Shown here piece after piece: positions 1-64,000 of a DNA stretch of 64,000 nucleotides. Position numbers and translations under genes: made by a program. The stretch covers positions 3,460 through 67,459 of the IMG/VR virus record IMGVR_UViG_3300021378_000020. One strand, 5' to 3'. The stretch comes from a virus. The notes under the pieces were generated by a model. The model did no database searches and was not told the origin of the DNA. It saw nothing but the letters and a program-made list of their open reading frames with translations. Numbering within the stretch: the stretch's first letter is position 1; each line of letters begins with the position of its first letter.

Positions 1-685
1 ACTGTCCGGTGGGATTAATAAGATATTCAGTATCATCGTCCACCCAGTCGTTCAGAAGTCTTTTGATACATGTTCTTAAAACGGTTCGTACAAGTTCTAT
101 GTCTTGGTCTGCGGTATGCTGAGCACTACAGACCACCTTAGACACTCGCACTGGTTGTCCTATATCAGAGTAGTCTACAGAGACTTGCGCCTTCGCATCA
201 GGGCCGAAAGGTAACGCAGCAGTAATTTCACGAAGTATACTATGACTGAGACTAATTGCAAGAGGCATATAGTCATCAGTTTCATTAGTCGCGTACCCAA
301 ACATAAGTCCTTGGTCACCCGCACCGAAGTCATCGGTTCCTAATGCGATATCGGGCGACTGACCGTGCAGTTCGTTATAGATCTTTAAAGTGTTCCAATT
401 AAAACCGTCTTGCTCATATCCAATGTCTTTTACGACACCTCGTACAATTTGTGCAATGACATCTTTATTGAACTTGTCGCTCTTGTACTCCCCAGCAAGG
501 GTTACCATGTTAGTCGTAACTAGGGTTTCAACTGCGGCACGATTATGGATGTTATTATCAATTAAGTAGTGAGCAACCGCATCAGAGATTGCATCTGCAA
601 CTTTATCCGGATGTCCAGCACTCACACTTTCGCTTGTAAATGTATATGCGGTGTCAGAGTAGACACCAGATGATGTAGAAGTCAT
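1..685 (-). CDS. metK: S-adenosylmethionine synthetase, 3' end runs off the window (not in the ORF track)
   Basis: Manual translation from ATG at 685 (GGTGAG RBS): YTFTSESVSAGHPDKVADAISD ... GAGDQGLMFGYATNET ... GPDAKAQVSVDY ... YLINPTG, which are the MetK signature motifs. Confidence 0.97.
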   Translation of the reverse strand, partial: MTSTSSGVYSDTAYTFTSESVSAGHPDKVADAISDAVAHYLIDNNIHNRAAVETLVTTNMVTLAGEYKSDKFNKDVIAQIVRGVVKDIGYEQDGFNWNTLKIYNELHGQSPDIALGTDDFGAGDQGLMFGYATNETDDYMPLAISLSHSILREITAALPFGPDAKAQVSVDYSDIGQPVRVSKVVCSAQHTADQDIELVRTVLRTCIKRLLNDWVDDDTEYLINPTGQ

Positions 686-712
686 AACTCACCGTATTCA
701 TAATATATAAAA

Positions 713-788
713 TGGAGCCCTCACCACGATTCGAACGCGGGACATCTTCATTACAAGTGAAGTGCTCTACCAACTGAGCTATAAGGGC
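713..788 (-). tRNA. tRNA-Thr(UGU)
   Basis: 76-nt cloverleaf GCCCTTA..TAGCTCAGTTGGTAGAGC..CTTCA-CTTGTAA-TGAAG..GTTCGAATC..TGAGGGCTCCA; anticodon TGT; CCA encoded. Confidence 0.95.
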
Positions 789-790
789 AT

Positions 791-1045
791 TTACTTTCTA
801 TTGGGTCTACCGTTTCCGGTATTCTTCTTTCGTTTTTCTGAGTAAGACCTTACTATGTATATTCTCGTAAAGGCGACAACAGAGAACCAACAAGTAATTA
901 TGTTGGAAATCCAGAATGGGTCTGTTATCTCCCACTCACCTACAATCAACCACAAAAAGAAAATGTTGAGGGGGTAATTAATCATCGCCCCCGTCAACAC
1001 ATGTACTGCGGTTTCTTTAGCTATATAGGGGTCTAGTTTTATCAA
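791..1045 (-). CDS. small membrane protein with two predicted TM helices
   Basis: Two hydrophobic segments and a basic C-terminus; codirectional with neighbours. Confidence 0.7.
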   Translation of the reverse strand: MIKLDPYIAKETAVHVLTGAMINYPLNIFFLWLIVGEWEITDPFWISNIITCWFSVVAFTRIYIVRSYSEKRKKNTGNGRPNRK

Positions 1046-1065
1046 TTGCAGTACATAATAAAAGG

Positions 1066-1157
1066 TCGGTCTCTTGAATCAAACAGTTTCATAATATAAA
1101 TCATATTCAAATTCGAATCACATCCTTGGGCAAAGACATTATGACCCAAGAGACCGA
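1066..1157 (-). ncRNA. putative structured RNA (multibranch stem-loop)
   Basis: 16-bp closing stem UCGGUCUCUUGGGUCA/UGAUUCAAGAGACCGA with G-U pairs on the minus strand, enclosing smaller hairpins. Confidence 0.45.
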
Positions 1158-1168
1158 AAGGGGTTGCT

Positions 1169-1402
1169 TTACTTCTTCTTAGATTTAGAAGCTTCTGCAG
1201 CTGCTACTTCTTCTTCTGCAAATGCTTTTGCGACGCTTTCGTAAAGTGATACCACTCGGATTGCTTGGTCGCGCAACTGACCAACCGTCGTTAGTTCTTC
1301 ACCCTTAAAACCACCACGGGTGACTACAGTGTCGACCACAGCAATACAAGAACGTGCAACACGATTCGCTAGGTCATTTAGATTCTTTTGTTCTTCAGTC
1401 AT
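1169..1402 (-). CDS. hypothetical phage protein
   Basis: ORF MTEEQKNLNDLANRVARS...; ATG at 1402 directly after the gp45 stop. Confidence 0.75.
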   Translation of the reverse strand: MTEEQKNLNDLANRVARSCIAVVDTVVTRGGFKGEELTTVGQLRDQAIRVVSLYESVAKAFAEEEVAAAEASKSKKK

Positions 1403-1403
1403 T

Positions 1404-2081
1404 TTAGGCTCCGTAAGTAGATGACTTTTCAAGTGCAATAAAGTATTGCGTTTCTGAAGTAATTGATTTGAAGTTGGAGATTAACTTTGTTGAGATAGAA
1501 ACCTCGTAGTCTTCACCCAACAACTTCATGTTAGATACTCCCATGATGAAGTTAAAGTCAGCACCTTCAGGGAAGGTTCCTTCAACTAACACAGAATAGG
1601 AATTAGACGTAGAGTCATTGGCATCGACTACCGCAATCTCAACAGAATTACCGTTTGGACGGATAGAGATATTATCATAGCCAAGTGCAGATGACGCACG
1701 TTTGATCTTACTTAAAGTTTCATTAGTAAGCAAGAATTGTACTTCACCCTGTGGCATAACAATATCTTTCTTTGGTGAAGAAAGCATCTCAGGGTCAGAG
1801 TAAAAGTATTTCACCGATGACAACCCGCTGCCGTCAGAAACGGTACAGAAGCTCTCGCCGAAAGTAATCGAAGGACGGTCAACTAGTGACAATACCGACA
1901 AGAACTCAGAGAGGTCGTAGATACCGAACGTGTTCGGGAAGGTCTCTTCGATCTCAGCACGAGATACAATGTTCTTTGCGATAGACATAGTCTTTAAGAC
2001 GTTACCGCCATTGACTACAATGTTTGGATTGATAGTCGAGAAGTTACGAAGAATCTCGACTGTGCGACTAGATAGTTCCAT
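1404..2081 (-). CDS. gp45: DNA polymerase sliding clamp (T4 gp45)
   Basis: MELSSRTVEILRNFSTINPNI...FGIYDLSEFL...YFIALE; sits after gp46. Confidence 0.95.
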   Translation of the reverse strand: MELSSRTVEILRNFSTINPNIVVNGGNVLKTMSIAKNIVSRAEIEETFPNTFGIYDLSEFLSVLSLVDRPSITFGESFCTVSDGSGLSSVKYFYSDPEMLSSPKKDIVMPQGEVQFLLTNETLSKIKRASSALGYDNISIRPNGNSVEIAVVDANDSTSNSYSVLVEGTFPEGADFNFIMGVSNMKLLGEDYEVSISTKLISNFKSITSETQYFIALEKSSTYGA

Positions 2082-2110
2082 TGGTTTGTTCCTTAGTTAG
2101 TATGGTGACC

Positions 2111-2139
2111 ATTATATAACAATATGACACGTCTGTCAA
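2111..2139 (-). promoter_or_regulatory. sigma70-type early promoter for gp45
   Basis: TTGACA-17 nt-TATAAT, exact consensus. Confidence 0.85.
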
Positions 2140-3860
2140 GTACTTTCTTTCATTCGACTGAAGTTTTTATCTTTAACGAATGTCAACTTGCGTTCGAAGT
2201 GAGCATCCTCAAGTTCAGTCTTGTGAGATATCACAAAAACATTAGTGTCCTCTTTCAAAGTGTCGATAATCTTCATAAGGTTATCTACACCTTCACCGTC
2301 CAACGAAGAGTCGAACGTTTCATCTAGTATCAACAGATTAGTCGATACTGAATTCTTCATCTTAGCAATCTGTCGCCAAGTAAATAGTAGGGACAAGTCA
2401 ATACGCTGTTTCTCACCTTCAGAGAAAGAGTCGTAAGAAAACGTGTCTCGATATCGTGACCGGATGGTTTCGCTGAAACTATCATCCAGTTCAAAGTGTA
2501 CAAAGAAGTCTAGAATCTGCAAGTACTTATTAGTCAACTCATTGATGACCGGAATGTACTGTCGGATAATCTTGGTCTTGATTCCGGTGTCGCGCAGTAA
2601 CTCACTGGCTATACGGTTATAAGACGCCTTCTCGTTAAGAATGTACTTTTCATCAGTCCGCTCATGAAGTTCCGAGTCTAGAGAGTTAAGGTCAGTGTTG
2701 GCCTGTCCCATGTCACCCGAACTATCCGCCATGTTGTCCAAGTCGGTACGAAGTTTATCGATAGACCTTTGTAAACGAGAGATGGTTTGCTGATTGTTGT
2801 TTAACGTGTTCTGATCTGCAAGACAAGCGTTCATCTGTGTTTCCAAAGAAACTATCTCATCTCCATAGGTTTTCTGCTGAACTTCCGCCTCATCCATTGT
2901 AATCTTCAGTTCTTTAGCCTTGGCGGTTGCTGCATCCTTTTTAGCATTACGCAACTCTTCTGCAATGTCTTGTTCGCAAGTAGGACACACTTCATTCTGG
3001 TCAAAGAACTTTGCCTCCTTGACTACAGACTTAACCTGTGTCTTAAACTGCGCATAGTATTGGTCTAGTTTCTGTTTATTAGAACGAACACTAGTTAGAC
3101 TGTCAGTGATAGTGGGTAATAGAGTGTTAACCGTCTCAGATAAAGCGCTGTTCGCAGCATTTAGTTCTTCGATTTCATCTCGAATATCTGATATCTCACC
3201 CTCTTTATCTTTACGGTGTTGGGTGTTGATTGCGGTCAAGTCACGGATATACTTCTTCTGTGCATTAATCTTAGTCTTGACCACTTCAATAGAATGGGTG
3301 TTGTTCTCAAGCTCGCCTTTAAGGAGAGAGGTCTTCTCCTTGAGTAACATATTCATCTTGGAGAAGATGTTAATATCAAGGAGGTCTTCTATCACGTCAC
3401 GTCGAGAGGTTGAGTTGAGTTGCATGAACGGGACAAAAGACGACGAACCTAGAACAACAATCTGGTGGAAACTTTTATGAGACATCTGAAAGACATTCTT
3501 CTCAAGAATATCTTGGTATTCACGTGCATGTGAGCTCTGGTTAATCATTGTACCATCTTTCCAGATTTCAAACTTGGCGGGTTTGATTCCCCGCACAACG
3601 CGATATTGGACAGAGTTAACACTAAAAGTAACCTCAGTCACACAATCTTTATTATTGATAGTATTAATCAATTGATTCTTGGTGATCTTTCGGTGAGCTT
3701 TACCAAACAATGCGAACGATAATGCGTCCAACATCGTAGACTTACCAGCACCGTTCTCACCAACAATCAAGTTAGTGGAACTGTCTAGGAAATCTATTTC
3801 GTTAAAATAATTTCCAGTTGAAAGGAAATTACGCCATTTTAAGGTCTGGAATTTGATCAT
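2136..3860 (-). CDS. gp46: recombination endonuclease ATPase subunit, Rad50/SbcC-like (T4 gp46)
   Basis: Walker A GENGAGKS, zinc hook CPTC, signature FSEGEK, Walker B LILDE. Confidence 0.97.
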   Translation of the reverse strand: MIKFQTLKWRNFLSTGNYFNEIDFLDSSTNLIVGENGAGKSTMLDALSFALFGKAHRKITKNQLINTINNKDCVTEVTFSVNSVQYRVVRGIKPAKFEIWKDGTMINQSSHAREYQDILEKNVFQMSHKSFHQIVVLGSSSFVPFMQLNSTSRRDVIEDLLDINIFSKMNMLLKEKTSLLKGELENNTHSIEVVKTKINAQKKYIRDLTAINTQHRKDKEGEISDIRDEIEELNAANSALSETVNTLLPTITDSLTSVRSNKQKLDQYYAQFKTQVKSVVKEAKFFDQNEVCPTCEQDIAEELRNAKKDAATAKAKELKITMDEAEVQQKTYGDEIVSLETQMNACLADQNTLNNNQQTISRLQRSIDKLRTDLDNMADSSGDMGQANTDLNSLDSELHERTDEKYILNEKASYNRIASELLRDTGIKTKIIRQYIPVINELTNKYLQILDFFVHFELDDSFSETIRSRYRDTFSYDSFSEGEKQRIDLSLLFTWRQIAKMKNSVSTNLLILDETFDSSLDGEGVDNLMKIIDTLKEDTNVFVISHKTELEDAHFERKLTFVKDKNFSRMKEST

Positions 3861-4915
3861 GCTATCTCGATACTCTGTGCTTCAACCATTAGTTCAGCTA
3901 CTACTGCCTTGATTCGGTCTTTATCCAAATCTGTTTCGACTTCTTGGATATAATTATACACTAAAGTTTCGGTGTCGTCAATAGTAATATCAGTATCAGA
4001 GACATTTTCTCCACGGAATTCTTTGAAGTCTTCTGCAATCTTCAGTTCATGAATCTTCTGGGCCTGTATCTTATCGACATATCTCTCGAACTTCTGCATG
4101 TCAGAACGATTGGCAACAATCAACTTCACAAACTTACCCGCAAGGTAAGACATGTCTTCAAAGTAATTTACAGTATCTTCATTGTAATAAATCTTATGAA
4201 ACAGAGTTACCTTGTTCTGTACTGCGGTCATCTCACGAGTTTCTGTATCATAGATGTGGAAGTACTTGGGGTCGTGTGCGTCATTCCAGAAGAACTCCAT
4301 CTGAGCACCAAGGTAGTGAATGTTACCCTTGCTAGATTTAGTGTGGAAGTGTCCGGATAACACGGTTTCAAAACGTTCTAATGGTTTCGGATCCATACCC
4401 GTATGACAGACAAGACCTTTGTCCATCTCAAAACCTGCAAGTTCAAAGTGACCGGCAATAACATCCGCGCCGCAGTTGTTCAAGAATTCTAGAATTGTTT
4501 TCTCGTTCTCAGGACATATCCAAGGGACTAGACCGAACTTAACACCACCATAGTCACGGACAATAGGATCCATGAGGATGTCCACTTCATTGATGTAGTG
4601 GCCCATCAACTCTTTCAATGAGTTCAGTTCGATAGTATTCTTGAAGTAAACGTCGTGGTTGCCGGGAATGATATCCATGTGAATATTATACTCACGGAGT
4701 TTGTCCAAGAATATCTGCCGGTTGTGGTTCAACGCTTTGAGGTTAATCGTTTTGCGATTGTCATAGTAATCACCCAAATGTAGAATCTGGGTAATACCAT
4801 TCTCTTTTAGGTAGGGGAAGAACTCTTCGCTGTAGAATCGTTCTTGGTAGTCCATAAAAATATCAGACGAATTACGACACCCGCAATGAGTGTCATTCAA
4901 AATTGCAAGCTTCAT
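3857..4915 (-). CDS. gp47: recombination endonuclease nuclease subunit, Mre11/SbcD-like (T4 gp47)
   Basis: Phosphoesterase motifs DTH, LGD, PGNHD, SGHFH. Confidence 0.97.
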   Translation of the reverse strand: MKLAILNDTHCGCRNSSDIFMDYQERFYSEEFFPYLKENGITQILHLGDYYDNRKTINLKALNHNRQIFLDKLREYNIHMDIIPGNHDVYFKNTIELNSLKELMGHYINEVDILMDPIVRDYGGVKFGLVPWICPENEKTILEFLNNCGADVIAGHFELAGFEMDKGLVCHTGMDPKPLERFETVLSGHFHTKSSKGNIHYLGAQMEFFWNDAHDPKYFHIYDTETREMTAVQNKVTLFHKIYYNEDTVNYFEDMSYLAGKFVKLIVANRSDMQKFERYVDKIQAQKIHELKIAEDFKEFRGENVSDTDITIDDTETLVYNYIQEVETDLDKDRIKAVVAELMVEAQSIEIA

Positions 4916-4918
4916 TTA

Positions 4919-5017
4919 TTAGTCCACTTCAACTATAGAAATACATTCGTTTGGACTAATATCACAATTATAGGGAGGACAGATAAACTGATAATGTGGT
5001 GTAACTAACTCTTTCAT
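4919..5017 (-). CDS. putative 32-aa Cys-containing peptide (below the ORF-track cutoff)
   Basis: MKELVTPHYQFICPPYNCDISPNECISIVEVD*; lies between a sigma70 promoter and gp47, with its stop 3 nt before the gp47 ATG. Confidence 0.4.
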   Translation of the reverse strand: MKELVTPHYQFICPPYNCDISPNECISIVEVD

Positions 5018-5052
5018 AAGACTCAACTCTCAACTCAATGTATATGACGGTT

Positions 5053-5081
5053 ATTATACTATATTACAAGGGGTTTGTCAA
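5053..5081 (-). promoter_or_regulatory. sigma70-type early promoter for gp47-gp46
   Basis: TTGACA-17 nt-TATAAT, exact consensus. Confidence 0.85.
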
Positions 5082-5083
5082 GT

Positions 5084-5401
5084 CTATTCTAGCTTAATAT
5101 TATAATCGGCAGGGAGGTTGGTGGTGTCACAGAATTTATCACCACACCTCTCAAAGGTCTTCTTACCAAGAGCCCTTTCTTTCTTCTTCTCTCGACGAAG
5201 TCTGTCTTGGTTATCACGGGAAATTTTATACATTCTGTCTTTTGTTGTTGCGGGGGTGCAAACATATCTAACACCATATTCTTTAGCAAGACTTATCGCA
5301 TCCTTACCAAGATTGTCCATAACAAGACTTCTACACTGTTCATCAGAAATATCACTCTTCGTTACAAAGGACAGGTACATTACCGCAGTTACTAAGTCCA
5401 T
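5084..5401 (-). CDS. hypothetical protein
   Basis: 105-aa ORF directly after gp55; four Cys. Confidence 0.6.
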   Translation of the reverse strand: MDLVTAVMYLSFVTKSDISDEQCRSLVMDNLGKDAISLAKEYGVRYVCTPATTKDRMYKISRDNQDRLRREKKKERALGKKTFERCGDKFCDTTNLPADYNIKLE

Positions 5402-5404
5402 CGC

Positions 5405-5992
5405 TTACTCCAGATAGTCTGCTAAATCAGAATCTACGTTTACAGCACGTCGTTTACGTTTCTTCTCTTCCTTTACATACTCTTTGAATTCTGTGTCAGC
5501 CGTCTTAACAACGTCAATTCTCTGTCTAAGAGTATCAACAAAAGGAGAGGCTTGTTGTTCGAAGTATCCACCGTCGTCATCACCCATAAATGCGCTGATA
5601 TCTGCTTCGGCGATGTACTTCATCTTGATGTCTTGTTGTTTCTTCTCTTTCTGAATGCGACGTAGGAATGCATACCATGATATTTGCGTGAAGTATGCGA
5701 AGGCATTTGGTTTACCCGAACGGGTAGCAGCTTCAATATCATAGTTCTCGATGGCTTTCAAACAATTCTCTACTGCGTCCATCACCATCTCTTCACGATA
5801 GGTATAACGAACGAAGTTACCTTTATGAGAAAGTCCTTCGGCAATCTTTAGAAAACAAGTAGCAATATAGTTAGTGACCACAGGGCGAGGCATACCCTCT
5901 TCCTTCGCTTCCTTGACGGTGATGCAGTATTCCACTACTGCATTTGAGAAATCTTTATTACTTACGTAATGCGGTTTTTCTTTTGGTTTCAT
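5405..5992 (-). CDS. gp55: late transcription sigma factor (T4 gp55)
   Basis: HYVSNKDF...CFLKIAEGLSHKGNF...EEMVMDAVENC...NAFAYFTQI...AFLRRIQKEKKQ. Confidence 0.97.
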   Translation of the reverse strand: MKPKEKPHYVSNKDFSNAVVEYCITVKEAKEEGMPRPVVTNYIATCFLKIAEGLSHKGNFVRYTYREEMVMDAVENCLKAIENYDIEAATRSGKPNAFAYFTQISWYAFLRRIQKEKKQQDIKMKYIAEADISAFMGDDDGGYFEQQASPFVDTLRQRIDVVKTADTEFKEYVKEEKKRKRRAVNVDSDLADYLE

Positions 5993-6022
5993 AATTTATA
6001 TCACTTGTTTAATTTAATAGCC

Positions 6023-6051
6023 ATTATAACAAAAAAGTGGTGGTTTGTCAA
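6023..6051 (-). promoter_or_regulatory. sigma70-type early promoter for gp55
   Basis: TTGACA-17 nt-TATAAT, exact consensus. Confidence 0.85.
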
Positions 6052-6067
6052 TGTTTTACTTAATTCT

Positions 6068-6439
6068 CTATCGCAAGGTACTATGTTGTTTAACTAACAA
6101 CTCTAGTGCCTCTTCAACAGTGACATCTAAGTTATAATGAGTGGAGATAAAAGTTGCGTACCGTTCAAAGTGTGGTGCAAGACCTAACTCTTGTCTAACC
6201 TTTATCTGTACAGCATAACCTTCCACTTCAGAACGAAGTCGATAGTCTTTATTGAACTGATACCAAATCCCGTGAGTACAAAACGTTCTCCAGAACTGAT
6301 GGACATGAACTTTCTCATGCTCTATCAAAGCGGTGTTATTTCTGTGTGCTTTACGAACAAAGATGATAGGCCCGAAGACGTATGCCGCGAATCTCTTGGG
6401 AATGAACGTGCTTAACGGAATAATTATATGAAACAACAT
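6068..6439 (-). CDS. small HEXXH (gluzincin-like) metallopeptidase-domain protein
   Basis: LIEHEKVHVHQ plus downstream SEVEGY third-ligand motif; GAGGAG RBS. Confidence 0.65.
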   Translation of the reverse strand: MLFHIIIPLSTFIPKRFAAYVFGPIIFVRKAHRNNTALIEHEKVHVHQFWRTFCTHGIWYQFNKDYRLRSEVEGYAVQIKVRQELGLAPHFERYATFISTHYNLDVTVEEALELLVKQHSTLR

Positions 6440-6456
6440 TTTTCTCCTCGATGCCC

Positions 6457-6485
6457 TTGACAGAACATATTTTGTAGTGTATAAT
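6457..6485 (+). promoter_or_regulatory. antisense sigma70-type promoter
   Basis: TTGACA-17 nt-TATAAT exact consensus on the + strand, facing into the Sm-like/uvsW genes. Confidence 0.7.
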
Positions 6486-6517
6486 CTAGCTTGTAGTCCA
6501 GAGGGTATATAAGCATA

Positions 6518-6946
6518 TTAATTCATCGACATTCCGTCAACATCAGAGTCAAACGACTCAGTTGACAAATCGTCCATCGCATCTAGATAGTCATCAAGTG
6601 ACAGGTCTTTTCTAGAATCGTCTTCAACGGAATCACCATAGTTTTCTTCAAGATATCTAGCCATCTCCTTGAGTGCGGTATTATACTGTGCAAGCATTTC
6701 TTTAGCAGGTATCGCTAACGACATAATCTTATCGGTAAAGATGACAATACAATTCATCGGAGTGTCCTGATAAACCATATATGTTTTAAACGTAAAGAAT
6801 TTTTCACCACTCTTTAAAGTATTCTGCATCAAGCTCATTGCGTTATTAACAACGATTGATTCCGGAGATTCATCTAATACTTCACAGATTACCTCTTCCC
6901 CAGTGATTAATTTCAAGTGTCTAATCGAAGAGCTCATTTTCATCAT
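6518..6946 (-). CDS. Sm-like domain protein of T4-like phages
   Basis: IRHLKLITGEEVICEV motif, acidic tail, position after uvsW. Confidence 0.7.
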   Translation of the reverse strand: MMKMSSSIRHLKLITGEEVICEVLDESPESIVVNNAMSLMQNTLKSGEKFFTFKTYMVYQDTPMNCIVIFTDKIMSLAIPAKEMLAQYNTALKEMARYLEENYGDSVEDDSRKDLSLDDYLDAMDDLSTESFDSDVDGMSMN

Positions 6947-8447
6947 CCTTAGATATTATGGGTTTCAAGTCAATAGGGTAAATCTTATAAGAGAACCCTT
7001 CCTTAGTATATATCTTAATCCTTTCGGCGCTATGTTTCAGAGTAAAATTCTTATGAGACTTGACATGCAAATCATCAGCGATATCAATAAGCTTAGTAGT
7101 CCTACCGTCATCAGACTGACGAAGACCGCGACCAATCGATTGGAGGACTTTAACTTGCGATTTGGATGGAGTCGCGAATACAATATTATGCAAGTTGCGG
7201 ATGTTGATGCCAGTGCTGAAAGTGCCAAGAGAGGCAACAATAATAGAGTCATTTTCGTTTTCTACAATTCCTCGTATCTGTTCTCGATCAGTCGCATCTA
7301 CCTCACCCGATACATAAAACACTTTTCTTCCTTCAGGCGCTAACGACTTAATCATTTCATGCAACACCTTACCATGTTTCTCTACAAACTGAAACATCAC
7401 CAAAGTATTGCCCGTTTGGTCTAGTGCAACCTTACTTATAAACTTATTACGTGGCTCATATGTAACAATATAGTCAAGTTCTTCTTGGTAGTTTTTCTCT
7501 TTCATCATGTTGCAAATATCACTATGATACCTCAACAGAAGAATAGAGATATCTAGTTCTGCAAGCTGTTTATTCTTTTGTAATTCTACGGTTCTAGTCA
7601 CCGTAAAAGTCGGGCCAAATAAACCTTCTAATACTAATTTGTTTGTTTCGGTGCCGTCAAGAGTTCCCGTAAGACCAAACCGATATTGTGCTTCAGTACA
7701 CTTGTCCATCATACTGGAGAGAGATTTTGCTTTGAAAAGATGTACTTCGTCACCGAAGATAGTGTTGAATTGTTCGAACCATTCTTTACCGAACTTATAA
7801 ATGGACTGCCAAGTAGATATGATGACTCTTTTATCGGTGACCTTTTCCTTACCAGAATAGATTTTATGACAAAACTCATCTACATCATAACCATAGTCAG
7901 CAAAGTCCTTATACATTTGTTCAACTAGGGAAGTGGTGGGAACAATGACCAGAATCTTACCTTCGGTCACCTCATAACAATAACGCAGAAGATTGTATAT
8001 TATAAACGACTTACCACTACCTGTAGGACTTAACAGAATACACCGACGATTCTCAACTCCATGAGATATGGCCTTGTACTGATAGTCTCTAGGTTTAAAG
8101 GGTGCGTCTAGGACTGCTAGGAAATCGATGAGCGCAGGGTGGTCTATGTCTTCCTTGAACGAAGGTATTCCATAAACTTCATGTTCGAGAATTTCGAGTT
8201 GATAAAAACGGTCTGCACAAAAACGACGTAGGTGTGTATAGAGACCTACGTTCATTTGTTTAGAGATTAAGTTATAGAGACGGATTTTACCGTCCCACTG
8301 CTTGCGCTTATAACTTGGTACGAACTTGTAGCCAGGCACGAAGAAAGAAAAGTATTCTCTTAACTCTTGTTCCTGAGCAGGGTGTGCATCAACCGCGAAG
8401 TAACTGTGGTTGACCATCCTGATTCGAATCTTGTTGTCTACGTTCAT
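6921..8447 (-). CDS. uvsW: SF2 RNA-DNA/DNA-DNA helicase UvsW
   Basis: PRDYQ, SPTGSGKS, GDEVH, GLTGT, FSTGINI, QSIGRGLR. Confidence 0.97.
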   Translation of the reverse strand: MNVDNKIRIRMVNHSYFAVDAHPAQEQELREYFSFFVPGYKFVPSYKRKQWDGKIRLYNLISKQMNVGLYTHLRRFCADRFYQLEILEHEVYGIPSFKEDIDHPALIDFLAVLDAPFKPRDYQYKAISHGVENRRCILLSPTGSGKSFIIYNLLRYCYEVTEGKILVIVPTTSLVEQMYKDFADYGYDVDEFCHKIYSGKEKVTDKRVIISTWQSIYKFGKEWFEQFNTIFGDEVHLFKAKSLSSMMDKCTEAQYRFGLTGTLDGTETNKLVLEGLFGPTFTVTRTVELQKNKQLAELDISILLLRYHSDICNMMKEKNYQEELDYIVTYEPRNKFISKVALDQTGNTLVMFQFVEKHGKVLHEMIKSLAPEGRKVFYVSGEVDATDREQIRGIVENENDSIIVASLGTFSTGINIRNLHNIVFATPSKSQVKVLQSIGRGLRQSDDGRTTKLIDIADDLHVKSHKNFTLKHSAERIKIYTKEGFSYKIYPIDLKPIISKDDENELFD

Positions 8448-8541
8448 AAATAATTTTTGCTAGTTCAATAACGTCTATATCAATTTTATGCCCTAGAAAA
8501 TGCAGTTGTTCTGCCTTCTTTAGGTCTTCTGTATCATACAT
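8389..8541 (-). CDS. small hypothetical protein, 50 aa (below the ORF-track cutoff), overlapping the uvsW start
   Basis: MYDTEDLKKAEQLHFLGHKIDIDVIELAKIIYERRQQDSNQDGQPQLLRG*; AAGGTG RBS; fills the uvsY-uvsW gap. Confidence 0.55.
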   Translation of the reverse strand: MYDTEDLKKAEQLHFLGHKIDIDVIELAKIIYERRQQDSNQDGQPQLLRG

Positions 8542-8621
8542 ATCACACCTTACCTTTGTATACTTAGGTCTTTCTTAACTTGCAATTATCTTCGTGCCAT
8601 CCTGAGTAGTTGTTTACCGAT

Positions 8622-9068
8622 TTAACCACCAGCTTCGAACTGCCTCCACGATATCATATTTCGAATGGTTTGATGCCGCCACTTGAGAGTATCGACGATA
8701 TTAGTTAGTGTTTCAATAAGTGTCTTATGATAGACGACCTTTTCCTCGGACTTCTGAATCTCAGGGTCTGCGTCGTAGTAGTATTCCATCTCACCTTTAA
8801 GCATACGAAGCCCATTGAAAGGGTCTAAGTCCCATCCAGTAGAAAGTATCTCTTCTTGTGACATCTTCCCGTTATAGTACAGGAACTTTTGTTTGAGTAA
8901 CGTCTTCTGGTTGTTTTCAGAACGTTTTAGTTGTAACTTGGCGAGCGCCAGATACTGTAAGTACTTCGCATGAAGCGAAGGGGTTTGGCGAGAAACTTCG
9001 TCCAGTTGATGTTGAGAAATTTCACAGTCATCCTGCCATTCCTTTAGAATGGATTCCAAATCTATCAT
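8622..9068 (-). CDS. uvsY: recombination mediator UvsY
   Basis: LESILKEWQDD...PSLHAKYL...YYDADPEI...IRNMISWRQFEAG. Confidence 0.93.
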   Translation of the reverse strand: MIDLESILKEWQDDCEISQHQLDEVSRQTPSLHAKYLQYLALAKLQLKRSENNQKTLLKQKFLYYNGKMSQEEILSTGWDLDPFNGLRMLKGEMEYYYDADPEIQKSEEKVVYHKTLIETLTNIVDTLKWRHQTIRNMISWRQFEAGG

Positions 9069-9105
9069 ATAAAAACCTTATTCATGTAAGGTATATAGTA
9101 TAACA

Positions 9106-9750
9106 CTAAGTCGTTATAAAGTCAATACAATCTTGCCAATAATGTTCGTTGGTACCTAACACGTAACTCAAAGTCATTCTATAACAGTTTGTTCTGGCTG
9201 CGTGATACACAACATCACCAGAACCATATACACCAAAATGCCCGGCCTTGAGACTCCATCCCTTCTCATCAGGGACAGTTACGAGTTCTTGAGTTTTCGG
9301 GTCAATGTACTTGAACCACCCATCACCGGTTTCCGACCAAGTGAATATTAAGTTGTGTGCCGCAGCATTAGCGTTGTTATGCCAGCCAATGAATCCTTGA
9401 GGCGGGTATAAAGTGGACAACACACTTAGTTCTAAACCAAGTTCAGTTGTCATTTTTAAGTCGAGATGCTCCCAGTTTTTCCTATACTCTTCGGGATGCG
9501 TCCCTGTATAAAATTCTGGTTTTATTGGATAACAAAAAGAATTCTCCGCCGCTCCATGATGTTTTTCACCCATACCAACAATACGATGCATCTCTTCCTC
9601 ACCAGTATAGTGGTCAGCCATGCCGAGTTGTTCTTCTTTTAATGGGCGGTTTGTTTTTTCTGGAAGATACAACTCACGGTAAGTGTACCTAAAATCCTCT
9701 AGAATGTTGATAAGTTCTTGATTTCTAATGGGGAACTTTTCTAGACTCAT
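9106..9750 (-). CDS. Fe(II)/2OG-oxygenase-like double-stranded beta-helix protein with H-x-N motif
   Basis: YPPQGFIGWHNN...VYHAA...RMTLSY; paralog of 37194-37901. Confidence 0.6.
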   Translation of the reverse strand: MSLEKFPIRNQELINILEDFRYTYRELYLPEKTNRPLKEEQLGMADHYTGEEEMHRIVGMGEKHHGAAENSFCYPIKPEFYTGTHPEEYRKNWEHLDLKMTTELGLELSVLSTLYPPQGFIGWHNNANAAAHNLIFTWSETGDGWFKYIDPKTQELVTVPDEKGWSLKAGHFGVYGSGDVVYHAARTNCYRMTLSYVLGTNEHYWQDCIDFITT

Positions 9751-10214
9751 GACAATACAAATTCCGAGAATCTAAGGGTAACGTCAAAGTTTATATATGT
9801 AACATCGCCCGTTGTAGATATAAGCTCTATTGCACCTAATTGTGTAGGTATGCAGTTTTTATAATGAATCTGTGCGCAGAAATTATTGTGACTAGTCAAA
9901 ACAATCACCTTTATGTCGTGGTGAATATTATCAACTTTACGATATACCGAATCTTCCAACCATGTCTGTACTTCTTTGTATGCAGTTAGGTCTTCGTCTA
10001 AGATTAAATTTAGAGAGAGTTCACCGTAATTAATAGTATCGCCAGGCATAGGAAGACCTTGTACTCTGGGTACAGGTATCTCAACCGCAGCAACAGACGC
10101 GCCGGGGTGACTCACTGATTGTGCAAAGAACTCCAGATTACCATAATGTTCTCGTTCGATGACAACACGGAATCCGGTAGGTTGTAAGAAGTTTTTGTTT
10201 TCTGTAAGTGCCAT
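9747..10214 (-). CDS. gp3: tail tube terminator / tail completion protein (T4 gp3)
   Basis: NFLQPTGFR...FFAQSVSHPG...PGDTINYGEL...DEDLTAYKEV; follows gp23. Confidence 0.9.
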   Translation of the reverse strand: MALTENKNFLQPTGFRVVIEREHYGNLEFFAQSVSHPGASVAAVEIPVPRVQGLPMPGDTINYGELSLNLILDEDLTAYKEVQTWLEDSVYRKVDNIHHDIKVIVLTSHNNFCAQIHYKNCIPTQLGAIELISTTGDVTYINFDVTLRFSEFVLS

Positions 10215-10236
10215 GATGTGTCCTCTTGGTTGTCTT

Positions 10237-10244
10237 TATTTATA
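10237..10244 (-). promoter_or_regulatory. T4-type late promoter upstream of gp3
   Basis: TATAAATA. Confidence 0.8.
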
Positions 10245-10249
10245 CGCAT

Positions 10250-10275
10250 AAAAAAAGGGACTCCGAAGAGTCCCT
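10250..10275 (-). terminator. intrinsic terminator after gp23
   Basis: AGGGACUC-UUCG-GAGUCCCU followed by a U-run; C(UUCG)G tetraloop. Confidence 0.9.
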
Positions 10276-10329
10276 AAAATGGCGTGGTTTAACGGGTTAG
10301 ACGCCCGCTCCATGCTCTTTTTATATATC

Positions 10330-11637
10330 TTATACAGTAACCATTAGGTTGTCTACACGGAAGATACGGTAGTACGTGTTGATTCCCGCAGTAGCAGCGA
10401 TGTTCTGCTCACCAGCTGGAGAAACAAATGGGTTAGCAGCCATACCATAACGAGTCTTGAACCCGATACGTGGTTGGAAGTCATTCTCGCCAACAGCTTT
10501 AACCATCTGTAGAGGTACGTATGGGCAGTAGAATACACCAGCGTCATATGCGTTAGCACCCTTATAACCTACAGTTACGTAGTCAGTAGTGGCATATGGG
10601 TCGATATAAACTTTCATCTTACCATTTAGAGTACCAGCAAAAGTGTTACCAGTATCGTCAACTGCAAGACCAGCGCCAACTTGATAATCCAACTGACCAG
10701 AAGCAGCAAGTGCAGTAGCAACGTCTGATGAACAGATTACGATGTTACCCTTACCACGACGAGTTGTCTTAGCAATTTCGTTCGCTTCACGATCTAATTG
10801 AATTACTAGACCCTTGAACTTCTCTGCTGACCAACGGCCATCTGCGTCTGAAGTTAGGTCGAATACACCCTTTTGTGCGATTGAAGCTTGTTGTGCACCT
10901 AGAACTGCTTGAGTGTTAACTGTACGAACTACTTCACGGTTGATTTCCGCTAGGATTTCAGTTGAAAGGATGTTCGCTAGTTCAGTTTCTGCGTCAAGAC
11001 CGTGGATTGCTTTAAGGTCTTGTGCTAGTTCTAGAGAGTATTCTGCTTTAAGTGCACGTGACTTAGCAACAACAGATTGCTTCTCGATTGAGAAACCCAT
11101 TTCTGCGAAGTCAGGGCCAGTGTTACCTAGAGATTCAGCAACAGAAGTAGCCATTGGGCGACCAGCTGCATCTAGTTCACGACCAGTTTGTGCTGCTGGA
11201 TCAAATCCAGACATACCAGAAGAGTCACCAGTTTGTGAGCTTGAAGGAGAACCAGAGAATGCTGAGTCAGCTTCGTTGAATAGTGCTTCGTCACCAGTTT
11301 GTGAAGTGTAACGTGATTTCATCGCGAAGATAAGACCAGTTGGGCCTGACATTGGCTGAACACCACAAACGTCATATGCCATTAGGTTAGGCATTGCACG
11401 ACGGACTAGAGAGATTAGAACTGGATCCCAGTTGTTTACACCAGCGCCAGTTGCGTTGGTTGGAGTTTCAGTTAGAAAACCCTGAGAAGCTGAACGTTCT
11501 TCCATCATTGCTCGTTCTTGGTTTTCTAGGATAGCAGCAGTTACTGCCTTACGGTGATGATCGGTGATTTTACCAGCTGATTCTTCGTTAAGAACTGGTG
11601 ACCACTTTTCAATCAGTGTGTCGAATGATTTGTTCAT
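10330..11637 (-). CDS. gp23: major capsid protein (T4 gp23)
   Basis: LIEKWSPVL...DPVLISLVRRAMPNL...GVQPMSGPTGLIFAM...YCPYVPLQM...FQPRIGFKTRYG; probable protease site FLTE/T. Confidence 0.99.
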   Translation of the reverse strand: MNKSFDTLIEKWSPVLNEESAGKITDHHRKAVTAAILENQERAMMEERSASQGFLTETPTNATGAGVNNWDPVLISLVRRAMPNLMAYDVCGVQPMSGPTGLIFAMKSRYTSQTGDEALFNEADSAFSGSPSSSQTGDSSGMSGFDPAAQTGRELDAAGRPMATSVAESLGNTGPDFAEMGFSIEKQSVVAKSRALKAEYSLELAQDLKAIHGLDAETELANILSTEILAEINREVVRTVNTQAVLGAQQASIAQKGVFDLTSDADGRWSAEKFKGLVIQLDREANEIAKTTRRGKGNIVICSSDVATALAASGQLDYQVGAGLAVDDTGNTFAGTLNGKMKVYIDPYATTDYVTVGYKGANAYDAGVFYCPYVPLQMVKAVGENDFQPRIGFKTRYGMAANPFVSPAGEQNIAATAGINTYYRIFRVDNLMVTV

Positions 11638-11648
11638 TTTTAGATTCC

Positions 11649-12695
11649 TTATTTCTTAGAGGTTTTTCTTAGAGCAGAGATGTAACCTTCCATCATAGAA
11701 GATACTTCAACTTCTTCTTCAGCTTCGTCTGAAACTGATTCTTCGATTTGCTCAGGGATTTCTTTTGAAAAGTATGACTCTTTAACAGTAGTTACTTTAG
11801 CAGTGAAGGTTTCTTCACTTTCAAATTCTACTGTCTCTAGAAGGTCTTTTAACTTTTCCGCTTGTGTGTCTGCAAGGCCACGAGAAGCTTCAGCGATGAT
11901 TGACTCACGCTTGTAAGTTTCTAGTTCTTCTGCAAGTGAAACTGCATCGCCAGTAGTAGAGTTTAGTTTTTCTTCTAATTCTTCTACTTGTGCTGCTAGT
12001 TCGTCAACTAGGTCTACCTTAGACTCTGGAACTTCGATGTAAGACTCTGTAAATAGGTCTTTCATCTTGTCCATGAACCCTTCAGCGATTTCGGTACGTA
12101 GACCGGAGTGGATCGCTAACTTGTTCTCTTCCATCCAAGATTCAACTACATAGTTAAGATATGAATCGACTTTACCGACTAGGTCAGTTTTGATAGATTC
12201 GACTTCTTCAGATAGTTCTTCAGAGTATTGCTCTTCAAGACGCGTGATTTCTTCTGACAACTTAGTTTTTACAGCTGCTTCAAAAATTACTGATGTCTTC
12301 TCTTTGAACTCTTCAGATAGAGTTGCTTCACCTTCAACAATTGCCGCAAGTTCAGACTGAGTGTTAGTCTCTTCTGCAATAACGTCTTCTAGGTCAGTAC
12401 CTTCCATCATCTTCGAGTAGGCTGCCGTTAGGTCGCCTTTTTTCATTTTATTTAAGGACTGGTACATCGCATTGATCATACCTGCCTTAGTTTTTGGTAA
12501 TGAAGCCTTAGAAGTTGCGTCGGCTGCTTTGTCTACTGATGCGATTGACTCTGGCTCAGATATTTCCTGTCCGTCTGTCTTTACACCCTTAGCTGCAGGA
12601 GCTTGTGCTTCTTCGAGAGTTTCCTCCACGATTTCGTTAGTTTCAACATCTGTATCGCGGATTTCAGCTTCGACTTTTTGATTAAGATCAGTCAT
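11649..12695 (-). CDS. gp22: prohead core scaffold protein (T4 gp22)
   Basis: LSEEFKEKTSVIFEAAV...KVDSYLNYVVESW; acidic coiled coil. Confidence 0.95.
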   Translation of the reverse strand: MTDLNQKVEAEIRDTDVETNEIVEETLEEAQAPAAKGVKTDGQEISEPESIASVDKAADATSKASLPKTKAGMINAMYQSLNKMKKGDLTAAYSKMMEGTDLEDVIAEETNTQSELAAIVEGEATLSEEFKEKTSVIFEAAVKTKLSEEITRLEEQYSEELSEEVESIKTDLVGKVDSYLNYVVESWMEENKLAIHSGLRTEIAEGFMDKMKDLFTESYIEVPESKVDLVDELAAQVEELEEKLNSTTGDAVSLAEELETYKRESIIAEASRGLADTQAEKLKDLLETVEFESEETFTAKVTTVKESYFSKEIPEQIEESVSDEAEEEVEVSSMMEGYISALRKTSKK

Positions 12696-12705
12696 AGATG
12701 ACTCC

Positions 12706-13365
12706 TTATAGTTTAGATTTGATTAACGAGAGGAAATTCTTGAACTCACGAATTTGCACTTCAGGTCGATGTGCAATTGGTGCTTGCTTAATTTCAGTCT
12801 CTATCTCTTCAATGACTTGAGGTTGTAGAATTCCATTATTCCATACCCAGTCGACACCTTCCATAATCCCATTAACGAAAGCTTCAGGTGCACTTGGGTC
12901 TTGTACGATATCTACCGTATTAAGAATAAAGTCTTCTTTGACGTACATGACGCCATTTTTCTGCTCAAGACTTCCCATACCACGAGTTGACACACCTAGT
13001 TGAACACCACCCTCTAAGAGACCTTTTACGATCTTACCCATAGGAGTATCCAAAATTTGTGCCTTTCCTACCACATCATTACCTTCCAATTTTAGGTCAG
13101 TGATGAGGTGAGAAACTTTATCCAAATTAACAGTTGGGCCTTCAGGGTGATTCAACTCACCTACAGCACGTTTTTTGCTAACTTGGTCTTCAACGTACTT
13201 ATCTACCGCTCGTTCCATAATGGCTCTTGGGTAGATACGTCCGTTTCTATTCTTCTTGTCTGCTTGCGCAAATACACCTTCAATAATGTAACTCTTCTCA
13301 CCATTATCTTTAGCTTCTACAATGCATTGTACATCGTTTTCTACGTATTCGCTAATCAGTTTCAT
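12706..13365 (-). CDS. gp21: prohead protease (T4 gp21)
   Basis: IEGVFAQA..KNRNGRIYP, GELNHP, GVSTRGMGS, DPSAPEAFV. Confidence 0.97.
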   Translation of the reverse strand: MKLISEYVENDVQCIVEAKDNGEKSYIIEGVFAQADKKNRNGRIYPRAIMERAVDKYVEDQVSKKRAVGELNHPEGPTVNLDKVSHLITDLKLEGNDVVGKAQILDTPMGKIVKGLLEGGVQLGVSTRGMGSLEQKNGVMYVKEDFILNTVDIVQDPSAPEAFVNGIMEGVDWVWNNGILQPQVIEEIETEIKQAPIAHRPEVQIREFKNFLSLIKSKL

Positions 13366-13366
13366 T

Positions 13367-13564
13367 TTATTTACCTAAGTCTTTGAGGACTTGCTTCGCG
13401 GTTGATTCCGCTTCTTTTTGTGACTTAAACGTGTCAACGGAATCACCATCAATAGTTAGGTAAAATCCTTTGGCAGTTTTTGTGATAACAACAGGGTAAC
13501 CAGACATCTTCTTGTTGAAGACAACTTTGTCTTTTGCTTCCCGTAAACTTTTAAATGTTTTCAC
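13367..13564 (-). CDS. small prohead core / internal head protein (gp68 position)
   Basis: N-terminus MKTFKSLREA resembles the T4 capsid-targeting sequence MKTYQEFIAE; own late promoters. Confidence 0.65.
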   Translation of the reverse strand: MKTFKSLREAKDKVVFNKKMSGYPVVITKTAKGFYLTIDGDSVDTFKSQKEAESTAKQVLKDLGK

Positions 13565-13584
13565 AATTAGTCCTCGTTTAGGAG

Positions 13585-13608
13585 TATTTATACAAAAATA
13601 TATTTATA
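13585..13608 (-). promoter_or_regulatory. tandem T4-type late promoters for the head operon
   Basis: TATAAATA at 13585-13592 and 13601-13608. Confidence 0.8.
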
Positions 13609-13616
13609 GTGAATAT

Positions 13617-13874
13617 TTATTCGGTTTCTGCCGAAAATTCTTCTTCTTCGACTTCGCTGTCCAGTATAGCATCAATCTCAGAGTCATCCATATCTACCTC
13701 AACTGGTTCTACACCGTTGAAGATTTGGTCTGCTACAGAGACCTTCTCTGCGTCTAGAGACTGTTGCATCTTGTCATCTAGGATACCATTAAACAACTTT
13801 TCTGCATTATTAAAGTCTCCACCCTGAAGGGCGTTGACAAAATCTAGTGCTGGGTTTGCTTCTACTTCACTCAT
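13617..13874 (-). CDS. acidic prohead core protein (gp67-like)
   Basis: Small, very acidic, directly after the portal gene. Confidence 0.7.
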   Translation of the reverse strand: MSEVEANPALDFVNALQGGDFNNAEKLFNGILDDKMQQSLDAEKVSVADQIFNGVEPVEVDMDDSEIDAILDSEVEEEEFSAETE

Positions 13875-13876
13875 TA

Positions 13877-15379
13877 TTAAATTTCCTCTTCTTCGTTTCC
13901 GCCATTTTCGTTCTCGGCTTCAACTTGTTTTGACATATTTTCTATGTCTTCATCATTAAACATCATTACGTTTTTCATTACCCACTCGCGTGAGAAGTAT
14001 TCACCGACGTAACTAGAAATTTGATCCATTGTCTGTAGACGTTCACGTAGTAGTTCTGCGTCTTTTAATTCAGAAAAATGGTTGTCTCTAGAGAAGTCGA
14101 CTTGAATTTGGTGCTTCCATGCTTCCCAGTCTTGCTCCGTACAAACACCTTTTAGGATAAGTTGCTTCTTGAGGATACCCAAGAACAAGTGTCCAAACTT
14201 ACTACGTAGACGGTCGATGAACTTCTGGAACTTCACCTCATCGCGGTTAATTTCTGTAGACCTACCCAGAGAGAACTGCGACTCTTGTTCTAGACGGTTA
14301 AGCGGAACATTCAAAGAACGATACAACTTCTTTTGGAAATAAATGATATCGTCAATCTGTCCTAAATTCTCACCGCCAGGTAGAGTACTTATCTCTGTAC
14401 CACGACCACCTTCTCGACGTGGTAACCAGAAGTCCTCTAGCATAGACATATGCTTTCGGTCATCTTTGATTTCACCACTATTCGCATCGTAAACAATTTT
14501 GTTACGGTATCGGGACATGATGTCTTTTAAATGTTGTTCCGCTTTACCCTTCGGTAAGTTACCCACGTCAATATAGAAGATACGACGTTCAGGTGCACGT
14601 GCCATACGATAGATGACCAAAGAGTCTTCCATCATACGCAATTGGTTTACTGGTTTCATCGCCTTCTGTAGATACGACAGTACACGTTTCTTACTGGTAT
14701 CCAGAAGACCTGAAGTGACATACGAAATCGAATCCGGAGTTAGCTTGATACCATTATTAGCACCCGCTCGCTCTTGATAGATGTAGAAGTCGTTGGTTTT
14801 ATCAACAATCTTCGCACCTGTCTTGGAATCTTTTTTGTATTGCACCTCTTTGACTTTACGAACCTTGGTTGCATCGATAGGACGGACTTCTTGAATACCC
14901 GCCTTCATGTTTGATTCGTTTACTACTAGGTGATGATATAATCTTCCGTCAACGTACCACGAACGGAATATGTCGTGACCATATTCTTCAAAGTTCAACA
15001 TGTTAACTACATTATCAAACTCTTCGGTGATGGTCTTTTTGATTTTGTTTGGTGCATCAACCTTATCTAGGTTAACAGAAACAGAACTTTCTAGCTCAGA
15101 CGAAACGATTGCTTCGTTGATGATGTCTTCAATCGCAGCATCACACTCTGGGTGTTCTGCCATGTTGCGATACTTTTTAATTAGTTCTTGATTGTCCTTT
15201 GCGGCAGTACCTTCCATATCGACGTACTGACCAAAGTAAGAACCTGAGGCCGTGACGTATCCAGCACCATCTTCGTCTACCTTTGGTACGATAGAAGAAA
15301 CCTTTTCGCTTTCATTGTTTTTGTTTTGAACTTTTTTTATCTCAAAACCAAATGCTTTAAATACGCTGTTATCTGCCAT
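13877..15379 (-). CDS. gp20: portal protein (T4 gp20)
   Basis: HPECDAAIEDIINE, WYVDGR, NQLRMMEDSLVIYR..RAPERRIFYIDVGNLPK, EDFWLPRREGGRGTEI. Confidence 0.99.
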   Translation of the reverse strand: MADNSVFKAFGFEIKKVQNKNNESEKVSSIVPKVDEDGAGYVTASGSYFGQYVDMEGTAAKDNQELIKKYRNMAEHPECDAAIEDIINEAIVSSELESSVSVNLDKVDAPNKIKKTITEEFDNVVNMLNFEEYGHDIFRSWYVDGRLYHHLVVNESNMKAGIQEVRPIDATKVRKVKEVQYKKDSKTGAKIVDKTNDFYIYQERAGANNGIKLTPDSISYVTSGLLDTSKKRVLSYLQKAMKPVNQLRMMEDSLVIYRMARAPERRIFYIDVGNLPKGKAEQHLKDIMSRYRNKIVYDANSGEIKDDRKHMSMLEDFWLPRREGGRGTEISTLPGGENLGQIDDIIYFQKKLYRSLNVPLNRLEQESQFSLGRSTEINRDEVKFQKFIDRLRSKFGHLFLGILKKQLILKGVCTEQDWEAWKHQIQVDFSRDNHFSELKDAELLRERLQTMDQISSYVGEYFSREWVMKNVMMFNDEDIENMSKQVEAENENGGNEEEEI

Positions 15380-15396
15380 AAAAACCTCTTAATAAT

Positions 15397-15421
15397 AAAA
15401 GGGGGGTGGAGAACCACCCCC
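15397..15421 (-). terminator. intrinsic terminator after gp19
   Basis: GGGGGUGG-UUCU-CCACCCCC followed by CUUUU. Confidence 0.8.
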
Positions 15422-15442
15422 ATAGTACTACTTATAATACCA

Positions 15443-15967
15443 TTAACTAGTGGTATCTGACTCCCAATATTGAACTTGGAATTCTACTGTAAACTCTTCG
15501 ACTGTATCATTGGTTTCATAACTTAGGTCGATTGCCGAAATATTTGTCGGGAAACAACCACGGAAGTTATATGTCTTCAACACTGAACCATCTTTGTCCA
15601 ACTGATCAACAATTAAGTCAGCTTGGTAAGCAACAGGATTAGTGATACCCGTGTTGGCACTGTGACCATTCATACCGTTCATCCACTTTTCCATGGCGTT
15701 ACGTGTAGCGAAATCAGTATCGTTGATTACTGTAACTGTCCAAGGTTCAAATGTACGGTCGCCCGCAATCTTCAACTGTCGTCCACGGAAAGGAACTTCA
15801 ATGACAGCCATAATTGATGCTGGTAGTTGTGCGCCTTTACACATGAAAGAAGTCAACTCTGCATTACCGCCAGCGTATGCTGGGAAGTTAACTGTTGCAC
15901 GGAATAAATTGGGACGTGCACCACCACCCTTTAATTTTGCTTTAAAATCGTCTACTCTTAATGACAT
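15443..15967 (-). CDS. gp19: tail tube protein (T4 gp19)
   Basis: GGARPNLF, IEVPFRGRQLKIAGDRTFEPWTVT, EEFTVEFQVQYW. Confidence 0.97.
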   Translation of the reverse strand: MSLRVDDFKAKLKGGGARPNLFRATVNFPAYAGGNAELTSFMCKGAQLPASIMAVIEVPFRGRQLKIAGDRTFEPWTVTVINDTDFATRNAMEKWMNGMNGHSANTGITNPVAYQADLIVDQLDKDGSVLKTYNFRGCFPTNISAIDLSYETNDTVEEFTVEFQVQYWESDTTS

Positions 15968-15969
15968 GA

Positions 15970-17571
15970 TTATACTCCTGCTGTGCCGACGACTTCTTCA
16001 AAGTCAACACCAGTTCTTACAGCCACGAAGTTTAAAGTTACGTAGTTGATTGAACGTGCTGGTTTGATGAAGCAACTTGCGATGAATTCGTTGCGGTCAA
16101 TAACTTCTCCGGTATTGTTTGTTTCGTCACAAACAACACGGAAGTCGGTGATACCACGACGACCTTGAATTTCCCGTAGGAATGGTTCTACAATGTTCAC
16201 GAATTCTGCACGAGTAAACTCATCGTTGAATTCGAACATTACGTTTTCGCCAGCTTTGCTGATAGCTCTTTCGATAACCAAGAATAGTCGACGTACGTTG
16301 ATTCGGTCGAATGCTGATGGGCGAGACATGTGAGTCTTGTCACCAAACAGTAGGACACCCTGGCCAGGAATACTAACAATCGGATTAATACCTTTCTTGT
16401 ATAGTTTATCACGCTCTGTTTTGTTAGGATTGATCAACAGTTCGGTGACACCCAGATACTGTCCACGTCGTGAACCTGCTGGTGAGAACCAAGGTGCAGA
16501 GACTGCGTCCGCCGCTGCCATAACACCTGCTGTTGAAGATGCCGCTGGAATGAACTCGTACTTATCTTCGTCTTTGTTATACACTTTAATCCAGTTACCG
16601 TCAACGACCAAGTAAGATGAATTTTCATTAAGTGTGTCGATGTATGCTATCATAGCATCAACATTTCCCGAAGTCGGAGAAATTACTGCAACACAATCCT
16701 TACGAGAAGTAGCAACCATAAGAAGTTGTTCGTGTATCGTTTGCGCTAAGTCTTGACCACCAGCTGGTGGGATTAGGAAATCTATCTGGATAGCTTCCTT
16801 GTTTAAGAAAGCATCATACGCAGGGACATATGCGGTTTTTGTTTCGAGGGGAGTTCCGTCAGAACCTGTTCCGGTACCAACACCCGCGCCAAGTGGGTTA
16901 TCGAAATTAAACGTTCCTGCCGCTGGGACACCAGAAGCCGTAACCCAAGAAGAACTTGTAGTAATAACGTCATTGACGAAGTTATTAGTTCCGTTATCGT
17001 TTTTAGCATTAGGGTCAGTGGAAACAAATTCGTATGTTTCGACAACTTCACCTAATTCTTCAGGTGATACATATCCTAGAGTTACGATGACATGAAGTTC
17101 GTCACCTTGTGGAGCTGTTGTGAAGTAGCCTTCGAAGTCCCAACCAGTAAATGTCGATGAATCAGCTACGGATACTGTAATTGTGTTACCGAGAGAACCG
17201 AAGTACTTTGCTTCGAAAATACCTGCTGCAGCTTTTCTGTAGCCAGGGTATGCCGGAGTTACTTGAGTTCCATCAGAGTCTAGAACTTCGTCTATGTCTG
17301 GTCGATCTGCGCGAATTATAAATGCGCTTGAAGAGTATTTTAGGAAGTACGAGGCAGAAAGAAAATCTCCTGCATATGCATCTCCTGCTAGCGGGGATCC
17401 AAAAGTAGACGCCAATTCGGTTTCGTTACCGATTAAGATTGGTGTGTTTATTGGGCCCCAATTAAATTCGCCTACAATAGCACCAGTAGTAGAAGTGACC
17501 GCAGGCACAATGCCCGTTAGGTCAATTTCTTTTACTGTTACTGCTGGAGACTCTGAAGATAATAGAGTCAT
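15970..17571 (-). CDS. gp18: tail sheath protein (T4 gp18), compact 533-aa form
   Basis: SPAVTVKEIDLT, WGP, PWFSPAG..RG, SAFDRINVRRLF, KPARSINYVTLNF. Confidence 0.97.
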   Translation of the reverse strand: MTLLSSESPAVTVKEIDLTGIVPAVTSTTGAIVGEFNWGPINTPILIGNETELASTFGSPLAGDAYAGDFLSASYFLKYSSSAFIIRADRPDIDEVLDSDGTQVTPAYPGYRKAAAGIFEAKYFGSLGNTITVSVADSSTFTGWDFEGYFTTAPQGDELHVIVTLGYVSPEELGEVVETYEFVSTDPNAKNDNGTNNFVNDVITTSSSWVTASGVPAAGTFNFDNPLGAGVGTGTGSDGTPLETKTAYVPAYDAFLNKEAIQIDFLIPPAGGQDLAQTIHEQLLMVATSRKDCVAVISPTSGNVDAMIAYIDTLNENSSYLVVDGNWIKVYNKDEDKYEFIPAASSTAGVMAAADAVSAPWFSPAGSRRGQYLGVTELLINPNKTERDKLYKKGINPIVSIPGQGVLLFGDKTHMSRPSAFDRINVRRLFLVIERAISKAGENVMFEFNDEFTRAEFVNIVEPFLREIQGRRGITDFRVVCDETNNTGEVIDRNEFIASCFIKPARSINYVTLNFVAVRTGVDFEEVVGTAGV

Positions 17572-17638
17572 GATAGTGTCCTTTTTTAGTTAAGGTATAA
17601 TAAGTTAAACATAATACGGAGAATTCTTTCAATGTATC

Positions 17639-17646
17639 TATTTATA
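17639..17646 (-). promoter_or_regulatory. T4-type late promoter upstream of gp18
   Basis: TATAAATA. Confidence 0.8.
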
Positions 17647-17659
17647 CTTTTGTGAAAGT

Positions 17660-19267
17660 TTACCAATTGTCGGGTTCATAGTTGGCCCAAGCCATGCTAT
17701 ATGGGTCGCTTAGGTCTGATTGTGGGACGTAGTCTGTCCCATCATCAATTATACCGAATGGTGGTAAGTCATCTTCAATCTCTTTCATTCGTTGTTCGAA
17801 TAGCATTGTTCTGAAATCAATGTCCGCAATATTACCGAAAGACTGTGAACTCACGAAGTACCCGAACATCACGAGATTCATCATTAAGTCATCGTGGTTA
17901 CCATCACTCGCTTCGAATGACAGTCCCTTAGAGACGAAGGTTGATACTTCCATGATGGTATTTTCATCATGAATATCTAGTTTATGATTCTCGATGATAT
18001 CCTTAATTGCTGAACATCCAATTCGTTTGACTTTCTTGTCCATGCGAATACCAATTGAATCAGCCTTGATTGCTGACTCTAGGTGGATGTTCTCATACTC
18101 TAAGTCCTGATACAGACCAACACACACGACCATACCTTGGTCATTGTTCTCTACAATAACATACGCTTCGTTGTACGAGGTAGCCCATTTATAGATGACA
18201 TTAGGATAAAGAATTGGAGATATCCTGTTGTTTCTGTATACGCACACCTGTTTAAATGGTTGTACCGAAACATCAAATATAGTAAATGTAGAATAATCTT
18301 GGCCACGCCCTTGACAAACATCAACGGTCATGATATACTGGTGATCCGTAATGGGGTCTTCATATACTAATACATCACCACCTTCCAGTCGGCGAAGTGG
18401 TTCACGCGCACGTAAATCTAGAAGTACTTGTCCCTCAATAAGAGTATTACCCATACCAAAGAACGTATTACCGAATTCTTGGTCGAATTGTAACTGAGAC
18501 GTATTCGCAATAGTCTGTGCCTTCCACTTCTCATCTCGGCCCGGCACATCCCACCAGTCCACGCGGAATGGTTTATATGCGTTTACACCCTGTACAGCAC
18601 CTTCCCATATCTTCTGGAAAGTATTACCAATACCGTTTGCGGTACTTGTTATGATAACTTTTGTGTCCTTACCGGACGAAATTACTGGATAGGTAGATGT
18701 GTAGAACTCTGCCGCATTCTCTACGAAAGCGAACTCGTCTAGGAATAGAAGGTTGACCGACATACCACGAATAGAGGAACCAGAGGTTGCTGCTGCGATG
18801 ATACGCGAGTTATTAGAGAACTCTATTGACCCTTTGTTGAGTGCCTTACACCCAGGCTGTAGGAAGAACGGGAGGTTCTCCAACATGAGTGTAACACGAG
18901 ATAACATCTCACGTGCCGTCGCACCTTTGTTGGCAAGAATGGCAATAGTTTTTTCTGGATGGAATGCAGCATACCATAAAATATACCCTACCGAACTAAT
19001 TGATTTACCAGACTGGCGACAGGCGAGAACAACAGAAAATCTATTATCATTGAAGTGTTTAAACATTTCCTCTTGATAATCATACAACTTGAATGGTACC
19101 AACCCTTTATCTAGGTGCACGACCTTGACATACTTACGACAAAAGTATGCTGGGTCTTTCATACACTTGCCATATTCTCGCAGAGTTTTCTTGTCCCACT
19201 CTTCTGCGACACCATCTCTTTTAACTTGAGGGTTTCCTAGATATGAGTTCTTGGTGAATGATGTCAC
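17660..19267 (-). CDS. gp17: terminase large subunit (T4 gp17)
   Basis: YLGNP, RQSGKS, LFLDEFAF, TSTANG, HDDLMM; no intein. Confidence 0.98.
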   Translation of the reverse strand: MTSFTKNSYLGNPQVKRDGVAEEWDKKTLREYGKCMKDPAYFCRKYVKVVHLDKGLVPFKLYDYQEEMFKHFNDNRFSVVLACRQSGKSISSVGYILWYAAFHPEKTIAILANKGATAREMLSRVTLMLENLPFFLQPGCKALNKGSIEFSNNSRIIAAATSGSSIRGMSVNLLFLDEFAFVENAAEFYTSTYPVISSGKDTKVIITSTANGIGNTFQKIWEGAVQGVNAYKPFRVDWWDVPGRDEKWKAQTIANTSQLQFDQEFGNTFFGMGNTLIEGQVLLDLRAREPLRRLEGGDVLVYEDPITDHQYIMTVDVCQGRGQDYSTFTIFDVSVQPFKQVCVYRNNRISPILYPNVIYKWATSYNEAYVIVENNDQGMVVCVGLYQDLEYENIHLESAIKADSIGIRMDKKVKRIGCSAIKDIIENHKLDIHDENTIMEVSTFVSKGLSFEASDGNHDDLMMNLVMFGYFVSSQSFGNIADIDFRTMLFEQRMKEIEDDLPPFGIIDDGTDYVPQSDLSDPYSMAWANYEPDNW

Positions 19268-19839
19268 TTTATAAAGACCTGTATAGACTTTCGGAGAGGC
19301 GCATTATGTCTTGTTGAAGTAACAGCATGAAGTATCTCACCTTTTTGAAACACGGCCGTACCCAAGTCTGGACTAACACCAGTTTTCAATTTGTCACCAT
19401 TCATTTTGAAAATAAAGTAACCACCATAATTATCATTCCAGTCATCATTCAGGTAAATCGATGCAGATGCTGAATAGGCCTTATCGGTGTGCCAATTTAG
19501 TCCAGACTGACTATCCCCCTCATAATACATTACAAGGTAGTCCTCATAATTCTTACTACTACCGATAACAGACATGCATTTGTCAGCTAACAGATGAACG
19601 ATATCAGGGTCAGATATTGAATATGTGTCACTATACGCACCTACACCATCCACTAATTCTTTAGGCCATGTGTCGTTTCTGAGAGGATTTAAAGAATTTT
19701 CGACCATTATCTTCATAGTCGAGAGTAATTTCTTATACTCTGGAACAGTGAAGGTGTCGTCTGTTATCTTTATTAATTGGGTTTTGTTTTTCTTACGTAA
19801 TATCGTCTTCATCGTCGTCTTGGTCAATAGTTTTTTCAT
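19264..19839 (-). CDS. Fe(II)/2OG-dependent dioxygenase, prolyl-hydroxylase-like (start may be 19812)
   Basis: WHTD...SASIYLNDDW..NYGG...LHAV...RKSIQ: HxD, H and RxS motifs. Confidence 0.85.
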   Translation of the reverse strand: MKKLLTKTTMKTILRKKNKTQLIKITDDTFTVPEYKKLLSTMKIMVENSLNPLRNDTWPKELVDGVGAYSDTYSISDPDIVHLLADKCMSVIGSSKNYEDYLVMYYEGDSQSGLNWHTDKAYSASASIYLNDDWNDNYGGYFIFKMNGDKLKTGVSPDLGTAVFQKGEILHAVTSTRHNAPLRKSIQVFIK

Positions 19840-20188
19840 CGCCTAACAGCATACGCTGAAGGTCTGTAGTGGAACCAACGAATAGATTATTATTAGTAGT
19901 GGTAGGTTCGGCAGGTTTGTCTTCTTTGGTGAGTTCTTTCTGTTTCTTATTCAAGTCCATCAACTTGTCATTGACATCTGCAATACCTTTTATCATACCA
20001 GAGAGAACTTCGAAGGCACGTGGGTGTTCTGACTCACGTGCGACTTCTATCATGAGTTCTAGAGACTCACGACCTTTTTCAATTAGGTCATAATAAGTAT
20101 CACGAGAGTACTCATAGTCCTGTTCGTGTACAAAGTTCTTCTTCTGCTCTTCATCAAAAAGAACAGGTGGTTTACTATTGTCTCTCAT
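19793..20188 (-). CDS. gp16: terminase small subunit (T4 gp16)
   Basis: DYEYSRDTYY, SEHPRAFEV, NNNLFVGSTTDLQ. Confidence 0.95.
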   Translation of the reverse strand: MRDNSKPPVLFDEEQKKNFVHEQDYEYSRDTYYDLIEKGRESLELMIEVARESEHPRAFEVLSGMIKGIADVNDKLMDLNKKQKELTKEDKPAEPTTTNNNLFVGSTTDLQRMLLGDEKTIDQDDDEDDIT

Positions 20189-20201
20189 AACATATTACCA
20201 A

Positions 20202-20972
20202 TCATTCAGGAAAGATTATTTCCGTATTAAAACCATAATCTCCGTCCGGACTCACGTCTATAGGGTCTGGAGTTGTATTAATAGTCTCTAGTAGAGTATC
20301 ATCACCGTTATTTATAAGGTTAAGATTGGTGTTCACTTCACGAATAATTGGTGAAGTGAGTTCTGGGCCATAGAAGTTAACTTTCATGTCGAAGTTCAGA
20401 GTGTATATAATAGTACGTCTCTGTTCTACCGGGCCCTCGAAATCGTCTTGAAAGTCCAACCCAGTCAACACTATGGGAACATCTTCCTTGATATCCGGTT
20501 GGTCAGCAAAAGGTTTTACTGTCAACGTGTATTGGGGTGCAAAGTATGGGATAATTTGTTCCACGACCTGTAGAGCGTCGTCTTGTGACTTTGCATAAAC
20601 TGATAGAGAGAAAGACACATTATAAGGAACGCCCACATACATCTTTCTTTGTGAACCATTGTCCGACGACACGATGCCGCCAAAACCATTTACTTTAGGT
20701 AACTGTCGTGTCGCGTCATATGTAATAGAAGTAATTTCGAAAGACATTCGTGGAAGCTTGATTGCGACTCTGCGTTCTGCTTCCTCTCCATTAGTCATCT
20801 CTTCTAGACGCTCAATGAACGACCTCTTTGGTGCGTATGATAGGGGGACTTTAACTTGAGATAGAACCTTTCCACCGGAATCTGTTCTCAAAACATGTAG
20901 GTCATTAAACATTGAACCGAATACGGCAACGCAAGTACGGACGCGTTTATGATAAAAGTGACTTCCCATCAT
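20202..20972 (-). CDS. gp15: tail sheath stabiliser / terminator (T4 gp15)
   Basis: HFYHKRVR...FGSMFN...KVPLSYAPK...LPRMSFE...EQIIPYFAP. Confidence 0.95.
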   Translation of the reverse strand: MMGSHFYHKRVRTCVAVFGSMFNDLHVLRTDSGGKVLSQVKVPLSYAPKRSFIERLEEMTNGEEAERRVAIKLPRMSFEITSITYDATRQLPKVNGFGGIVSSDNGSQRKMYVGVPYNVSFSLSVYAKSQDDALQVVEQIIPYFAPQYTLTVKPFADQPDIKEDVPIVLTGLDFQDDFEGPVEQRRTIIYTLNFDMKVNFYGPELTSPIIREVNTNLNLINNGDDTLLETINTTPDPIDVSPDGDYGFNTEIIFPE

Positions 20973-21847
20973 TATGATATATCTCCAAATGGATTGGACT
21001 CAGAGAAGTCCACAAAATCATTAGCGAAATCATCAAACACTTTATTCTGTGAAAGTGGTTGGATTTCATTTATACCATCATCTATAGCTGTAGGGGTAAG
21101 AGAAGCGTTATCTCCTATTATCGGACGGTCAGTCGTCCATAAACGGTACTCACCATCTGTTGAACCAGTGTGCGCAATCTTGAGAAGACGCGTTTCATGG
21201 TTCCAGTATGTTACCTCACCTTCAATCTGATAGTCGGTAAAGTCTTGGGATACATTTTCGCCTACCTGATAATATTCGGATTCCCCAGTACCATCCATAA
21301 TAAGTTCGTACTGGAAGGCATGTTCTTCTTCTACTTGGTCGATAACATCAATACCAGTGTCAAAATCTTCATCAGAAAACTCGAACAATTCGCACTGCAT
21401 ACGGAACTGTGGTAGTTGCGATAATTGATAGAATGGTGATTCGGTCTCTACCTTCCTCACTTCGAACAGTGACTCTGACAGGGGAAGGTAAATCACATCA
21501 CCTTCGCGTGGACGGAATTGATTGTCTGCAAGACGGTCACCAACAAGCTCACGCCATCTGCGACGAGCAATCACGAAGGTTGCTTGGTCTCGCAGTTCAA
21601 TACCGAACTTAGTGAATAGGTCTCCTTCACCATCAAAGGCATCAGTGTTTTCAATATACACCTCAACTTTGTATGCGTCAGAGAATTGGGACTGGATGCT
21701 GTCTAGGAAAATTTCTTCTCTCTCGACAATCTCTCTAGGAAGATAATATACGTCCTGTCCGTAAAACTGGATGGCCTCAATCAGAATATCTTCGTAGAGA
21801 TTCTGTTCAGGTCTGTGTTTTTGACTTATATATGGATTAGTTGCCAT
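20972..21847 (-). CDS. gp14: neck protein (T4 gp14)
   Basis: EAIQFYGQDVYYLPR, KFGIELRD, RPREGDVIY, DFSESNPFG. Confidence 0.95.
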   Translation of the reverse strand: MATNPYISQKHRPEQNLYEDILIEAIQFYGQDVYYLPREIVEREEIFLDSIQSQFSDAYKVEVYIENTDAFDGEGDLFTKFGIELRDQATFVIARRRWRELVGDRLADNQFRPREGDVIYLPLSESLFEVRKVETESPFYQLSQLPQFRMQCELFEFSDEDFDTGIDVIDQVEEEHAFQYELIMDGTGESEYYQVGENVSQDFTDYQIEGEVTYWNHETRLLKIAHTGSTDGEYRLWTTDRPIIGDNASLTPTAIDDGINEIQPLSQNKVFDDFANDFVDFSESNPFGDIS

Positions 21848-21850
21848 GGG

Positions 21851-22621
21851 TTACCCTACAAAAAAGATCGGGCCTTCGTCTTCCTCGTTACGGAATTTCT
21901 CCATGATTCGCTCAACATCAGCAAGTGCATCTTCATAGATGAGACGGGCATTAACAGTGACACCGCCAGGCAATGTCATACCGTCAAACTTAATTAAATT
22001 AGTTCCCCATTGACGTTTAATCAATGCAGTCGTATATTCTTTTAGGAACCGATGATTCCATAGTGAGTTATATTCGTTGACTGTTTCGTCTGGATTGCGA
22101 ATACCATAGACCTCAAATATAACATAATCGTCTACTTTGAGGTTCGTTTTGGAAACGTGTAGATTAACACGGTTATATTGTCTATCGAATGTAATTTGTG
22201 GGTAACCACCCAGTTTCATATCTAGCAAGGATAATTGTTGTTGCATTTGTTCATAATGCGCAAGGTCACCTAATAAACCACCACCATTAGCAAAGTCGCT
22301 AATTGTATGTGACATAAACTGCCATGCGTCACTGAACCACCCAGAATGTGCATTGCTGAAACTCATAGGAATCATGCGAACTACCGCAGTGAGGTCTAAA
22401 TCATCACCGAAGTCTACCTGTTGATTATCAATATCCGTTTGTGTCAGTTGATGCTTCAGATAGTATCGTTTGGAGCCATCCGGATGATTTTCACGAAACC
22501 ACTGCAACGCCTCGTCGATACGGTCGTCTAGTTGTTCCTCGTCTATATTGACTTCAACTACCGGATGCCCCAAGGCACGTAGGCAGTAATCTATCAATTC
22601 TTCTCTACTTGTTGAATACAT
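21851..22621 (-). CDS. gp13: neck protein (T4 gp13)
   Basis: REELIDYCLRALGHPVVEVN, KRQWGTNLIKF..LPGGVT. Confidence 0.95.
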   Translation of the reverse strand: MYSTSREELIDYCLRALGHPVVEVNIDEEQLDDRIDEALQWFRENHPDGSKRYYLKHQLTQTDIDNQQVDFGDDLDLTAVVRMIPMSFSNAHSGWFSDAWQFMSHTISDFANGGGLLGDLAHYEQMQQQLSLLDMKLGGYPQITFDRQYNRVNLHVSKTNLKVDDYVIFEVYGIRNPDETVNEYNSLWNHRFLKEYTTALIKRQWGTNLIKFDGMTLPGGVTVNARLIYEDALADVERIMEKFRNEEDEGPIFFVG

Positions 22622-22648
22622 GACTATAGTCCAATATTGGTTACGTAC

Positions 22649-22668
22649 TATTTATACGTTTATTTATA
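22649..22668 (-). promoter_or_regulatory. tandem T4-type late promoters upstream of gp13
   Basis: TATAAATA at 22649-22656 and 22661-22668. Confidence 0.8.
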
Positions 22669-22682
22669 TAAAAATTAAATAT

Positions 22683-22711
22683 AAAAAAAGGGGGAACCGA
22701 AGTCCCCCCTT
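22683..22711 (-). terminator. intrinsic terminator after the 2300-aa fibre gene
   Basis: GGGGGGAC-UUCG-GUUCCCCC followed by a U-run. Confidence 0.85.
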
Positions 22712-22732
22712 ATATCTTGGTAAAAACCTAGA

Positions 22733-25700
22733 TTAGTTAACGATAGTACCGTTCACATCGTAGATGTCAATACGGTAGTGTGAACCATCCTGACCTTCTA
22801 GTTTAGTAGTATCATCCGACACAACAGCTTCAGCAACACGTAGTGATTGTTCTGCTTCCACTTCATCAACTGCAATCTCGCCAGTCGCTTGTAGTTTAGT
22901 ATCATTGATACACAAACCACCAGACAACGTAGCCTTGACAAGTTCATCAGAGTAGTACTTATTGGTAATACCTTCTGGGATATTATCAGTAGTGCGACCT
23001 TCCAAATCTGTCAATCGAGTACCGTGACCACCAATTACACCACTTAGGGTGCTGTCAGCGTTCTGGAACTCAGTAACGATTTCTGCAAGAGAGTTTAGTG
23101 CAGCAGAGTCAGTGTTAGACAAGATGTTAGAAATCTGAGTCTGTAGACCAGATTCCGCAGATGTTGCACGAGTTTCTTCGGCAGCGATTGCACTTGTAAC
23201 ATCAGAACTAATACCAGTTAGACCAGAACCATCACCGATGAACGATGGTGCAGTAACAGGAGCACCAAACGACCAATCAGAATCTGAAGAGTAAGACAAA
23301 GTACCAGCTTCAGAGGTCTTGATTTCGATACCATTGTCACCAGTAGGAGTAGCACTAGTACCTAACGCAATTGACTTTGCGCCAGCAGCATTAGCAGCGT
23401 CACCGATTGCAATACCACCATCGGTATTTGCAACAGTGTTTCTACCAACTCTAAGTGACTTAGAACCTCGACCAATCTCCAAGTCTAATGGAGTTTGAAC
23501 TTCCTGTTCGATAGCAGCATCAATTGCAGCACCAAGCTCGGACTTATCAGAATCAAGTCTCGCACCTAACGTACCAATTGCAGTGTCGAGTTCAGACTTA
23601 TCAGAATCAAGTCTTAGACCAAGTGCAGCATCACCAGCGCCACGTGCATTCTCTTCAGAGCTTAAGTCCGCTTCAAGTGCAGTGAGGTTGTTCTCAGCAA
23701 TAGTCAATCGACTTTCGTTACCAGTAACACCAGAGTCAACATAGTCTTTACTAGCAAATACTGAAGCATCGACACCATAAGAACTAGTACTTGATGTTGG
23801 AGCTGCAGCAATAAGTGGACTAATAGAACCACCGTCAGCCGTCTCTTCATTCATATCAATAATAGTTGAACCACCAACGGTATATACATTATACAGGTTT
23901 TCAGCTTCGCTGCCACCAGAGTATCTCGGGCCGTCGAACACAGTAACTTCATTTAATAGTTCACCTGTTAGTATGCTATAAATTGCAATACCCTTCTTCA
24001 ACTGCTGGGTACCAGAATTATAGTCTCCCAAAGGAACGAATAAAACATCCCCAGACAGTGCAAGAGCCGCTTTGCCAAGACCTTGGGTGTTGTTCAAAAC
24101 TTGCCAAGGATTGTTGCTGTCCTCTACGAACGAACGTATGTAACTACCATCAACAGGATTATGGACATGTGCACGGTTTGTACCATCTGTTTCTTGAGTC
24201 CTGAATACTACATACTTGTCATTGACAGTGATACCATTAGCAAACATGATGGTGTTGTTAGTTGGGCCATGCCACAATTCATTGTATACAATTCCAGCAA
24301 GACCGTAAGATCCGGAGGTACTCAATATAGTGATGCCGGCGTTAGTATTACCAGTCACCCCACCAGTTACAAAGTAACCGCCACCGAAGTCTGTTTCATC
24401 AGGGACTCCTGGCGTGTCAAAGGAGTATAACTCAGACCAATCGGAGATGTTGTGTACTTTAACAGTATCAATGGCTTGATAAGTTCCCCCATAAACCGCG
24501 ATTGCTCTAGTATCGTCTATAGTGAAGAGTCTACGTAGATTATCTTCATTAATAGTTTTAACAAGACCGTGGTCTGCTTGGGCAATATTTCTTATATCAT
24601 ATATCTTACTGTATGCTCCAGTTCCAGTGTCATCACCTGTCGCCGCGCATCTACTTAGGGAAATGTAGTTGCCATTTACAGAAAGATAACTCAACCAAGA
24701 ATAATTAAGTTCTGGGTAGTCCTCGGTAGCTTGGAAAGACTTGACCAGAGTACCATCTAGTAGATGTACATTGATTGTTAGTTCTCGATAAGTGTCGCTT
24801 GTGTCGCCTGGTATATTGGACATCAGCAAAGTCACGAAGTGAGTGTCTGTCGCATCTACCACTTTCACGTCGTCGGTTTTGGTGTATATTTCGTCAGGAT
24901 CAGATATCGCAGCGAAGTCTGCTGATGTTAATAAAGACCAATCAGCTACAGTCGTGGATACTTGCGTAATACCAGTACCAAAGTCTTCTGCTTGGATTGC
25001 AGACTCTGCTAGTTGTTTGATTGGTTCCATTCGGATATCAACTTCAGCTAGACCAACTTTACTGTCTAGTGCAGCAGTAGTTGCAGCATCGTCTGCCTTA
25101 TCAGCAAGAGCAGCAGTAGTTGCAGCATCGTCTGCCTTAGTGGCAAGACTTGCGGTTACTGTAGCAGCAAAGTTTGCGTCATCACCTAGAGCAGCTGCTA
25201 GTTCGTTAAGAGTATCTAACGAAGCAGGGGCAGCATCAATAGTATCAGCGATTGCTTGTGTTGCGGCAGTTCCGGCAGCAGCGATTGCAGCAGCTTGTGC
25301 AGCGTCTGCTTTGGCAGTTGCATCAGCAGATGCGGTAGAGATTGCAGATGTTACCGCAGTTTCTCTAGCACCAGTCTCAACAGCAATTGCAGCATCCATC
25401 TGTGCAGTAGTTGAGTATGGAGTCAAGTCAGTTGCAGGAATTGCAGCGATAGCTGAATCCATTTCAGCAGTAGTTGAGTAACCAGACAAATCTACACCAG
25501 CAACACCAGAGTCAACATAGTCTTTAGTAGCAAATACTGAAGCATCAACGATATAACTTGATGTGCTAGAAGACACAACATCATACATGCCGATATCTGT
25601 GGATGACTGTTCCGTTCTATAGATGAACTTAGAAGAACCGGATAAGTAGGCAAATGGTTTCGCACCACCATCAGTACCTTCTCTACTAAAGATATTTCCC

Positions 25701-28700
25701 GCAGACAGAGTTTGTCCAGTCACAACTTCACTTAGAGTATCTCCAAGAGTGTAAATCTGTATACTATCACTGGAACCAACTCCCGCAGCAATAACATTCC
25801 CGTCAATAAACAAGAGTCCACCATAACCAGCATTTGTGGTATCTATATTATAGATAGGTTCAAATACACTATTGTGGAGGTCTTCATTCTTATATACTAT
25901 AACACCGAAGTCTCCACTGCTACCTTGGTTCATTGGAGCATATGCTATAAAGTAAGTTCCGTTCGTATCTGTTTGTTGACCGAATTGGCTGTTTGCACCG
26001 TCACCCAAACCACTAATACCACCAAACGCAAAAGAGTTTTGTAGTGTTAGAGTTGAACCTGATAAGGTGTAGTGATGTAAACCGCCATGAGTGCTTCCAT
26101 AACTGACATAAACATTATTACCATGAACAGAAATTTCTTTACCGAACCAGTTGTTACTGCCATAACCTTCAGCAATAGGATTCTCGATACGATAAACTTT
26201 GTTTCCTGTGGAAAGATCAAAGTGGTAGACAGCACCTGCTTCATATTGACCATCGACATTACCATCACCAATCGTGATATGTTCTGTACTACCAACATAT
26301 AGATTAGAACCTTCTAAGGCAAGGCCTCGGCCACCGAATCTACCTTTGAACTGATTCCAAGGGTTAGGAACATTGTCCGGTTCCAAGATGTATAAAGGCG
26401 AACCGTCTACAGCAGAGAAGACATGAACTCTACCTTGTTCACCATTGTAATTATAAGAACCAGCAACGATATACTCATCGTTCATGATAATAGCAAGTGA
26501 CCCCATTCTTTCGCCCGATGATGTACCATCTAGGGTGAATGCCAAAGAATTGTCCGACTGGTTAAATACATAAACTCTACCCTTATCACCATCATGAAGC
26601 CAGTCATTCGTGGCCCACTTCGTAGAGTTATTAGCAACAATGGTACCATAAGCCCATGCGTCTGAAGTGACACTAGATGGGGCAGCAATCGTTGCAGGAG
26701 TCTGCAATACACTGTCCGAAGACCAGTCTACCAAAGTCTGTGAAGACAACGAAATGCCAGAACCAAAGTCTTCTGCTTGGATTGCAGACTCTGCTAGTTG
26801 CTTGATTGGTTCCATTCGGATATCAACTTCAGCTAGACCAACTTTATCAGCAAGAGCAGCAGTAGTTGCAGCGTCATCAGCTTTAGTAGCAAGACTTGCG
26901 GTTACTGTAGCAGCAAAGTTTGCATCATCTCCAAGAGCAGCTGCTAGTTCATTCAACGTATCCAATGTAGCAGGAGCAGCATCAACAGTTGCAGCAACAA
27001 CTTGGTCTGCGTATGTCTGAGCTTCTGACTTAGCAGTTGCAATAGATGAATCCATCTGTGCAGTAGTTGAGTACGGAGTCAAGTCAGTTGCAGGAATTGC
27101 TGCAATTGCTGAATCCATCTGTGCAGTAGTTGAGTACGGAGTCAAGTCAGTTGCAGGAATTGCTGCAATTGCTGAATCCATCTGTGCAGTAGTTGCGTAT
27201 GTAGATAAATCTACACCAGCAGCAGCCTGGTCAGCATATTCTTTAGTAGCATATGAAGACAAGTCTGTAAGAGCATCACTTAGGTTGTCAGAAACTTTAA
27301 TTTCTGTCGCACTAATCGCAACACCAGCTTTCAAAGAAGTTTGAGTAGTTCCTAAAGAACCATCTGTCTGCACATAGTAGATTGAAGATGGGATAAGACC
27401 AGTATGACCAGAACTAATACCACCGGAAATTACAACAGACACTTCATAGTTTGATGGTGTTTCCGAAGCTATACCGATATACTTAGTCGAGTCTATCTGT
27501 GCAACACTCTTCGTGAATGAGAATGAAGGCCAGCTAGAAGGATTATAATCATGTCCCTGACCGTTTGGGGTCGAATTATGATTGAATCGATATGATAAAC
27601 CAAAAATAGAACCATTGGATTTTTTAATACCCCAGAATGCACCAGCGTCGGTGGTACTGGTAAAGCCAGGACGAATCACTTCATATGAATCCACAGGCGT
27701 TGTTGATGTATCCGAACTCCAAGTCTCGATGTGTAACTTACCTATACTATATTGCCACTGATTTGATCCATTGTTATAGGTGGCCGCGGGATTTTCCCGC
27801 CTAGAAGTTATTATTAGACCATCATCCGAAACTTCAATACTACGTTGATTTTCTGTCATCGCTAGTACGGTCGGAGGTGTACCAACATTGGAATTGATAA
27901 CAGTGTCACTTACAAGCACACCACTATTATAGGCTGCCAATCTTTCATCACCGCCCGCATAATAGTGTACAAGCATATTCCCTGTAGTACTATCAAATGC
28001 AGTACCAGTTACTATGTCAGCGTCAAACTCTAAATATGTAGCCTGTGGGTCATCGAATAATGGAGATTGTTGTGTAGAGTATTGATCCATATCGAAAACA
28101 ATAACATTATACTTACTAGCATCTTGAGAAGTTTTTACTATGTAGTAGGTATTATCAAAGTGGTTCATACCGCCGAGCATTATTGCTTCAATATCGTTGT
28201 TTGTATATTGCCACGCGACCGGGCTGCGTCCTCTATGGAAAGATTGACTGACAACACCAGTAGTTGAGATCTTGAGTCCTACTATTCCTGTTGCATTTCC
28301 ATATTTTTCTCCAGCATGAAATATAAAGTCACTTCCGCCCCAAGGGTCTGTACCAGAGCCGGGAGTTACTCTATCATCATTCGCCCAATACCCATTAGAC
28401 CAAACTTGAAGGTCAGAAACGCATATACCAGCCGTAGGCTGTACCGTCAACTCCTTAGCGCTACTCGCTGAACCCCAGATGACGGTATCATTTACAACTG
28501 TAAACCCTACTGCGATAAGTGGGTCGTTAGTGGTGTGCCCAAAGATGGCAATACCCTTTCCGCTTGTCTCGTTAAATGCGTAAGTGTAAATAGTATGCTG
28601 AGCGCCCCACTGTGTACTACTATGCGGAGTATAACCTGTGGCCATGGTGTAATAATCTCGCCAAGGGAAGATTGAACTGCTGAGTTCTTGTGGTTCGCCT

Positions 28701-29635
28701 TCAGAATCAAATTCTCCCACTATGAGGCTAACCTCATTAAGGCCCTCTCGGAGCAAGAAGAATTTTTGGTCGTTGTCGAAGGTTTTTAATCCGACCCTTG
28801 CTTTTGTGTTTGATTCTTGACCAATGTATTGTGAATACTTTCCAGTCAAGATATCTGATTCAGACTTTGACCAAGAAGCAATAGTACCACTAATGGCTTT
28901 ACTCAAAGTACCGTCAGTGTTCATTGTTAGAGGTGTACCGGATGTTATACCATCACCCGTAACAGTGAACGATTTGAGAGAATCCACCTTACTGTCTAGT
29001 GCAGCAGTAGTTGCAGCGGCATCAGCTTTAGTTGCAATACTAGTAGTAACAGTTGATGCAAAGTTCTCATCGTCACCTAGTGCGGCCGCTAATTCGTTAA
29101 GAGTGTCTAGAGCAGCAGGAGCAGCATCAACAGTTGCAGCAACAACTTGGTCTGCGTATGTCTGAGCTTCTGACTTAGCAGTTGCAATAGATGAATCCAT
29201 CTGTGCAGTAGTTGAGTACGGAGTCAAGTCAGCTGAAGGAATTGCAGCAATTGCAGCATCCAAGTCTGCTTGTTGAGCAGCAGTATCAGCAAGAGCACCT
29301 TGAGCAGCAGTTGCTACGCCACTTGCAAGTGTCTGTTGAATCTGCGTAATTGCAGTTGAATTGTTCGTGATTAAAGTTGAAATGTCACCGTCTTCACTTT
29401 GGAATAAAGCGACAATCTCTTGGAGTGTATCCAAGTGTTCCGGAGAAGTGCCAAGAATTGCATCTACCTGCGCCTGGAGGGCAGCAAGGTCACTTGCGAC
29501 TGCTTCATTTACAGCCTCAGTGATTGCTGGTAGTACAAGTTTGCCTTCTGCGGTAATTACAAGTTGGTTACCGACAACTACTTCACCAGTAATGTCGACA
29601 CCATTTTGTATTCTAAATTTCTTATTAGTACTCAT
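22733..29635 (-). CDS. 2300-aa modular fibre: Ala-rich coiled-coil/knob linkers with three globular, probably beta-propeller, domains
   Basis: Repeated APxxLDTLNELAAALGDDxNFA fibre motif; FG-GAP-like blades (GRVYVF, FGGRGLAL, GAVYHFD, FGKEIS); internal DNA repeats. Confidence 0.75.
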   Translation of the reverse strand: MSTNKKFRIQNGVDITGEVVVGNQLVITAEGKLVLPAITEAVNEAVASDLAALQAQVDAILGTSPEHLDTLQEIVALFQSEDGDISTLITNNSTAITQIQQTLASGVATAAQGALADTAAQQADLDAAIAAIPSADLTPYSTTAQMDSSIATAKSEAQTYADQVVAATVDAAPAALDTLNELAAALGDDENFASTVTTSIATKADAAATTAALDSKVDSLKSFTVTGDGITSGTPLTMNTDGTLSKAISGTIASWSKSESDILTGKYSQYIGQESNTKARVGLKTFDNDQKFFLLREGLNEVSLIVGEFDSEGEPQELSSSIFPWRDYYTMATGYTPHSSTQWGAQHTIYTYAFNETSGKGIAIFGHTTNDPLIAVGFTVVNDTVIWGSASSAKELTVQPTAGICVSDLQVWSNGYWANDDRVTPGSGTDPWGGSDFIFHAGEKYGNATGIVGLKISTTGVVSQSFHRGRSPVAWQYTNNDIEAIMLGGMNHFDNTYYIVKTSQDASKYNVIVFDMDQYSTQQSPLFDDPQATYLEFDADIVTGTAFDSTTGNMLVHYYAGGDERLAAYNSGVLVSDTVINSNVGTPPTVLAMTENQRSIEVSDDGLIITSRRENPAATYNNGSNQWQYSIGKLHIETWSSDTSTTPVDSYEVIRPGFTSTTDAGAFWGIKKSNGSIFGLSYRFNHNSTPNGQGHDYNPSSWPSFSFTKSVAQIDSTKYIGIASETPSNYEVSVVISGGISSGHTGLIPSSIYYVQTDGSLGTTQTSLKAGVAISATEIKVSDNLSDALTDLSSYATKEYADQAAAGVDLSTYATTAQMDSAIAAIPATDLTPYSTTAQMDSAIAAIPATDLTPYSTTAQMDSSIATAKSEAQTYADQVVAATVDAAPATLDTLNELAAALGDDANFAATVTASLATKADDAATTAALADKVGLAEVDIRMEPIKQLAESAIQAEDFGSGISLSSQTLVDWSSDSVLQTPATIAAPSSVTSDAWAYGTIVANNSTKWATNDWLHDGDKGRVYVFNQSDNSLAFTLDGTSSGERMGSLAIIMNDEYIVAGSYNYNGEQGRVHVFSAVDGSPLYILEPDNVPNPWNQFKGRFGGRGLALEGSNLYVGSTEHITIGDGNVDGQYEAGAVYHFDLSTGNKVYRIENPIAEGYGSNNWFGKEISVHGNNVYVSYGSTHGGLHHYTLSGSTLTLQNSFAFGGISGLGDGANSQFGQQTDTNGTYFIAYAPMNQGSSGDFGVIVYKNEDLHNSVFEPIYNIDTTNAGYGGLLFIDGNVIAAGVGSSDSIQIYTLGDTLSEVVTGQTLSAGNIFSREGTDGGAKPFAYLSGSSKFIYRTEQSSTDIGMYDVVSSSTSSYIVDASVFATKDYVDSGVAGVDLSGYSTTAEMDSAIAAIPATDLTPYSTTAQMDAAIAVETGARETAVTSAISTASADATAKADAAQAAAIAAAGTAATQAIADTIDAAPASLDTLNELAAALGDDANFAATVTASLATKADDAATTAALADKADDAATTAALDSKVGLAEVDIRMEPIKQLAESAIQAEDFGTGITQVSTTVADWSLLTSADFAAISDPDEIYTKTDDVKVVDATDTHFVTLLMSNIPGDTSDTYRELTINVHLLDGTLVKSFQATEDYPELNYSWLSYLSVNGNYISLSRCAATGDDTGTGAYSKIYDIRNIAQADHGLVKTINEDNLRRLFTIDDTRAIAVYGGTYQAIDTVKVHNISDWSELYSFDTPGVPDETDFGGGYFVTGGVTGNTNAGITILSTSGSYGLAGIVYNELWHGPTNNTIMFANGITVNDKYVVFRTQETDGTNRAHVHNPVDGSYIRSFVEDSNNPWQVLNNTQGLGKAALALSGDVLFVPLGDYNSGTQQLKKGIAIYSILTGELLNEVTVFDGPRYSGGSEAENLYNVYTVGGSTIIDMNEETADGGSISPLIAAAPTSSTSSYGVDASVFASKDYVDSGVTGNESRLTIAENNLTALEADLSSEENARGAGDAALGLRLDSDKSELDTAIGTLGARLDSDKSELGAAIDAAIEQEVQTPLDLEIGRGSKSLRVGRNTVANTDGGIAIGDAANAAGAKSIALGTSATPTGDNGIEIKTSEAGTLSYSSDSDWSFGAPVTAPSFIGDGSGLTGISSDVTSAIAAEETRATSAESGLQTQISNILSNTDSAALNSLAEIVTEFQNADSTLSGVIGGHGTRLTDLEGRTTDNIPEGITNKYYSDELVKATLSGGLCINDTKLQATGEIAVDEVEAEQSLRVAEAVVSDDTTKLEGQDGSHYRIDIYDVNGTIVN
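23726..25549. repeat. 48-nt direct repeat pair (23726-23773 / 25502-25549) on the downstream side of globular domains 3 and 2
   Basis: AACACCAGAGTCAACATAGTCTTTA[C/G]TAGCAAATACTGAAGCATC[G/A]AC; encodes VDASVFA(S/T)KDYVDSGV. Confidence 0.9.
24977..26846. repeat. 85-nt direct repeat pair (24977-25061 / 26762-26846) on the upstream side of globular domains 3 and 2
   Basis: One mismatch; encodes KVGLAEVDIRMEPIKQLAESAIQAEDFG. Confidence 0.9.
26969..29232. repeat. 119-nt identical direct repeat pair (26969-27087 / 29114-29232)
   Basis: Encodes DLTPYSTTAQMDSSIATAKSEAQTYADQVVAATVDAAPA twice. Confidence 0.9.
27047..27195. repeat. 63-nt tandem repeat, ~2.3 copies
   Basis: Units start at 27048, 27111 and 27174; 21-aa repeat TTAQMDSAIAAIPATDLTPYS. 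Confidence 0.9.
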
Positions 29636-29666
29636 TTTTAAGTATACCTTTTAGAATGGTTAATGA

Positions 29667-29826
29667 GGGACTGGACTGATTCCAGTCCCGATGAATAAAA
29701 GTAGAAGAATTCCACTTTCTATTTGGAATATGTTCTGAAGACCAGAACGTATTTTAAATACCCCCAGCCCATTATGGACTGAGGAGTAAGCTTAAAAGGG
29801 GAAATGAAAGGGTTACTATATTTCCC
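29667..29826 (-). ncRNA. structured leader of five consecutive hairpins upstream of the 2300-aa fibre gene
   Basis: GGGAAAU..AUUUCCC; UACUCCUCAGUCCAU..AUGGGCUGGGGGUA; UACGUUCUG..CAGAACAUA; AAAGUGGAA..UUCUACUUU; GGGACUGGA..UCCAGUCCC. Confidence 0.5.
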
Positions 29827-29841
29827 AGTGATATTTGATAT

Positions 29842-29849
29842 TATTTATA
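29842..29849 (-). promoter_or_regulatory. T4-type late promoter upstream of the 2300-aa fibre gene
   Basis: TATAAATA. Confidence 0.8.
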
Positions 29850-29856
29850 ATGAATT

Positions 29857-29880
29857 AAAGGGGGGTGGAAACCCACCCCC
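29857..29880 (-). terminator. intrinsic terminator after the 1824-aa gene
   Basis: GGGGGUGG-GUUU-CCACCCCC followed by CUUU. Confidence 0.75.
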
Positions 29881-29896
29881 GATTTTATGGTTTGTA

Positions 29897-32800
29897 TTAT
29901 ACGTCAACGTAAGAAGCAGATACCGATACTACTGCACCAGCAATTACCGATGTATAAGTCAATTCAACACTTGAACCATTGATCTGAACATCAGTATCAC
30001 CCAACGCGTTGGAACCTGTGAATAGGATACCATATTCAGTGATGTATGGGTTTGTGCCGTCATGAATAACTAGACATTCGCGAGTTTCAAATTCGCCATT
30101 GCTTTCTACAGTAACGATGTACTTGGCAGAACGATATATGGTTTTATTGAATGCAGAAACTACTGTAGCAGAAGTTCCAGCAATAACGTCATTACCCTGC
30201 TCAAATACCTTGATGTTGTCCGCAAGAGTTTCTAGACCAACAGACTTAGGATCTAGTACACCAACCGAGTTAGTAGACTGAGCGATTACAACCGCCTGTG
30301 TACCGACTGGAAGTGCAGCATTGAAGGTGATTTGTTGTGCAACAGCATCAATCGAGTAGTGAACCGATGGATCCTGAATAACACCACCAACGAATACCAT
30401 TGCGTTAACTTCTTGAGTGTAGAAGTCCAAAGCAAACGTAGACTGTGCACCGTCACCAGAGATGACCTGACGTTTTGCGTCATTGAATGCCAACGTGGAA
30501 GGGTCAACAAGTTCCATAGCAGAACCGTCAGTCTTAACACGAGCAACAAAACCGTTCTTATCTACTAGGTCTGTATCGACAACGTCTTCCAACTCAACGA
30601 ACTTCTTACCAGTTGATACTGACAGAACACCAGATGTATTGTTGTAAGATACATTACCTTCACCGTCTACGTCTGTGACCGAGATTGAAGCACGTGCACG
30701 AGCAGGAGTGAAGTATTCGTTATCACCTTCGGAAAGGTTAGTGGTTGAGAATACAGAGATATGTTGAGCAGCAAGACCGCCGTCCAATTGACCTTTGTTC
30801 ACTGCGTCAGAAGAGAGCGTACCGTTTGCAAGACCACCGATCTTGTTATCGGACATGTCCAGTACGCCAAACATTGCGTCGCCAGACTTGCTTACTTTAC
30901 CGTCGATTTGAGTCTGTAGACCCGCATCGGCAGCAGCAAACTCACCACGAATCAAACCATCTTGGGTTGCACGAGTAGTTGCTTCAGTTGTTAGGTCAGC
31001 AGCATTTGTTGCGATGTCTGTTTGGTTCTGAGTAATCAGACCAGTTAGAGTACCATCGGCAGACTGGAATGCAGAGACGATTTCAGTTAGTGAATCTAGA
31101 GCAGCAGAGTCAGTGTTCGACGTAATGAAGTCAATTTGAGTCTGTAGTGAACCTTCAACACCTTGTGCGCGTGATGACTCATCAGAAATCGCAACAGCGT
31201 TTGCAGTGATTAGTACACCGTTTGCAGCTTCAGCAGCAGTCGCACGACCAACTTCTGTTGCTAGGTTAGTTGTTAGTACACCTTCAGCAGCAGTAGCACG
31301 AGCAACTTCAGCATCCATTTGTGATTGCAAGTTTGCATCACCAGCGATACGAGCGTTGTCACCAGACTTGATTGCAGCGTCTAACTTTTTGTCTGCATCT
31401 GCTAGAGATGTAGATAGGTCAATATAGTTAGTAGTTCCACTATCTGGAGAAGCGTAAGTACCGTCAGCATTTAGACCAGCAGCAAGTTGAGTTGCAGTCA
31501 TTTCTGTTTCAAGTACAGTAGCACGAGAATCAAGAGCGTTATCAGCAACTTGACGTGAGTTTGCTTCTGTAGAAATCTTACCGTCTAGTACGTTATCTGC
31601 ATTGTCACGTAGAGTTGCTTCGTTAGCAACGATGCCGTCTGCATAAATCTTAGCAGTAGCCTCAGCATCATCTGCTTCTGATTCCGCATAAGACTGAGCA
31701 GATGCAAGAACAGCAGCGTCACGAGCAATGTAGTCCGCTTGGTCAGTTACACGATGTGCAGCTAGGTCAGAACGGATTAGTGAATCAGCGGCAGTTCGGT
31801 CAAGAATTTCTGTAGCAAGTGCGTCACTGTCTGCGTCTGCACGAAGAGAGGCAGTTGCAATGGCAGAGGTGTTAACATTAACTTCAGAGTGAAGTTCATC
31901 GATTGCACCAGTGATAGACTGAGCAGTAGTATCAAATACACCGTCACCCAACTTAGTTTCTAGAGCGTCAATGTCTGCTTCGTTAACAGTTAGACGACCA
32001 CCTTGTAGTGTCTGTTCTGTTTCAAGAGCAGTAGCACGAGTTTCTAGACCAGTAGCACGACCTTCAACATTGTCCATCTCAACTTGTAGAGTAGCAACTT
32101 TACCAGTTTCTGCATCTAGTTGAGTGTGGAGTTCGTTTACAGCTGTAGTAACATCAGTAGCAACAGTTGCAAGAGTTGAAGAACCCATCTGAGTTTGTAG
32201 AGTATCAACATGACCTTCTTCTGTAGAAACACGTGATTCTAGTGAAGTTGCACGACCTTCTACTGCGTCCATTTCAGACTGTAGAGTGTCTACATTTGCT
32301 TCTTCTGTAGTAACACGAGCAGCAAGAGCAGCAAGAGCAAGAACATCTGCGTCAATCTCACCATGCAATTCATTGATTGCAGCTGATAGGTCAGATGCTA
32401 CAGTTACTAGGGTTGCAGTACCTTGTTTAGCTTCTAGTGCATCGATGTCTGCTTCATTAGCTGTTAGACGACCGTCTTGTTCTAAGTCTTTCGCTTCAGT
32501 TGCAGTGGAACGAGATTCTAGTGAAGTTGCACGAGATTCTACGTCAGTTGCACGTACTTCTAGTGCATCGATGTCTGCTTCGTTAACAGTTAGACGACCA
32601 GAGTTTGCAGTAATGATGTTTTGAATGTCTGAGTCAGCATCTTCGAACGCAGCAACGATTTCTTGAAGTGTATCGAGAGTCTCTGGAGAAGTACCGATGA
32701 TTGCATCAACACGACCAGTTACACTGTCAACGTCTGTACGTAGACCTGCTTCAACACCAGTTGCACGAGTTACTTCAGCAGTAATCTGTGATTGGTTGTC

Positions 32801-35371
32801 TGCATGGTCAGCAGCTTGTAGAGTTTGTAGAGCAAGAATCTCACCGTCATTTGCGGTGATTTGCGCTTGGTTTGAATCAACGTCTGTACGTAGACCAGCT
32901 TCGATACCAGTTGCACGAGTCACTTCAGCACTGATTGCTAGTTCGTTAACTACTTCAGCAGCCTTAGCACGTGTAACTTCAGCAGTGATTTGTGCTTGGT
33001 TATCACTATGGTCAGATGCCTGAAGAGTTGCAAGAGCAAGAATATCAGAATCGTTTGAAGTGATTTGTGCTTGGTTTGAATCAACATCAGTACGTAGACC
33101 AGCTTCGATACCAGTTGCACGAGCGATTTCTGAAGTGATTTGAACCTGTAGGTCTGAGTCAGCATCTTGGAAATCTGTGATAGCACCATCTACACGTAGG
33201 TCTAATGCAGCTTCTGCCGCTAGAGCACGTGCTCGTTCAGTGTTAATCGCACCTTGGTTAGCTGAGATGTTTACAGTATTAGTGTTAACGTCTGTACGTA
33301 GACCAGCTTCAACCGCTTCTGCACGTTGACGTTCTGTAACAACAGCAGTAGCATTAATAGCTTCCGCAGCAGTAGCACGAGCAACTTCAGTGGTGATTTG
33401 TGACTGTAGACCAGAATCACCAGCAATACGACTAGCAATTTCAGAAGTGATTTGACCTTGTAGGTCTGAATCGCCAGAATGACGAGCAACTTCTTCTGCA
33501 CGTAGGTCGATTTCATTCTGTGCAGCAAGAGCTTCAACAGAATCCATATCACCTTCTAGTACTGTAGTACGTAGAGATAGTGCATTGTCAGCAGCCAAAC
33601 GAGTTGCTGCTTCAGCAGAAACCTGTGCGTCTGTGTATGCAGTTGCCTGTGTTTTAGCAGTTGCGATACGAGCAGTAACAGTGTTACCAACAGTACCGTC
33701 TACAGATGCGTCACCGATAAGTGCAGCGTCTTGTGCGTCAGCATGTGCCTGTGCAGCTGCCTGATGAGAATCTGCCTCTGCGTCAGTGTATGACTTAGCA
33801 GATGCAAGTGTTGCAGCGTCAGCAGCAATTCGAGCAGCTTCTTCAGCAGTAATCTGTGATTGTAGACCAGTGTCCGCAATTGCACGAGTTGATGCTTCAG
33901 TGTCGATGTTGGTTTGTAGAATGCCTTCAGCAGCTTCTGCACGTGCTTTCTCAGTAGAGATTGCAGTAGTGTTAGAAGAAACAAGAGCAGACATATCGCT
34001 ATCAGCATTTTGGAATGCAGAAACGATTTCTGTTAGTGAGTCTAGTGCAGCTGAGTCAGTATTCGAAGTGATGAAGTTGATTTGGTTCTGCAAATCAGTA
34101 TCTTGTGCAATTCGTGCAGCTTCTTCTGTGTTAATGTTACCTTGTAGAACTACTTCAGCAGCAGTAGCACGAGCTTCTTCTGCATCAAGTTCAGTCTGTA
34201 ACGCAAGGTCACCAGCAACACGTTCGAGTTCTTCAACAGTTAGTTCTGCTTCTGCCTTTGCGACTGCTTCTGCTTTTGCAGTTGCAATGCGGTCAGTAAC
34301 TGTATTGTTTGCAGTACCATCAACAGTAACGTCACCGATGAGTAGGTCATCATGCGCCTTTGCAGATACTAGAGTTGCAGCATCTCCAGAAATGATGTCA
34401 GCGCCTAAATCAGTACGAACCTGAGTATCGGCAATAGCACGTGCGTTAATTTCGTCTTGTAGGTTTTGTGCGTTTGCAGCTTCTGCACCAGTAGCACGAG
34501 CAATTTCGTCTGCAAGATCCTGAGTAAGGACACCTTCAGCAGAAGTCGCACGACCAACTTCAGAAGTAATCTGAGACTGGAGTGATATAGATGTTGCTTC
34601 TTCAGTTGTTAGACGTGCAGATAGTGCACCGTCAGCTAAAATACGTGCAGTCTCTTCAGCAGTAAGCAATGAAGTGATTGCAACTTCAGCAGCAGTAGCA
34701 CGAGCAGTCTCAACAGAAATCGCAGTTGCGTTTTCAGTTTCTTTGCTGATTGCACGAGAAACTTCGGAAGTGATTGCAGCAGAGTTAGCAATAATTGAAG
34801 CAGATAGTACGTCATCCGCGTCTTCGAACGCTTTGATTACTTCTACGAACGAATCGATTGCAGCTGAATCAGTATTGCTTAGGATGTCATCGATACGACC
34901 AGAAAGAGCTGTATCAGCAGACTGATATGCCGCTTCCATTGAATCTTCCCGAGCTTTCGCACGAGTTTCTTCAGCACTGATGTTTGATTGTAGTGTAATA
35001 TCCGCTTGTGCACGTGTTGATGCTTCAGCATCAATATTAGACTGTAGTAGTTGTTCTGCAACTGTCGCACGGCTTGTTTCTACCGCTACCGCATCCGCGA
35101 TATCTTGAGCAACTGCAGCCTGAGCACGCTCAGGTGTAAAATACTGATTGGCACCTTCTTGCAAATCATCCGTTGAGAATGAAGAGAAGAACGCGTCTGC
35201 TGTAATCTTCTTTAATGAGTCTGAACCGACATCATAGAGAAGCGTAAAACAGTCCGCTGGGTTTACCATATCTGTAAGGGTTGATTGTCCCTGTACCGCA
35301 CTTTCGTCTAGTTTGGTATTGATTACCGCTTTATCGGCTAGTGCTGGGGATTTAATCTGCCTAAATGCCAT
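29897..35371 (-). CDS. 1824-aa very long alpha coiled-coil fibre with periodic knob motifs and C-terminal beta domains
   Basis: ExxRAxxxE repeats; four TDSAALDSLTEIVSAFQxAD-type knobs; C-terminal GDGAQSTF..VFVGGVIQDP and YRSAKYIVTV..HDG..ITEYG domains typical of T4-like marine phage virion proteins. Confidence 0.75.
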   Translation of the reverse strand: MAFRQIKSPALADKAVINTKLDESAVQGQSTLTDMVNPADCFTLLYDVGSDSLKKITADAFFSSFSTDDLQEGANQYFTPERAQAAVAQDIADAVAVETSRATVAEQLLQSNIDAEASTRAQADITLQSNISAEETRAKAREDSMEAAYQSADTALSGRIDDILSNTDSAAIDSFVEVIKAFEDADDVLSASIIANSAAITSEVSRAISKETENATAISVETARATAAEVAITSLLTAEETARILADGALSARLTTEEATSISLQSQITSEVGRATSAEGVLTQDLADEIARATGAEAANAQNLQDEINARAIADTQVRTDLGADIISGDAATLVSAKAHDDLLIGDVTVDGTANNTVTDRIATAKAEAVAKAEAELTVEELERVAGDLALQTELDAEEARATAAEVVLQGNINTEEAARIAQDTDLQNQINFITSNTDSAALDSLTEIVSAFQNADSDMSALVSSNTTAISTEKARAEAAEGILQTNIDTEASTRAIADTGLQSQITAEEAARIAADAATLASAKSYTDAEADSHQAAAQAHADAQDAALIGDASVDGTVGNTVTARIATAKTQATAYTDAQVSAEAATRLAADNALSLRTTVLEGDMDSVEALAAQNEIDLRAEEVARHSGDSDLQGQITSEIASRIAGDSGLQSQITTEVARATAAEAINATAVVTERQRAEAVEAGLRTDVNTNTVNISANQGAINTERARALAAEAALDLRVDGAITDFQDADSDLQVQITSEIARATGIEAGLRTDVDSNQAQITSNDSDILALATLQASDHSDNQAQITAEVTRAKAAEVVNELAISAEVTRATGIEAGLRTDVDSNQAQITANDGEILALQTLQAADHADNQSQITAEVTRATGVEAGLRTDVDSVTGRVDAIIGTSPETLDTLQEIVAAFEDADSDIQNIITANSGRLTVNEADIDALEVRATDVESRATSLESRSTATEAKDLEQDGRLTANEADIDALEAKQGTATLVTVASDLSAAINELHGEIDADVLALAALAARVTTEEANVDTLQSEMDAVEGRATSLESRVSTEEGHVDTLQTQMGSSTLATVATDVTTAVNELHTQLDAETGKVATLQVEMDNVEGRATGLETRATALETEQTLQGGRLTVNEADIDALETKLGDGVFDTTAQSITGAIDELHSEVNVNTSAIATASLRADADSDALATEILDRTAADSLIRSDLAAHRVTDQADYIARDAAVLASAQSYAESEADDAEATAKIYADGIVANEATLRDNADNVLDGKISTEANSRQVADNALDSRATVLETEMTATQLAAGLNADGTYASPDSGTTNYIDLSTSLADADKKLDAAIKSGDNARIAGDANLQSQMDAEVARATAAEGVLTTNLATEVGRATAAEAANGVLITANAVAISDESSRAQGVEGSLQTQIDFITSNTDSAALDSLTEIVSAFQSADGTLTGLITQNQTDIATNAADLTTEATTRATQDGLIRGEFAAADAGLQTQIDGKVSKSGDAMFGVLDMSDNKIGGLANGTLSSDAVNKGQLDGGLAAQHISVFSTTNLSEGDNEYFTPARARASISVTDVDGEGNVSYNNTSGVLSVSTGKKFVELEDVVDTDLVDKNGFVARVKTDGSAMELVDPSTLAFNDAKRQVISGDGAQSTFALDFYTQEVNAMVFVGGVIQDPSVHYSIDAVAQQITFNAALPVGTQAVVIAQSTNSVGVLDPKSVGLETLADNIKVFEQGNDVIAGTSATVVSAFNKTIYRSAKYIVTVESNGEFETRECLVIHDGTNPYITEYGILFTGSNALGDTDVQINGSSVELTYTSVIAGAVVSVSASYVDV

Positions 35372-35435
35372 TAGGTTATCTCCTAGGATTGAGTTATTAG
35401 TTTTTTCTGAATATAATTAAACGTTTAATAATATA

Positions 35436-35795
35436 CTAACGAAATTTAATATAAATGTCCGTTCCAATTGGAGGGATCTCAAAGAACTGTATAGTGTTGT
35501 CGATGGTTGCGTAAATTTCTTCGGGGTGTTGAAGAACATCATTCACCCATACGTCAATCAAATCATCGCGAGATGGGGTGCCATTCAAAGTAAACAATGC
35601 AGTGTCGCCTGGAGCAGTGATCGATTGTGCCTCCGGAATTACTGTTCTACCACTTGTAGACGATGAAGTGCCTTCGATAAGGTCGAATAATATGGTTTCT
35701 TGGCCGGGTGTTGACTCAACCTCTTGTTGCTTAGACTTAGCTAAGTTAAATAAGCTTTCGGCAAGTACCCGATTAAACGACTTGTTATTGATCAT
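35436..35795 (-). CDS. small virion structural protein
   Basis: PGDTALFTL..IDVWVNDVLQHPEEIY..IQFFEIPP; same domain type as the C-terminal part of 29897-35371. Confidence 0.7.
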   Translation of the reverse strand: MINNKSFNRVLAESLFNLAKSKQQEVESTPGQETILFDLIEGTSSSTSGRTVIPEAQSITAPGDTALFTLNGTPSRDDLIDVWVNDVLQHPEEIYATIDNTIQFFEIPPIGTDIYIKFR

Positions 35796-35832
35796 ATTGA
35801 GGCGATACTATAGGATGGTTAATATACCCCTT

Positions 35833-35840
35833 TATTTATA
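35833..35840 (-). promoter_or_regulatory. T4-type late promoter
   Basis: TATAAATA. Confidence 0.75.
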
Positions 35841-35864
35841 ACTAAAGGGAACTTGACTAGATAA

Positions 35865-36752
35865 TTAATTTTGCATCAATTGTTGCAACATAGTCTTGAT
35901 CTCTTGGACATCGCTGTCTAATGAGTCAAGTCTAGTATTAACGTCATCTAATTCAGTTTGAGTTGGTATAGTTTCACCATTTAATGTGTAGTGTCCAAGA
36001 AGTTGAACACCAGAATTATCCAGAACGAACCTATCATCGTTCAGATGTTGTATTTTAAACTTACTATCATTGAAACCTAAATGCTTGATGATAGTATCAA
36101 CGCTATTATGATAGAATCTAGTTTCTTCGTTTGTTCCTACTGAGAATGAAAAGTGGTCATCCAAAATAAGGTCATTGCCAAGAGAAACTCCGGTTGAGTT
36201 GTAGGCGGCTACTTGAACAACTTGTTCCTCGTCTACAACGTGGGTTAGGGAAATAGTATTCCCGTCATCAGCAACATAGTCCATTCCTTGATGGAGTAGA
36301 ACACCGTTGAGATATACTTGAATCCTTGATGCGTTATCGGGGTTAGGGTCATACGTAAGCACATCTCCCGAATCATCTGCTCCGGCAACTACCTCTAGTG
36401 TTCCATCTGAAGTATAGATATATGAGTTGAAAGTAGTAGTGGCAGAAAGATTGTCGGTGCCAGTACCAATCTCGACGATTGTCTGTATCCCACCATCATA
36501 CTCTCGTTTGATATAGAGCTTGCCATCTTGGGTGTTAATACCAATCTCACCCAATTTCAACTCATCGATTGCTGGAATATCACCAAGTCCGTCAAAAGTC
36601 TTAATATTACCACGACCTCCGGATATGACACTACTAACAGGTCTCCCAACGGTGACTCTTCTTACTTTAGTTGTGCCACTACCCACCCCACCAATTTTCT
36701 TGACTAGGGTTTCACTTTCAGTTCCAGATGTAGAGACCTTCCTTATAGGCAT
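35865..36752 (-). CDS. virion structural / fibre adaptor protein
   Basis: LKLGEIGINTQDGKLY (Mtd/hyaluronidase N-terminal-like motif), IQVYLNGVLL domain, C-terminal coiled coil. Confidence 0.7.
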   Translation of the reverse strand: MPIRKVSTSGTESETLVKKIGGVGSGTTKVRRVTVGRPVSSVISGGRGNIKTFDGLGDIPAIDELKLGEIGINTQDGKLYIKREYDGGIQTIVEIGTGTDNLSATTTFNSYIYTSDGTLEVVAGADDSGDVLTYDPNPDNASRIQVYLNGVLLHQGMDYVADDGNTISLTHVVDEEQVVQVAAYNSTGVSLGNDLILDDHFSFSVGTNEETRFYHNSVDTIIKHLGFNDSKFKIQHLNDDRFVLDNSGVQLLGHYTLNGETIPTQTELDDVNTRLDSLDSDVQEIKTMLQQLMQN

Positions 36753-36759
36753 GGTATTA

Positions 36760-37116
36760 TTACCTTGTTACCGAAGGATTGACTTTTATTTTACCTTCTA
36801 ATACTCGCTCTATGATAGTATTGCCTTCTGTGTCGACATAACTTATCTCGACATCATAGACATACCTACCGCGAGTAGATAGTAAATCGGTTTGAATGTT
36901 AGTTAGGGATATAGTAACGACGCCATTGGTCGAAGGTTCTGCGACAATGGCCGTAAAGTCAACAGTACTGTCGGCATCGCTTCTGAAGGTTTTCTTCATC
37001 TTAGCAGCAACCGAAAACCCTGTTAGGTCTTTTGTTGATTGGTCTGGATCTACTAATTCTATTTGCAGAGCAAAATCAGAACCTTGATCAATTGTGAAAT
37101 CTTCGTAAGTTGCCAT
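36760..37116 (-). CDS. beta-sandwich virion protein (BppU-N / LtfC-like)
   Basis: IDQGSDF..DLTGFSVAAKM..GVVTISLT..GRYVYDVEI..RVLEGKIKVNPSVT; GAGG RBS. Confidence 0.75.
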   Translation of the reverse strand: MATYEDFTIDQGSDFALQIELVDPDQSTKDLTGFSVAAKMKKTFRSDADSTVDFTAIVAEPSTNGVVTISLTNIQTDLLSTRGRYVYDVEISYVDTEGNTIIERVLEGKIKVNPSVTR

Positions 37117-37156
37117 ATTCCTCAAAACCTTAAACAGTTTATATAATGTCTCTCTC

Positions 37157-37164
37157 TATTTATA
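37157..37164 (-). promoter_or_regulatory. T4-type late promoter
   Basis: TATAAATA. Confidence 0.75.
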
Positions 37165-37193
37165 ACCGTTTAAGGTTTGAGGTATGAACTATT

Positions 37194-37901
37194 TTATTCA
37201 GCAGAAGAAATGTCTGCTAGAACCATCTCACGGAAGTCGTCTGATGCTTCTGACCAGTCGAAAACGTAAGATACTGTGCAACGCCAATCTTCTGTAGAAG
37301 CGGCATGGTACATAACCTTACCCTCTTCACCATAGTGACCGAAGTATGCTGCTTTGCATGTCCACTTACCCGCTTCGTCTTGACAACGGATGACTTCTTT
37401 AGTCTCAGGATGGATGTAGTCGAAGTAACCAGAACCATCTTCTGAGTATGAGAAGATTAGATTGAAGCCAGGAGCGTTAGCATTGTTGTGCCAAGAGATG
37501 AATCCCCCTGGCGGATATACTGCTGCAAGTGCATTATGTTTGACGGATAGGAAGTTCATCATCTTGTCGTTCAAGTCGCGAAGATGGTGAGTCATATCAC
37601 GTTTAAAGATAGGATCTGCGTCCTTCTCAAACATCATGTGTGTTTTATCAGAAAGTTTGAAGTTATAACCAACGAGTTCGTCTGGGAAACCTTCGTGACT
37701 TACACCCTGAGCAACAATTTCGTCCATATGGACTGGGCCGACGTAGTAGTTACGTTGACGTTTATGTTGAGCAGAATTCAAGTGACAATTTTTCTCAAAC
37801 CCTTTCATGGTATGTAACTTGGAGTATTCGTTTAGAACCTCAAGTAGCTCAGGGTTATTAACCTCGACGTGCTTGAGATATTGGTCGTTTACCTGTGTCA
37901 T
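37194..37901 (-). CDS. Fe(II)/2OG-oxygenase-like double-stranded beta-helix protein with H-x-N motif
   Basis: YPPGGFISWHNN...MYHAA...RCTVSY; paralog of 9106-9750. Confidence 0.6.
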   Translation of the reverse strand: MTQVNDQYLKHVEVNNPELLEVLNEYSKLHTMKGFEKNCHLNSAQHKRQRNYYVGPVHMDEIVAQGVSHEGFPDELVGYNFKLSDKTHMMFEKDADPIFKRDMTHHLRDLNDKMMNFLSVKHNALAAVYPPGGFISWHNNANAPGFNLIFSYSEDGSGYFDYIHPETKEVIRCQDEAGKWTCKAAYFGHYGEEGKVMYHAASTEDWRCTVSYVFDWSEASDDFREMVLADISSAE

Positions 37902-38650
37902 ACGATTGGAGTATCCTTATTTAAACCCGCAGAGAAGTGACGTATAATCACTGGCCCTGTTTCAGGTTTTGTGATCGCCCAATTAAGAGCGTTATAATAG
38001 TTCCACCTCAAGTCGTCATCGAAGATACCAACCTTGAGATCCTTATATTTTTCTTCTTTCTCAGTCAGCCACCAAAGGGAGAATTGATCCCACGATTTCA
38101 GGGAATCTGCATAACCTTTTGGCCACCAAGAATCGTTCATCTGTCTGAACGTTAAGTCCCACCAGTCATCCATGAACTCCCGAACAATTGGTTTGGACAT
38201 ATCATATAGACAAACAGCACCACATAATGTAAATTTAGAAACACCTTCCGGAGTATCAAAATCACGTTCCGCGTAAATATAGTCGCGGTCGTCAGTGAGG
38301 GCAGTGAATACCACGTCGTGGTCTTTCATCTCATCCCACACTTTGGTAATGTCTTCATGCTCGACTTCCATGTCAGCATCAATGTACATCGTTATATCGT
38401 ATGGTGATTTTGCCATACCATATAACTTAGCTCGATAATGGTCGTCACATAAGATAATATCATCTGCGACATCACGACCACGGTCGTCTAGGAATCTTTC
38501 TTCTGTCACTAGACAGATTTTACATTCATCTTCTGGTTCGTAGTAGTCTCTAAGAGACTCCGCAAGATTGATTGCATACAAATAAAAGTTATGCTTCTTA
38601 GAAGCGACAATTATAAACCCTTTACTCTTTTCCATCGCTCTCGGCCTCAA
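37898..38650 (-). CDS. GT-A fold nucleotide-diphospho-sugar glycosyltransferase
   Basis: AESLR..AKLYGMAKSPYDITMYIDAD (DxD), WDQ, RWN, IIRHFS; GT8/GT77-like pattern. Confidence 0.75.
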   Translation of the reverse strand: MRPRAMEKSKGFIIVASKKHNFYLYAINLAESLRDYYEPEDECKICLVTEERFLDDRGRDVADDIILCDDHYRAKLYGMAKSPYDITMYIDADMEVEHEDITKVWDEMKDHDVVFTALTDDRDYIYAERDFDTPEGVSKFTLCGAVCLYDMSKPIVREFMDDWWDLTFRQMNDSWWPKGYADSLKSWDQFSLWWLTEKEEKYKDLKVGIFDDDLRWNYYNALNWAITKPETGPVIIRHFSAGLNKDTPIV

Positions 38651-39083
38651 GTTGATCTTGTAGAATCATGATTGACCACATATCTACTTCAATCTTTGAT
38701 TTTGCTCGACGCAGTTTTGCCTTTAACTTTCGGTTTTTAGAGTTTTTGATTTCTTCTACTTCAAATGCTTCAATCTTGTAGTTGAATAACTTTTCAAGTT
38801 TACGTGCTTTCTGGTGTTCATTTTCACGTAGTTTATCTTCTTCAGCTTGTGCCTCCTTACGAACAACTCTATCTGTAGTTTCTTTATCGATAGAATCTTC
38901 GCCTAAGGCATCAATCACTTCATTAAACAATTCGTTCTCACCACCATCCTTATCATGACGGTGTAAAAACATTTGTTGACGTGTAACACGACCAACATCA
39001 TCTTCAAGTTCTAGGATACAGTTCAGTTCTTTCTTTTCTTCTGTTTCCCAGAAGGCATTATCCATCCATTGCTTACGACTCAT
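38622..39083 (-). CDS. hypothetical protein, first gene of the cassette after the hairpin-fibre gene
   Basis: 153 aa, GGAG RBS, charged helical C-terminus; overlaps the GT ORF. Confidence 0.75.
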   Translation of the reverse strand: MSRKQWMDNAFWETEEKKELNCILELEDDVGRVTRQQMFLHRHDKDGGENELFNEVIDALGEDSIDKETTDRVVRKEAQAEEDKLRENEHQKARKLEKLFNYKIEAFEVEEIKNSKNRKLKAKLRRAKSKIEVDMWSIMILQDQLEAESDGKE

Positions 39084-39138
39084 TAAATATCTCCAGAGAG
39101 TTCAATTCAAATTATAATGTATATAGTGTTAAGATAAA

Positions 39139-39160
39139 GCGGGTCAAGTGAATGACCCGC
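39139..39160 (-). terminator. hairpin / terminator after the 1320-aa gene
   Basis: GCGGGUCA-UUCACU-UGACCCGC followed by UUUAUCUU. Confidence 0.7.
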
Positions 39161-39170
39161 GTTATATCTT

Positions 39171-39199
39171 ATTATACCACAGTAAGGGCGATTAGGCAA
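39171..39199 (-). promoter_or_regulatory. possible sigma70 promoter with extended -10
   Basis: TTGCCT-17 nt-TATAAT with TG at -15/-14. Confidence 0.4.
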
Positions 39200-42100
39200 C
39201 CCTTACGTATAAAGTATAAGTTTCTGGTGTATCTACTAGGTCACCACTAATGGTTTCACCAGCATAGTTACCAGCAAATGCCCTAGAGAAGTTTCCGGTG
39301 AAATCGGTATTGTAGTTACCACCAAATGTACGAGAGTAGTTACCTACGAAATCACCAGCGTAAGCAGACACACGGTCACGAGAATAAGTACCAGTGTATG
39401 TAGAGTTGCGTATTCTTGCGTAAGCTGATACACGAGCTCTAGAGTAATTACCTGAGAAGTCTCTTGAATAAGCACCAGCGTACTCACCAACAAATCCACG
39501 TGAGTAGTTACCTACGAAGTCGCCTACGAAGTCACGGGTATATGTTCCAGCGAATTCTCCCGCGAATGTACGCGAGTAGTTGCCTACAAAGTCGCCAGCA
39601 AAGTTAGTTACACGGTCACGTGAATATGTGGATACACGATTGTTTACGTATGAAGACACACGAGTTTGAACATATGCAGAGTAACGAGCACGGGTAGACT
39701 CACGAGTATATACACTAGTAAAGTCACCAGTGTATGTCCCACCAAATCCACGAACATAATTACCAACGTAGTCACCAGCATATCCGCGAGCATAGTTGCC
39801 TACGAAGTTACCAGCAAAGTCCGTAATACGGTCTCTTGTGAAAACACCAGAGTAATCTGTAATGCGGGTACGAGCATAGGCTGAAACACGGTTGCGAACA
39901 GAATCGCGAGTTGAATTGCGAGTAAAGTCACCAACATAGTTAGTGATACGAGTACGAGCATATGCAGAGTACCGGACGCGAGTAGAAACTATGGTTGAAG
40001 TTCTTGTGTAGTTGCCGACAAAGTTGCCTGCAAAGTCTGTTACACGGTCACGAGTAAAGTCACCAACATAGTTAGTGATACGAGTACGAGCATATGCAGA
40101 GTAACGAGTTCTTGTAGAAGTACGAGTTGAAGTTCTTGTGTAGTTGCCGACAAAGTCACCAGCGTATGAACCAACGCGTGTATAGTTACCAGTATTAGTA
40201 AAGGTCTGAACACGATTACGAGTGTACGCCGTCGCATAGTTACCAGTATAAAGAACTTGACGTGTGTAGTAACCAGTATTGGTTGAAGTTCTAGTTGAAG
40301 TTCTTGCGTAGTTACCCTCATAAGAGCCAGTGCGAGTACGTGCGTAGTTACCAACATAGTACAGTGTTGCAGCACGAGCGCGAGAGTAGTCCCCGACATA
40401 TGAGAATGCACGGTTACGAGCATAGTTACCAGTATAGGATGCCGCACGAGTACGTGAGTAGTCACCCACGAAGTTCCCGGCATAGTTTGTTACACGAGTA
40501 CGACCATAGTTACCAGTATATGTTGCGGCACGGGTTCGACCGTAGTTACCAGTATATGTTACATTTCTATTATAGGAGGCTGTTCGAGAATACGTAGTGG
40601 ATCGACCGTAGTTGCCTACGAAGTCACCAGTATAGGAAGTCCCTGCACCTATTCTAGTTCTGGTGTAGTATTGGTAGTTTGCATTACCCGACGCTGCAAC
40701 ACTGTGGTAAGAGAAATATGAAGCAGATGCTTGAGCTGGCCCCTTAGTATATCTTGTGCTACCGTATGGGTTGCCTACATCAACATAGTCGAATGGGGCC
40801 GACGCAGTATTAGAATAGAATTGGGAAAATCGAACAGCACCGGCCCAGCTGATGGTAAGAGTTACACCACCGGTGTAACCATAGTCATACTTCCATGAAG
40901 CGTAGCTACCGTTAGTGCCGGTGTATTGAAAGTCTTGACCATAACCAGCATAATTACCAACAAAGGAAGCAGTACCAGAACTGACACGAGTCGATGTTCT
41001 GCTGTAATTTACTGTACGAGCATAACCCGTACTGCGAGTATAGGCTACAGCTGCGACTCGGTTACGGGAGTAATCGCCAACATAGGATGCAGCTCGGTTA
41101 CGTGAGTAGTCACACACGAAGTTCCCGGCATAGTTTGTTACACGAGTACGACCATAGTTGCCTACATATGAGGCAGCGCGAGCTCGCGTATAGGTACCAC
41201 CGTAAGTACCAGTACGAGTACGACCATAGTTACCAGTATATGTAACGCCTTGTGCGCGAGTACGAGAGTAGTTACCTACGTAACTGAATGCACGAGCACG
41301 TGCGTAGTTACCTACAAAGTCACCAGCATAGTACAAAACACGAGTATATGCCACAGTGCGAGCATAGTTTGCAGAGTAGTTACGAGCATAGTTGCCTGCA
41401 AAGTCACCAACGTAGTACAATGTACGAGTATAGTTTAAGGTGCGAGTGGAAGTTCGGGTTGAGGTTCTTGCATAATCACCGACGAAATCTCCGGCATAGT
41501 TGCCTACATATCCACGTGCGTAGTTACCTACAAAGTCACCAGTAAAAGTAGTTGCATAGTTACCAACAAAGTTACCAGCATAGTTGGTTATACGGGTTCT
41601 TGCATACTCACCAACATAGTTACCAGTATAATCTCCGGCAAATCCGCGTGAGTAGTTACCTACGAAGTCACCAGTAAAGGTAGTTGCATAGTTACCAACA
41701 AAGTCGCCCGCGTAATTACCTGTGTAAGTTCTTGTATAGTTACCAGCGAAGTCACCAGTAAACGCTCGAGAATAGTTTCCGATGAAGTTACCAGCAAAGT
41801 TTGTTACACGGTCACGTGCATATGCAGAGTAACGAGTGCGAGTTGATGTGCGGGCATAGGCTGAGTAACGAGTTCTAGCAGAAGCCCGAGTAGAAACACG
41901 AGCGTAGTTACCTACGAAGTTGCCCGCGAATCCACGTGCGTAGTTACCCACGAAAGATCTTGCATAGTTACCCACGAAAGTTCTTGCATAGTTACCAGCG
42001 AAGTTACCGGCAAATTCTGTAATGTTATTACGCGTATAAGCAGATATACGTTCACGACTATAAACACCAGTGTATGACGCGGTAAATCCGGTTAGTCTAG

Positions 42101-43154
42101 TACGTGAGTAAGTAGAGTTACGAGTACGCGAATATGTTCCGGAAAAAGAAGAAGGTCGAGTTCTTGTGTACTCACCAGCGAAGTTACGAGAGTAATTACC
42201 AGCGAAGTCGCGAGAATAAACTCCAGCATAATTGCCAACAAATGTACGAGAGAAGTCTGTAACACGATTAGTGGTATATGAAGAAACTCGATCACGAGTG
42301 TATGCTGATACTCTAGTACGTGCATACGCAGAAGCGCGAGTACGAGTATAGTCTACGGTAACAATAGAAGGTTGAGTGTTTGAGGCAGAACCACGTGCGG
42401 CCCAAGTACCAACGGAGGTTGGTGCGCCCTGTGCAGACGAACGTAACTGATAAGAACCAATTTCGCCTGCTGTTGCTCTGAGGGATTTTGCACGTTGACC
42501 AAGAGTATATTTGATCTCCGCGTCTGACATTTCTTTCAGACCATTGAATGATGAAGTTCCATCATAGTCGGTCGCTACCGGACGAACAGTTGTAACACCA
42601 GCTGGTGGTGTAGACAGAGCAGTTCTTTTCCATATATGATAAGTTGTTGTTGTACCGTCACCAAGAGTATTAGAAAAAACATTATCAATATGTTTTGTCC
42701 AATCACTGCCCGGAGAGGTGGTAGAAAGTTCGAATGCACCTTGAAGACCTAATGTCTCCATATTTTTTAGTGCACGATTTGTTAAGTTGTCCAAGTCTGC
42801 GTCTACCATTTCGTAGAAGCCTGGATTTGGTTCAACTTCGTAATAACCTACAGGACGGGCGAAATTCGGATCAGTTTCACTTGCAGAACCACCAACCTGT
42901 TTCAAGGTAGTGGTCACTGTAGTGCCTGTGATGTTTGACAACGGGTGAGTACCCGTTGGTTCATTGTAGTACGTATCTACAAAAGAACCAATGTTTACAC
43001 CATCAGTTAAACTGAGGTCTCCGATATCACCAGCAGAGGCCTCTGCTAGTGCTTCACCCACCTTTACAGCGAGATACATCTCTTCTGAAGGTGTAATTTC
43101 CTGTAGGTCACCATTAGCATTCTTAATTTTTAGTGGTATACTAGATGCTGACAC
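39192..43154 (-). CDS. 1320-aa virion fibre-like protein with two complementary tetrapeptide-repeat arms (giant antiparallel beta-hairpin) and a central tip domain
   Basis: aa ~269-738 and ~830-1300 are built of YxRx/RxSx/FxGx/STRT units; non-repetitive aa ~739-829; late promoter upstream. Confidence 0.8.
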   Translation of the reverse strand: MSASSIPLKIKNANGDLQEITPSEEMYLAVKVGEALAEASAGDIGDLSLTDGVNIGSFVDTYYNEPTGTHPLSNITGTTVTTTLKQVGGSASETDPNFARPVGYYEVEPNPGFYEMVDADLDNLTNRALKNMETLGLQGAFELSTTSPGSDWTKHIDNVFSNTLGDGTTTTYHIWKRTALSTPPAGVTTVRPVATDYDGTSSFNGLKEMSDAEIKYTLGQRAKSLRATAGEIGSYQLRSSAQGAPTSVGTWAARGSASNTQPSIVTVDYTRTRASAYARTRVSAYTRDRVSSYTTNRVTDFSRTFVGNYAGVYSRDFAGNYSRNFAGEYTRTRPSSFSGTYSRTRNSTYSRTRLTGFTASYTGVYSRERISAYTRNNITEFAGNFAGNYARTFVGNYARSFVGNYARGFAGNFVGNYARVSTRASARTRYSAYARTSTRTRYSAYARDRVTNFAGNFIGNYSRAFTGDFAGNYTRTYTGNYAGDFVGNYATTFTGDFVGNYSRGFAGDYTGNYVGEYARTRITNYAGNFVGNYATTFTGDFVGNYARGYVGNYAGDFVGDYARTSTRTSTRTLNYTRTLYYVGDFAGNYARNYSANYARTVAYTRVLYYAGDFVGNYARARAFSYVGNYSRTRAQGVTYTGNYGRTRTGTYGGTYTRARAASYVGNYGRTRVTNYAGNFVCDYSRNRAASYVGDYSRNRVAAVAYTRSTGYARTVNYSRTSTRVSSGTASFVGNYAGYGQDFQYTGTNGSYASWKYDYGYTGGVTLTISWAGAVRFSQFYSNTASAPFDYVDVGNPYGSTRYTKGPAQASASYFSYHSVAASGNANYQYYTRTRIGAGTSYTGDFVGNYGRSTTYSRTASYNRNVTYTGNYGRTRAATYTGNYGRTRVTNYAGNFVGDYSRTRAASYTGNYARNRAFSYVGDYSRARAATLYYVGNYARTRTGSYEGNYARTSTRTSTNTGYYTRQVLYTGNYATAYTRNRVQTFTNTGNYTRVGSYAGDFVGNYTRTSTRTSTRTRYSAYARTRITNYVGDFTRDRVTDFAGNFVGNYTRTSTIVSTRVRYSAYARTRITNYVGDFTRNSTRDSVRNRVSAYARTRITDYSGVFTRDRITDFAGNFVGNYARGYAGDYVGNYVRGFGGTYTGDFTSVYTRESTRARYSAYVQTRVSSYVNNRVSTYSRDRVTNFAGDFVGNYSRTFAGEFAGTYTRDFVGDFVGNYSRGFVGEYAGAYSRDFSGNYSRARVSAYARIRNSTYTGTYSRDRVSAYAGDFVGNYSRTFGGNYNTDFTGNFSRAFAGNYAGETISGDLVDTPETYTLYVRVA
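39919..40103. repeat. 53-nt identical repeat with 132-nt period in the C-terminal arm
   Basis: CGAGTAAAGTCACCAACATAGTTAGTGATACGAGTACGAGCATATGCAGAGTA at 39919 and 40051. Confidence 0.9.
40451..41159. repeat. 61-nt direct repeat shared by the two arms (40451-40511 / 41099-41159)
   Basis: Single mismatch (40466 C / 41114 A; Gly vs Cys codon). Confidence 0.9.
41521..41704. repeat. ~52-nt repeat with 132-nt period in the N-terminal arm
   Basis: TAGTTACCTAC[A/G]AAGTCACCAGTAAA[A/G]GTAGTTGCATAGTTACCAACAAAGT at 41521 and 41653. Confidence 0.85.
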
Positions 43155-43204
43155 GATATCGTCTCTCTTTAGCTAAAGTTAAATTTAAGGGTTATAACAG
43201 TATT

Positions 43205-43212
43205 TATTTATA
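43205..43212 (-). promoter_or_regulatory. T4-type late promoter upstream of the 1320-aa gene
   Basis: TATAAATA. Confidence 0.8.
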
Positions 43213-43280
43213 ATAAAAAAAATGTGCATAAACTGAGTTCACACACATTTTTCAAAATTAATTTACAGATTATAAAATAT

Positions 43281-43760
43281 TTAATAGTCTAGTATAGGCC
43301 AGATAACATCTTCTAGAGAAGAAACTTGTGTCATGTCTATGGTTTCCGTGATATCACGCAATTCCTGTCGATAAGATATCACCGACTGTCGTTCTTCTTC
43401 TGTTAGAGGAGCATCTGTGACAAGCATCCAGTCAGTCTCTACCAGTTTCTGGGTGCGAACGAATCTTATCTCGCCTAGAATGTGTTCTACGTCCCACTCC
43501 CAGTCACCGTCTACCCATGTGGCATAAACATTTGGTTTTGGTGGAACTTCAATGAACTGTTGGTCTTCTTCGCTCCAGACGCGAGTATTCATGAACTCCA
43601 TCTCGGAGAGACCCTCTAGATCCCAAATTCTATGAACCAGTCTATCACCTTCTATTGAGTGACCATCTTCTGGATAAAGACCGTTGTCCATATCGGTTCT
43701 TACGATTACGCCTGCTTCTGTGTGTATGGCGACTTTAGGATGCATCTTATATTTCTCCAA
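43281..43760 (-). CDS. tail fibre assembly chaperone-like protein
   Basis: IRFVRTQKLVETDW..DAPL..YRQELRDIT..VIWP motif. Confidence 0.8.
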   Translation of the reverse strand: MEKYKMHPKVAIHTEAGVIVRTDMDNGLYPEDGHSIEGDRLVHRIWDLEGLSEMEFMNTRVWSEEDQQFIEVPPKPNVYATWVDGDWEWDVEHILGEIRFVRTQKLVETDWMLVTDAPLTEEERQSVISYRQELRDITETIDMTQVSSLEDVIWPILDY

Positions 43761-43786
43761 TTAATAAATTTTGTAATATTTCACTA

Positions 43787-44605
43787 TTATTGTGGGTCAT
43801 ACGTACCCAAGGTTTTTCTTCCCGCAAATGTTGGTACCAACGCCTGAGGATATTCCCAATTCGGGGAACTGTAAGGATTGTTTATTTCAGAAAATTGAAA
43901 GACCCCACCATCGGAACCTCCCCTAGCGTATATGAGTGAGGAAGTCCCACCAGAATAAATCGAGCCATAAATGGTCTCATTATTTACGTTGACAGTCGTC
44001 CACAAATAACCATATGAACGAGTACCTCCAGTCCAAGAACTTTCTTCCAACGCAAACGCGGAGTAGTAATCGTCTCCAGTGGAACCAGACCTACCAGCAC
44101 CATTCCAACCTAACGCCAGTAGAGAACCATGCCCGTACAATCCAGCATAGGCCTGAGTAGGATCTAGTTGAACTTCACCTTCGGTTGACGTGAACATTCT
44201 ACTATCAAAGGTTATCTCTCCACCCAGATAAGCTCTACACTGCAAACCGTGAGTACCGTAACTGGTGGTAGTTGCAGAATCTCGTAACACTACGTAGTTA
44301 ACTCCAGTGATAGAAGACTGATTCGTGTTAATGCTTGAACCACCCACAACCCTTTTCCGAAACTCCCACGTTATATTATCCCCAGAACGAGTTTTAACCG
44401 CAGTTACCAAAACATTTGCAGAACCGCTGGAAGGTCTGGTCAGATTAATCATGAGCAAGTCGCTCACTTTAGTTGTTATAGTTGAACCAAACGCAAGCGT
44501 TCCTTTTTGATGTTGAAAGGTTCCTCGACCAACATCTCTGCTATCAAAAATAACTTTTTCTGTACCGTATTTTGTTCCGGTAATCTGTAGTCCGTAATCT
44601 GACAT
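43787..44605 (-). CDS. tail-tip / receptor-binding protein
   Basis: Two YGL..(V/I)xFDS modules (MSDYGLQI..VIFDSR; THGLQC..ITFDSR) followed by a Gly/Tyr/Ser-rich domain. Confidence 0.6.
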   Translation of the reverse strand: MSDYGLQITGTKYGTEKVIFDSRDVGRGTFQHQKGTLAFGSTITTKVSDLLMINLTRPSSGSANVLVTAVKTRSGDNITWEFRKRVVGGSSINTNQSSITGVNYVVLRDSATTTSYGTHGLQCRAYLGGEITFDSRMFTSTEGEVQLDPTQAYAGLYGHGSLLALGWNGAGRSGSTGDDYYSAFALEESSWTGGTRSYGYLWTTVNVNNETIYGSIYSGGTSSLIYARGGSDGGVFQFSEINNPYSSPNWEYPQALVPTFAGRKTLGTYDPQ

Positions 44606-44606
44606 A

Positions 44607-44894
44607 TTAATTTAACCTAATTGCGACATAACCAAAGAAATTGGTGGTGCCGGAAACATTCTTTATAGTGAATGCGGTTGAACTGGTTTTTGTATATTCA
44701 AATGCTCTTTCGACGTTTACCGTGGGGCCGTTAACATAAGCATAATCAAAACCAGTAGGAATCGTGATTGTTTCTGTAGCACCATTTCCAATATACACAG
44801 TTCCAGACGTACATACCTTGACGTATGTATCCATATCTTCTGAATCGAATGCAACATATCCAGATGCTGTCCAAACTTTTAAACCGTAAGCCAT
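44607..44894 (-). CDS. small tail-tip accessory protein
   Basis: MAYGLKVWTASGYVAFDS N-terminus, typical of genes downstream of siphophage J-like tips. Confidence 0.6.
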   Translation of the reverse strand: MAYGLKVWTASGYVAFDSEDMDTYVKVCTSGTVYIGNGATETITIPTGFDYAYVNGPTVNVERAFEYTKTSSTAFTIKNVSGTTNFFGYVAIRLN

Positions 44895-45791
44895 TTATAA
44901 CTCCGCTAAAGGAACTCTCGTATCATGCAGTCTATTCTGCATTCCTAAATTTTCTATTTCGTTAAGAAGAGTTTTCATCCAAGAGATGAACCCCTTCCCT
45001 TTCCCGCGACCGCTTTCTTTTATAGCGATACCTGATATACGCACATCGTAAATGTAGGTCGGGTATGTCTCATCATTGGCAACCATATTTAGTTCGCCTC
45101 TATCATGAGCGTCTTTTAATTCCAAGAATTGAAGAGTGTCCTCTCCAACTATTAAATTTTTAAATCTGTAAGGCAATACCTTACGAGACATGAACACTAA
45201 TCGGGTACTTATTTCATCAATACCCATTGAGGTTTGAAGTATAGATATGTAACTTTTAAAAACTTCAACATCCTCTTGCGATGCGTTCTTCATATTGTCT
45301 GCTATCAAATCCCCCTTAGATAACAAATCCCAGTCAACTACAGCAGCACCTTGAGTATATTTACATGGCAATCCAGAAATATCATCATTAGGCCTAGTCG
45401 GGTCTTGACTTCTATCAACAGCACTATCTTCCAGAGAAGTAATACTTATTTGGTTGAACAACACGACCGCATCTGGAGCATCATTCTTCTCCATAAGTTT
45501 TTGGTAACACTTAACCCCTCTTGGGGTCAGAAAGTCATCACCATCAATCAACACCGCATGTGGTACACCGTCTTTATCAAACTGGTCTAGAAAACTATTC
45601 TTACCAGTAGCAGCGGTACCATCACTTTCTGTTATAAAGTGTCGAAGTCCTTCTTCTTTGCAATACGATTCTGCTTGTTCTCGAAACGTATTGTCTAATG
45701 TGTTTATTATTACTGTTGTCTTATTTTTTGGTAGTGTCTTGAACTGTCGCTTTAGTGCATAAATGTTGTGGCTAGACAAAACATAAAACAT
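44895..45791 (-). CDS. GT-A fold glycosyltransferase (GT2-like)
   Basis: VIINT..ESDGTAATGKNS..VLIDGDDFL (DxD)..VGEDTL. Confidence 0.7.
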   Translation of the reverse strand: MFYVLSSHNIYALKRQFKTLPKNKTTVIINTLDNTFREQAESYCKEEGLRHFITESDGTAATGKNSFLDQFDKDGVPHAVLIDGDDFLTPRGVKCYQKLMEKNDAPDAVVLFNQISITSLEDSAVDRSQDPTRPNDDISGLPCKYTQGAAVVDWDLLSKGDLIADNMKNASQEDVEVFKSYISILQTSMGIDEISTRLVFMSRKVLPYRFKNLIVGEDTLQFLELKDAHDRGELNMVANDETYPTYIYDVRISGIAIKESGRGKGKGFISWMKTLLNEIENLGMQNRLHDTRVPLAEL

Positions 45792-45794
45792 ATA

Positions 45795-47063
45795 TTAACT
45801 CAATCTTCCTAGTTTAACCCTTAGATTAGATTCTTCGAATATGTTAATAACATCATTTGTTATCTCCATACGAGAACCTGTCAGACCTGTACCTATATCT
45901 AGTTGTCCCGTAACTGTCGCATTTGACAGCTTAACTTCGTCACCGACTACAGTGAATGGTTGAATCTCGGTATTAGATGCATTTACAATACGGAAGGTAT
46001 CTGCGGTCAACGCGAACTCTGCGGTTGCACCGTCATTACCAAACTTGAGACCAGCAATGTGTGGGTTGGACTCTGTACCAGCAACTAAGTCAAGATTCCA
46101 TGTTGCGGTTGTTCCACCCAATCCGTCTATTTGGGTTTGTAGTGATTGACTTGCGGCCGCGATATCATCACCAACCCTTGTCTCTAGTTCTACGAGGTCT
46201 CCGCTTATAGAAGTAAGCCCATCAGAGTTGTAATCGACACGTGAAGACAGAGTTGCCCGAGCGTTTGATTCTGCTGTAATCAACGCGCCTGTTGCACTGT
46301 CTAGTGCAGAAAGAGATGTATTTAAATCCGTAATCTTCTGAGCTTCGAGACTGAGTTTATCACTATCGGCATCCAACCGAATAGTCATATCGTCTAATGC
46401 ACCACCGATTGCTTCGGTTATCTGTTCTGGTGTAAGAGTGATACCATCAGAAATAAGTTGAGTAAGGTCTAAATCTAATTGTGTTACGTCAGAAACTACT
46501 GCGGATAAACCACTGGTGTTTGCGGTCACAGATGCAGATAGAGTGTTTATTGCATTCACATTTACATCAATTCTGTCTTGGGTTGCAGAATCTAGAAGAA
46601 GTAAACTTGCATTTACGCTGTCGATGTTAGCTGCGAATACACTGACGCTACTGTCTGTTGCATCGATTCGAGAGATTAGAGCAGTGTTTGCATTTGCAAT
46701 AGCGCTGGCAAGAAGGTCAGAGTCGATACCATCAAGAGTGATACCATCAAGTTGTGCTTGAGTAGCCTGTTGTTGGGCAGCGAGGACACTGATACCACTA
46801 TCATTCTGAGTGATGCTTGCTTGTAATGTCAACAGTGAGGCTGCATTCGCTGCAATACCTGCTTCAACATCAGTTAGGTCAACATCAGTGGTTAGAGTGA
46901 ATTGACTTAAAAATTCTTGGTTAACCACATTGGTGATATTCGCAGAATCGAGACCACCGCCAAAAGCTCCCGTTTCTACCAACTCGAAGTTTTCATTAAT
47001 CTTATCGAATGCCGCATTGATATTATCTGCGAGATTGACTAGTTGTATGCTACCTGTGCTCAT
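45795..47063 (-). CDS. coiled-coil fibre with a J-like (DUF1983-type) C-terminus
   Basis: N-terminal FDKINENF baseplate anchor; C-terminal HIAGLKFG..EFALTADTFRIV..PFTVVG..RMEITND..LRVKLGRL. Confidence 0.7.
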   Translation of the reverse strand: MSTGSIQLVNLADNINAAFDKINENFELVETGAFGGGLDSANITNVVNQEFLSQFTLTTDVDLTDVEAGIAANAASLLTLQASITQNDSGISVLAAQQQATQAQLDGITLDGIDSDLLASAIANANTALISRIDATDSSVSVFAANIDSVNASLLLLDSATQDRIDVNVNAINTLSASVTANTSGLSAVVSDVTQLDLDLTQLISDGITLTPEQITEAIGGALDDMTIRLDADSDKLSLEAQKITDLNTSLSALDSATGALITAESNARATLSSRVDYNSDGLTSISGDLVELETRVGDDIAAASQSLQTQIDGLGGTTATWNLDLVAGTESNPHIAGLKFGNDGATAEFALTADTFRIVNASNTEIQPFTVVGDEVKLSNATVTGQLDIGTGLTGSRMEITNDVINIFEESNLRVKLGRLS

Positions 47064-47290
47064 TTCTTATCCTCTAATAAACGAAAAAGCAATTCTTTTA
47101 TTTGTGTCATATCCTCTTTCAATCCCTTGACTTCTATGGATAAAGAATCGATATTTTCCTGTTGTTCTTGATGTATCTTACTTCGTTTCCTAGCATTTTC
47201 GATTGCGGTTTTATTGGTATTTAGGATAACACCCGTTCGCATATCCCTTACCAAATCGTTGTGTCCCTCAACTCTCTGGTGACTATTCAT
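47060..47290 (-). CDS. conserved small T4-like phage protein
   Basis: VEGHNDLVRD..GVILN..IKELL; usual neighbour of DUF4815-type genes. Confidence 0.75.
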   Translation of the reverse strand: MNSHQRVEGHNDLVRDMRTGVILNTNKTAIENARKRSKIHQEQQENIDSLSIEVKGLKEDMTQIKELLFRLLEDKK

Positions 47291-50200
47291 TATGTTACCA
47301 ACGCAATAACACGTAGGTCTCTAGTTACCGGAGACTTGGATGAATTGCTTGAGTGCATCACAATCTTTACTTGGAATGCGGTGAACTGGTCGGTATTAAC
47401 AGTATATTCATAATCACGGAAGGTCGATGGATTGTCATCCGAAGGCAGTTCCTTGTCTATAGTAGCCTGTACCCATTCTGTAATAAAGTTACCCTCATCA
47501 TCAGTTGCAACCAAGGCGTCTTCATCCGCTGTGACTCTTACATAAACCTCGAAGTCAGCAGGAGACGGACGGTTTGCTGCAAAGATTATCTTTAGGCCCA
47601 CAGAGGATTCGTTAATTACTATTGGTACAGTTATATGTTGCGCTGCATCAGTACTATCAATAACATTCTCTAGGGCAAGAACAGATACCCTTTGGAGGTC
47701 GATGACCGGAGAAACCTTCGTGTCTTCTGTAGACAAGTTTAGGTTGAACTTCATTGTTTCTGAACCACCCGCATTATCCGAAGATGCGACAACACTAGGT
47801 AATGTATTAGTGTTATAGTCGTTTAAAAACACGGTCTTAGATGTTGTTATTCCATAACCAAACTGATTGGTAGACCTAGAATCTCCATAGGAAGAAACCG
47901 AAGGACTAAACAGTTCAGTCGTAATAGTAGTTTTCTTCGGTGTGACGGTTTGTATTTGTGGAACAAACTCATCATAATACACTTGTTGAGATGCAGTTAC
48001 ATCATTACCACCACCCACCGCAGAAGATGTTGCAGGAGTTGCAACGGTAATGTCATATCCATTCCATGTTGGATTAGACACCAAGAAGGTGCCTTCGAAA
48101 TCTGTTGAAGGTACTCCACCAATTGCATTAGGCACATCAGATATAGATACTGTATCGTTATAACTAAATCCATGACCTTCGTGATAAACACGAACAGATG
48201 ATGAACCTATAGTTGTTTCTAAGGGGTCTAGCCCCAATGTAACTTTAGGTAACGATGCATTGTCAAGTACTAATGTACCCGAAGTATCAAAATCAGCACG
48301 GTCTAATTCGAACATTAAGTCTTTAGTCTGGTCTGGTGTCCATGTGAAACCATTTTGAGATAGGAACAAAGAACCTAGAGTAGGCTGTCTTGTTACTCTA
48401 TCTTCGCGTGAACCAATTATGTTCTCGTAGGTTTCAGCAATATAAGAGTTATATCCCACTGACTCAGCAAGTAAGATTATCGCATATTCTTCCCCACTTG
48501 TCAAGTAGATTGGTTCATCAAATTCAACGATTGTTGCTCGTCCGGTTAAGTAGGTTATACCATTTTCTTCCACATCAATAACCGGTGTTACTGTAATATC
48601 AGCAGGGTCAACAAACTTGACTGCGCCAGGTACGATACGTGTAGTAGGTATACCGTTCTCTACTGAACGAATCTGAACCTGTAGAGGAATGTTGTCGTCC
48701 TTGGTCTCCATGAAGATTCGCGCTTTAGTTATGAACAGACCATTAGGGTTCTCTATTTGGTCAACGAAGAATGTCTGAGCGAGAGGGTCTTGACGACCAG
48801 CACGGACATTAAGCACTCGTGTTGTACGGATAGTTCTCTGCACACTTTCGACGGTACCCGTTGAGGTGTAGTTCGCACGAGTTGAAGCCGTAGCTTCATT
48901 GTCGCTATTAACGCTCACATCAAGAAGTTTTAATTCATGAGTTCCAGTTCTAAAGTTAATTGTTGGTGTATTGGGTAAGAAGAAACTACCGACCAATTCA
49001 CCATTAGCATCGGTTTGTAATGTGGTAGGGCCACCTAGGTCTGATGGATACTCAGTTGCATTCGCATACTGACTACCGAACTCTGTAGGGTCGTCCGAGA
49101 ATATAGATGAAGATGATTCTTGTCTTACCCATGAACTCACCTCTTTATTACCAAAGTATGCGAACATCTTAGTGTTGGGACGTAGACCCTTTGCAGTAAA
49201 GTGGATTCTACGAGAACGCATGAATGGAACAATCTCGACATCTGCAACCTGTTCACCAATAAAGTCCTGAATGCTACGAGTGGTTTCTCTGAAGGAAACG
49301 TCTCTTGGTATTGTAGTGAACAATCCATTATTTGTCAAGGTATTATTAGAATTTCTTCCGGTACGCAATGCTTGACGCTGCCATAGGTCTGCATCGAAAT
49401 TTTCGAATCGACGTACAGTGGTCTGCATGATAGACGGTAGAGTTCTAGTCTCAACCCACTCATCCGATGATGGAGAAAGCTCCATATGTCCGGTTTGAGT
49501 AAGCACCGCAAATGGATTCACGTTCATTGTATCTGTCGCAAGCAACTGTGATACTAGAGTAACGTCTGTATAAGGTAGAGTTACTAGGTCGCCATGTTTC
49601 TCAACAGCATCAACGTTGTCCGTACTATAAGAAAGACGGACTGAGTTCTCGCGGAAGGATGGTTTCAACAATCCCCGTGGATCGATAGATGCGCGGTAGT
49701 TTAAGTTGTCGATATCTGAGAAGATGAAAGAACTAAAGTTGTCTGCAATGAAACCAGCCTTGGTACGTGCATTACCGTTGATATCTACTACAGTCAATGC
49801 ATTGGTGTTCGACTCTAACAAACTCAGAGTGGTCAATTCGAATAAGTCTGTAACACGTTGTTCCAGTTTACCGATGTCTTTCATCGTGAAACGTTTGTTT
49901 GGAATAAACGTACTAGTAAGGTCAGCGGTACCGAATGTGTATGGGTTCAAACGGAACTTATACAACGCCATTGAACCTGTAGGAATCTCTGGTTCACGTG
50001 GGATTACATTGGACTCGCCTTGAATCAATTGTAGTTCACCGAATCCGATGTTACCACGACTGTCTACCGCATTAGCAACAAGGATATCGATACGCGGTAG
50101 ATAGTATTGGATAGTGTTGATTGTAATTGCAGAAGCATTCTGTGGTAGTTCGGCTCTAACGTCGAACTCACCGGTGTAAGTGAATGCTCGGTCTGGACGG

Positions 50201-52266
50201 AAGTCCAACACATCACGCATAGAGATCACTTGACCTGTTGCTGCATTATAATCAGGAATAGTTTCGTAAGTGTCATCAACATATGAACTTGCGGCGAAGA
50301 AAACACCATCATCTTGGTGGTCATAGTAGGTGTAAGTGACCTGAATCTCAGAATCGCCACCACTTGGTATAAAATATCCAGACTTAATGTATACCACTAC
50401 ACGGTCATAGAAGTTATCACGTTGACCGCCATCTAAGTAGAATTGGTAAGTGATATCTTCCGCATCTGCCCAATCAGTAGCAACATCATCTCTAAACTTA
50501 ACCGATTGCAGAGCGATACCATCAACATTTTGTGTAAATACTGGACGGGCCTGCCAATCTTGAGTAGGAATGGTCTGGGTTTGAACTCCAGTTGCAATTT
50601 GTTTGGTGCGTGGTTGCACATTACTAAGTTCCACGTAGTATGCAATGTCGTATTCTTGTCCGGTAGTTAGACCACTGTATGTGCCTGACATATCTGGGGT
50701 AATCGACAGGATAGCACTTCCTGTATCACATATCACCCACTGACTTTGTTCTACACCAGAAAGACTAATCTCCCCGCTAACATCTGCTGTCTGTCTAGTA
50801 TATCGTTGGATAGTGTAGTTAGCAGTAATAGGGTCTATAGAGGGTGTTGTTCTAGGTAGCGGGAACAATAAATTGTTGTTCGATGCTTCATGGATTATGC
50901 TGTCTACTAGTTTTATTTGTGGAGCTCCACCGCCTGGGATGTTATCTTCCATAACATCGGTTTCAGAAAAACTGTGGAAACCTCCATTTCCAAAAATAGC
51001 GCCCATGCGAATATTAAAGATATATACTCGAACACCAACAGCATCTCGTTGAACACCACGAACATTACAGTAACCAATGACAGAACCAGTAGAGTCTTTT
51101 AGTGTTTGGTAACCAAAGACATCGAAACTACCGAACCCTTCAGTTAGGGCTTCGTCAATATAAACGTAGTTACCATATGCGGCAGGTACTGGTTCATTTG
51201 TTTTCGTAATAAGGTCTCTTGACTTCGGCACATTGATATCTGTTGTACCTATCTCTAGTCGATATCCATCTACGTATGCAATACCTTCGGTAACATCTAG
51301 GTTAAGGTTATTAGCATCTTTCTCTTCAAAAATCGCCTTGAACTCTTCTACTACGTAGTTACCAGACTCTTCTTTTGTACGTTGTGCAAGAAGGTCATTG
51401 ATTCGGTTGTATGAGTCGAAGGTAGTTACTTCGCGAGTAATGATACCATCAACAACACGTGCAACAAATACAAAGTTCTCTTCTGCTATTACTTGGTCGC
51501 GTGTAGTGGGTACTAATTTAATCTGGTATCGATGCGCGCCAGGAGCTGTTGCATCTGGAACTTCTCCTTGATTGTCGTAGAGACTATTGTCTTCACCTTC
51601 GGTGATAATCGCCTCTTCAATACGGAATCCAATATCTGCGGTTGGTAGTGCACTGTATTTGTTAATGAACGAACTACCACCTTCCATGTAGACGAAGTGG
51701 TTCTGTACAAAAAAGTCGCCTGCAGCAAAGTATGCTTTAGTTCCCTTACCGACAGCAGGAATGGGGTCTGCGCTGTCATCAATAACAACAATAGAAGAAT
51801 TTGAAGTACCGTCTAGTGCTACTAGAGTGTCGAGAGAGGATACCCGAGGAGCGACAGTATTGTCAGAGGCCTCAGAAGTGTCTGTGTACTGTACGTATAG
51901 TGTAGCAGGGTCGCCATTAACGGACTCGACAACTTCGATTACCTTACATTCGATACCTTTAACTACTAAAGTTCCGTTAGTTAGGGTTTTACCCAGTAGG
52001 TCTGGGCCCAGGATACTAATAGGGTCTAGTCGAATATACTCTAATGTATTGTCTACAGTCGCGCCGCCTGGATTTACCAGAGCACCTTCTTTGAAAATGT
52101 TACGACCGAATCGTGCAATCTCTTCTTGGATGATTGTTTGTGATTCGATTAACTCACGTGCTTGTAGTGCACGTCCAGAGTTGAACAATACACGATGATA
52201 ACCTTTTTCAGCATCATAAAAATCGCGATATGTTTCTTTAAAAATTTTATTTGTAAAATCTACCAT
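47290..52266 (-). CDS. large baseplate-associated virion protein (DUF4815 / VrlC-like)
   Basis: YHRVLFNSGRALQARELIESQ, APGAHRY, RTKEESGNY, NKRFTMKDIG, DPLAQTF, SLFLSQNG. Confidence 0.85.
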   Translation of the reverse strand: MVDFTNKIFKETYRDFYDAEKGYHRVLFNSGRALQARELIESQTIIQEEIARFGRNIFKEGALVNPGGATVDNTLEYIRLDPISILGPDLLGKTLTNGTLVVKGIECKVIEVVESVNGDPATLYVQYTDTSEASDNTVAPRVSSLDTLVALDGTSNSSIVVIDDSADPIPAVGKGTKAYFAAGDFFVQNHFVYMEGGSSFINKYSALPTADIGFRIEEAIITEGEDNSLYDNQGEVPDATAPGAHRYQIKLVPTTRDQVIAEENFVFVARVVDGIITREVTTFDSYNRINDLLAQRTKEESGNYVVEEFKAIFEEKDANNLNLDVTEGIAYVDGYRLEIGTTDINVPKSRDLITKTNEPVPAAYGNYVYIDEALTEGFGSFDVFGYQTLKDSTGSVIGYCNVRGVQRDAVGVRVYIFNIRMGAIFGNGGFHSFSETDVMEDNIPGGGAPQIKLVDSIIHEASNNNLLFPLPRTTPSIDPITANYTIQRYTRQTADVSGEISLSGVEQSQWVICDTGSAILSITPDMSGTYSGLTTGQEYDIAYYVELSNVQPRTKQIATGVQTQTIPTQDWQARPVFTQNVDGIALQSVKFRDDVATDWADAEDITYQFYLDGGQRDNFYDRVVVYIKSGYFIPSGGDSEIQVTYTYYDHQDDGVFFAASSYVDDTYETIPDYNAATGQVISMRDVLDFRPDRAFTYTGEFDVRAELPQNASAITINTIQYYLPRIDILVANAVDSRGNIGFGELQLIQGESNVIPREPEIPTGSMALYKFRLNPYTFGTADLTSTFIPNKRFTMKDIGKLEQRVTDLFELTTLSLLESNTNALTVVDINGNARTKAGFIADNFSSFIFSDIDNLNYRASIDPRGLLKPSFRENSVRLSYSTDNVDAVEKHGDLVTLPYTDVTLVSQLLATDTMNVNPFAVLTQTGHMELSPSSDEWVETRTLPSIMQTTVRRFENFDADLWQRQALRTGRNSNNTLTNNGLFTTIPRDVSFRETTRSIQDFIGEQVADVEIVPFMRSRRIHFTAKGLRPNTKMFAYFGNKEVSSWVRQESSSSIFSDDPTEFGSQYANATEYPSDLGGPTTLQTDANGELVGSFFLPNTPTINFRTGTHELKLLDVSVNSDNEATASTRANYTSTGTVESVQRTIRTTRVLNVRAGRQDPLAQTFFVDQIENPNGLFITKARIFMETKDDNIPLQVQIRSVENGIPTTRIVPGAVKFVDPADITVTPVIDVEENGITYLTGRATIVEFDEPIYLTSGEEYAIILLAESVGYNSYIAETYENIIGSREDRVTRQPTLGSLFLSQNGFTWTPDQTKDLMFELDRADFDTSGTLVLDNASLPKVTLGLDPLETTIGSSSVRVYHEGHGFSYNDTVSISDVPNAIGGVPSTDFEGTFLVSNPTWNGYDITVATPATSSAVGGGNDVTASQQVYYDEFVPQIQTVTPKKTTITTELFSPSVSSYGDSRSTNQFGYGITTSKTVFLNDYNTNTLPSVVASSDNAGGSETMKFNLNLSTEDTKVSPVIDLQRVSVLALENVIDSTDAAQHITVPIVINESSVGLKIIFAANRPSPADFEVYVRVTADEDALVATDDEGNFITEWVQATIDKELPSDDNPSTFRDYEYTVNTDQFTAFQVKIVMHSSNSSKSPVTRDLRVIALVT

Positions 52267-52275
52267 GATTTAATC

Positions 52276-53607
52276 CTAAACGGTTATGACTATCTTAATG
52301 TCTTCTTGTTGTTCTGCATCACGTCGTATTCTTGCGCGGTTCTCAATATATAGGACATCACCAGAGAACCGATTTATACCATTTGAATGAGAAAGAGATT
52401 CGACCTCTCCCGATACCGCGACACCTGATTGAGTTACCGACTCTCCTACTTGGAATTGAGCGAACCCTGTAGATTCGTTTTGGTGGTAATAAACTACGGT
52501 ATCAGCAGACTCATCAACGTAAGCAACTGCACCGGAGATAGCACCTGTGATGGTCGCACCGGAATCAAACGGAGAAGAGGTCACAAGAGTTATGGTCGAT
52601 AGTACTTTAGCGGAAGTAGCAACGAACGGGGAATTTTCTGGTGTCAGTGGATTCTTAATAACACCCATTTGTCGGAAAGAGTTCTCTACAATAAAGGTAT
52701 CATCTACAACACCGTCTGGTTTGATATTTATTAGAACTGCATTTGTTTTCAAATCATCTATAGGGTCAAAACCAATACCGTTTGGACTAGTCACGATTGC
52801 ACGTATTTCACAACCATAGCCACCACCGCCACCAACATCAAATGATGCATAGGTATATCCTGACCCGAAGTCAGTCATTTCAATTCTAGTAACCACTCCT
52901 TCAGATATGTGAGCAACCGCAGTTGCACCAACACCATTACCAATTACGGTTAATGTAGGTGCTGTAGTGTAACCAGAACCGCCATTCTCAACAGATGCAC
53001 TAATTATTTGTCCACCGACCGCACCTGCCTTAACAACTGCCTGAAGGTCTTCGATAGGGTCGCCCTCTTCAATAGACTCTGCATCTTGTACAGGAATGTG
53101 GTTTGATGATAGGAACTGATAGATTGTTTCTGGGGTTAAGGAATATAAAAACTTCCAAGTGTAACCGTCTGCCGTGGTGAAGACATCTTCGTAGGGAACA
53201 TTGAGTAGACCATAGTTAGGTTCTATCATTGATGGCTTAGGCGACCCGTCCAAATTCTTGGCGTGGTCTAAACAGATGTATACTTCTTTCGCATCGTTCA
53301 ACACGTACCACGGAGTTGTGTTATCTGGGTCAACAGCATCGTCCCAACCAGCGTAAATAGTACCTGAAGACCAGTTCACTCTTTTTGCTACAAACGTAGA
53401 ACCTTCGACCTTCTTTACTGATTGCAAGTTGTTGCGAAACTCTCTTTCTTCGAATGGGGAATCGATAGGTGGAATTACTGTATCTTCAGCATTGAAGAGA
53501 TCCGACTTACCAATACCGATATAGTATTCATTAGAAGAGTTTTGGATATCTTCTAGAAGACTTCTCGCTAAAGTCCTACCCATTGTTTGTCTTACTATAG
53601 CTGGCAT
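52276..53607 (-). CDS. gp8: baseplate wedge subunit (T4 gp8-like)
   Basis: MPAIV..YYIGIGK..RVNWSSG..VYICL..DGYTWKFLY..SGDVLYIENR..QQEDIKIVI. Confidence 0.85.
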   Translation of the reverse strand: MPAIVRQTMGRTLARSLLEDIQNSSNEYYIGIGKSDLFNAEDTVIPPIDSPFEEREFRNNLQSVKKVEGSTFVAKRVNWSSGTIYAGWDDAVDPDNTTPWYVLNDAKEVYICLDHAKNLDGSPKPSMIEPNYGLLNVPYEDVFTTADGYTWKFLYSLTPETIYQFLSSNHIPVQDAESIEEGDPIEDLQAVVKAGAVGGQIISASVENGGSGYTTAPTLTVIGNGVGATAVAHISEGVVTRIEMTDFGSGYTYASFDVGGGGGYGCEIRAIVTSPNGIGFDPIDDLKTNAVLINIKPDGVVDDTFIVENSFRQMGVIKNPLTPENSPFVATSAKVLSTITLVTSSPFDSGATITGAISGAVAYVDESADTVVYYHQNESTGFAQFQVGESVTQSGVAVSGEVESLSHSNGINRFSGDVLYIENRARIRRDAEQQEDIKIVITV

Positions 53608-53643
53608 TTTTATGTCCTGTGCAGTGTTGAAAACATTTGTAGT

Positions 53644-53651
53644 TATTTATA
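53644..53651 (-). promoter_or_regulatory. T4-type late promoter upstream of gp8
   Basis: TATAAATA. Confidence 0.8.
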
Positions 53652-53679
53652 ACAATTATAAGGCATTATTTTTAATTTT

Positions 53680-54231
53680 CTATTTCGCATCAAAGAAAAA
53701 TGTCTGAAATAATCGTCCACTTTCTTTATCCACCCCAAAGCCAGGGATTGTTGAGCGATGATAGTTCATGGAATCGTATATAATTGCACGGTTGTAAACA
53801 TTCTTTACTTCGGTCACTGTCTCCCAATCATCAAGAGAGGTAGACACTTCGTTGAAGTCTGGGAGACCTTCTTTGTGCTTCATTATACCTGTTGCCTTAT
53901 GTCGATACATTGAGGTACCTGAGTCGAGCATAGGGTTGGGGTGTAGGTATACTACTGCTGCATATGACATCGCATCATGATGAACCCAAGTAGTGTCTCG
54001 CCAAGTAGTATACTGAAACGATGTGTTGTACTCATCCAGAGGGAAATGTGTAATCTCTTTATTCAATACGTTTTCAAAAGTTTTCTTTATTTCTTCGATA
54101 TAATTTTCATCGTCCGAACACGGTTTAGTCCGGAGGCCAGGATAGTTCCCTACAATATCGAAGTCTAACTGGAGAGCAAATTCTCGAACGGAATCTGGGT
54201 TTGCGTAAAAATCATCAATCACATATATCAT
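53680..54231 (-). CDS. Fe(II)/2OG dioxygenase-like protein (DUF6445-type)
   Basis: VIDDFYANPD..NYPGLRT..WVHHD..AAVVYL..NVYNRAIIY..YHRS..RLFQTFF. Confidence 0.8.
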   Translation of the reverse strand: MIYVIDDFYANPDSVREFALQLDFDIVGNYPGLRTKPCSDDENYIEEIKKTFENVLNKEITHFPLDEYNTSFQYTTWRDTTWVHHDAMSYAAVVYLHPNPMLDSGTSMYRHKATGIMKHKEGLPDFNEVSTSLDDWETVTEVKNVYNRAIIYDSMNYHRSTIPGFGVDKESGRLFQTFFFDAK

Positions 54232-54247
54232 ATAATCATTCTCTAAT

Positions 54248-54269
54248 AAAAAAGGGGCCGGAGCCCCTT
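54248..54269 (-). terminator. intrinsic terminator after the collagen-like gene
   Basis: AGGGGC-UCCG-GCCCCU followed by a U-run. Confidence 0.8.
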
Positions 54270-54294
54270 ACAAATTAATTGTCCATATCGGTAT

Positions 54295-56571
54295 TTATAA
54301 CTTACCTAAACGAACTCTTACTTTACTGTTTTCGATAATCTGTATGTTATCATCTTCAAATTTTATTTGTGAAGTTCCAGAAACGGCATCCTTAATTCCT
54401 TCTAGAGATAATATACCACCCGAAGTAATCTCGCCGAAAGGAACGTCGGTAGTACTATTGATACTTCCACCTTGATACTGATAAACGCGTCCTGTTCCCA
54501 CAGACCAATATATGTCGTTCTGTAGTACCTCGTTAGTACCACGGTATTGTCGGACTAAATCTGACTTAGACCCTGCACCATAATCTGGGTTTATTGTAGC
54601 ATCCGTGTCAAATACAATTGCATTACCAGCAGAACCTGCTGAACCAGTAGGCCCCTGTGGCCCTTGTGCACCCTGCGCGCCAACATTACCCTGTAGACCA
54701 GTAGCACCCTGTAGACCAGTAGGGCCCTGAGCACCTTGAGCACCAACATTACCTTGTGGCCCCTGAAGACCAGTATCTCCTTTCGGGCCTGCATCTCCTT
54801 GTGGGCCTGCTATACCTTGTGGCCCTTGCGCACCTGTTTCACCTTTAGCACCTGTGTCACCTTTTGCTCCGGCGGCTCCAGTTGGCCCTTGGATACCAGT
54901 ATCCCCTTTAGGCCCGGCATCTCCCTGAGGCCCAGCGATACCTTGAGCACCTTGTAGACCAGTAGGGCCCTGATCACCAACGTCTCCTTTAGCACCAACA
55001 GAACCTTGTGGCCCCTGTGCACCTTGTGGCCCGGTGTCTCCGGTTAAACCTCTTGGGCCGACCAAACCTTGTGGGCCTGCTATACCTTGTGGGCCAGTGT
55101 CTCCTTGAAGACCTATCTCACCTTGAGCTCCTTGCAGTCCCTGTGCACCTATGTTACCTTGAAGTCCCTGTTCACCTTGGTCTCCCTTTTCTCCAACGTC
55201 TCCTTGAAGTCCTTGAGGGCCTTGAGCTCCTTGCTCACCTTGTAATCCAGTTGGGCCAATAGGGCCCTGAAGACCCTGTGGGCCTTGAGCTCCTTGATCA
55301 CCAATCGGGCCTTGAGCACCAACTGTTAGAAACGCATCTAAGAAACTACTTGACGTAATGTTTGAGGCAACAGCAGCAATCGCATATATCTGCCAGTTGA
55401 TGTTAGTAACACCGCCTGGCACTGCGGTTGGGTTTGGATTCCACAAGTAAGTACCACCATTAGTTTGGTAGATACCACCAGTCAAAGAGGTTCCCGTAGG
55501 CTGTAGGTCGTTCGGGTCATAGTCTCTAGGGGCATTAGTATAGTATGGGAAGTTTGTTTCACCAGTTGCACCGGCAGCACCCTGCTGTCCGGAACTACCT
55601 TGTAAACCAGTTGGGCCTGGTAGACCAGTCTCCCCTTGTGGGCCTTGAGCACCAGCGTCACCCTGTAAACCTTGTGGGCCCACAGGGCCTTGTGCGCCTT
55701 GTAAACCAGTTGGGCCTACGTCACCTTGAGCTCCTTGCTCACCTTGTGCACCAATAGCACCTTGAAGACCTTGCTCTCCCTTCTCTCCAATATCACCTTG
55801 TGCACCAGTCTCACCTTGACTACCTTGGACACCGATTTCACCCTGTGGGCCAGGAAGTCCCTGCGGCCCAGTTTCTCCCTGATTACCTTGAAGACCCTGA
55901 AGACCTATAGGGCCGATTGGGCCAGTATCACCTTGTTCACCTTGGTCACCTTTGATACCTTGAAGACCAGTTGACCCTACCTCACCTTGAGCTCCTTGCT
56001 CGCCTTGGTTACCTTGGACACCAATTTCTCCTTGAAGACCTATAGGCCCTTGAGCTCCTTGCTCGCCTTGGTCGCCTTTGATACCTTGGTCTCCTTGGGG
56101 CCCAGGAAGTCCTTGTGGGCCTTGAGCACCGACTTCACCTGCTAATCCTTGTGGGCCTTGTTCGCCAGTATTACCCTGAGCACCCTGTTCACCAACAGCG
56201 CCAGGAGCACCAGCAGGGCCTTGTTCACCAGCAGGGCCTGCGGCACCCATCATAGCGATACGTGTTGGTGGTTCCCACGGTGCTGGAATAGAGTCTCCGG
56301 TCGCTGGGTTACCGTTTACAAATCGTCTGCATTGCCAAAGGACTGGGAAAGAAGTGCTTAGGTCTCCTTGGAAAGTAGTCCAAGAGATTCCATCAACCGC
56401 ACCGGCCGGAGAAGGTAGACCATAAGTCCAACTATCACTAGGAAGTTGGGTCGATAGGAAATCCCCAGCATCATCGATACTGGAGATTGTTTTAGTATAA
56501 ATGTACTCAAAGCCAGACGCATCATATAGATCTGTAAAGGTTATAGATTGTGAGGCTCTTATAGTTGCCAT
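54295..56571 (-). CDS. collagen-like tail fibre with two triple-helix segments
   Basis: Uninterrupted Gly-X-Y at 56247-55555 and 55320-54619; C-terminal VRVRLGKL; ATG at 56571 with AGGA RBS. Confidence 0.85.
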   Translation of the reverse strand: MATIRASQSITFTDLYDASGFEYIYTKTISSIDDAGDFLSTQLPSDSWTYGLPSPAGAVDGISWTTFQGDLSTSFPVLWQCRRFVNGNPATGDSIPAPWEPPTRIAMMGAAGPAGEQGPAGAPGAVGEQGAQGNTGEQGPQGLAGEVGAQGPQGLPGPQGDQGIKGDQGEQGAQGPIGLQGEIGVQGNQGEQGAQGEVGSTGLQGIKGDQGEQGDTGPIGPIGLQGLQGNQGETGPQGLPGPQGEIGVQGSQGETGAQGDIGEKGEQGLQGAIGAQGEQGAQGDVGPTGLQGAQGPVGPQGLQGDAGAQGPQGETGLPGPTGLQGSSGQQGAAGATGETNFPYYTNAPRDYDPNDLQPTGTSLTGGIYQTNGGTYLWNPNPTAVPGGVTNINWQIYAIAAVASNITSSSFLDAFLTVGAQGPIGDQGAQGPQGLQGPIGPTGLQGEQGAQGPQGLQGDVGEKGDQGEQGLQGNIGAQGLQGAQGEIGLQGDTGPQGIAGPQGLVGPRGLTGDTGPQGAQGPQGSVGAKGDVGDQGPTGLQGAQGIAGPQGDAGPKGDTGIQGPTGAAGAKGDTGAKGETGAQGPQGIAGPQGDAGPKGDTGLQGPQGNVGAQGAQGPTGLQGATGLQGNVGAQGAQGPQGPTGSAGSAGNAIVFDTDATINPDYGAGSKSDLVRQYRGTNEVLQNDIYWSVGTGRVYQYQGGSINSTTDVPFGEITSGGILSLEGIKDAVSGTSQIKFEDDNIQIIENSKVRVRLGKL

Positions 56572-56591
56572 TTTACTTCCTACCAATTAAT

Positions 56592-57809
56592 TTATGGTGT
56601 AGTTACAGTAACATTACAACGAATGCTGATTGGCGCGCCTGTATCTGGAATATCAGATGGGCCGACAATTACTTGATTAGTGTTGACTTCTGCGGAACTG
56701 GTTGAACCGTTTGCAGCGCGTCGTACTGGACTACCACCAGAACCCAGAGGGGTGCCAGATGCATCTGTCTGTACTTCTAGACTTGCGTTCGCAACATAAA
56801 CCTGAGCACCTGAGATCCATTCCCAGCCATATGCTACAGACATACCACCAACACCGTCGCTGAGTTCAGAACCATCGTTCGCGTCATATACTTTCGCGGT
56901 CAATGTGACTGGGTCACCTTGGTTATTGCGGAATACTACAGGGTTGTTTGCTTCTAGTTCAACATATACTGCTGCACGACCAGCTCGAACCTTACTGAAA
57001 GTAACCGCATCTTTACCTTGTTCACCACTTACACGAACTGTAAGAGTCGAACTACCGTCACCGATATTCTCTGGTTTAATCTCTAGACGAGCACCAGATA
57101 CAGCAGTAGTTGGTAGAGTACCAGTTGAGAATGCACCTGAGGCATCATCATCGTAACCAGCAATACCACCAGCGTTATTAGAGGTAGAAGTCTGAGTCTG
57201 GAATGGAGCACCGTCCAATGAAGTTTCATAGTCCAATGCGCCTGGAGAACCAGCGATGTCGAATAGGATAGAACTGTTGTTTTGACTACCTAGGATTTTA
57301 CCGTCTGCATCAGCAGAGAAGATTTGACTAGATGGAATCAAGTTAATGATTGTACCACCAGCACCATCTTGAATACGGTTAACAGAAAGTTCTAGAGTGA
57401 ACGTTCCAGTTGTACCGCCATTGTTATATGTGACCGGTACAAGAATAGTTGCAGATGAAGGTACACCGATTTGGTCAGCATATACAACACCAGCACCTTT
57501 AGTTACACCACCACCGATATCTGTGCCGGCAGATTGTGATACTAGGAATTCCCATCCGCTTACCGCAGAGATAGAACCTAGTGTAAACTGACCTTCTGAT
57601 GGAGAAGAACCAGTTGCGAATGACTGTTCGGTACCACCAATGAATACCTTTACAGAACATGAAAAGTCACGTCTTGTTGCATCGGATACAACACCCGCAT
57701 CACTTGCCGCAAAGGTGTGGTTTTCGTTAGTCAAGAACGCAGTTACCGAACTCTGGCCATCTGCCAAGTCGGTTAGGGTTATGGCGGCGGTTGCCGTTCT
57801 AAGTGCCAT
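56592..57809 (-). CDS. tail fibre adaptor with Ig-like beta domains
   Basis: ITLTDLADG..FLTNENHTF..VFRNNQG..TLTAKVY..YGWEW; all-beta composition. Confidence 0.65.
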   Translation of the reverse strand: MALRTATAAITLTDLADGQSSVTAFLTNENHTFAASDAGVVSDATRRDFSCSVKVFIGGTEQSFATGSSPSEGQFTLGSISAVSGWEFLVSQSAGTDIGGGVTKGAGVVYADQIGVPSSATILVPVTYNNGGTTGTFTLELSVNRIQDGAGGTIINLIPSSQIFSADADGKILGSQNNSSILFDIAGSPGALDYETSLDGAPFQTQTSTSNNAGGIAGYDDDASGAFSTGTLPTTAVSGARLEIKPENIGDGSSTLTVRVSGEQGKDAVTFSKVRAGRAAVYVELEANNPVVFRNNQGDPVTLTAKVYDANDGSELSDGVGGMSVAYGWEWISGAQVYVANASLEVQTDASGTPLGSGGSPVRRAANGSTSSAEVNTNQVIVGPSDIPDTGAPISIRCNVTVTTP

Positions 57810-57811
57810 TG

Positions 57812-58693
57812 TTAATCCTCTTGTTTATCGTTAATTGTTAATTGCAAAGGTAAGGTACCCGAATTAGGAACCGCCTGCGCTTCTATGTTTAAAGTTTTTA
57901 ATTCACCGTTAGGGAAATTGTCTACATCCCCAGAGTTAGTGGCAGGAACGCCAAACCCTATAGGACATGTACCATCAGGCTCAACAGTGACAATATTTCC
58001 GTCAATGTGTGAGACATATCGCGTTGTTTCGTGGACACATACAAGTGCACCGCCACTAGTCCATTCATAATTAAATTTATTATAGTCCTCCGATGATATT
58101 TCAGTACCATCAGATGTTATAAATGCTTTTACTTCCGTCTGACCAGTGTCATTGCGGAAGATGTTTCCATTAGGTGCGAGTATATCAACCATCAAGTTAG
58201 GTAGACCACGGTCGTAGATTAGTACTGGGACAGACCACTTATCAACAGGGACTTCTTGCTCGTCCTCTGTACCGATAACTGTGGTCTGTACCATGAATAC
58301 ATATCGACCAGTAGTAGGTAGGTCATCACTCCAACCATTGAAGTCCGTGCTAGAACCTACAGTGGTTATTAAGTCACCTGTCGCGAAAGTATATGTTGTG
58401 GAAACGTTTATGTCTTGGTCAGCTGAAAGAACCTCTTCATTGGAACTCTTATATAGAAGTATGTTCGCTGTACCCGTTCCCCCATCGGGGTCTATACCGT
58501 CCAACTGAATAGTGATCTCATCTTCTACTATTTGTTTGAGTTGTTCGGCAGACACACCTCCACTACCACCACCCAAAGAAATGAGGGTGTAGAGTTCAGA
58601 GAAGTTATCATTAATCTTCTGACTGGCGTTGCGAAGGGTATCGCCCTTACCATCGTTTGCAGCGCCACCAGTATTAAGTATTTGTCTAGCCAT
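57812..58693 (-). CDS. baseplate fibre connector with a gp9/gp10-like N-terminus
   Basis: MARQILNTGGAANDGKGDTLRNASQKINDNFSELY. Confidence 0.75.
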   Translation of the reverse strand: MARQILNTGGAANDGKGDTLRNASQKINDNFSELYTLISLGGGSGGVSAEQLKQIVEDEITIQLDGIDPDGGTGTANILLYKSSNEEVLSADQDINVSTTYTFATGDLITTVGSSTDFNGWSDDLPTTGRYVFMVQTTVIGTEDEQEVPVDKWSVPVLIYDRGLPNLMVDILAPNGNIFRNDTGQTEVKAFITSDGTEISSEDYNKFNYEWTSGGALVCVHETTRYVSHIDGNIVTVEPDGTCPIGFGVPATNSGDVDNFPNGELKTLNIEAQAVPNSGTLPLQLTINDKQED

Positions 58694-58718
58694 CAGCGGC
58701 CCCTGTATTAATCACTCT

Positions 58719-58726
58719 TATTTATA
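58719..58726 (-). promoter_or_regulatory. T4-type late promoter
   Basis: TATAAATA. Confidence 0.75.
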
Positions 58727-58729
58727 AAT

Positions 58730-59692
58730 TTAAAGATATGTGTCATCGTCTAGTGTTTCGTATCCCGAAGATATGTCCAGACCTTCATCGTCTAGTCGAG
58801 ATGACGCAACACCGACCCAATTACCAATCGTACCGAAGTCGTCTGCTAGGTCTTGTAGAGACATACCGTCGTACTTCTCTAGGGTCTCTAGGGAACTTAC
58901 AACAATACCGGAACCCTCATCTCTTTGTAACTGAGACCGTGCATCCATAATATCTGTCTCTTCCATAGTCAGTAGACTGTAACGAGAGGTCATAGCAGTA
59001 GGTAACGCAGTACCTTGAATAACAATTGGATAGTTAGGTGTTTCTAACGGGTCAGTTGTAAGTCCCGCTCGCAGGTTGAGATCCGCAATACCTTGGGTCT
59101 CAACTTCTGCAGCTAGATAGAAACCAGCAGGGTGTACCAACTTTTTATATAGAGTTTCATAGTCACTGAGTGACATACCTGTTTTCAAAAGAATTGAGAA
59201 GATTTGATACTTCTTGTCATCTTGAATATATTTGAGTGACTCTGGGCCGATTAATGAACCGCCCGGTTTATCGTTCAGTATAAAAATGTTACGTTTGGGA
59301 TATGATACTTCGACAGATTCATTATAGAATGCTTTAAAGAACTGTTCCGCAGATAACTTTGTACCCTTGTTACGATAGAAGTCGGAAAGAAGTTTCGCCA
59401 TCAACCGTGGGTTTTGATAGAACGAAGTTGTCTCTAAACCATCACTAATCTCTCCTATCAAAAGATTCAAGTGTTTTATGTCGGTCGAAGAGATATCCCG
59501 TATATTAAATAAATCATGAATCTGGTCAGTAAACGAAGCAGACCCATCTTCTCCGGTGTATGCGTAATACACCTCAATAAACTTAATTAAATCCGGATAC
59601 TGTTCCTGATAGAATTCAGGAAGTATTTGAGTTACCTGACTCTGATGAAACTTAGCATTCGTTCGATATTGATTAGCGAGAAATCGTGACAT
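58730..59692 (-). CDS. baseplate wedge protein (short gp7-like)
   Basis: LPEFYQEQYPDLIKFIEVYY..FYRNKGT..YP..IQDDKKYQIFS..VHPAG; follows gp6. Confidence 0.7.
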   Translation of the reverse strand: MSRFLANQYRTNAKFHQSQVTQILPEFYQEQYPDLIKFIEVYYAYTGEDGSASFTDQIHDLFNIRDISSTDIKHLNLLIGEISDGLETTSFYQNPRLMAKLLSDFYRNKGTKLSAEQFFKAFYNESVEVSYPKRNIFILNDKPGGSLIGPESLKYIQDDKKYQIFSILLKTGMSLSDYETLYKKLVHPAGFYLAAEVETQGIADLNLRAGLTTDPLETPNYPIVIQGTALPTAMTSRYSLLTMEETDIMDARSQLQRDEGSGIVVSSLETLEKYDGMSLQDLADDFGTIGNWVGVASSRLDDEGLDISSGYETLDDDTYL

Positions 59693-61539
59693 TACAATAG
59701 AACCTTAGTGGCTCCGGAGTCTACTCTACCTGTGGTAGACGAGGCCTCACTATCCAGAGCAAAGATGTAGTTTCTCAATGGACTAATTGTACTCTGGTTC
59801 GCCGGAGTTGCACTTATTTTAATACCCCTACCCACGTACCCCGCTTTGTCTACTAACAAGGAATTCAAGAATATCGTACCTTTAGCAGGGTCATATGAAC
59901 CGATGTTGGCAATTCTCACAACACCATTGAGGTCTACGAGTTGTAGTTTGGTCGAACCCAATTCGTTCTTGACCAATACGTTCCGTCCATTAGACTTGAA
60001 TACCGTAGAGGTTACTACGTAGTCGTCTTTATCCGGTGCTGCTAGAATAACAGGGAAGTTGACAGTATAGTCCTGTTCGATATACGTGTTGAAAGGGATG
60101 CCCGCCGCTGTTTGTGCAGCTTCTAAATCCGCAACCAATTGAGTGATGTCGATTAACTGTTGTACCTTAATGTCCATTCTAGAGTTTAAGATTGCAGTAG
60201 AAAATGAGTCTATTAAAGACAATAGATTAGAACGTCGGAATACTGAATCGAATTGGTTCAGATTAATACTCATATAACTTTGTATTAGTTCGTCAACCTG
60301 TACCTGAAGTGCTTCTGGAGTTGTGGTGTTCTTGATAGGGTCGATATTAAAAAACGTCTGGAGTTCTAGGTAAGTGAATTGAGGTTCAACAAACTCTGTA
60401 TCGATAGACATGATAGATAGATTAGAAGTCAGTTGGTTCCTAATCATATCTTCAACCATAGTCTTAGAGTTCTCATCAACTCCTTCTAGGAAGTTTAAAC
60501 TCACAAACACCTTACCGTACTGTGGGGGTACATTATCGTTACCGCCCCATGTTGCAACATCATTTACATATGCACCATAGTTACTTAATATCAATCCAGT
60601 GTAATCATCTGCGGTGACCAATCGGTTCTGTGCAGAGTATGCAAGTGGCGCGTTCAACTTGATGGACTGTATGCTTTCAGGATTAGAACCACCCGCTGAA
60701 TTAGATACGGTTGTTACTTCGATAACGTAACCTGTACCAGAGAACTCATTCAAGGTGAACGTCGTCGCACCATTAGCAGCAGGGCCATTGGTCGCAATAT
60801 ACTCTACCCTAATGACGTTTCCTGTCTGTGGTCGAACCCCAAGTACGTTACCATCTCCGAATATCATCTCGTAATCACCGTTGTGAGATTCGCGTACCAT
60901 GTACACGCGTGACTCATCAGAGACAGTCGCAACCTCTTTAACGTTAAGATATATTTCAGATTCTTCGGTGGTACCATTAGGAAACACATTGACTATCATT
61001 GTAGATGTGTCTAATGTGCTTTCTGGAATAACATAAGGTATATCGATATTGCTGTCTGCAAGGAACGTCTTGAATTGTTCCTTACCTTCTATCAGAGTTA
61101 CTCCGGTGAACGTAAATGTGTCGGTACCAGAGTTAGCCACAGTGTAGTTCTGTGTAGTAAAGAACTCGTAGTTGGACTCATCAATGGAAGCAAAGAAACT
61201 CGAACCTTTAGGTAAGGTGAATGAGGTTGGGCCACCAGCGATAGTGATTGTAACATCGACCACTGCTCGAGCAGCAGTGCTTGATTTAGGGAAGTAACCT
61301 AAACTCTCTGCATGTGATACTACCGATGAACGTAACTGAGATGTGCTCAGGAACGACTCATTGATAGACATGTTGGCAGTAAGACCATTAATATGTGTGT
61401 TATATGCCAAGATATCTAGGATGTTAGATAGACCACTTGCATCAAAATCATAGTCCTCGAACTCCCCACTATTTCGGAAGTACGTTTTTAGTTTGGACTT
61501 AATGTCATAGAAATCTAAGTCAGATGTATTAATAGTCAT
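59692..61539 (-). CDS. gp6: baseplate wedge subunit (T4 gp6)
   Basis: LDFYDIK..DYDFDASGL..LDILAYNTH..NESFL..FGDG..AQNRLVTADDY..WGG..YGKVF. Confidence 0.95.
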   Translation of the reverse strand: MTINTSDLDFYDIKSKLKTYFRNSGEFEDYDFDASGLSNILDILAYNTHINGLTANMSINESFLSTSQLRSSVVSHAESLGYFPKSSTAARAVVDVTITIAGGPTSFTLPKGSSFFASIDESNYEFFTTQNYTVANSGTDTFTFTGVTLIEGKEQFKTFLADSNIDIPYVIPESTLDTSTMIVNVFPNGTTEESEIYLNVKEVATVSDESRVYMVRESHNGDYEMIFGDGNVLGVRPQTGNVIRVEYIATNGPAANGATTFTLNEFSGTGYVIEVTTVSNSAGGSNPESIQSIKLNAPLAYSAQNRLVTADDYTGLILSNYGAYVNDVATWGGNDNVPPQYGKVFVSLNFLEGVDENSKTMVEDMIRNQLTSNLSIMSIDTEFVEPQFTYLELQTFFNIDPIKNTTTPEALQVQVDELIQSYMSINLNQFDSVFRRSNLLSLIDSFSTAILNSRMDIKVQQLIDITQLVADLEAAQTAAGIPFNTYIEQDYTVNFPVILAAPDKDDYVVTSTVFKSNGRNVLVKNELGSTKLQLVDLNGVVRIANIGSYDPAKGTIFLNSLLVDKAGYVGRGIKISATPANQSTISPLRNYIFALDSEASSTTGRVDSGATKVLL

Positions 61540-61983
61540 TTATCTTGCCCTTGCAATAGTTAAACCTAGAGTAACGACCTTGGTTGTATTAACAACACTA
61601 AAGGTTATAGTTAGGCTTGCCGAGTTATAATCTGGGTTAATATTAACCTGTATGTCTTTAAGTACCGCTCTAGGTTCATAGTTTTCTATGGTAGAACGTA
61701 CCCTTTGTTCTATATCGTCTTCATCCAAATCAGTTGACAATGAGAACAGTATCTGCTCGAGCCCCGCACCATAATATGGACGAAATGGCATAACTCCCTT
61801 TTCTGTCATCAAGAGATTCTTTACAGACTGACGAACTGCCGCAGCATCAGTCGTCTTGTATATGTCCCCTGTAGTAGGGTTGGGGGTGAACGTACAGTCA
61901 ATATCCGAATACGTACGTTCAATCGTAGTAGTAATCGGTTTGTTCTGTAAGTTACCGTCTTGTATTGAGAATGCTTTTGCCAT
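61540..61983 (-). CDS. gp25: baseplate wedge / sheath initiator (T4 gp25)
   Basis: YSDID..AVRQSVKNL..PFRPYYG..IENYEPR. Confidence 0.93.
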   Translation of the reverse strand: MAKAFSIQDGNLQNKPITTTIERTYSDIDCTFTPNPTTGDIYKTTDAAAVRQSVKNLLMTEKGVMPFRPYYGAGLEQILFSLSTDLDEDDIEQRVRSTIENYEPRAVLKDIQVNINPDYNSASLTITFSVVNTTKVVTLGLTIARAR

Positions 61984-62005
61984 AATGGTTAAACTCTTTT
62001 TGTAC

Positions 62006-62013
62006 TATTTATA
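62006..62013 (-). promoter_or_regulatory. T4-type late promoter upstream of gp25
   Basis: TATAAATA. Confidence 0.75.
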
Positions 62014-63196
62014 CAGTTAACGTGTCATCATTTAACGGTAATTCAGGTAAAGTTAGTTCGAATGATGTCGGGATACCTATCAACCCAAGTACGTCACAGA
62101 ATGTCAGCGTTAGGAAGTCAAGTAGAGCACCTAATCCTATAGCATCCAAAAAAGATTTAATTTTCTTTATCCACATGTTAATGAGTTCTTTCTGCCACTG
62201 TGCGAACCAATCTCTTGCGGCACGTACAAGGTCTGCAATCTCCTCCTCCGGACATTTAACATTGGTATTAATCTCACCCCCAATGATATCTTGTAAGGAC
62301 ATACCGAATAGACTTATATCTTTCAGTTGGTCTTGGACGAACCCACCGACACTGAAGTCTTCGATGTCGGTATTCAACTTGTCTAGTTGATCTTGAGCAT
62401 TCTTCTTAGCATCACCGACCGCAGTCTCGATGTCTTTCTTGAGTTGTTCTGCTTGTTGTTCTAGTGATTCTTTGTACTGAATTGCCTGCGCCTTGAACCC
62501 ATCTATCTGCCCACGTATCCATGTCTCTACATCGAATGTGAGTAGAGCGGGTAGACTAGGTAGACCTAATGTATCCCATATCGTCTTAAACTTGTCAATC
62601 AACTTGCCGAATGCAGCATGTAGTGTGTTGGTGCAGAAAAGGATGATTTCATTCTTAAAGTAGTCCCATGTCAACTTACCCTTCCATTCATCACACAACA
62701 CACCAAACTCGCCATCATAGTACTGGTACCCTTTAGGAACCATACCGTAGAACTTATCTACTTCGGATGTAATCTGTCTCTTGATACTTTCCTGTTCGTC
62801 CTTCTCCAGTATCTTGAGTACATCAACACTGATTCCCATAATGGATACAGTGAACCCTATTGGTATTACCTTGGATATCATCTCCAACATCTTGGCTGGG
62901 ATGTAGATATGGAACTCATCTATCAGTTCAGACCATGCCTCTCTACCTTCCTTCTGCCAGTTACGTATCTGACCTTTCTGCCAGTACGGTGATAGGATAC
63001 TGGACTGTAGTTCTGCAAAGTCTTCTATCTGTTTGACGACATCATCTATCTGCTTCTGTACCTCGGCATCCAAGTCTGGGGTCGAAACGGAGTACGCCTT
63101 CAACTGACTAGGTATCATTAGGATGTCATTGTACACCTGAACGAACTCGGCCTTAGTAGGTAGAGTTGTACCAGAACATGGAAGTTCCGTCATCAT
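62009..63196 (-). CDS. hypothetical helical baseplate-region protein
   Basis: 395 aa, overlaps the gp5 stop; amphipathic helices and a central coiled coil. Confidence 0.7.
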   Translation of the reverse strand: MMTELPCSGTTLPTKAEFVQVYNDILMIPSQLKAYSVSTPDLDAEVQKQIDDVVKQIEDFAELQSSILSPYWQKGQIRNWQKEGREAWSELIDEFHIYIPAKMLEMISKVIPIGFTVSIMGISVDVLKILEKDEQESIKRQITSEVDKFYGMVPKGYQYYDGEFGVLCDEWKGKLTWDYFKNEIILFCTNTLHAAFGKLIDKFKTIWDTLGLPSLPALLTFDVETWIRGQIDGFKAQAIQYKESLEQQAEQLKKDIETAVGDAKKNAQDQLDKLNTDIEDFSVGGFVQDQLKDISLFGMSLQDIIGGEINTNVKCPEEEIADLVRAARDWFAQWQKELINMWIKKIKSFLDAIGLGALLDFLTLTFCDVLGLIGIPTSFELTLPELPLNDDTLTV

Positions 63197-63822
63197 GAGT
63201 TTAGTTTGACCACATCACCGTTCACATTAACGACAGGTGCGGTGACATTGATTTCACCGGAGGCCTTGATTGTTATAGTTCTAGCCTTAGATTCAGTAGC
63301 ATCAATCGTCATGTTACCGTCTTTGTCTATCTCGTAGTACGTACCCGACTTGTGGTATTCTTTAATACGTTCAGCGCCAAGCGTATCATCATACTCTTTG
63401 TAGTGACCCCTCTCTGTTTCATAAACCTTATTATGGGGATAGTTCTCTAGTGCTTTGGAGTTTGTATCGGGTTCTGTGATGGGTTTTTTTGTTTTGGTAT
63501 CCACTTTTCCAGTGTCGTTTTCTTTGGGTACAGTACCAATAACCATAGGCAACTGAGAGTTCTGACCATCCAAGAACATACCAAACACTTGTGCACCCAC
63601 AAGTATACCTAGGTTCTGTCCCTTACCTTTGTGGATACCTGTAGTAACGGGTACAACAATCTGGGCCCATGGCAGGTCGTCTTCTTCAACATCATCGTAA
63701 ACCCCGAAAACTCTAACCTTGACTCTACCTAGTTTCTTAGGGTCGTCCTTTACATTAACAACCTCACCAAGGAACCACCGAGTCTGGTCTCCATAGAAGT
63801 CAATAAAATTATTAGGTATCAT
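63193..63822 (-). CDS. gp5: baseplate central spike (gp5-like OB fold plus short beta-helix, no lysozyme domain)
   Basis: WFLGEV..DPKKLGRVKVR..LPWA..VFGMFLDG..YPHNKVYETERGH..EYDDT..ERI..HKSGT. Confidence 0.88.
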   Translation of the reverse strand: MIPNNFIDFYGDQTRWFLGEVVNVKDDPKKLGRVKVRVFGVYDDVEEDDLPWAQIVVPVTTGIHKGKGQNLGILVGAQVFGMFLDGQNSQLPMVIGTVPKENDTGKVDTKTKKPITEPDTNSKALENYPHNKVYETERGHYKEYDDTLGAERIKEYHKSGTYYEIDKDGNMTIDATESKARTITIKASGEINVTAPVVNVNGDVVKLNS

Positions 63823-64000
63823 ATCACTTCACCATTAGATAGTTTCACTCCAGACATCGTCACGAAGTATGAACTTCGGGATATCGAATGTTTACATGCG
63901 AATATCAAAAAGTCACCGGACTTCTTAGTGTCATATACTCCCTCGGCGTTCTCGTCCAGTTTGTTACGTAAGAACCTAAGAGAAATTTTTCTACCTAGAG
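63819..64000 (-). CDS. 3' end of a baseplate hub protein (gp27-like), truncated by the window
   Basis: Manual translation ...LGRKISLRFLRN..DTKKSGDFLIFACKH..VKLSNGEVI*; ATGA overlap with gp5. Confidence 0.6.
   Translation of the reverse strand, partial: LGRKISLRFLRNKLDENAEGVYDTKKSGDFLIFACKHSISRSSYFVTMSGVKLSNGEVI

Follow-up and report, generated by a model that had tools for sequence, protein, structure and literature searches.

The analysed window is a 64,000-nucleotide stretch of virus DNA (positions 3,460 to 67,459 of IMG/VR record IMGVR_UViG_3300021378_000020). It contains a 1320-residue ORF (P0001) on the minus strand, located among baseplate-wedge and fibre genes, with a fibre connector and other fibre proteins nearby and a tail-fibre assembly chaperone directly upstream. 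Phage C48C1, which encodes a 3347-aa homolog of P0001, has the same gene order. P0001 contains an N-terminal domain, two patterned arms separated by a non-repetitive segment, and a conserved C-terminal strand (Table 1).

Table 1. Features of the P0001 locus (all on the minus strand)
Feature	Coordinates	Residues	Observations
P0001, fibre protein	39192..43154	1320 aa	GTG start; the homolog in phage C48C1 starts the same way
N-terminal base domain	42351..43154	1-268	Conserved across the family; phmmer, 351 cluster representatives at E<=1e-3
Outgoing (N) arm	40941..42350	269-738	Patterned residues at odd positions
Non-repetitive tip	40668..40940	739-829	Centred on the mirror axis (residue 784); rich in Y/S/G/A; candidate receptor-binding domain, inferred from position only
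Return (C) arm	39258..40667	830-1299	Complementary to the N arm at i+j=1568
C-terminal linker and conserved terminal strand	39195..39257	1300-1320	Ends ...TYTLYVRVA; motif present in 119 of 162 family proteins by a relaxed pattern
Internal duplications, N arm	41457..41810	449-566	Offsets 44 and 72 aa; mirror images fall on the C-arm duplications
Internal duplications, C arm	39771..40187	990-1128	The same offsets, 44 and 72 aa; DNA repeat families D2/D4/D8
Self-complementary module, N-arm copy	41043..41222	645-704	Direct repeat (up to 83% identity in a 36-aa window) of aa 861-920, which is also its mirror partner (864-923); DNA repeat family D12
Self-complementary module, C-arm copy	40395..40574	861-920	
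Upstream tail-fibre assembly chaperone	43281..43760	159 aa	Pfam PF16778, E 1.4e-11, 44.5 bits (cutoff 26.6); PHROG 4912, tail fiber assembly; same position in C48C1, 32% identity

P0001 belongs to a large unannotated phage family with no Pfam, PHROG or PDB match. The family was found in 189 IMG/VR stretches and 351 metagenomic clusters, but in only one isolate among 50,697 phage records.

The two arms are complementary in antiparallel register

A sequence-only reading had claimed that the two arms of ~470 residues are complementary when one is read backwards and alternate residues are taken, and our analysis confirms this observation. Specifically, patterned residues occupy the odd positions through both arms without a phase slip, and the arms pair in one ungapped antiparallel register, i+j=1568. 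At this register only 3 of 235 alternate-residue pairs are like-with-like. R:R, G:G and R:Ser/Thr pairs do not occur and aromatic:aromatic pairs occur twice, while R:aromatic (84), R:G (40), aromatic:S/T (36), aromatic:G (28) and G:S/T (16) account for 204 of 235 pairs. The pairings listed in the sequence-only reading (R:G, S/T:F, S:G, R:F/Y, Y:R and Y:G) all appear among them.

Shifted registers and shuffled units had been proposed in advance as controls, and both were scored. In a scan of 101 registers on the alternate-residue track, c=i+j=1568 gives 3 same-class pairs and MI of 1.04, while other same-phase registers give 13-44 same-class pairs and MI of about 0.35-0.55, with the exception of the neighbours c=1566 (MI 1.02) and c=1564 (MI 0.81). 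None of the 100 other registers reaches the observed values, and neither does any of 25,000 shuffles of the C arm in blocks of 2, 4, 8, 12 or 24 aa (5000 each). The parallel comparison at equal n gives MI of at most 0.49. An all-residue scan gave a parallel maximum of MI 1.04 at offset 732, but over only 309 pairs against 479, so this value is biased upward. The antiparallel signal dominates the parallel one, which is not the relation of a parallel triple beta-helix or beta-solenoid, in which repeats stack in parallel and the halves of the chain have no mirror relation.

No DNA inverted repeat exists in the ORF, so the mirror relation is at protein level. The arms have 12% identity at c=1568, and neither contains His (0 of 941 arm residues). 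Eight matched 2-residue insertions had been claimed, which is approximately right: we count 11 period-4 phase flips in the N arm and 10 in the C arm, all beyond residue 561, most matched within about 3 rungs. Only five strong internal repeat relations exist, and they are mirror-matched: the offsets of 44 and 72 aa each occur in both arms at paired positions, and one module is its own mirror partner. Both arms share self-identity peaks at lags 28, 44 and 72 aa. In addition, Arg avoids Arg at the direct register and at one diagonal only, with R:R of 0 at c, 0 at c-2 and 28 at c+2. Phage C48C1 shows the same (0, 1 and 25). A twisted antiparallel ladder would give this pattern.

The register is carried over to relatives

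A pairing matrix learnt on P0001 aligns the C48C1 homolog colinearly from base to tip, with 987 pairs, 418 of them ungapped, once five globular inserts in its return arm are skipped. The score is 727, compared with 273 for the parallel control and at most 504 for block shuffles. The register predicted from the conserved Trp and Leu anchors, one in each of the N-terminal domain and the C-terminal strand, scores best of 48 offsets in 38 of 112 relatives and in 41 of 58 further IMG/VR relatives. In 6 of 13 traced relatives the first long segment sits exactly at the predicted register. Covariation across homologs, another analysis suggested beforehand, is highest on the predicted diagonal of 33 tested.

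The transfer is not uniform. With the matrix of P0001, 51 of 119 relatives do not beat their shuffles and 74 of 112 do not peak at the predicted offset; other repeat dialects are therefore untested. Global ungapped scans found the expected register in only 1 of the 16 other family proteins scanned (P0006), and the short relative P0084 (436 aa) did not trace at its expected register (686 and 662 against 694). A crude comparison of arm lengths was weak (r 0.45; 8 of 20 within 12 aa). Short natural forms, anticipated by the sequence-only reading, do exist (404-436 aa).

The sequence-only reading also predicted that homologs would differ by equal amounts in both arms. In 14 close pairs that we picked from 27, with some events shared between pairs, there are 63 indels of 8 aa or more, of which 34 are mirror-paired, 7 are central and 22 are unpaired. 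Random positions give 6.5+-3.1 paired indels, and 0 of 2000 runs reach 34. Over all 27 close pairs the net length changes on the N side and on the C side correlate at r=0.80, although only 10 of 27 pairs agree within 8 aa. Indels in only one arm, which had been named as a refuting result, do occur. Examples are a 118-aa insert in relative L028 against relative L037 and the five globular inserts in the C48C1 homolog. These look like domains plugged into the return strand rather than unequal strands.

Structure prediction is confident for the base but not for the arms

In the AF2 model of P0084, the N-terminal domain has pLDDT >90. Strands 260-283 and 409-434 have block-mean pLDDT of 87-98 over most of their length (89 for residues 271-280, falling to 56 from 281; 48 for 401-410 and 87-98 from residue 411). 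The ends of the two strands sum to 694 and 692, against the expected 694, consistent with return of the C-terminal strand to the N-terminal domain. Contacts were not read from the models, so strand pairing at the base is inferred from strand extents only. The arms of P0084 (287-406) are below pLDDT 50, and AF2 on a 289-aa hairpin segment, a prediction called for in advance, gave pLDDT of 30; no confident 3D model of the arms was obtained.

The best fold matches of the N-terminal domain are beta-prism-like. VIA-align gives Z of 7.2, 6.9, 6.3 and 5.6 to MACPF C-terminal/MABP/perforin-2 P2 domains (113-124 residues aligned, RMSD 3.4-5.3), values within the noise ceiling of 7-8 stated for the method, which leaves membership of the MABP-like fold undecided. 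No PDB chain was matched at E<=1 by sequence or by family profile, and Foldseek found nothing at E<=1e-3. Because the arms were never modelled with confidence, their fold was not really compared with that of gp37, and the searches do not settle similarity either way.

Discussion

We propose, with a probability of about 0.7, that P0001 is a tail-fibre protein of a T4-like cyanophage (its only isolate relative is classified in Kyanoviridae) whose shaft is an intrachain antiparallel beta-hairpin. In this view, the N-terminal domain and the last ~20 residues together form the virion-proximal base, the chain runs out for 470 residues as an extended strand with a two-residue period, forms a ~90-aa globular tip, and then returns for 470 residues antiparallel and in register beside the outgoing strand. 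On one face every rung would put a large or charged residue (Arg, Tyr, Phe) opposite a small or complementary one (Gly, Ser, Thr, or Arg opposite an aromatic), while the other face carries only small residues (Thr, Ala, Asn, Val, Ser, Asp). The tip at the turn would bind the host; presence in the virion and host binding were not examined. Our analysis demonstrates the complementarity, its single register, its conservation across the family and the compensatory evolution of the two arms, whereas the beta conformation, fold-back within one chain, oligomeric state (probably a trimer, as for most phage fibres), length (about 125-155 nm if extended) and identity of the buried face are inferences.

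The interpretation offered in the sequence-only reading, a single chain forming a ~150-nm hairpin that may trimerise, with Arg and aromatic residues packed over Gly, is supported in part. Mirrored duplications, mirrored indels and transfer of the pairing matrix to homologs indicate, all by indirect sequence evidence, that the arms behave as physical partners, and the return of the C-terminal strand to the base is likewise supported. Trimerisation, for which no measurement was obtained, the 150-nm length and the buried face are not shown. The proposed packing is doubtful, because the patterned face carries 127 Arg against 46 Asp/Glu, which is hard to bury. The "base-pair-like code" is overstated: it is a degenerate rule in which like never faces like (R or S/T opposite aromatic or Gly, plus aromatic:Gly), not a one-to-one code.

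The closest known system is the needle domain at the distal tip of the phage T4 long tail fibre protein gp37. It is a phage receptor-binding fibre in which each chain is reported to run to a tip domain and return antiparallel, with the binding head at the turn. For P0001 this topology is indicated by sequence inference only. The gp37 needle is thin, about 150 by 25 Å, and needs dedicated chaperones (PMC3004832), and a chaperone gene is adjacent to the gene here. However, the gp37 needle is held by seven iron ions bound by His residues (PMC6957217), which the arms of P0001 lack, and it is about 15 nm long, compared with arms of 470 residues here and over 1000 in C48C1. No rung-by-rung complementarity rule is described for gp37 in the text we examined.

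Triple beta-helix and beta-spiral fibres (T4 gp5 needle, gp12, gp34; adenovirus shaft) are also beta-rich trimeric fibres built from short repeats with alternating inward and outward residues (gp5 described in PMC3004832). In those fibres the three chains run parallel and intertwine, the repeats are 8-15 residues long, and nothing requires the second half of a chain to mirror the first. The rung types seen here (aromatic:Gly, Arg:Tyr, Phe:Ser/Thr) and the one-sided diagonal coupling are the kinds of contacts that occur in small antiparallel beta-hairpins. There they are statistical tendencies over a few rungs, whereas here they hold as a near-absolute rule over 235 rungs and are kept by compensatory evolution. 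By analogy only, RNA or DNA stem-loops also have two antiparallel complementary arms, a loop that carries the function, compensatory changes and mirrored insertions. The pairing here is degenerate, with four residue classes and several allowed partners each, presumably rests on side-chain size and cation-pi fit on a hydrogen-bonded backbone ladder, and has no templating function.

An unlikely but surviving alternative is that the chain folds back but the two-stranded ribbon is wound or supercoiled into a thicker, shorter body, alone or with partner chains, in which case the 150-nm estimate and the six-stranded needle picture are wrong. The longer periodicities shared by both arms, the clustering of indel sizes in relatives at 14, 28 and 56 aa, and the extension of coupling to c-2 and c-4 favour this possibility, and a 1037-residue arm in C48C1 would be about 340 nm if straight, which is long for a tail fibre. 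Nothing in our data measures geometry, but the strict two-residue period over 470 residues is most simply an extended strand.

Somewhat less likely, the arms pair antiparallel between different chains, each fully extended, giving a two-ended rod with tips in the middle and a base (N domain of one chain plus C strand of the other) at each end. The sequence statistics depend only on i+j being constant and do not distinguish pairing in cis from pairing in trans, and AF2 modelled a monomer, so it could only place the C strand in cis. On the other hand, a phage fibre needs one attachment end and one binding end, short members have turns of only about 7 residues between the paired segments (in relative P0033, 302-319 with 344-327), which suits a hairpin, and the gp37 tip reportedly folds back within each chain, although none of this is decisive. 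That the mirror pattern is merely a by-product of recombination or gene conversion between arms is very improbable: the 60-aa module shared as a direct repeat shows that DNA exchange between arms does occur, but such exchange gives the same order and like-with-like, not a mirrored order with like never facing like, there is no inverted DNA repeat, the arms are complementary rather than identical, independent lineages show mirrored indels of equal size, and the register is fixed relative to two conserved anchors in proteins of 404 to 2101 aa.

A bolder reading, about as likely as not, is that this would be a previously undescribed class of fibrous protein: a single-chain, in-register antiparallel "duplex" of hundreds to about a thousand rungs, specified by a simple complementarity rule, evolving like a nucleic-acid stem through compensatory substitutions and mirrored duplications, and tolerating whole globular domains plugged into the return strand. 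Such a rule would make beta-ribbon length and pairing programmable from sequence, and would explain how marine phages vary fibre length from about 50 to over 1000 residues per arm on one conserved base.

If the arms pair as the sequence says, this is the longest in-register beta-hairpin known to us, a design not yet described at this scale, and would be a natural example of a sequence rule that sets strand pairing over hundreds of residues. It would interest protein design, as a source of programmable beta-ribbons, and structural biology, as a fibrous fold with no solved relative. For phage biology, it would be an unannotated receptor-binding fibre family that offers a series of natural length variants (about 380 to 4046 aa) on one base.

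Organization of the fibre protein

The ORF encodes a protein of five parts. Specifically, a non-repetitive N-terminal region is followed by a repeat arm, a non-repetitive stretch rich in Tyr, Ser and Gly, a second repeat arm and a short tail. In both arms, the patterned residues (Arg, Tyr, Phe, Gly, Ser and Thr) sit at every second position with no phase slip, while the positions between them hold only small residues, mainly Thr, Ala, Asn, Val, Ser and Asp. The arms contain no His, Lys, Met or Trp, and they hold 127 Arg against 46 Asp/Glu. Both arms share the same longer self-similarity lags (72, 28 and 44 aa), and indels in relatives cluster at 14, 28 and 56 aa. This may reflect a structural super-period, for which we have no explanation.

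Features of the fibre protein, its gene neighbourhood and the homolog in phage C48C1
Feature	Nucleotides	Strand	Residues	Size and family match
Fibre ORF, GTG start	39192..43154	minus		1320 aa
Non-repetitive N-terminal region			1-268	
First repeat arm (outgoing, N arm)			269-738	
Non-repetitive Tyr/Ser/Gly-rich stretch			739-829	
Second repeat arm (return, C arm)			830-1299	
Short tail ending in TYTLYVRVA				
Duplication in N arm, offset 44 aa			465-522/509-566	
Duplication in C arm, offset 44 aa			990-1044/1034-1088	
Duplication in N arm, offset 72 aa			449-494/521-566	
Duplication in C arm, offset 72 aa			1002-1056/1074-1128	
Module shared between the arms			645-704/861-920	
Three ORFs downstream of the fibre	37194-39083	minus		153, 250 and 235 aa
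Tail-fibre assembly chaperone, directly upstream of the fibre				PF16778, E 1.4e-11, above the cutoff
Phage_Tail_Tip protein	45795-47063	minus		422 aa; PF09327, E 4.8e-8
DUF4815 protein	47290-52266	minus		1658 aa; E 6.6e-58
Protein matching collagen-like tail-fibre PHROGs	54295-56586	minus		763 aa; best E 3.5e-142
C48C1 fibre, five non-repetitive globular segments in the return arm	L002 (C48C1 locus):612-10655		1788-3260	
C48C1 fibre, stretch of about 75 aa occurring twice in tandem			near 2008-2160	

The arms are complementary in one antiparallel register

To define the relation between the arms, we paired residue i with residue c-i for every c, without gaps. On the patterned track, c=1568 is a sharp optimum among 101 registers, with 3 like-with-like pairs of 235 and a mutual information (MI) of 1.04. 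Other same-phase registers give 13-44 like pairs and MI of about 0.35-0.55, and only the neighbours c=1566 (MI 1.02) and c=1564 (MI 0.81) come close. The pair table is nearly free of like pairs. R:R, G:G and R:Ser/Thr are all 0, aromatic:aromatic is 2, and five pair types (R:aromatic 84, R:Gly 40, aromatic:Ser/Thr 36, aromatic:Gly 28 and Gly:Ser/Thr 16) account for 204 of 235 rungs.

Shuffled unit orders and shifted registers had been put forward in advance, in the sequence-only reading, as the comparison that the mirror relation should survive, and it survives both. Shuffling the C arm in blocks of 2, 4, 8, 12 or 24 residues (5000 shuffles each) never reached either statistic. Among 117 rotations of the C arm by multiples of 4, only the one equivalent to c=1566 came near (MI 1.01; fewest like pairs 20). 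The best of 235 parallel offsets reached MI 0.49. An earlier all-residue scan gave a parallel MI of 1.04 at one offset, but over far fewer pairs (309 against 479), which biases MI upward, and the control at equal n settles this. The ORF has 14 families of direct DNA repeats and no inverted repeat, which rules out a DNA palindrome or RNA hairpin; the mirror relation therefore exists only at protein level.

The observation made in the sequence-only reading is confirmed: its coordinates, its unit pairings and its register (about 1568) are all correct. Its claim of eight two-residue insertions matched between the arms is roughly right, in that we count 11 phase flips in one arm and 10 in the other, mostly matched.

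The internal duplications follow the same register. Only five strong internal repeat relations exist in the arms. A 44-aa offset and a 72-aa offset each occur in both arms, and each N-arm pair maps by c=1568 onto the C-arm pair. The fifth relation joins two segments that are also mirror partners, so this module is self-complementary.

The pairing also carries a geometric hint. Arg never faces Arg at c or at c-2, but does so 28 times at c+2, and phage C48C1 shows the same one-sided pattern (0, 1, 25). A twisted antiparallel ladder has one close diagonal, although a second neighbouring strand shifted by two residues would give the same pattern.

A giant homolog in phage C48C1

Phage C48C1 (Kyanoviridae; OQ984149.1) encodes a 3347-aa homolog with the same two ends. 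We built a log-odds pairing matrix from the window's protein and ran a local alignment with cheap gap extension, which pairs the outgoing arm of C48C1 (260-1296) colinearly with its return arm. There are 987 pairs, of which the inner 418 are ungapped, and the five large gaps fall on the five non-repetitive inserts, which are present only in the return arm. The tandem stretch within this region could be a real duplication or an assembly artefact. The score is 727, compared with 273 for the parallel control and means of 232, 375 and 472 for shuffles in blocks of 4, 12 and 48, with a maximum of 504 (10 shuffles each). In the ungapped stretch, 3 of 209 rungs are like-with-like.

The register is anchored in a large phage family

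The N-terminal domain finds 351 cluster representatives at E<=1e-3, 118 of them at E<=1e-30, and 189 stretches in IMG/VR, but only C48C1 among 50,697 phage records. The C-terminal motif is carried by 119 of the 162 family proteins collected, and lengths run from 381 to 4046 aa. Pfam gave only two irrelevant sub-threshold hits and PHROGs gave none for the fibre, and no PDB chain was related by sequence. Foldseek searches against PDB and BFVD found nothing at E<=1e-3. The ESM Atlas contains the sequence but no model of it, and its nearest clusters there are unnamed viral proteins at scores of 0.83-0.87, which are leads only. A megablast of 7.7 kb of the window against phage records found no match.

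An invariant Trp in the N domain and the Leu of the terminal motif predict a register, in which Trp+18 pairs with Leu-15. Using the window's matrix and leaving the window's protein out, this offset was the best of 48 in 38 of 112 relatives over the first 40 arm residues, in 37 of 112 over the first 60 and in 33 of 103 over the first 100, while the next most frequent offset had 8-9 proteins. In 58 further distinct proteins read from IMG/VR loci, it was best in 41 of 58 and in 43 of 56. These proteins are related to each other, so the counts are not independent events. Tracebacks on 13 relatives put the first long segment exactly at the predicted register in six (proteins P0006, P0079, P0122, P0109, P0151 and P0033), including 157 ungapped rungs in P0079 and 52 plus 107 in P0006. 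Six more were within 1-9 residues at their closest long segment, and P0084, a 436-aa relative, was off by 8 or more.

Covariation across homologs, another test that had been named beforehand, is highest on the predicted diagonal of 33 tested over 118 proteins (corrected MI 0.044, next 0.028), whereas a set of 43 proteins examined on an incorrect diagonal showed nothing. Self-alignment beat all 8 block shuffles in 68 of 119 proteins, where chance expects about 13. Other statistics were weak or gave nothing. Global ungapped MI scans on 16 other family proteins (15 homologs plus C48C1) found the expected register only in P0006, and a tip finder based on aromatic phase was too crude (20 usable proteins, r 0.45). 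Relatives that use other repeat dialects on the same base were tested only with the window's matrix, which fits them poorly (metagenomic relatives P0004-P0010 and P0013-P0017). One dialect has Tyr every fourth residue, with Lys/Arg-rich outgoing arms and Asp/Glu/Gly-rich return arms, and another has FAGVR/FSGPR-type units; the dialects of the P0007 group are rich in Lys, Asp and Glu. These proteins may follow another rule, for example salt bridges.

Indels between close relatives are mostly mirrored

Length changes of equal size in both arms had been anticipated for homologs, with indels in only one arm named as evidence against pairing. The clean cases (L, loci; P, family proteins) are as follows. 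L003 against L004 shows +20 aa at 259 residues from the N-arm start and +20 aa at 257 from the C-arm end. L018 against L022 shows -24 at 76 and -24 at 87, and +12 at 222 and +12 at 225. P0007 against P0009 shows 36 aa at 84 and 38 aa at 88. L039 against L053 shows 14 at 7 and at 11, 56 at 114 and at 107, 28 at 129 and at 129, and 28 at 156 and at 154.

In 14 close pairs that we picked from 27, with some events shared between pairs, 63 indels of 8 aa or more comprised 34 mirror-paired, 7 central and 22 unpaired. Random positions give 6.5+-3.1 paired, and no run of 2000 reached 34. Over all 27 close pairs, unselected, the net length change on the outer N side and on the outer C side correlates at r=0.80, although only 10 of 27 agree within 8 aa. 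Indels in only one arm do occur. Specifically, L028 and L037, two 94%-identical family members from IMG/VR loci (820 and 703 aa), differ by a single 117-118-aa insert in the return arm with no partner in the outgoing arm. The insert, whose sequence we did not inspect, looks like a plugged-in domain.

Predicted structure of the base

AF2 with a 112-sequence family alignment folded P0084 at mean pLDDT 79. Block means are above 90 for residues 1-270, apart from 86 for residues 71-80, and 89 for 271-280. They fall to 56 for 281-290, so the last residues of the outgoing strand are less certain. The final strand of the domain (260-283) runs into the N arm, and the last residues form a strand (409-434) with block means of 87-98 from residue 411, and 48 for 401-410. 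The strand ends sum to 694 and 692, and the register expected from the anchors is 694. Contacts were not inspected, so pairing at the base is inferred from these extents; it is also suggested by structural alignments of the domain that run to residue 436. The best fold matches of the domain are beta-prism-like domains at Z 5.6-7.2, values that the alignment method itself rates as common background and that leave the fold unassigned.

No confident three-dimensional model of the shaft was obtained, which is the main weakness of the analysis. Modelling of arm-pair segments as monomer and trimer had been suggested as a check and was attempted. AF2 on aa 640-928 without an alignment gave an unusable model (pLDDT 30.3), and a complex prediction with three copies of aa 664-904 returned no answer (score 0.00, fold uncertain), which says nothing for or against a trimer. 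No trimer of a short natural form, such as the full-length members P0033 (404 aa) or P0077 (397 aa), was modelled. In P0084, the arms between the two base strands (287-406) were below pLDDT 50.

Model of the fibre shaft

The complementarity, its register and the mirrored indels are read directly from the sequences, whereas the extended strand, the fold-back within one chain, the oligomeric state and the dimensions of the shaft are inferred. In the most likely model, one chain leaves the base, runs out as an extended strand, forms the tip and returns beside itself. The rungs on one face would alternate large against small, or cation against aromatic, which are contacts that occur on a small scale in beta-hairpins. 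The arms are very probably physical neighbours. That the pairing is within one chain is the reading we favour, at a probability of about 0.7, while a trimeric six-stranded needle is only tentative. The other face, made of small residues, could line a narrow core if three hairpins close into a six-stranded tube, which would keep the 127 Arg per chain exposed. With 470 rung-residues, the shaft would be about 155 nm if straight and about 125 nm with a 37-degree strand tilt, by arithmetic and not by measurement. The interpretation offered in the sequence-only reading, a long antiparallel beta-hairpin with Arg and aromatic residues packed over Gly, is supported in part; our inference on the buried face differs from it.

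The closest system is the needle of T4 gp37, a thin distal needle of about 150 by 25 Angstrom (PMC3004832), held by seven iron ions bound by His residues (PMC6957217). Its chains are reported to run out and back. The protein studied here, by inference from its sequence, works like that needle in topology. However, it lacks the defining metal-site feature, as the arms contain no His, has no detectable sequence relation to gp37, and is 30 to 70 times longer per arm. Parallel triple beta-helix fibres do not fit the antiparallel signal.

A phage fibre with fold-back topology is already known in kind; the scale, the near-absolute pairing rule and the stem-like compensatory evolution are, as far as our literature searches go, undescribed. 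Full-text searches listed no paper that describes this family or a long complementary hairpin fibre, and a search for phage C48C1 returned only unrelated papers, although these searches covered a limited library without supplements and could not be made by sequence, so absence in print is not established. A structure atlas of tail fibres (PMC12143355) lists 16 classes and mentions needle-shaped tips but no long hairpin shaft, with 0 occurrences of "hairpin" or "antiparallel".

Genomic context of the fibre gene

Baseplate wedge subunits, a wedge-fibre connector, a collagen-like fibre and other fibre proteins surround the gene. The module holds several different fibre or tip proteins besides this one, including the Phage_Tail_Tip and DUF4815 proteins, and the collagen-like protein is a second, unrelated fibre type. 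A chaperone-like ORF was detectable by single-sequence phmmer in only 3 of 75 related loci, which is uninformative, and the neighbourhoods of the metagenomic relatives were not examined by retrieving their encoding contigs.

C48C1 has the same gene order: chaperone, fibre, then three small genes. Of the three downstream proteins, the 250-aa protein has only a sub-threshold hit to glycosyltransferase family 2 (E 0.0011, 19.3 bits against a cutoff of 23.3), and the other two have no family; the data do not indicate whether they modify the fibre. The three proteins are 81-89% identical to those in the same position in C48C1, while the fibre (42% identity) and the chaperone (32%) have diverged far more, which is typical of a host-range determinant.

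Follow-up and report, generated by a model that had tools for sequence, protein, structure and literature searches.

The long tail fibre protein gp37 of bacteriophage T4 ends in a needle (domains D10/D11) whose chain runs out to a receptor-binding tip and returns: D10 is built from residues 811-881 and 1010-1026 (PMC6957217). The needle is a trimeric beta-structured rod that depends on chaperones, in which a glycine of one strand packs against a phenylalanine of another subunit (G921 and F970) and His-x-His boxes coordinate iron (PMC6957217). Outside phages, the N- and C-terminal halves of SMC and Rad50 proteins pair antiparallel within one chain, with an apex domain inserted in the middle and the two termini together at the base; arm length is constrained, so both halves must change together. 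Those arms are alpha-helical heptad coiled coils in chromosome-maintenance ATPases. In RNA stems, distant sites co-vary because their products pair, and the pairing can be inferred from this covariation without a structure. Very regular short peptide repeats extending over hundreds of residues are found in beta-solenoids such as the pentapeptide and hexapeptide repeat families.

Here, we describe a fibre gene with two long repeat arms that differ from relatives by indels of matching size at mirrored positions. The gene lies in a window of 64,000 nucleotides (positions 3,460 to 67,459 of IMG/VR virus record IMGVR_UViG_3300021378_000020). The initial annotation had noted period-132 duplications at mirror positions in both arms of this gene and inferred that the fibre was lengthened by compensatory duplications in a hairpin. 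The observation was confirmed. The compensatory interpretation was supported, with the qualifications that the duplications are not recent and that the hairpin fold itself is an inference.

Architecture and genomic context of the fibre gene

The features of the gene are listed in Table 1. A periodicity mask was used to delimit the arms. The 4-residue (12-nt) repeat carries an aromatic residue or Arg at every fourth position and Gly two residues later.

Table 1. Features of the fibre gene and of one neighbour (positions in the 64,000-nt window)
Position	Strand	Residues	Feature	Basis
39192..43154	-	1320 aa plus stop	Fibre gene	ORF list and translation; within a tail-fibre and baseplate module
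42384..43154	-	1-257	Conserved N-terminal domain; presumed to attach to the virion (inferred)	349 library proteins match at E<=0.001; 99.2% nt identical in L083; about 250-270 aa and preceding the first arm in most homologues
40932..42383	-	258-741	N-arm (484 aa) of 4-residue repeats	Periodicity mask; sequence printed in groups of four
40674..40931	-	742-827	Non-repeat tip domain (86 aa); presumed distal receptor-binding part (inferred)	Periodicity mask; similar tip only in L005 (79%) and, weakly, L059 (35%), although the arms of other relatives are about 70% identical
39231..40673	-	828-1308	C-arm (481 aa), same 4-residue repeat	Periodicity mask; sequence printed in groups of four
39195..39230	-	1309-1320	Conserved C-terminal tail (ends ...TYTLYVRVA)	Nearly invariant columns T1312-R1318 in a family alignment
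41464..41760	-	464-569	N-arm array of period 132 nt (44 aa), 2.2 copies	TRF; protein-level scan
39919..40156	-	986-1096	C-arm array of period 132 nt (44 aa), 1.8 copies	TRF; exact runs; protein-level scan
41571..41702	-	485-528	N-arm 44-aa unit absent from L005	Global alignment with long-gap penalties; landmark count 100 against 56 aa
39975..40106	-	1017-1060	C-arm 44-aa unit absent from L005	Global alignments; landmark count 100 against 56 aa
41027..41055	-		N-arm stretch in which L083 lacks 18 nt (6 + 12)	Nucleotide alignment; protein alignment at aa 707-712
40588..40605	-		C-arm 18 nt that L083 lacks; mirror partner of the previous feature	Nucleotide and protein alignments
41059..41220	-	645-698	N-arm copy of a 162-nt direct repeat shared between the arms, near the tip	Repeat search, 77% identity; 45-nt exact run at spacing 648
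40411..40572	-	861-914	C-arm copy of the same 162-nt repeat, at about the same distance from the tip	Repeat search; exact run; dot plot
43281..43760	-		Upstream neighbour with a tail-fibre assembly chaperone domain; context only, link to this fibre not tested	PF16778, E 1.4e-11; PHROG 4912

The protein matched no family in Pfam (E<=0.01) or PHROGs (E<=0.001), and a phmmer search against all PDB chains gave no hits at E<=1. A search of a protein atlas found only unnamed viral clusters, with scores at or below 0.87 and no structure. The only named homologue, in Phage C48C1, is annotated as a hypothetical protein. By context, however, the gene belongs to a tail-fibre module of a myovirus: its neighbours match a tail-fibre assembly chaperone, Phage_Tail_Tip, a baseplate wedge subunit, tail fibre proteins, tail sheath, and terminase, and gene order is the same in C48C1. 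The closest record is classed in Kyanoviridae. The family is sizeable; in addition to the library matches to the N-terminal domain, 233 IMG/VR stretches were confirmed.

Compared with the gp37 needle, the protein shows no detectable sequence similarity and lacks the His-x-His iron sites, as only four isolated His residues occur in the whole translation. The arms are also far longer (about 480 aa here, over 1000 aa in C48C1) than the whole gp37 needle, which is about 130 aa by our arithmetic on the published residue ranges (882-1009). The strict 4-residue repeat and the paired tandem arrays are not mentioned in the passages on gp37 consulted (PMC6957217), and a literature search, judged from listings and the beginnings of abstracts, showed no paper on this family or on mirrored indels in a fibre. 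The SMC and Rad50 arms are an analogy only, because the present repeat is rich in aromatic residues and glycine, is presumably beta-structured, and belongs to a virion fibre. A pentapeptide or hexapeptide beta-solenoid was rejected: the period is 4 rather than 5 or 6, no Pfam repeat family matches, and a solenoid gives no reason for two arms to match in length and in indel pattern.

Period-132 arrays at mirrored positions

In the C-arm, 39919-39971 is identical over 53 nt to 40051-40103, and a further 31-nt exact run lies at 39994-40024 (+132). In the N-arm, 41521-41572 and 41653-41704 are identical at 50 of 52 positions, with a 25-nt exact run at 41548-41572. The 53-nt run is the longest in-phase exact repeat in the gene, and the two TRF arrays are the only ones in 38000-44000 with a period above 24. 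They differ in internal identity (89% matches in the C-arm, 76% in the N-arm).

The outer ends of the arms sum to 1566 aa, equivalent to a nucleotide sum of 81,616, and the tip boundaries give 81,607; the initial annotation had given about 81,610. The arrays lie 258.5 (N-arm) and 267 aa (C-arm) from the respective arm bases and within about 9-12 aa of mirror positions. That the periods should mirror each other had been set in advance as a condition, and they do so in the TRF and protein-level scans. The accompanying window-based dot plot of N-arm against C-arm was too noisy to show module order, and a scan of mirrored residue classes in this single sequence gave no sharp register. No inverted DNA repeats were found, so any hairpin is in the protein and not in the DNA. 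As the unit sequences also differ between the arms, direct DNA-level coupling is unlikely.

Indels in relatives

The comparison with relatives bears on an expectation stated at the outset, namely that common intact alleles with the 132-nt unit in only one arm would speak against coupling. Relative L005 lacks exactly one 44-aa unit in both arms, and its full indel pattern against this gene is a palindrome: -124, +44, +28, -80 | -80, +28, +44, -124. This pattern was obtained with long-gap penalties, which gave a higher score than the default penalties; the latter scattered the N-arm 44-aa gap. No complete relative at 60% identity or more lacks a whole 44-aa unit in only one arm of the duplication window. 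The nearest cases among 17 informative relatives are L104 (30 against 0 aa) and L107 (6 against 0 aa).

The closest allele (L083) is 97.6% identical at the nucleotide level, and its only length changes are the 18 nt lost in each arm at mirrored places. Relatives L100 and L116 give perfect palindromes. The cumulative length-difference curves of the two arms coincide: for L010 they read 0, 0, 60, 204, 204, 204, 204, 232, 232, 232 in both arms, L063 reaches 492 against 491, and L024 432 against 431. Of 52 N-arm indels, 18 have a partner of the same size at mirror sum S=1567, whereas shifting S gives 0-4 of 52 and a direct (non-mirrored) mapping 1-5 of 52. In this analysis, the -100/+88 pair in the N-arm of L007 looks like a register slip of the aligner. 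More generally, gap placement inside repeats is ambiguous, and the relatives are not phylogenetically independent.

Among 21 relatives at 60% identity or more, the proximal window is equal within 4 aa in 18 of 20 informative cases (for sizes of 112 to 492 aa) and the duplication window in 10 of 17. Matching is poor near the tip, with the distal window equal in only 5 of 20. L086 (arms of 557 and 645 aa) and L104 (551 and 601 aa) look unbalanced. Length contrasts based on the mask alone were weak (r=0.49, with 15 of 41 disjoint pairs agreeing within 16 aa), because the inner arm boundaries depend on the tip.

The 132-nt duplications are old rather than private to this genome. Two diverged relatives, L006 and L024, carry the same module layout, and orthologous copies are as similar as paralogous ones. 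Landmark counts (100/100, 56/56, 128/128, and 96/96) were made by eye on the sequences.

Possibly, the matched pairs come mainly from recombination, with exchanges between co-infecting relatives carrying the whole interior of the gene (distal N-arm, tip, distal C-arm) as one block. The gene is indeed mosaic: the N-domain is 87% nt identical to L005 but 65% to L024, while some C-arm units are 89% identical to both L006 and L024. The tip is swapped between otherwise similar genes, and many relatives share the same -112/-112 proximal pair. We nevertheless consider this unlikely as the main explanation. It does not explain how equal-sized pairs arise in the first place, nor pairs flanked on both sides by homologous sequence, such as the nested 124, 44, 28, and 80 pairs of L005 or the isolated 18-nt pair of L083, and it still needs a constraint that arms must match.

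Array pairs across the family

To examine whether the pairing holds across the family, we analyzed 115 two-arm cluster representatives. Of 24 same-period N/C array pairs, 10 lie within 5 aa of the mirror position, 14 within 10 aa, and 17 within 20 aa. The null means are 0.8, 1.6, and 3.0, and none of 2000 simulations reached the observed counts. Only 3 of 70 different-period pairs lie within 10 aa. Eleven representatives have a detected array only in the N-arm and six only in the C-arm. Many family members do not fit a simple hairpin: one clade has arms of about 270 and 153 aa, whereas others have three arms (135, 134, and 135 aa) or many domains.

Inferred fold-back architecture

The analysis itself establishes that the two arms have equal length and that their tandem arrays and their indels against relatives match in size and lie in mirrored order when counted from the outer ends of the arms. 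From this we infer, as the likely explanation, that the gene encodes a long fibre of a T4-like marine myovirus in which the N-arm and C-arm lie side by side, antiparallel and in register from the base, most simply as an intramolecular hairpin. The variable, globular tip would sit at the distal turn and the C-terminal decapeptide would return to the N-domain, like a greatly lengthened gp37 needle. The mirrored covariation supports antiparallel pairing, but without a structural model it does not settle whether the segments before and after the tip lie together. AF2 gave a mean pLDDT of 31.8 for aa 258-1320 (36-sequence alignment) and 30.7 for the tip with short flanks (aa 700-870, three sequences); no model was good enough for a fold search. 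A complex prediction with three copies of aa 640-930 gave no answer (score 0.00, controls not run), which we treat as no evidence either way, and trimer formation was not otherwise assessed. The conserved N-domain and C-tail around a replaceable tip, and the precedent of gp37, are consistent with a chain that returns.

Alternatively, the arms may pair antiparallel between chains, the N-arm of one extended chain lying against the C-arm of another in a rod with N-domains at both ends and the tip domains in the middle. This arrangement predicts the same mirrored covariation and base-anchored register, and nothing computed here separates intra-chain from inter-chain pairing. We regard it as unlikely, since phage fibres are polar, with a conserved attachment end and a variable distal end, and the hypervariable central domain (from 12 to 610 aa) suits a distal tip.

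As a mechanism, we infer that slippage or unequal recombination in a tandem array changes one arm by a unit, which puts everything distal out of register. Selection would then favour a change of the same size in the partner array, which has the same period and is equally mutable. In this view, fibre length is adjusted by paired modules while the tip is exchanged as a cassette. The 132-nt arrays would be one such paired module, inherited from an ancestor shared with L006 and L024. In contrast to RNA stems, the unit of compensation is an indel of whole peptide modules (6 to 492 aa) in a protein and not a base substitution.

A further-reaching reading, which we consider slightly more likely than not, is that of a previously undescribed kind of beta-structured virion fibre. 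Each chain would make an out-and-back ladder of 4-residue aromatic/glycine repeats, from about 100 to more than 1000 residues per arm, with its length tuned in evolution by paired arrays of the same period. Indel palindromes would then be a protein counterpart of RNA-stem covariation, giving the register of a fibre that no current predictor can fold. The exchangeable tip would be the host-recognition cassette, and the fibre-length series (arms of about 150 to 1000 aa) an adaptive variable in marine phage-host encounters. If the fold-back reading is right, a large family of marine myovirus fibres has an architecture that can be read directly from sequence covariation. The palindromes would give the pairing register, the position of the distal tip, and the modular units of length, making host-range cassettes and fibre length predictable from metagenomes and offering a clean natural example of compensatory indels in a protein.

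Chance placement and assembly

For this gene alone, mirror placement of the two arrays is only moderately unlikely: by our estimate, the second array falls within about 10 aa of the mirror position in an arm of about 480 aa with a chance of a few percent. Metagenome assemblies can also miscount perfect repeats, and short-read Logan contigs of runs X1, X3, X4, and X5 break at the 53-nt C-arm repeat, so they cannot count its copies. Independent slippage events or an assembly artefact are nonetheless very unlikely, being contradicted by the family-wide statistics, the palindromic indels, the window comparison among relatives, and the shifted-axis and direct-mapping controls. Assembly errors would not produce equal changes in both arms.

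In the reads, no joint skipping 132 nt was listed. The listed joints inside the gene have short sides (20-49 nt) and may come from repeats or from other phages; they were not used. Runs X4 and X5 have no cover at 40561-41013 (tip region), which may mean a different tip, although absence of cover is not evidence. Single contigs of these two runs span the N-arm array, and the same array structure appears in the independent metagenome contig L083 as well as in L006 and L024.

Organization of the fibre gene

The finding lies inside a single minus-strand ORF of 1320 aa. When the translation was printed in groups of four, two long segments formed an almost unbroken 4-residue repeat, in which an aromatic residue or Arg sits at every fourth position and Gly usually sits two residues later. 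These two arms follow an N-terminal domain, are separated by a non-repeat domain (the tip) and are followed by a 12-aa tail. The window is part of a 67-kb virus record, and the neighbouring genes match a tail-fibre assembly chaperone, a tail-tip fibre, a baseplate wedge subunit, tail fibre proteins, tail sheath and terminase. Three more giant ORFs lie in the same structural module; the first (2300 aa) matches tail-fibre PHROGs, whereas the other two (1824 and 1658 aa) match only families of unknown function. The fibre itself matched no Pfam family, no PHROG and no PDB chain. Its only named relative is a 3348-aa hypothetical protein of Phage C48C1 (Kyanoviridae; locus L004:1012-11055), found in the same gene order. 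ORFs of 83-147 aa in other frames or on the other strand inside the repeat gene are most likely by-products of its repetitive composition.

Positions of the fibre gene, its repeats and associated elements (nt, window coordinates; aa, residues of the 1320-aa protein)
Feature	nt	Strand	aa	Remark
Fibre ORF	39192-43154	-	1-1320	
N-terminal domain			1-257	
N-arm			258-741	484 aa
Non-repeat (tip) domain	40674-40931		742-827	86 aa
C-arm			828-1308	481 aa
C-terminal motif	39195-39230			
C-arm 53-nt exact repeat	39919-39971 and 40051-40103			further 31-nt exact run
N-arm repeat	41521-41572 and 41653-41704			50 of 52 nt identical; 25-nt exact run
C-arm TRF array	39919-40156			period 132 nt, 89% matches
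N-arm TRF array	41464-41760			period 132 nt, 76% matches
N-arm unit absent from L005			485-528	44 aa
C-arm unit absent from L005			1017-1060	44 aa
N-arm window with 18 nt missing in L083	41027-41055			
C-arm 18 nt missing in L083	40588-40605			
Proximal hot spot, N-arm	about 42015-42165		330-380	
Proximal hot spot, C-arm	about 39435-39600		1185-1240	
Weak C-arm array			1184-1236	period 24 aa
162-nt direct repeat	40411-40572 and 41059-41220			77% identity; 45-nt exact run
Substitution cluster, runs X4 and X5	41274-41412			
No contig cover, runs X4 and X5	40561-41013			tip region
Giant ORF 1	22733-29635			2300 aa
Giant ORF 2	29897-35371			1824 aa
Giant ORF 3	47290-52266			1658 aa
Internal ORF	40040-40483	-		
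Internal ORF	40295-40597	+		
Internal ORF	40994-41245	+		
Internal ORF	41288-41545	+		

Mirrored placement of the tandem arrays

The initial annotation had reported repeats with a period of 132 nt in both arms, related by a mirror axis with paired coordinates summing to about 81,610, and this observation is correct. TRF found exactly two arrays with a period above 24 nt in 38000-44000, one in each arm and both of period 132. The arm ends gave a mirror sum of 1566 aa, i.e. 81,616 in nucleotides, and the tip boundaries gave 81,607. The two arrays lie 258.5 (N-arm) and 267 (C-arm) aa from their arm bases. No inverted DNA repeats were found. A 162-nt direct repeat is shared between the two arms at about equal distance from the tip; the same peptide module would face itself antiparallel.

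To examine whether the mirrored placement is meaningful, relatives were collected from four sources: (i) 120 proteins from a word-indexed search; (ii) 150 listed matches (124 of them new) from a search of cluster representatives with the N-terminal domain; (iii) 78 IMG/VR loci; and (iv) 60 metagenome loci. Of 323 sequences from the first three sources, 223 were classified as complete by the conserved C-terminal motif, and these fell into 178 clusters. In total, 115 cluster representatives had a simple two-arm layout. Tandem arrays were detected in both arms in 25 of them, in the N-arm only in 11, in the C-arm only in 6, and in neither arm in 73. Among the 24 N/C array pairs with the same period, counted from the outer ends of the arms, 10 lay within 5 aa of mirror positions, 14 within 10 aa and 17 within 20 aa. 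Random placement of the C-arm array gave means of 0.8, 1.6 and 3.0, respectively, and never reached the observed counts in 2000 trials. In contrast, only 3 of 70 different-period pairs fell within 10 aa.

Matched periods included 8, 10, 12, 14, 24, 28, 36, 38 and 44 aa, while the unit sequences differed between the arms. In long members (L numbers denote relatives), several arrays appeared in mirrored order, e.g. 44, 28, 10 before and 10, 28 after the tip in L012; 12, 14, 10 before and 10, 14, .., 12 after the tip in L009; and 12, 28 before and 28, 12 after the tip in L019. Arrays with periods of 10 and 14 aa, which are not multiples of the 4-aa unit, flanked the tip symmetrically in L009, L011, L012 and L024 (10 facing 10, 14 facing 14); the family members P0096 and P0112 have 22 facing 26 and 38 facing 38. 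Phase-breaking units also seem to need a matching partner.

Matched indels between relatives

The N-type and C-type 44-aa units of this gene have recognizable homologues in relatives, the N-type always in the N-arm and the C-type always in the C-arm. Read by eye between conserved landmarks, the variable module measured (N/C) 100/100 aa in this gene, 100/100 in L006, 100/100 in L024, 56/56 in L005, 128/128 in L010 and 96/96 in L059. With long-gap penalties, the alignment to L005 (82% identity) showed eight indels: -124, +44, +28 and -80 in the N-arm, and -80, +28, +44 and -124 in the C-arm. A comparison with related genomes for alleles lacking one or both duplications had been proposed in advance as a check, and L005 is such a relative: it lacks one 132-nt unit in both arms.

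The cumulative length-difference curves of the two arms, measured from the base, coincided over most of their length for L006, L010, L014, L024 and L063. Of 52 N-arm indels of 8 aa or more, 18 had a C-arm partner of the same sign and size (±4 aa) within 30 aa of the mirror position. Shifting the axis by 60-300 aa gave 0-4 partners, and a direct mapping gave 1-5. L008 was left out of this count, as it belongs to the same cluster as L006. Several misses are cases in which the aligner split or merged neighbouring gaps although the totals agree (-492/-492, -292/-292 and -200/-200). Further perfect palindromes were found in L100 (-12, -100, +14, +26 in the N-arm and +26, +14, -100, -12 in the C-arm), L116, L096 and L093. 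A second, proximal pair of hot spots carries matched insertions of 112, 124, 144, 204, 252, 432 and 492 aa in relatives, often as arrays of period 44 aa with 6-8 copies (L024, L063, L012), whereas this gene has only a weak array there.

The closest allele, L083, is 97.6% identical at the nucleotide level and keeps both 132-nt arrays, including the 53-nt exact repeat. It differs in length only by 18 nt missing in each arm, and its arms measure 478 and 475 aa. The tip is its least conserved part (91.9% nt identity, against 96.7-99.2% elsewhere). The tip domain is also exchanged between otherwise similar genes: only L005 (79%) and L059 (35%) have a similar tip, while the arms of L006, L008 and others are about 70% identical. 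Contigs from two other studies (runs X4 and X5, examined over 38900-43400) carry arms at 95-99% identity with a cluster of substitutions. They gave no cover over the tip region, which hints at alleles with another tip but is not evidence on its own.

Exceptions to the mirrored pattern

We next compared 21 deduplicated complete relatives with 60% identity or more. In the proximal window (aa 300-440 against 1127-1267), the length changes of the two arms were equal within 4 aa in 18 of 20 informative cases, for sizes of 112 to 492 aa. The two exceptions were L007, probably due to an alignment slip, and L099, which has extra domains on the C side. In the duplication window (440-578 against 989-1127), they were equal in 10 of 17. 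Intact alleles with the 132-nt unit in only one arm, if common, had been named beforehand as evidence against coupling; here, no relative lacked a whole 44-aa unit in only one arm, but two relatives changed in one arm only (L104, 30/0 aa; L107, 6/0 aa). The remaining five were unequal, four of them partly matched and the fifth being L007 (88/-15), the same probable alignment slip. In the distal window next to the tip, only 5 of 20 were equal. By the periodicity mask, L086 (557/645 aa) and L104 (551/601 aa) have unequal arms. The rule is therefore strict from the base outward and loosens towards the tip.

Across the wider family, 32 of 94 one-gap proteins have arms within 20 aa of each other, and disjoint-pair contrasts of mask-based arm lengths correlated only moderately (r=0.49, with 15 of 41 pairs within 16 aa). 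Not every member is a simple hairpin. Among P0084, P0099, P0073, P0046 and relatives, some have three arms of nearly equal length (135/134/135 aa) and one clade has an N-arm of about 270 aa and a C-arm of about 153 aa; others have many domains. Possibly, the long N-arm contains a sub-hairpin of its own, although this was not tested. The homologue of Phage C48C1 and L099 are giant proteins of 3348 and 3616 aa. In these, an N-arm of about 1050 aa is followed by a small tip, and the return side is broken by several globular domains of about 100-225 aa separated by arms of about 95-100 aa, as if knobs decorate the returning strand.

Age of the duplications

L006 and L024 share the module layout of this gene, although their N-terminal domains are only 80% and 65% identical to it at the nucleotide level. 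In all three genes, the first two C-arm copies are 83-92% nt identical to each other, and orthologous copies are 81-89% identical. The N-arm copies are 70-80% identical within a gene and 72-74% between genes. Without rooted segment trees, these data are compatible with two losses of a unit in L005 as well as with two gains in the others. Given the shared layout and these identities, the duplications predate these lineages.

Inferred antiparallel pairing of the arms

The initial annotation had inferred that compensatory duplications in both arms lengthened a hairpin-like fibre, and the comparison with relatives supports this interpretation and generalizes it. What the analysis demonstrates is the agreement in size, the mirrored order and the base-anchored register, which are what antiparallel pairing of the two arms predicts; the pairing itself is our inference, and the physical hairpin is probable but unproven. 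All three attempts at structure prediction failed, and no register could be read from the single sequence. No single DNA event can change two sites 1.6 kb apart by the same amount. As the paired arrays share no sequence, selection on register is the most economical coupling, and partner arrays of the same period make exact compensation easy. Block recombination probably spreads the pairs but does not create them.

An intramolecular hairpin fits the conserved N-terminal domain and C-terminal tail, which would lie together at the base, and the hypervariable central domain, which would sit at the distal turn. Inter-chain antiparallel pairing is, however, not excluded. The fold-back of the T4 gp37 needle is a precedent (PMC6957217), and the arms of SMC and Rad50 offer a further comparison. 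Fold-back phage fibres are already known, and what sets the present fibre apart is its unusual evolutionary signature, which is open to experimental testing. Full-text literature searches, in which only listings and the beginnings of abstracts were examined and supplements were not consulted, showed no description of this family or of mirrored indels in a fibre. The aromatic/glycine alternation on one face of a strand suggests interdigitated packing, although this is inference only. The C-terminal motif (E/Q)TYTLY(V/Q)R(V/T)A is nearly invariant across the complete homologues although the arms vary greatly, and it may dock at the base.
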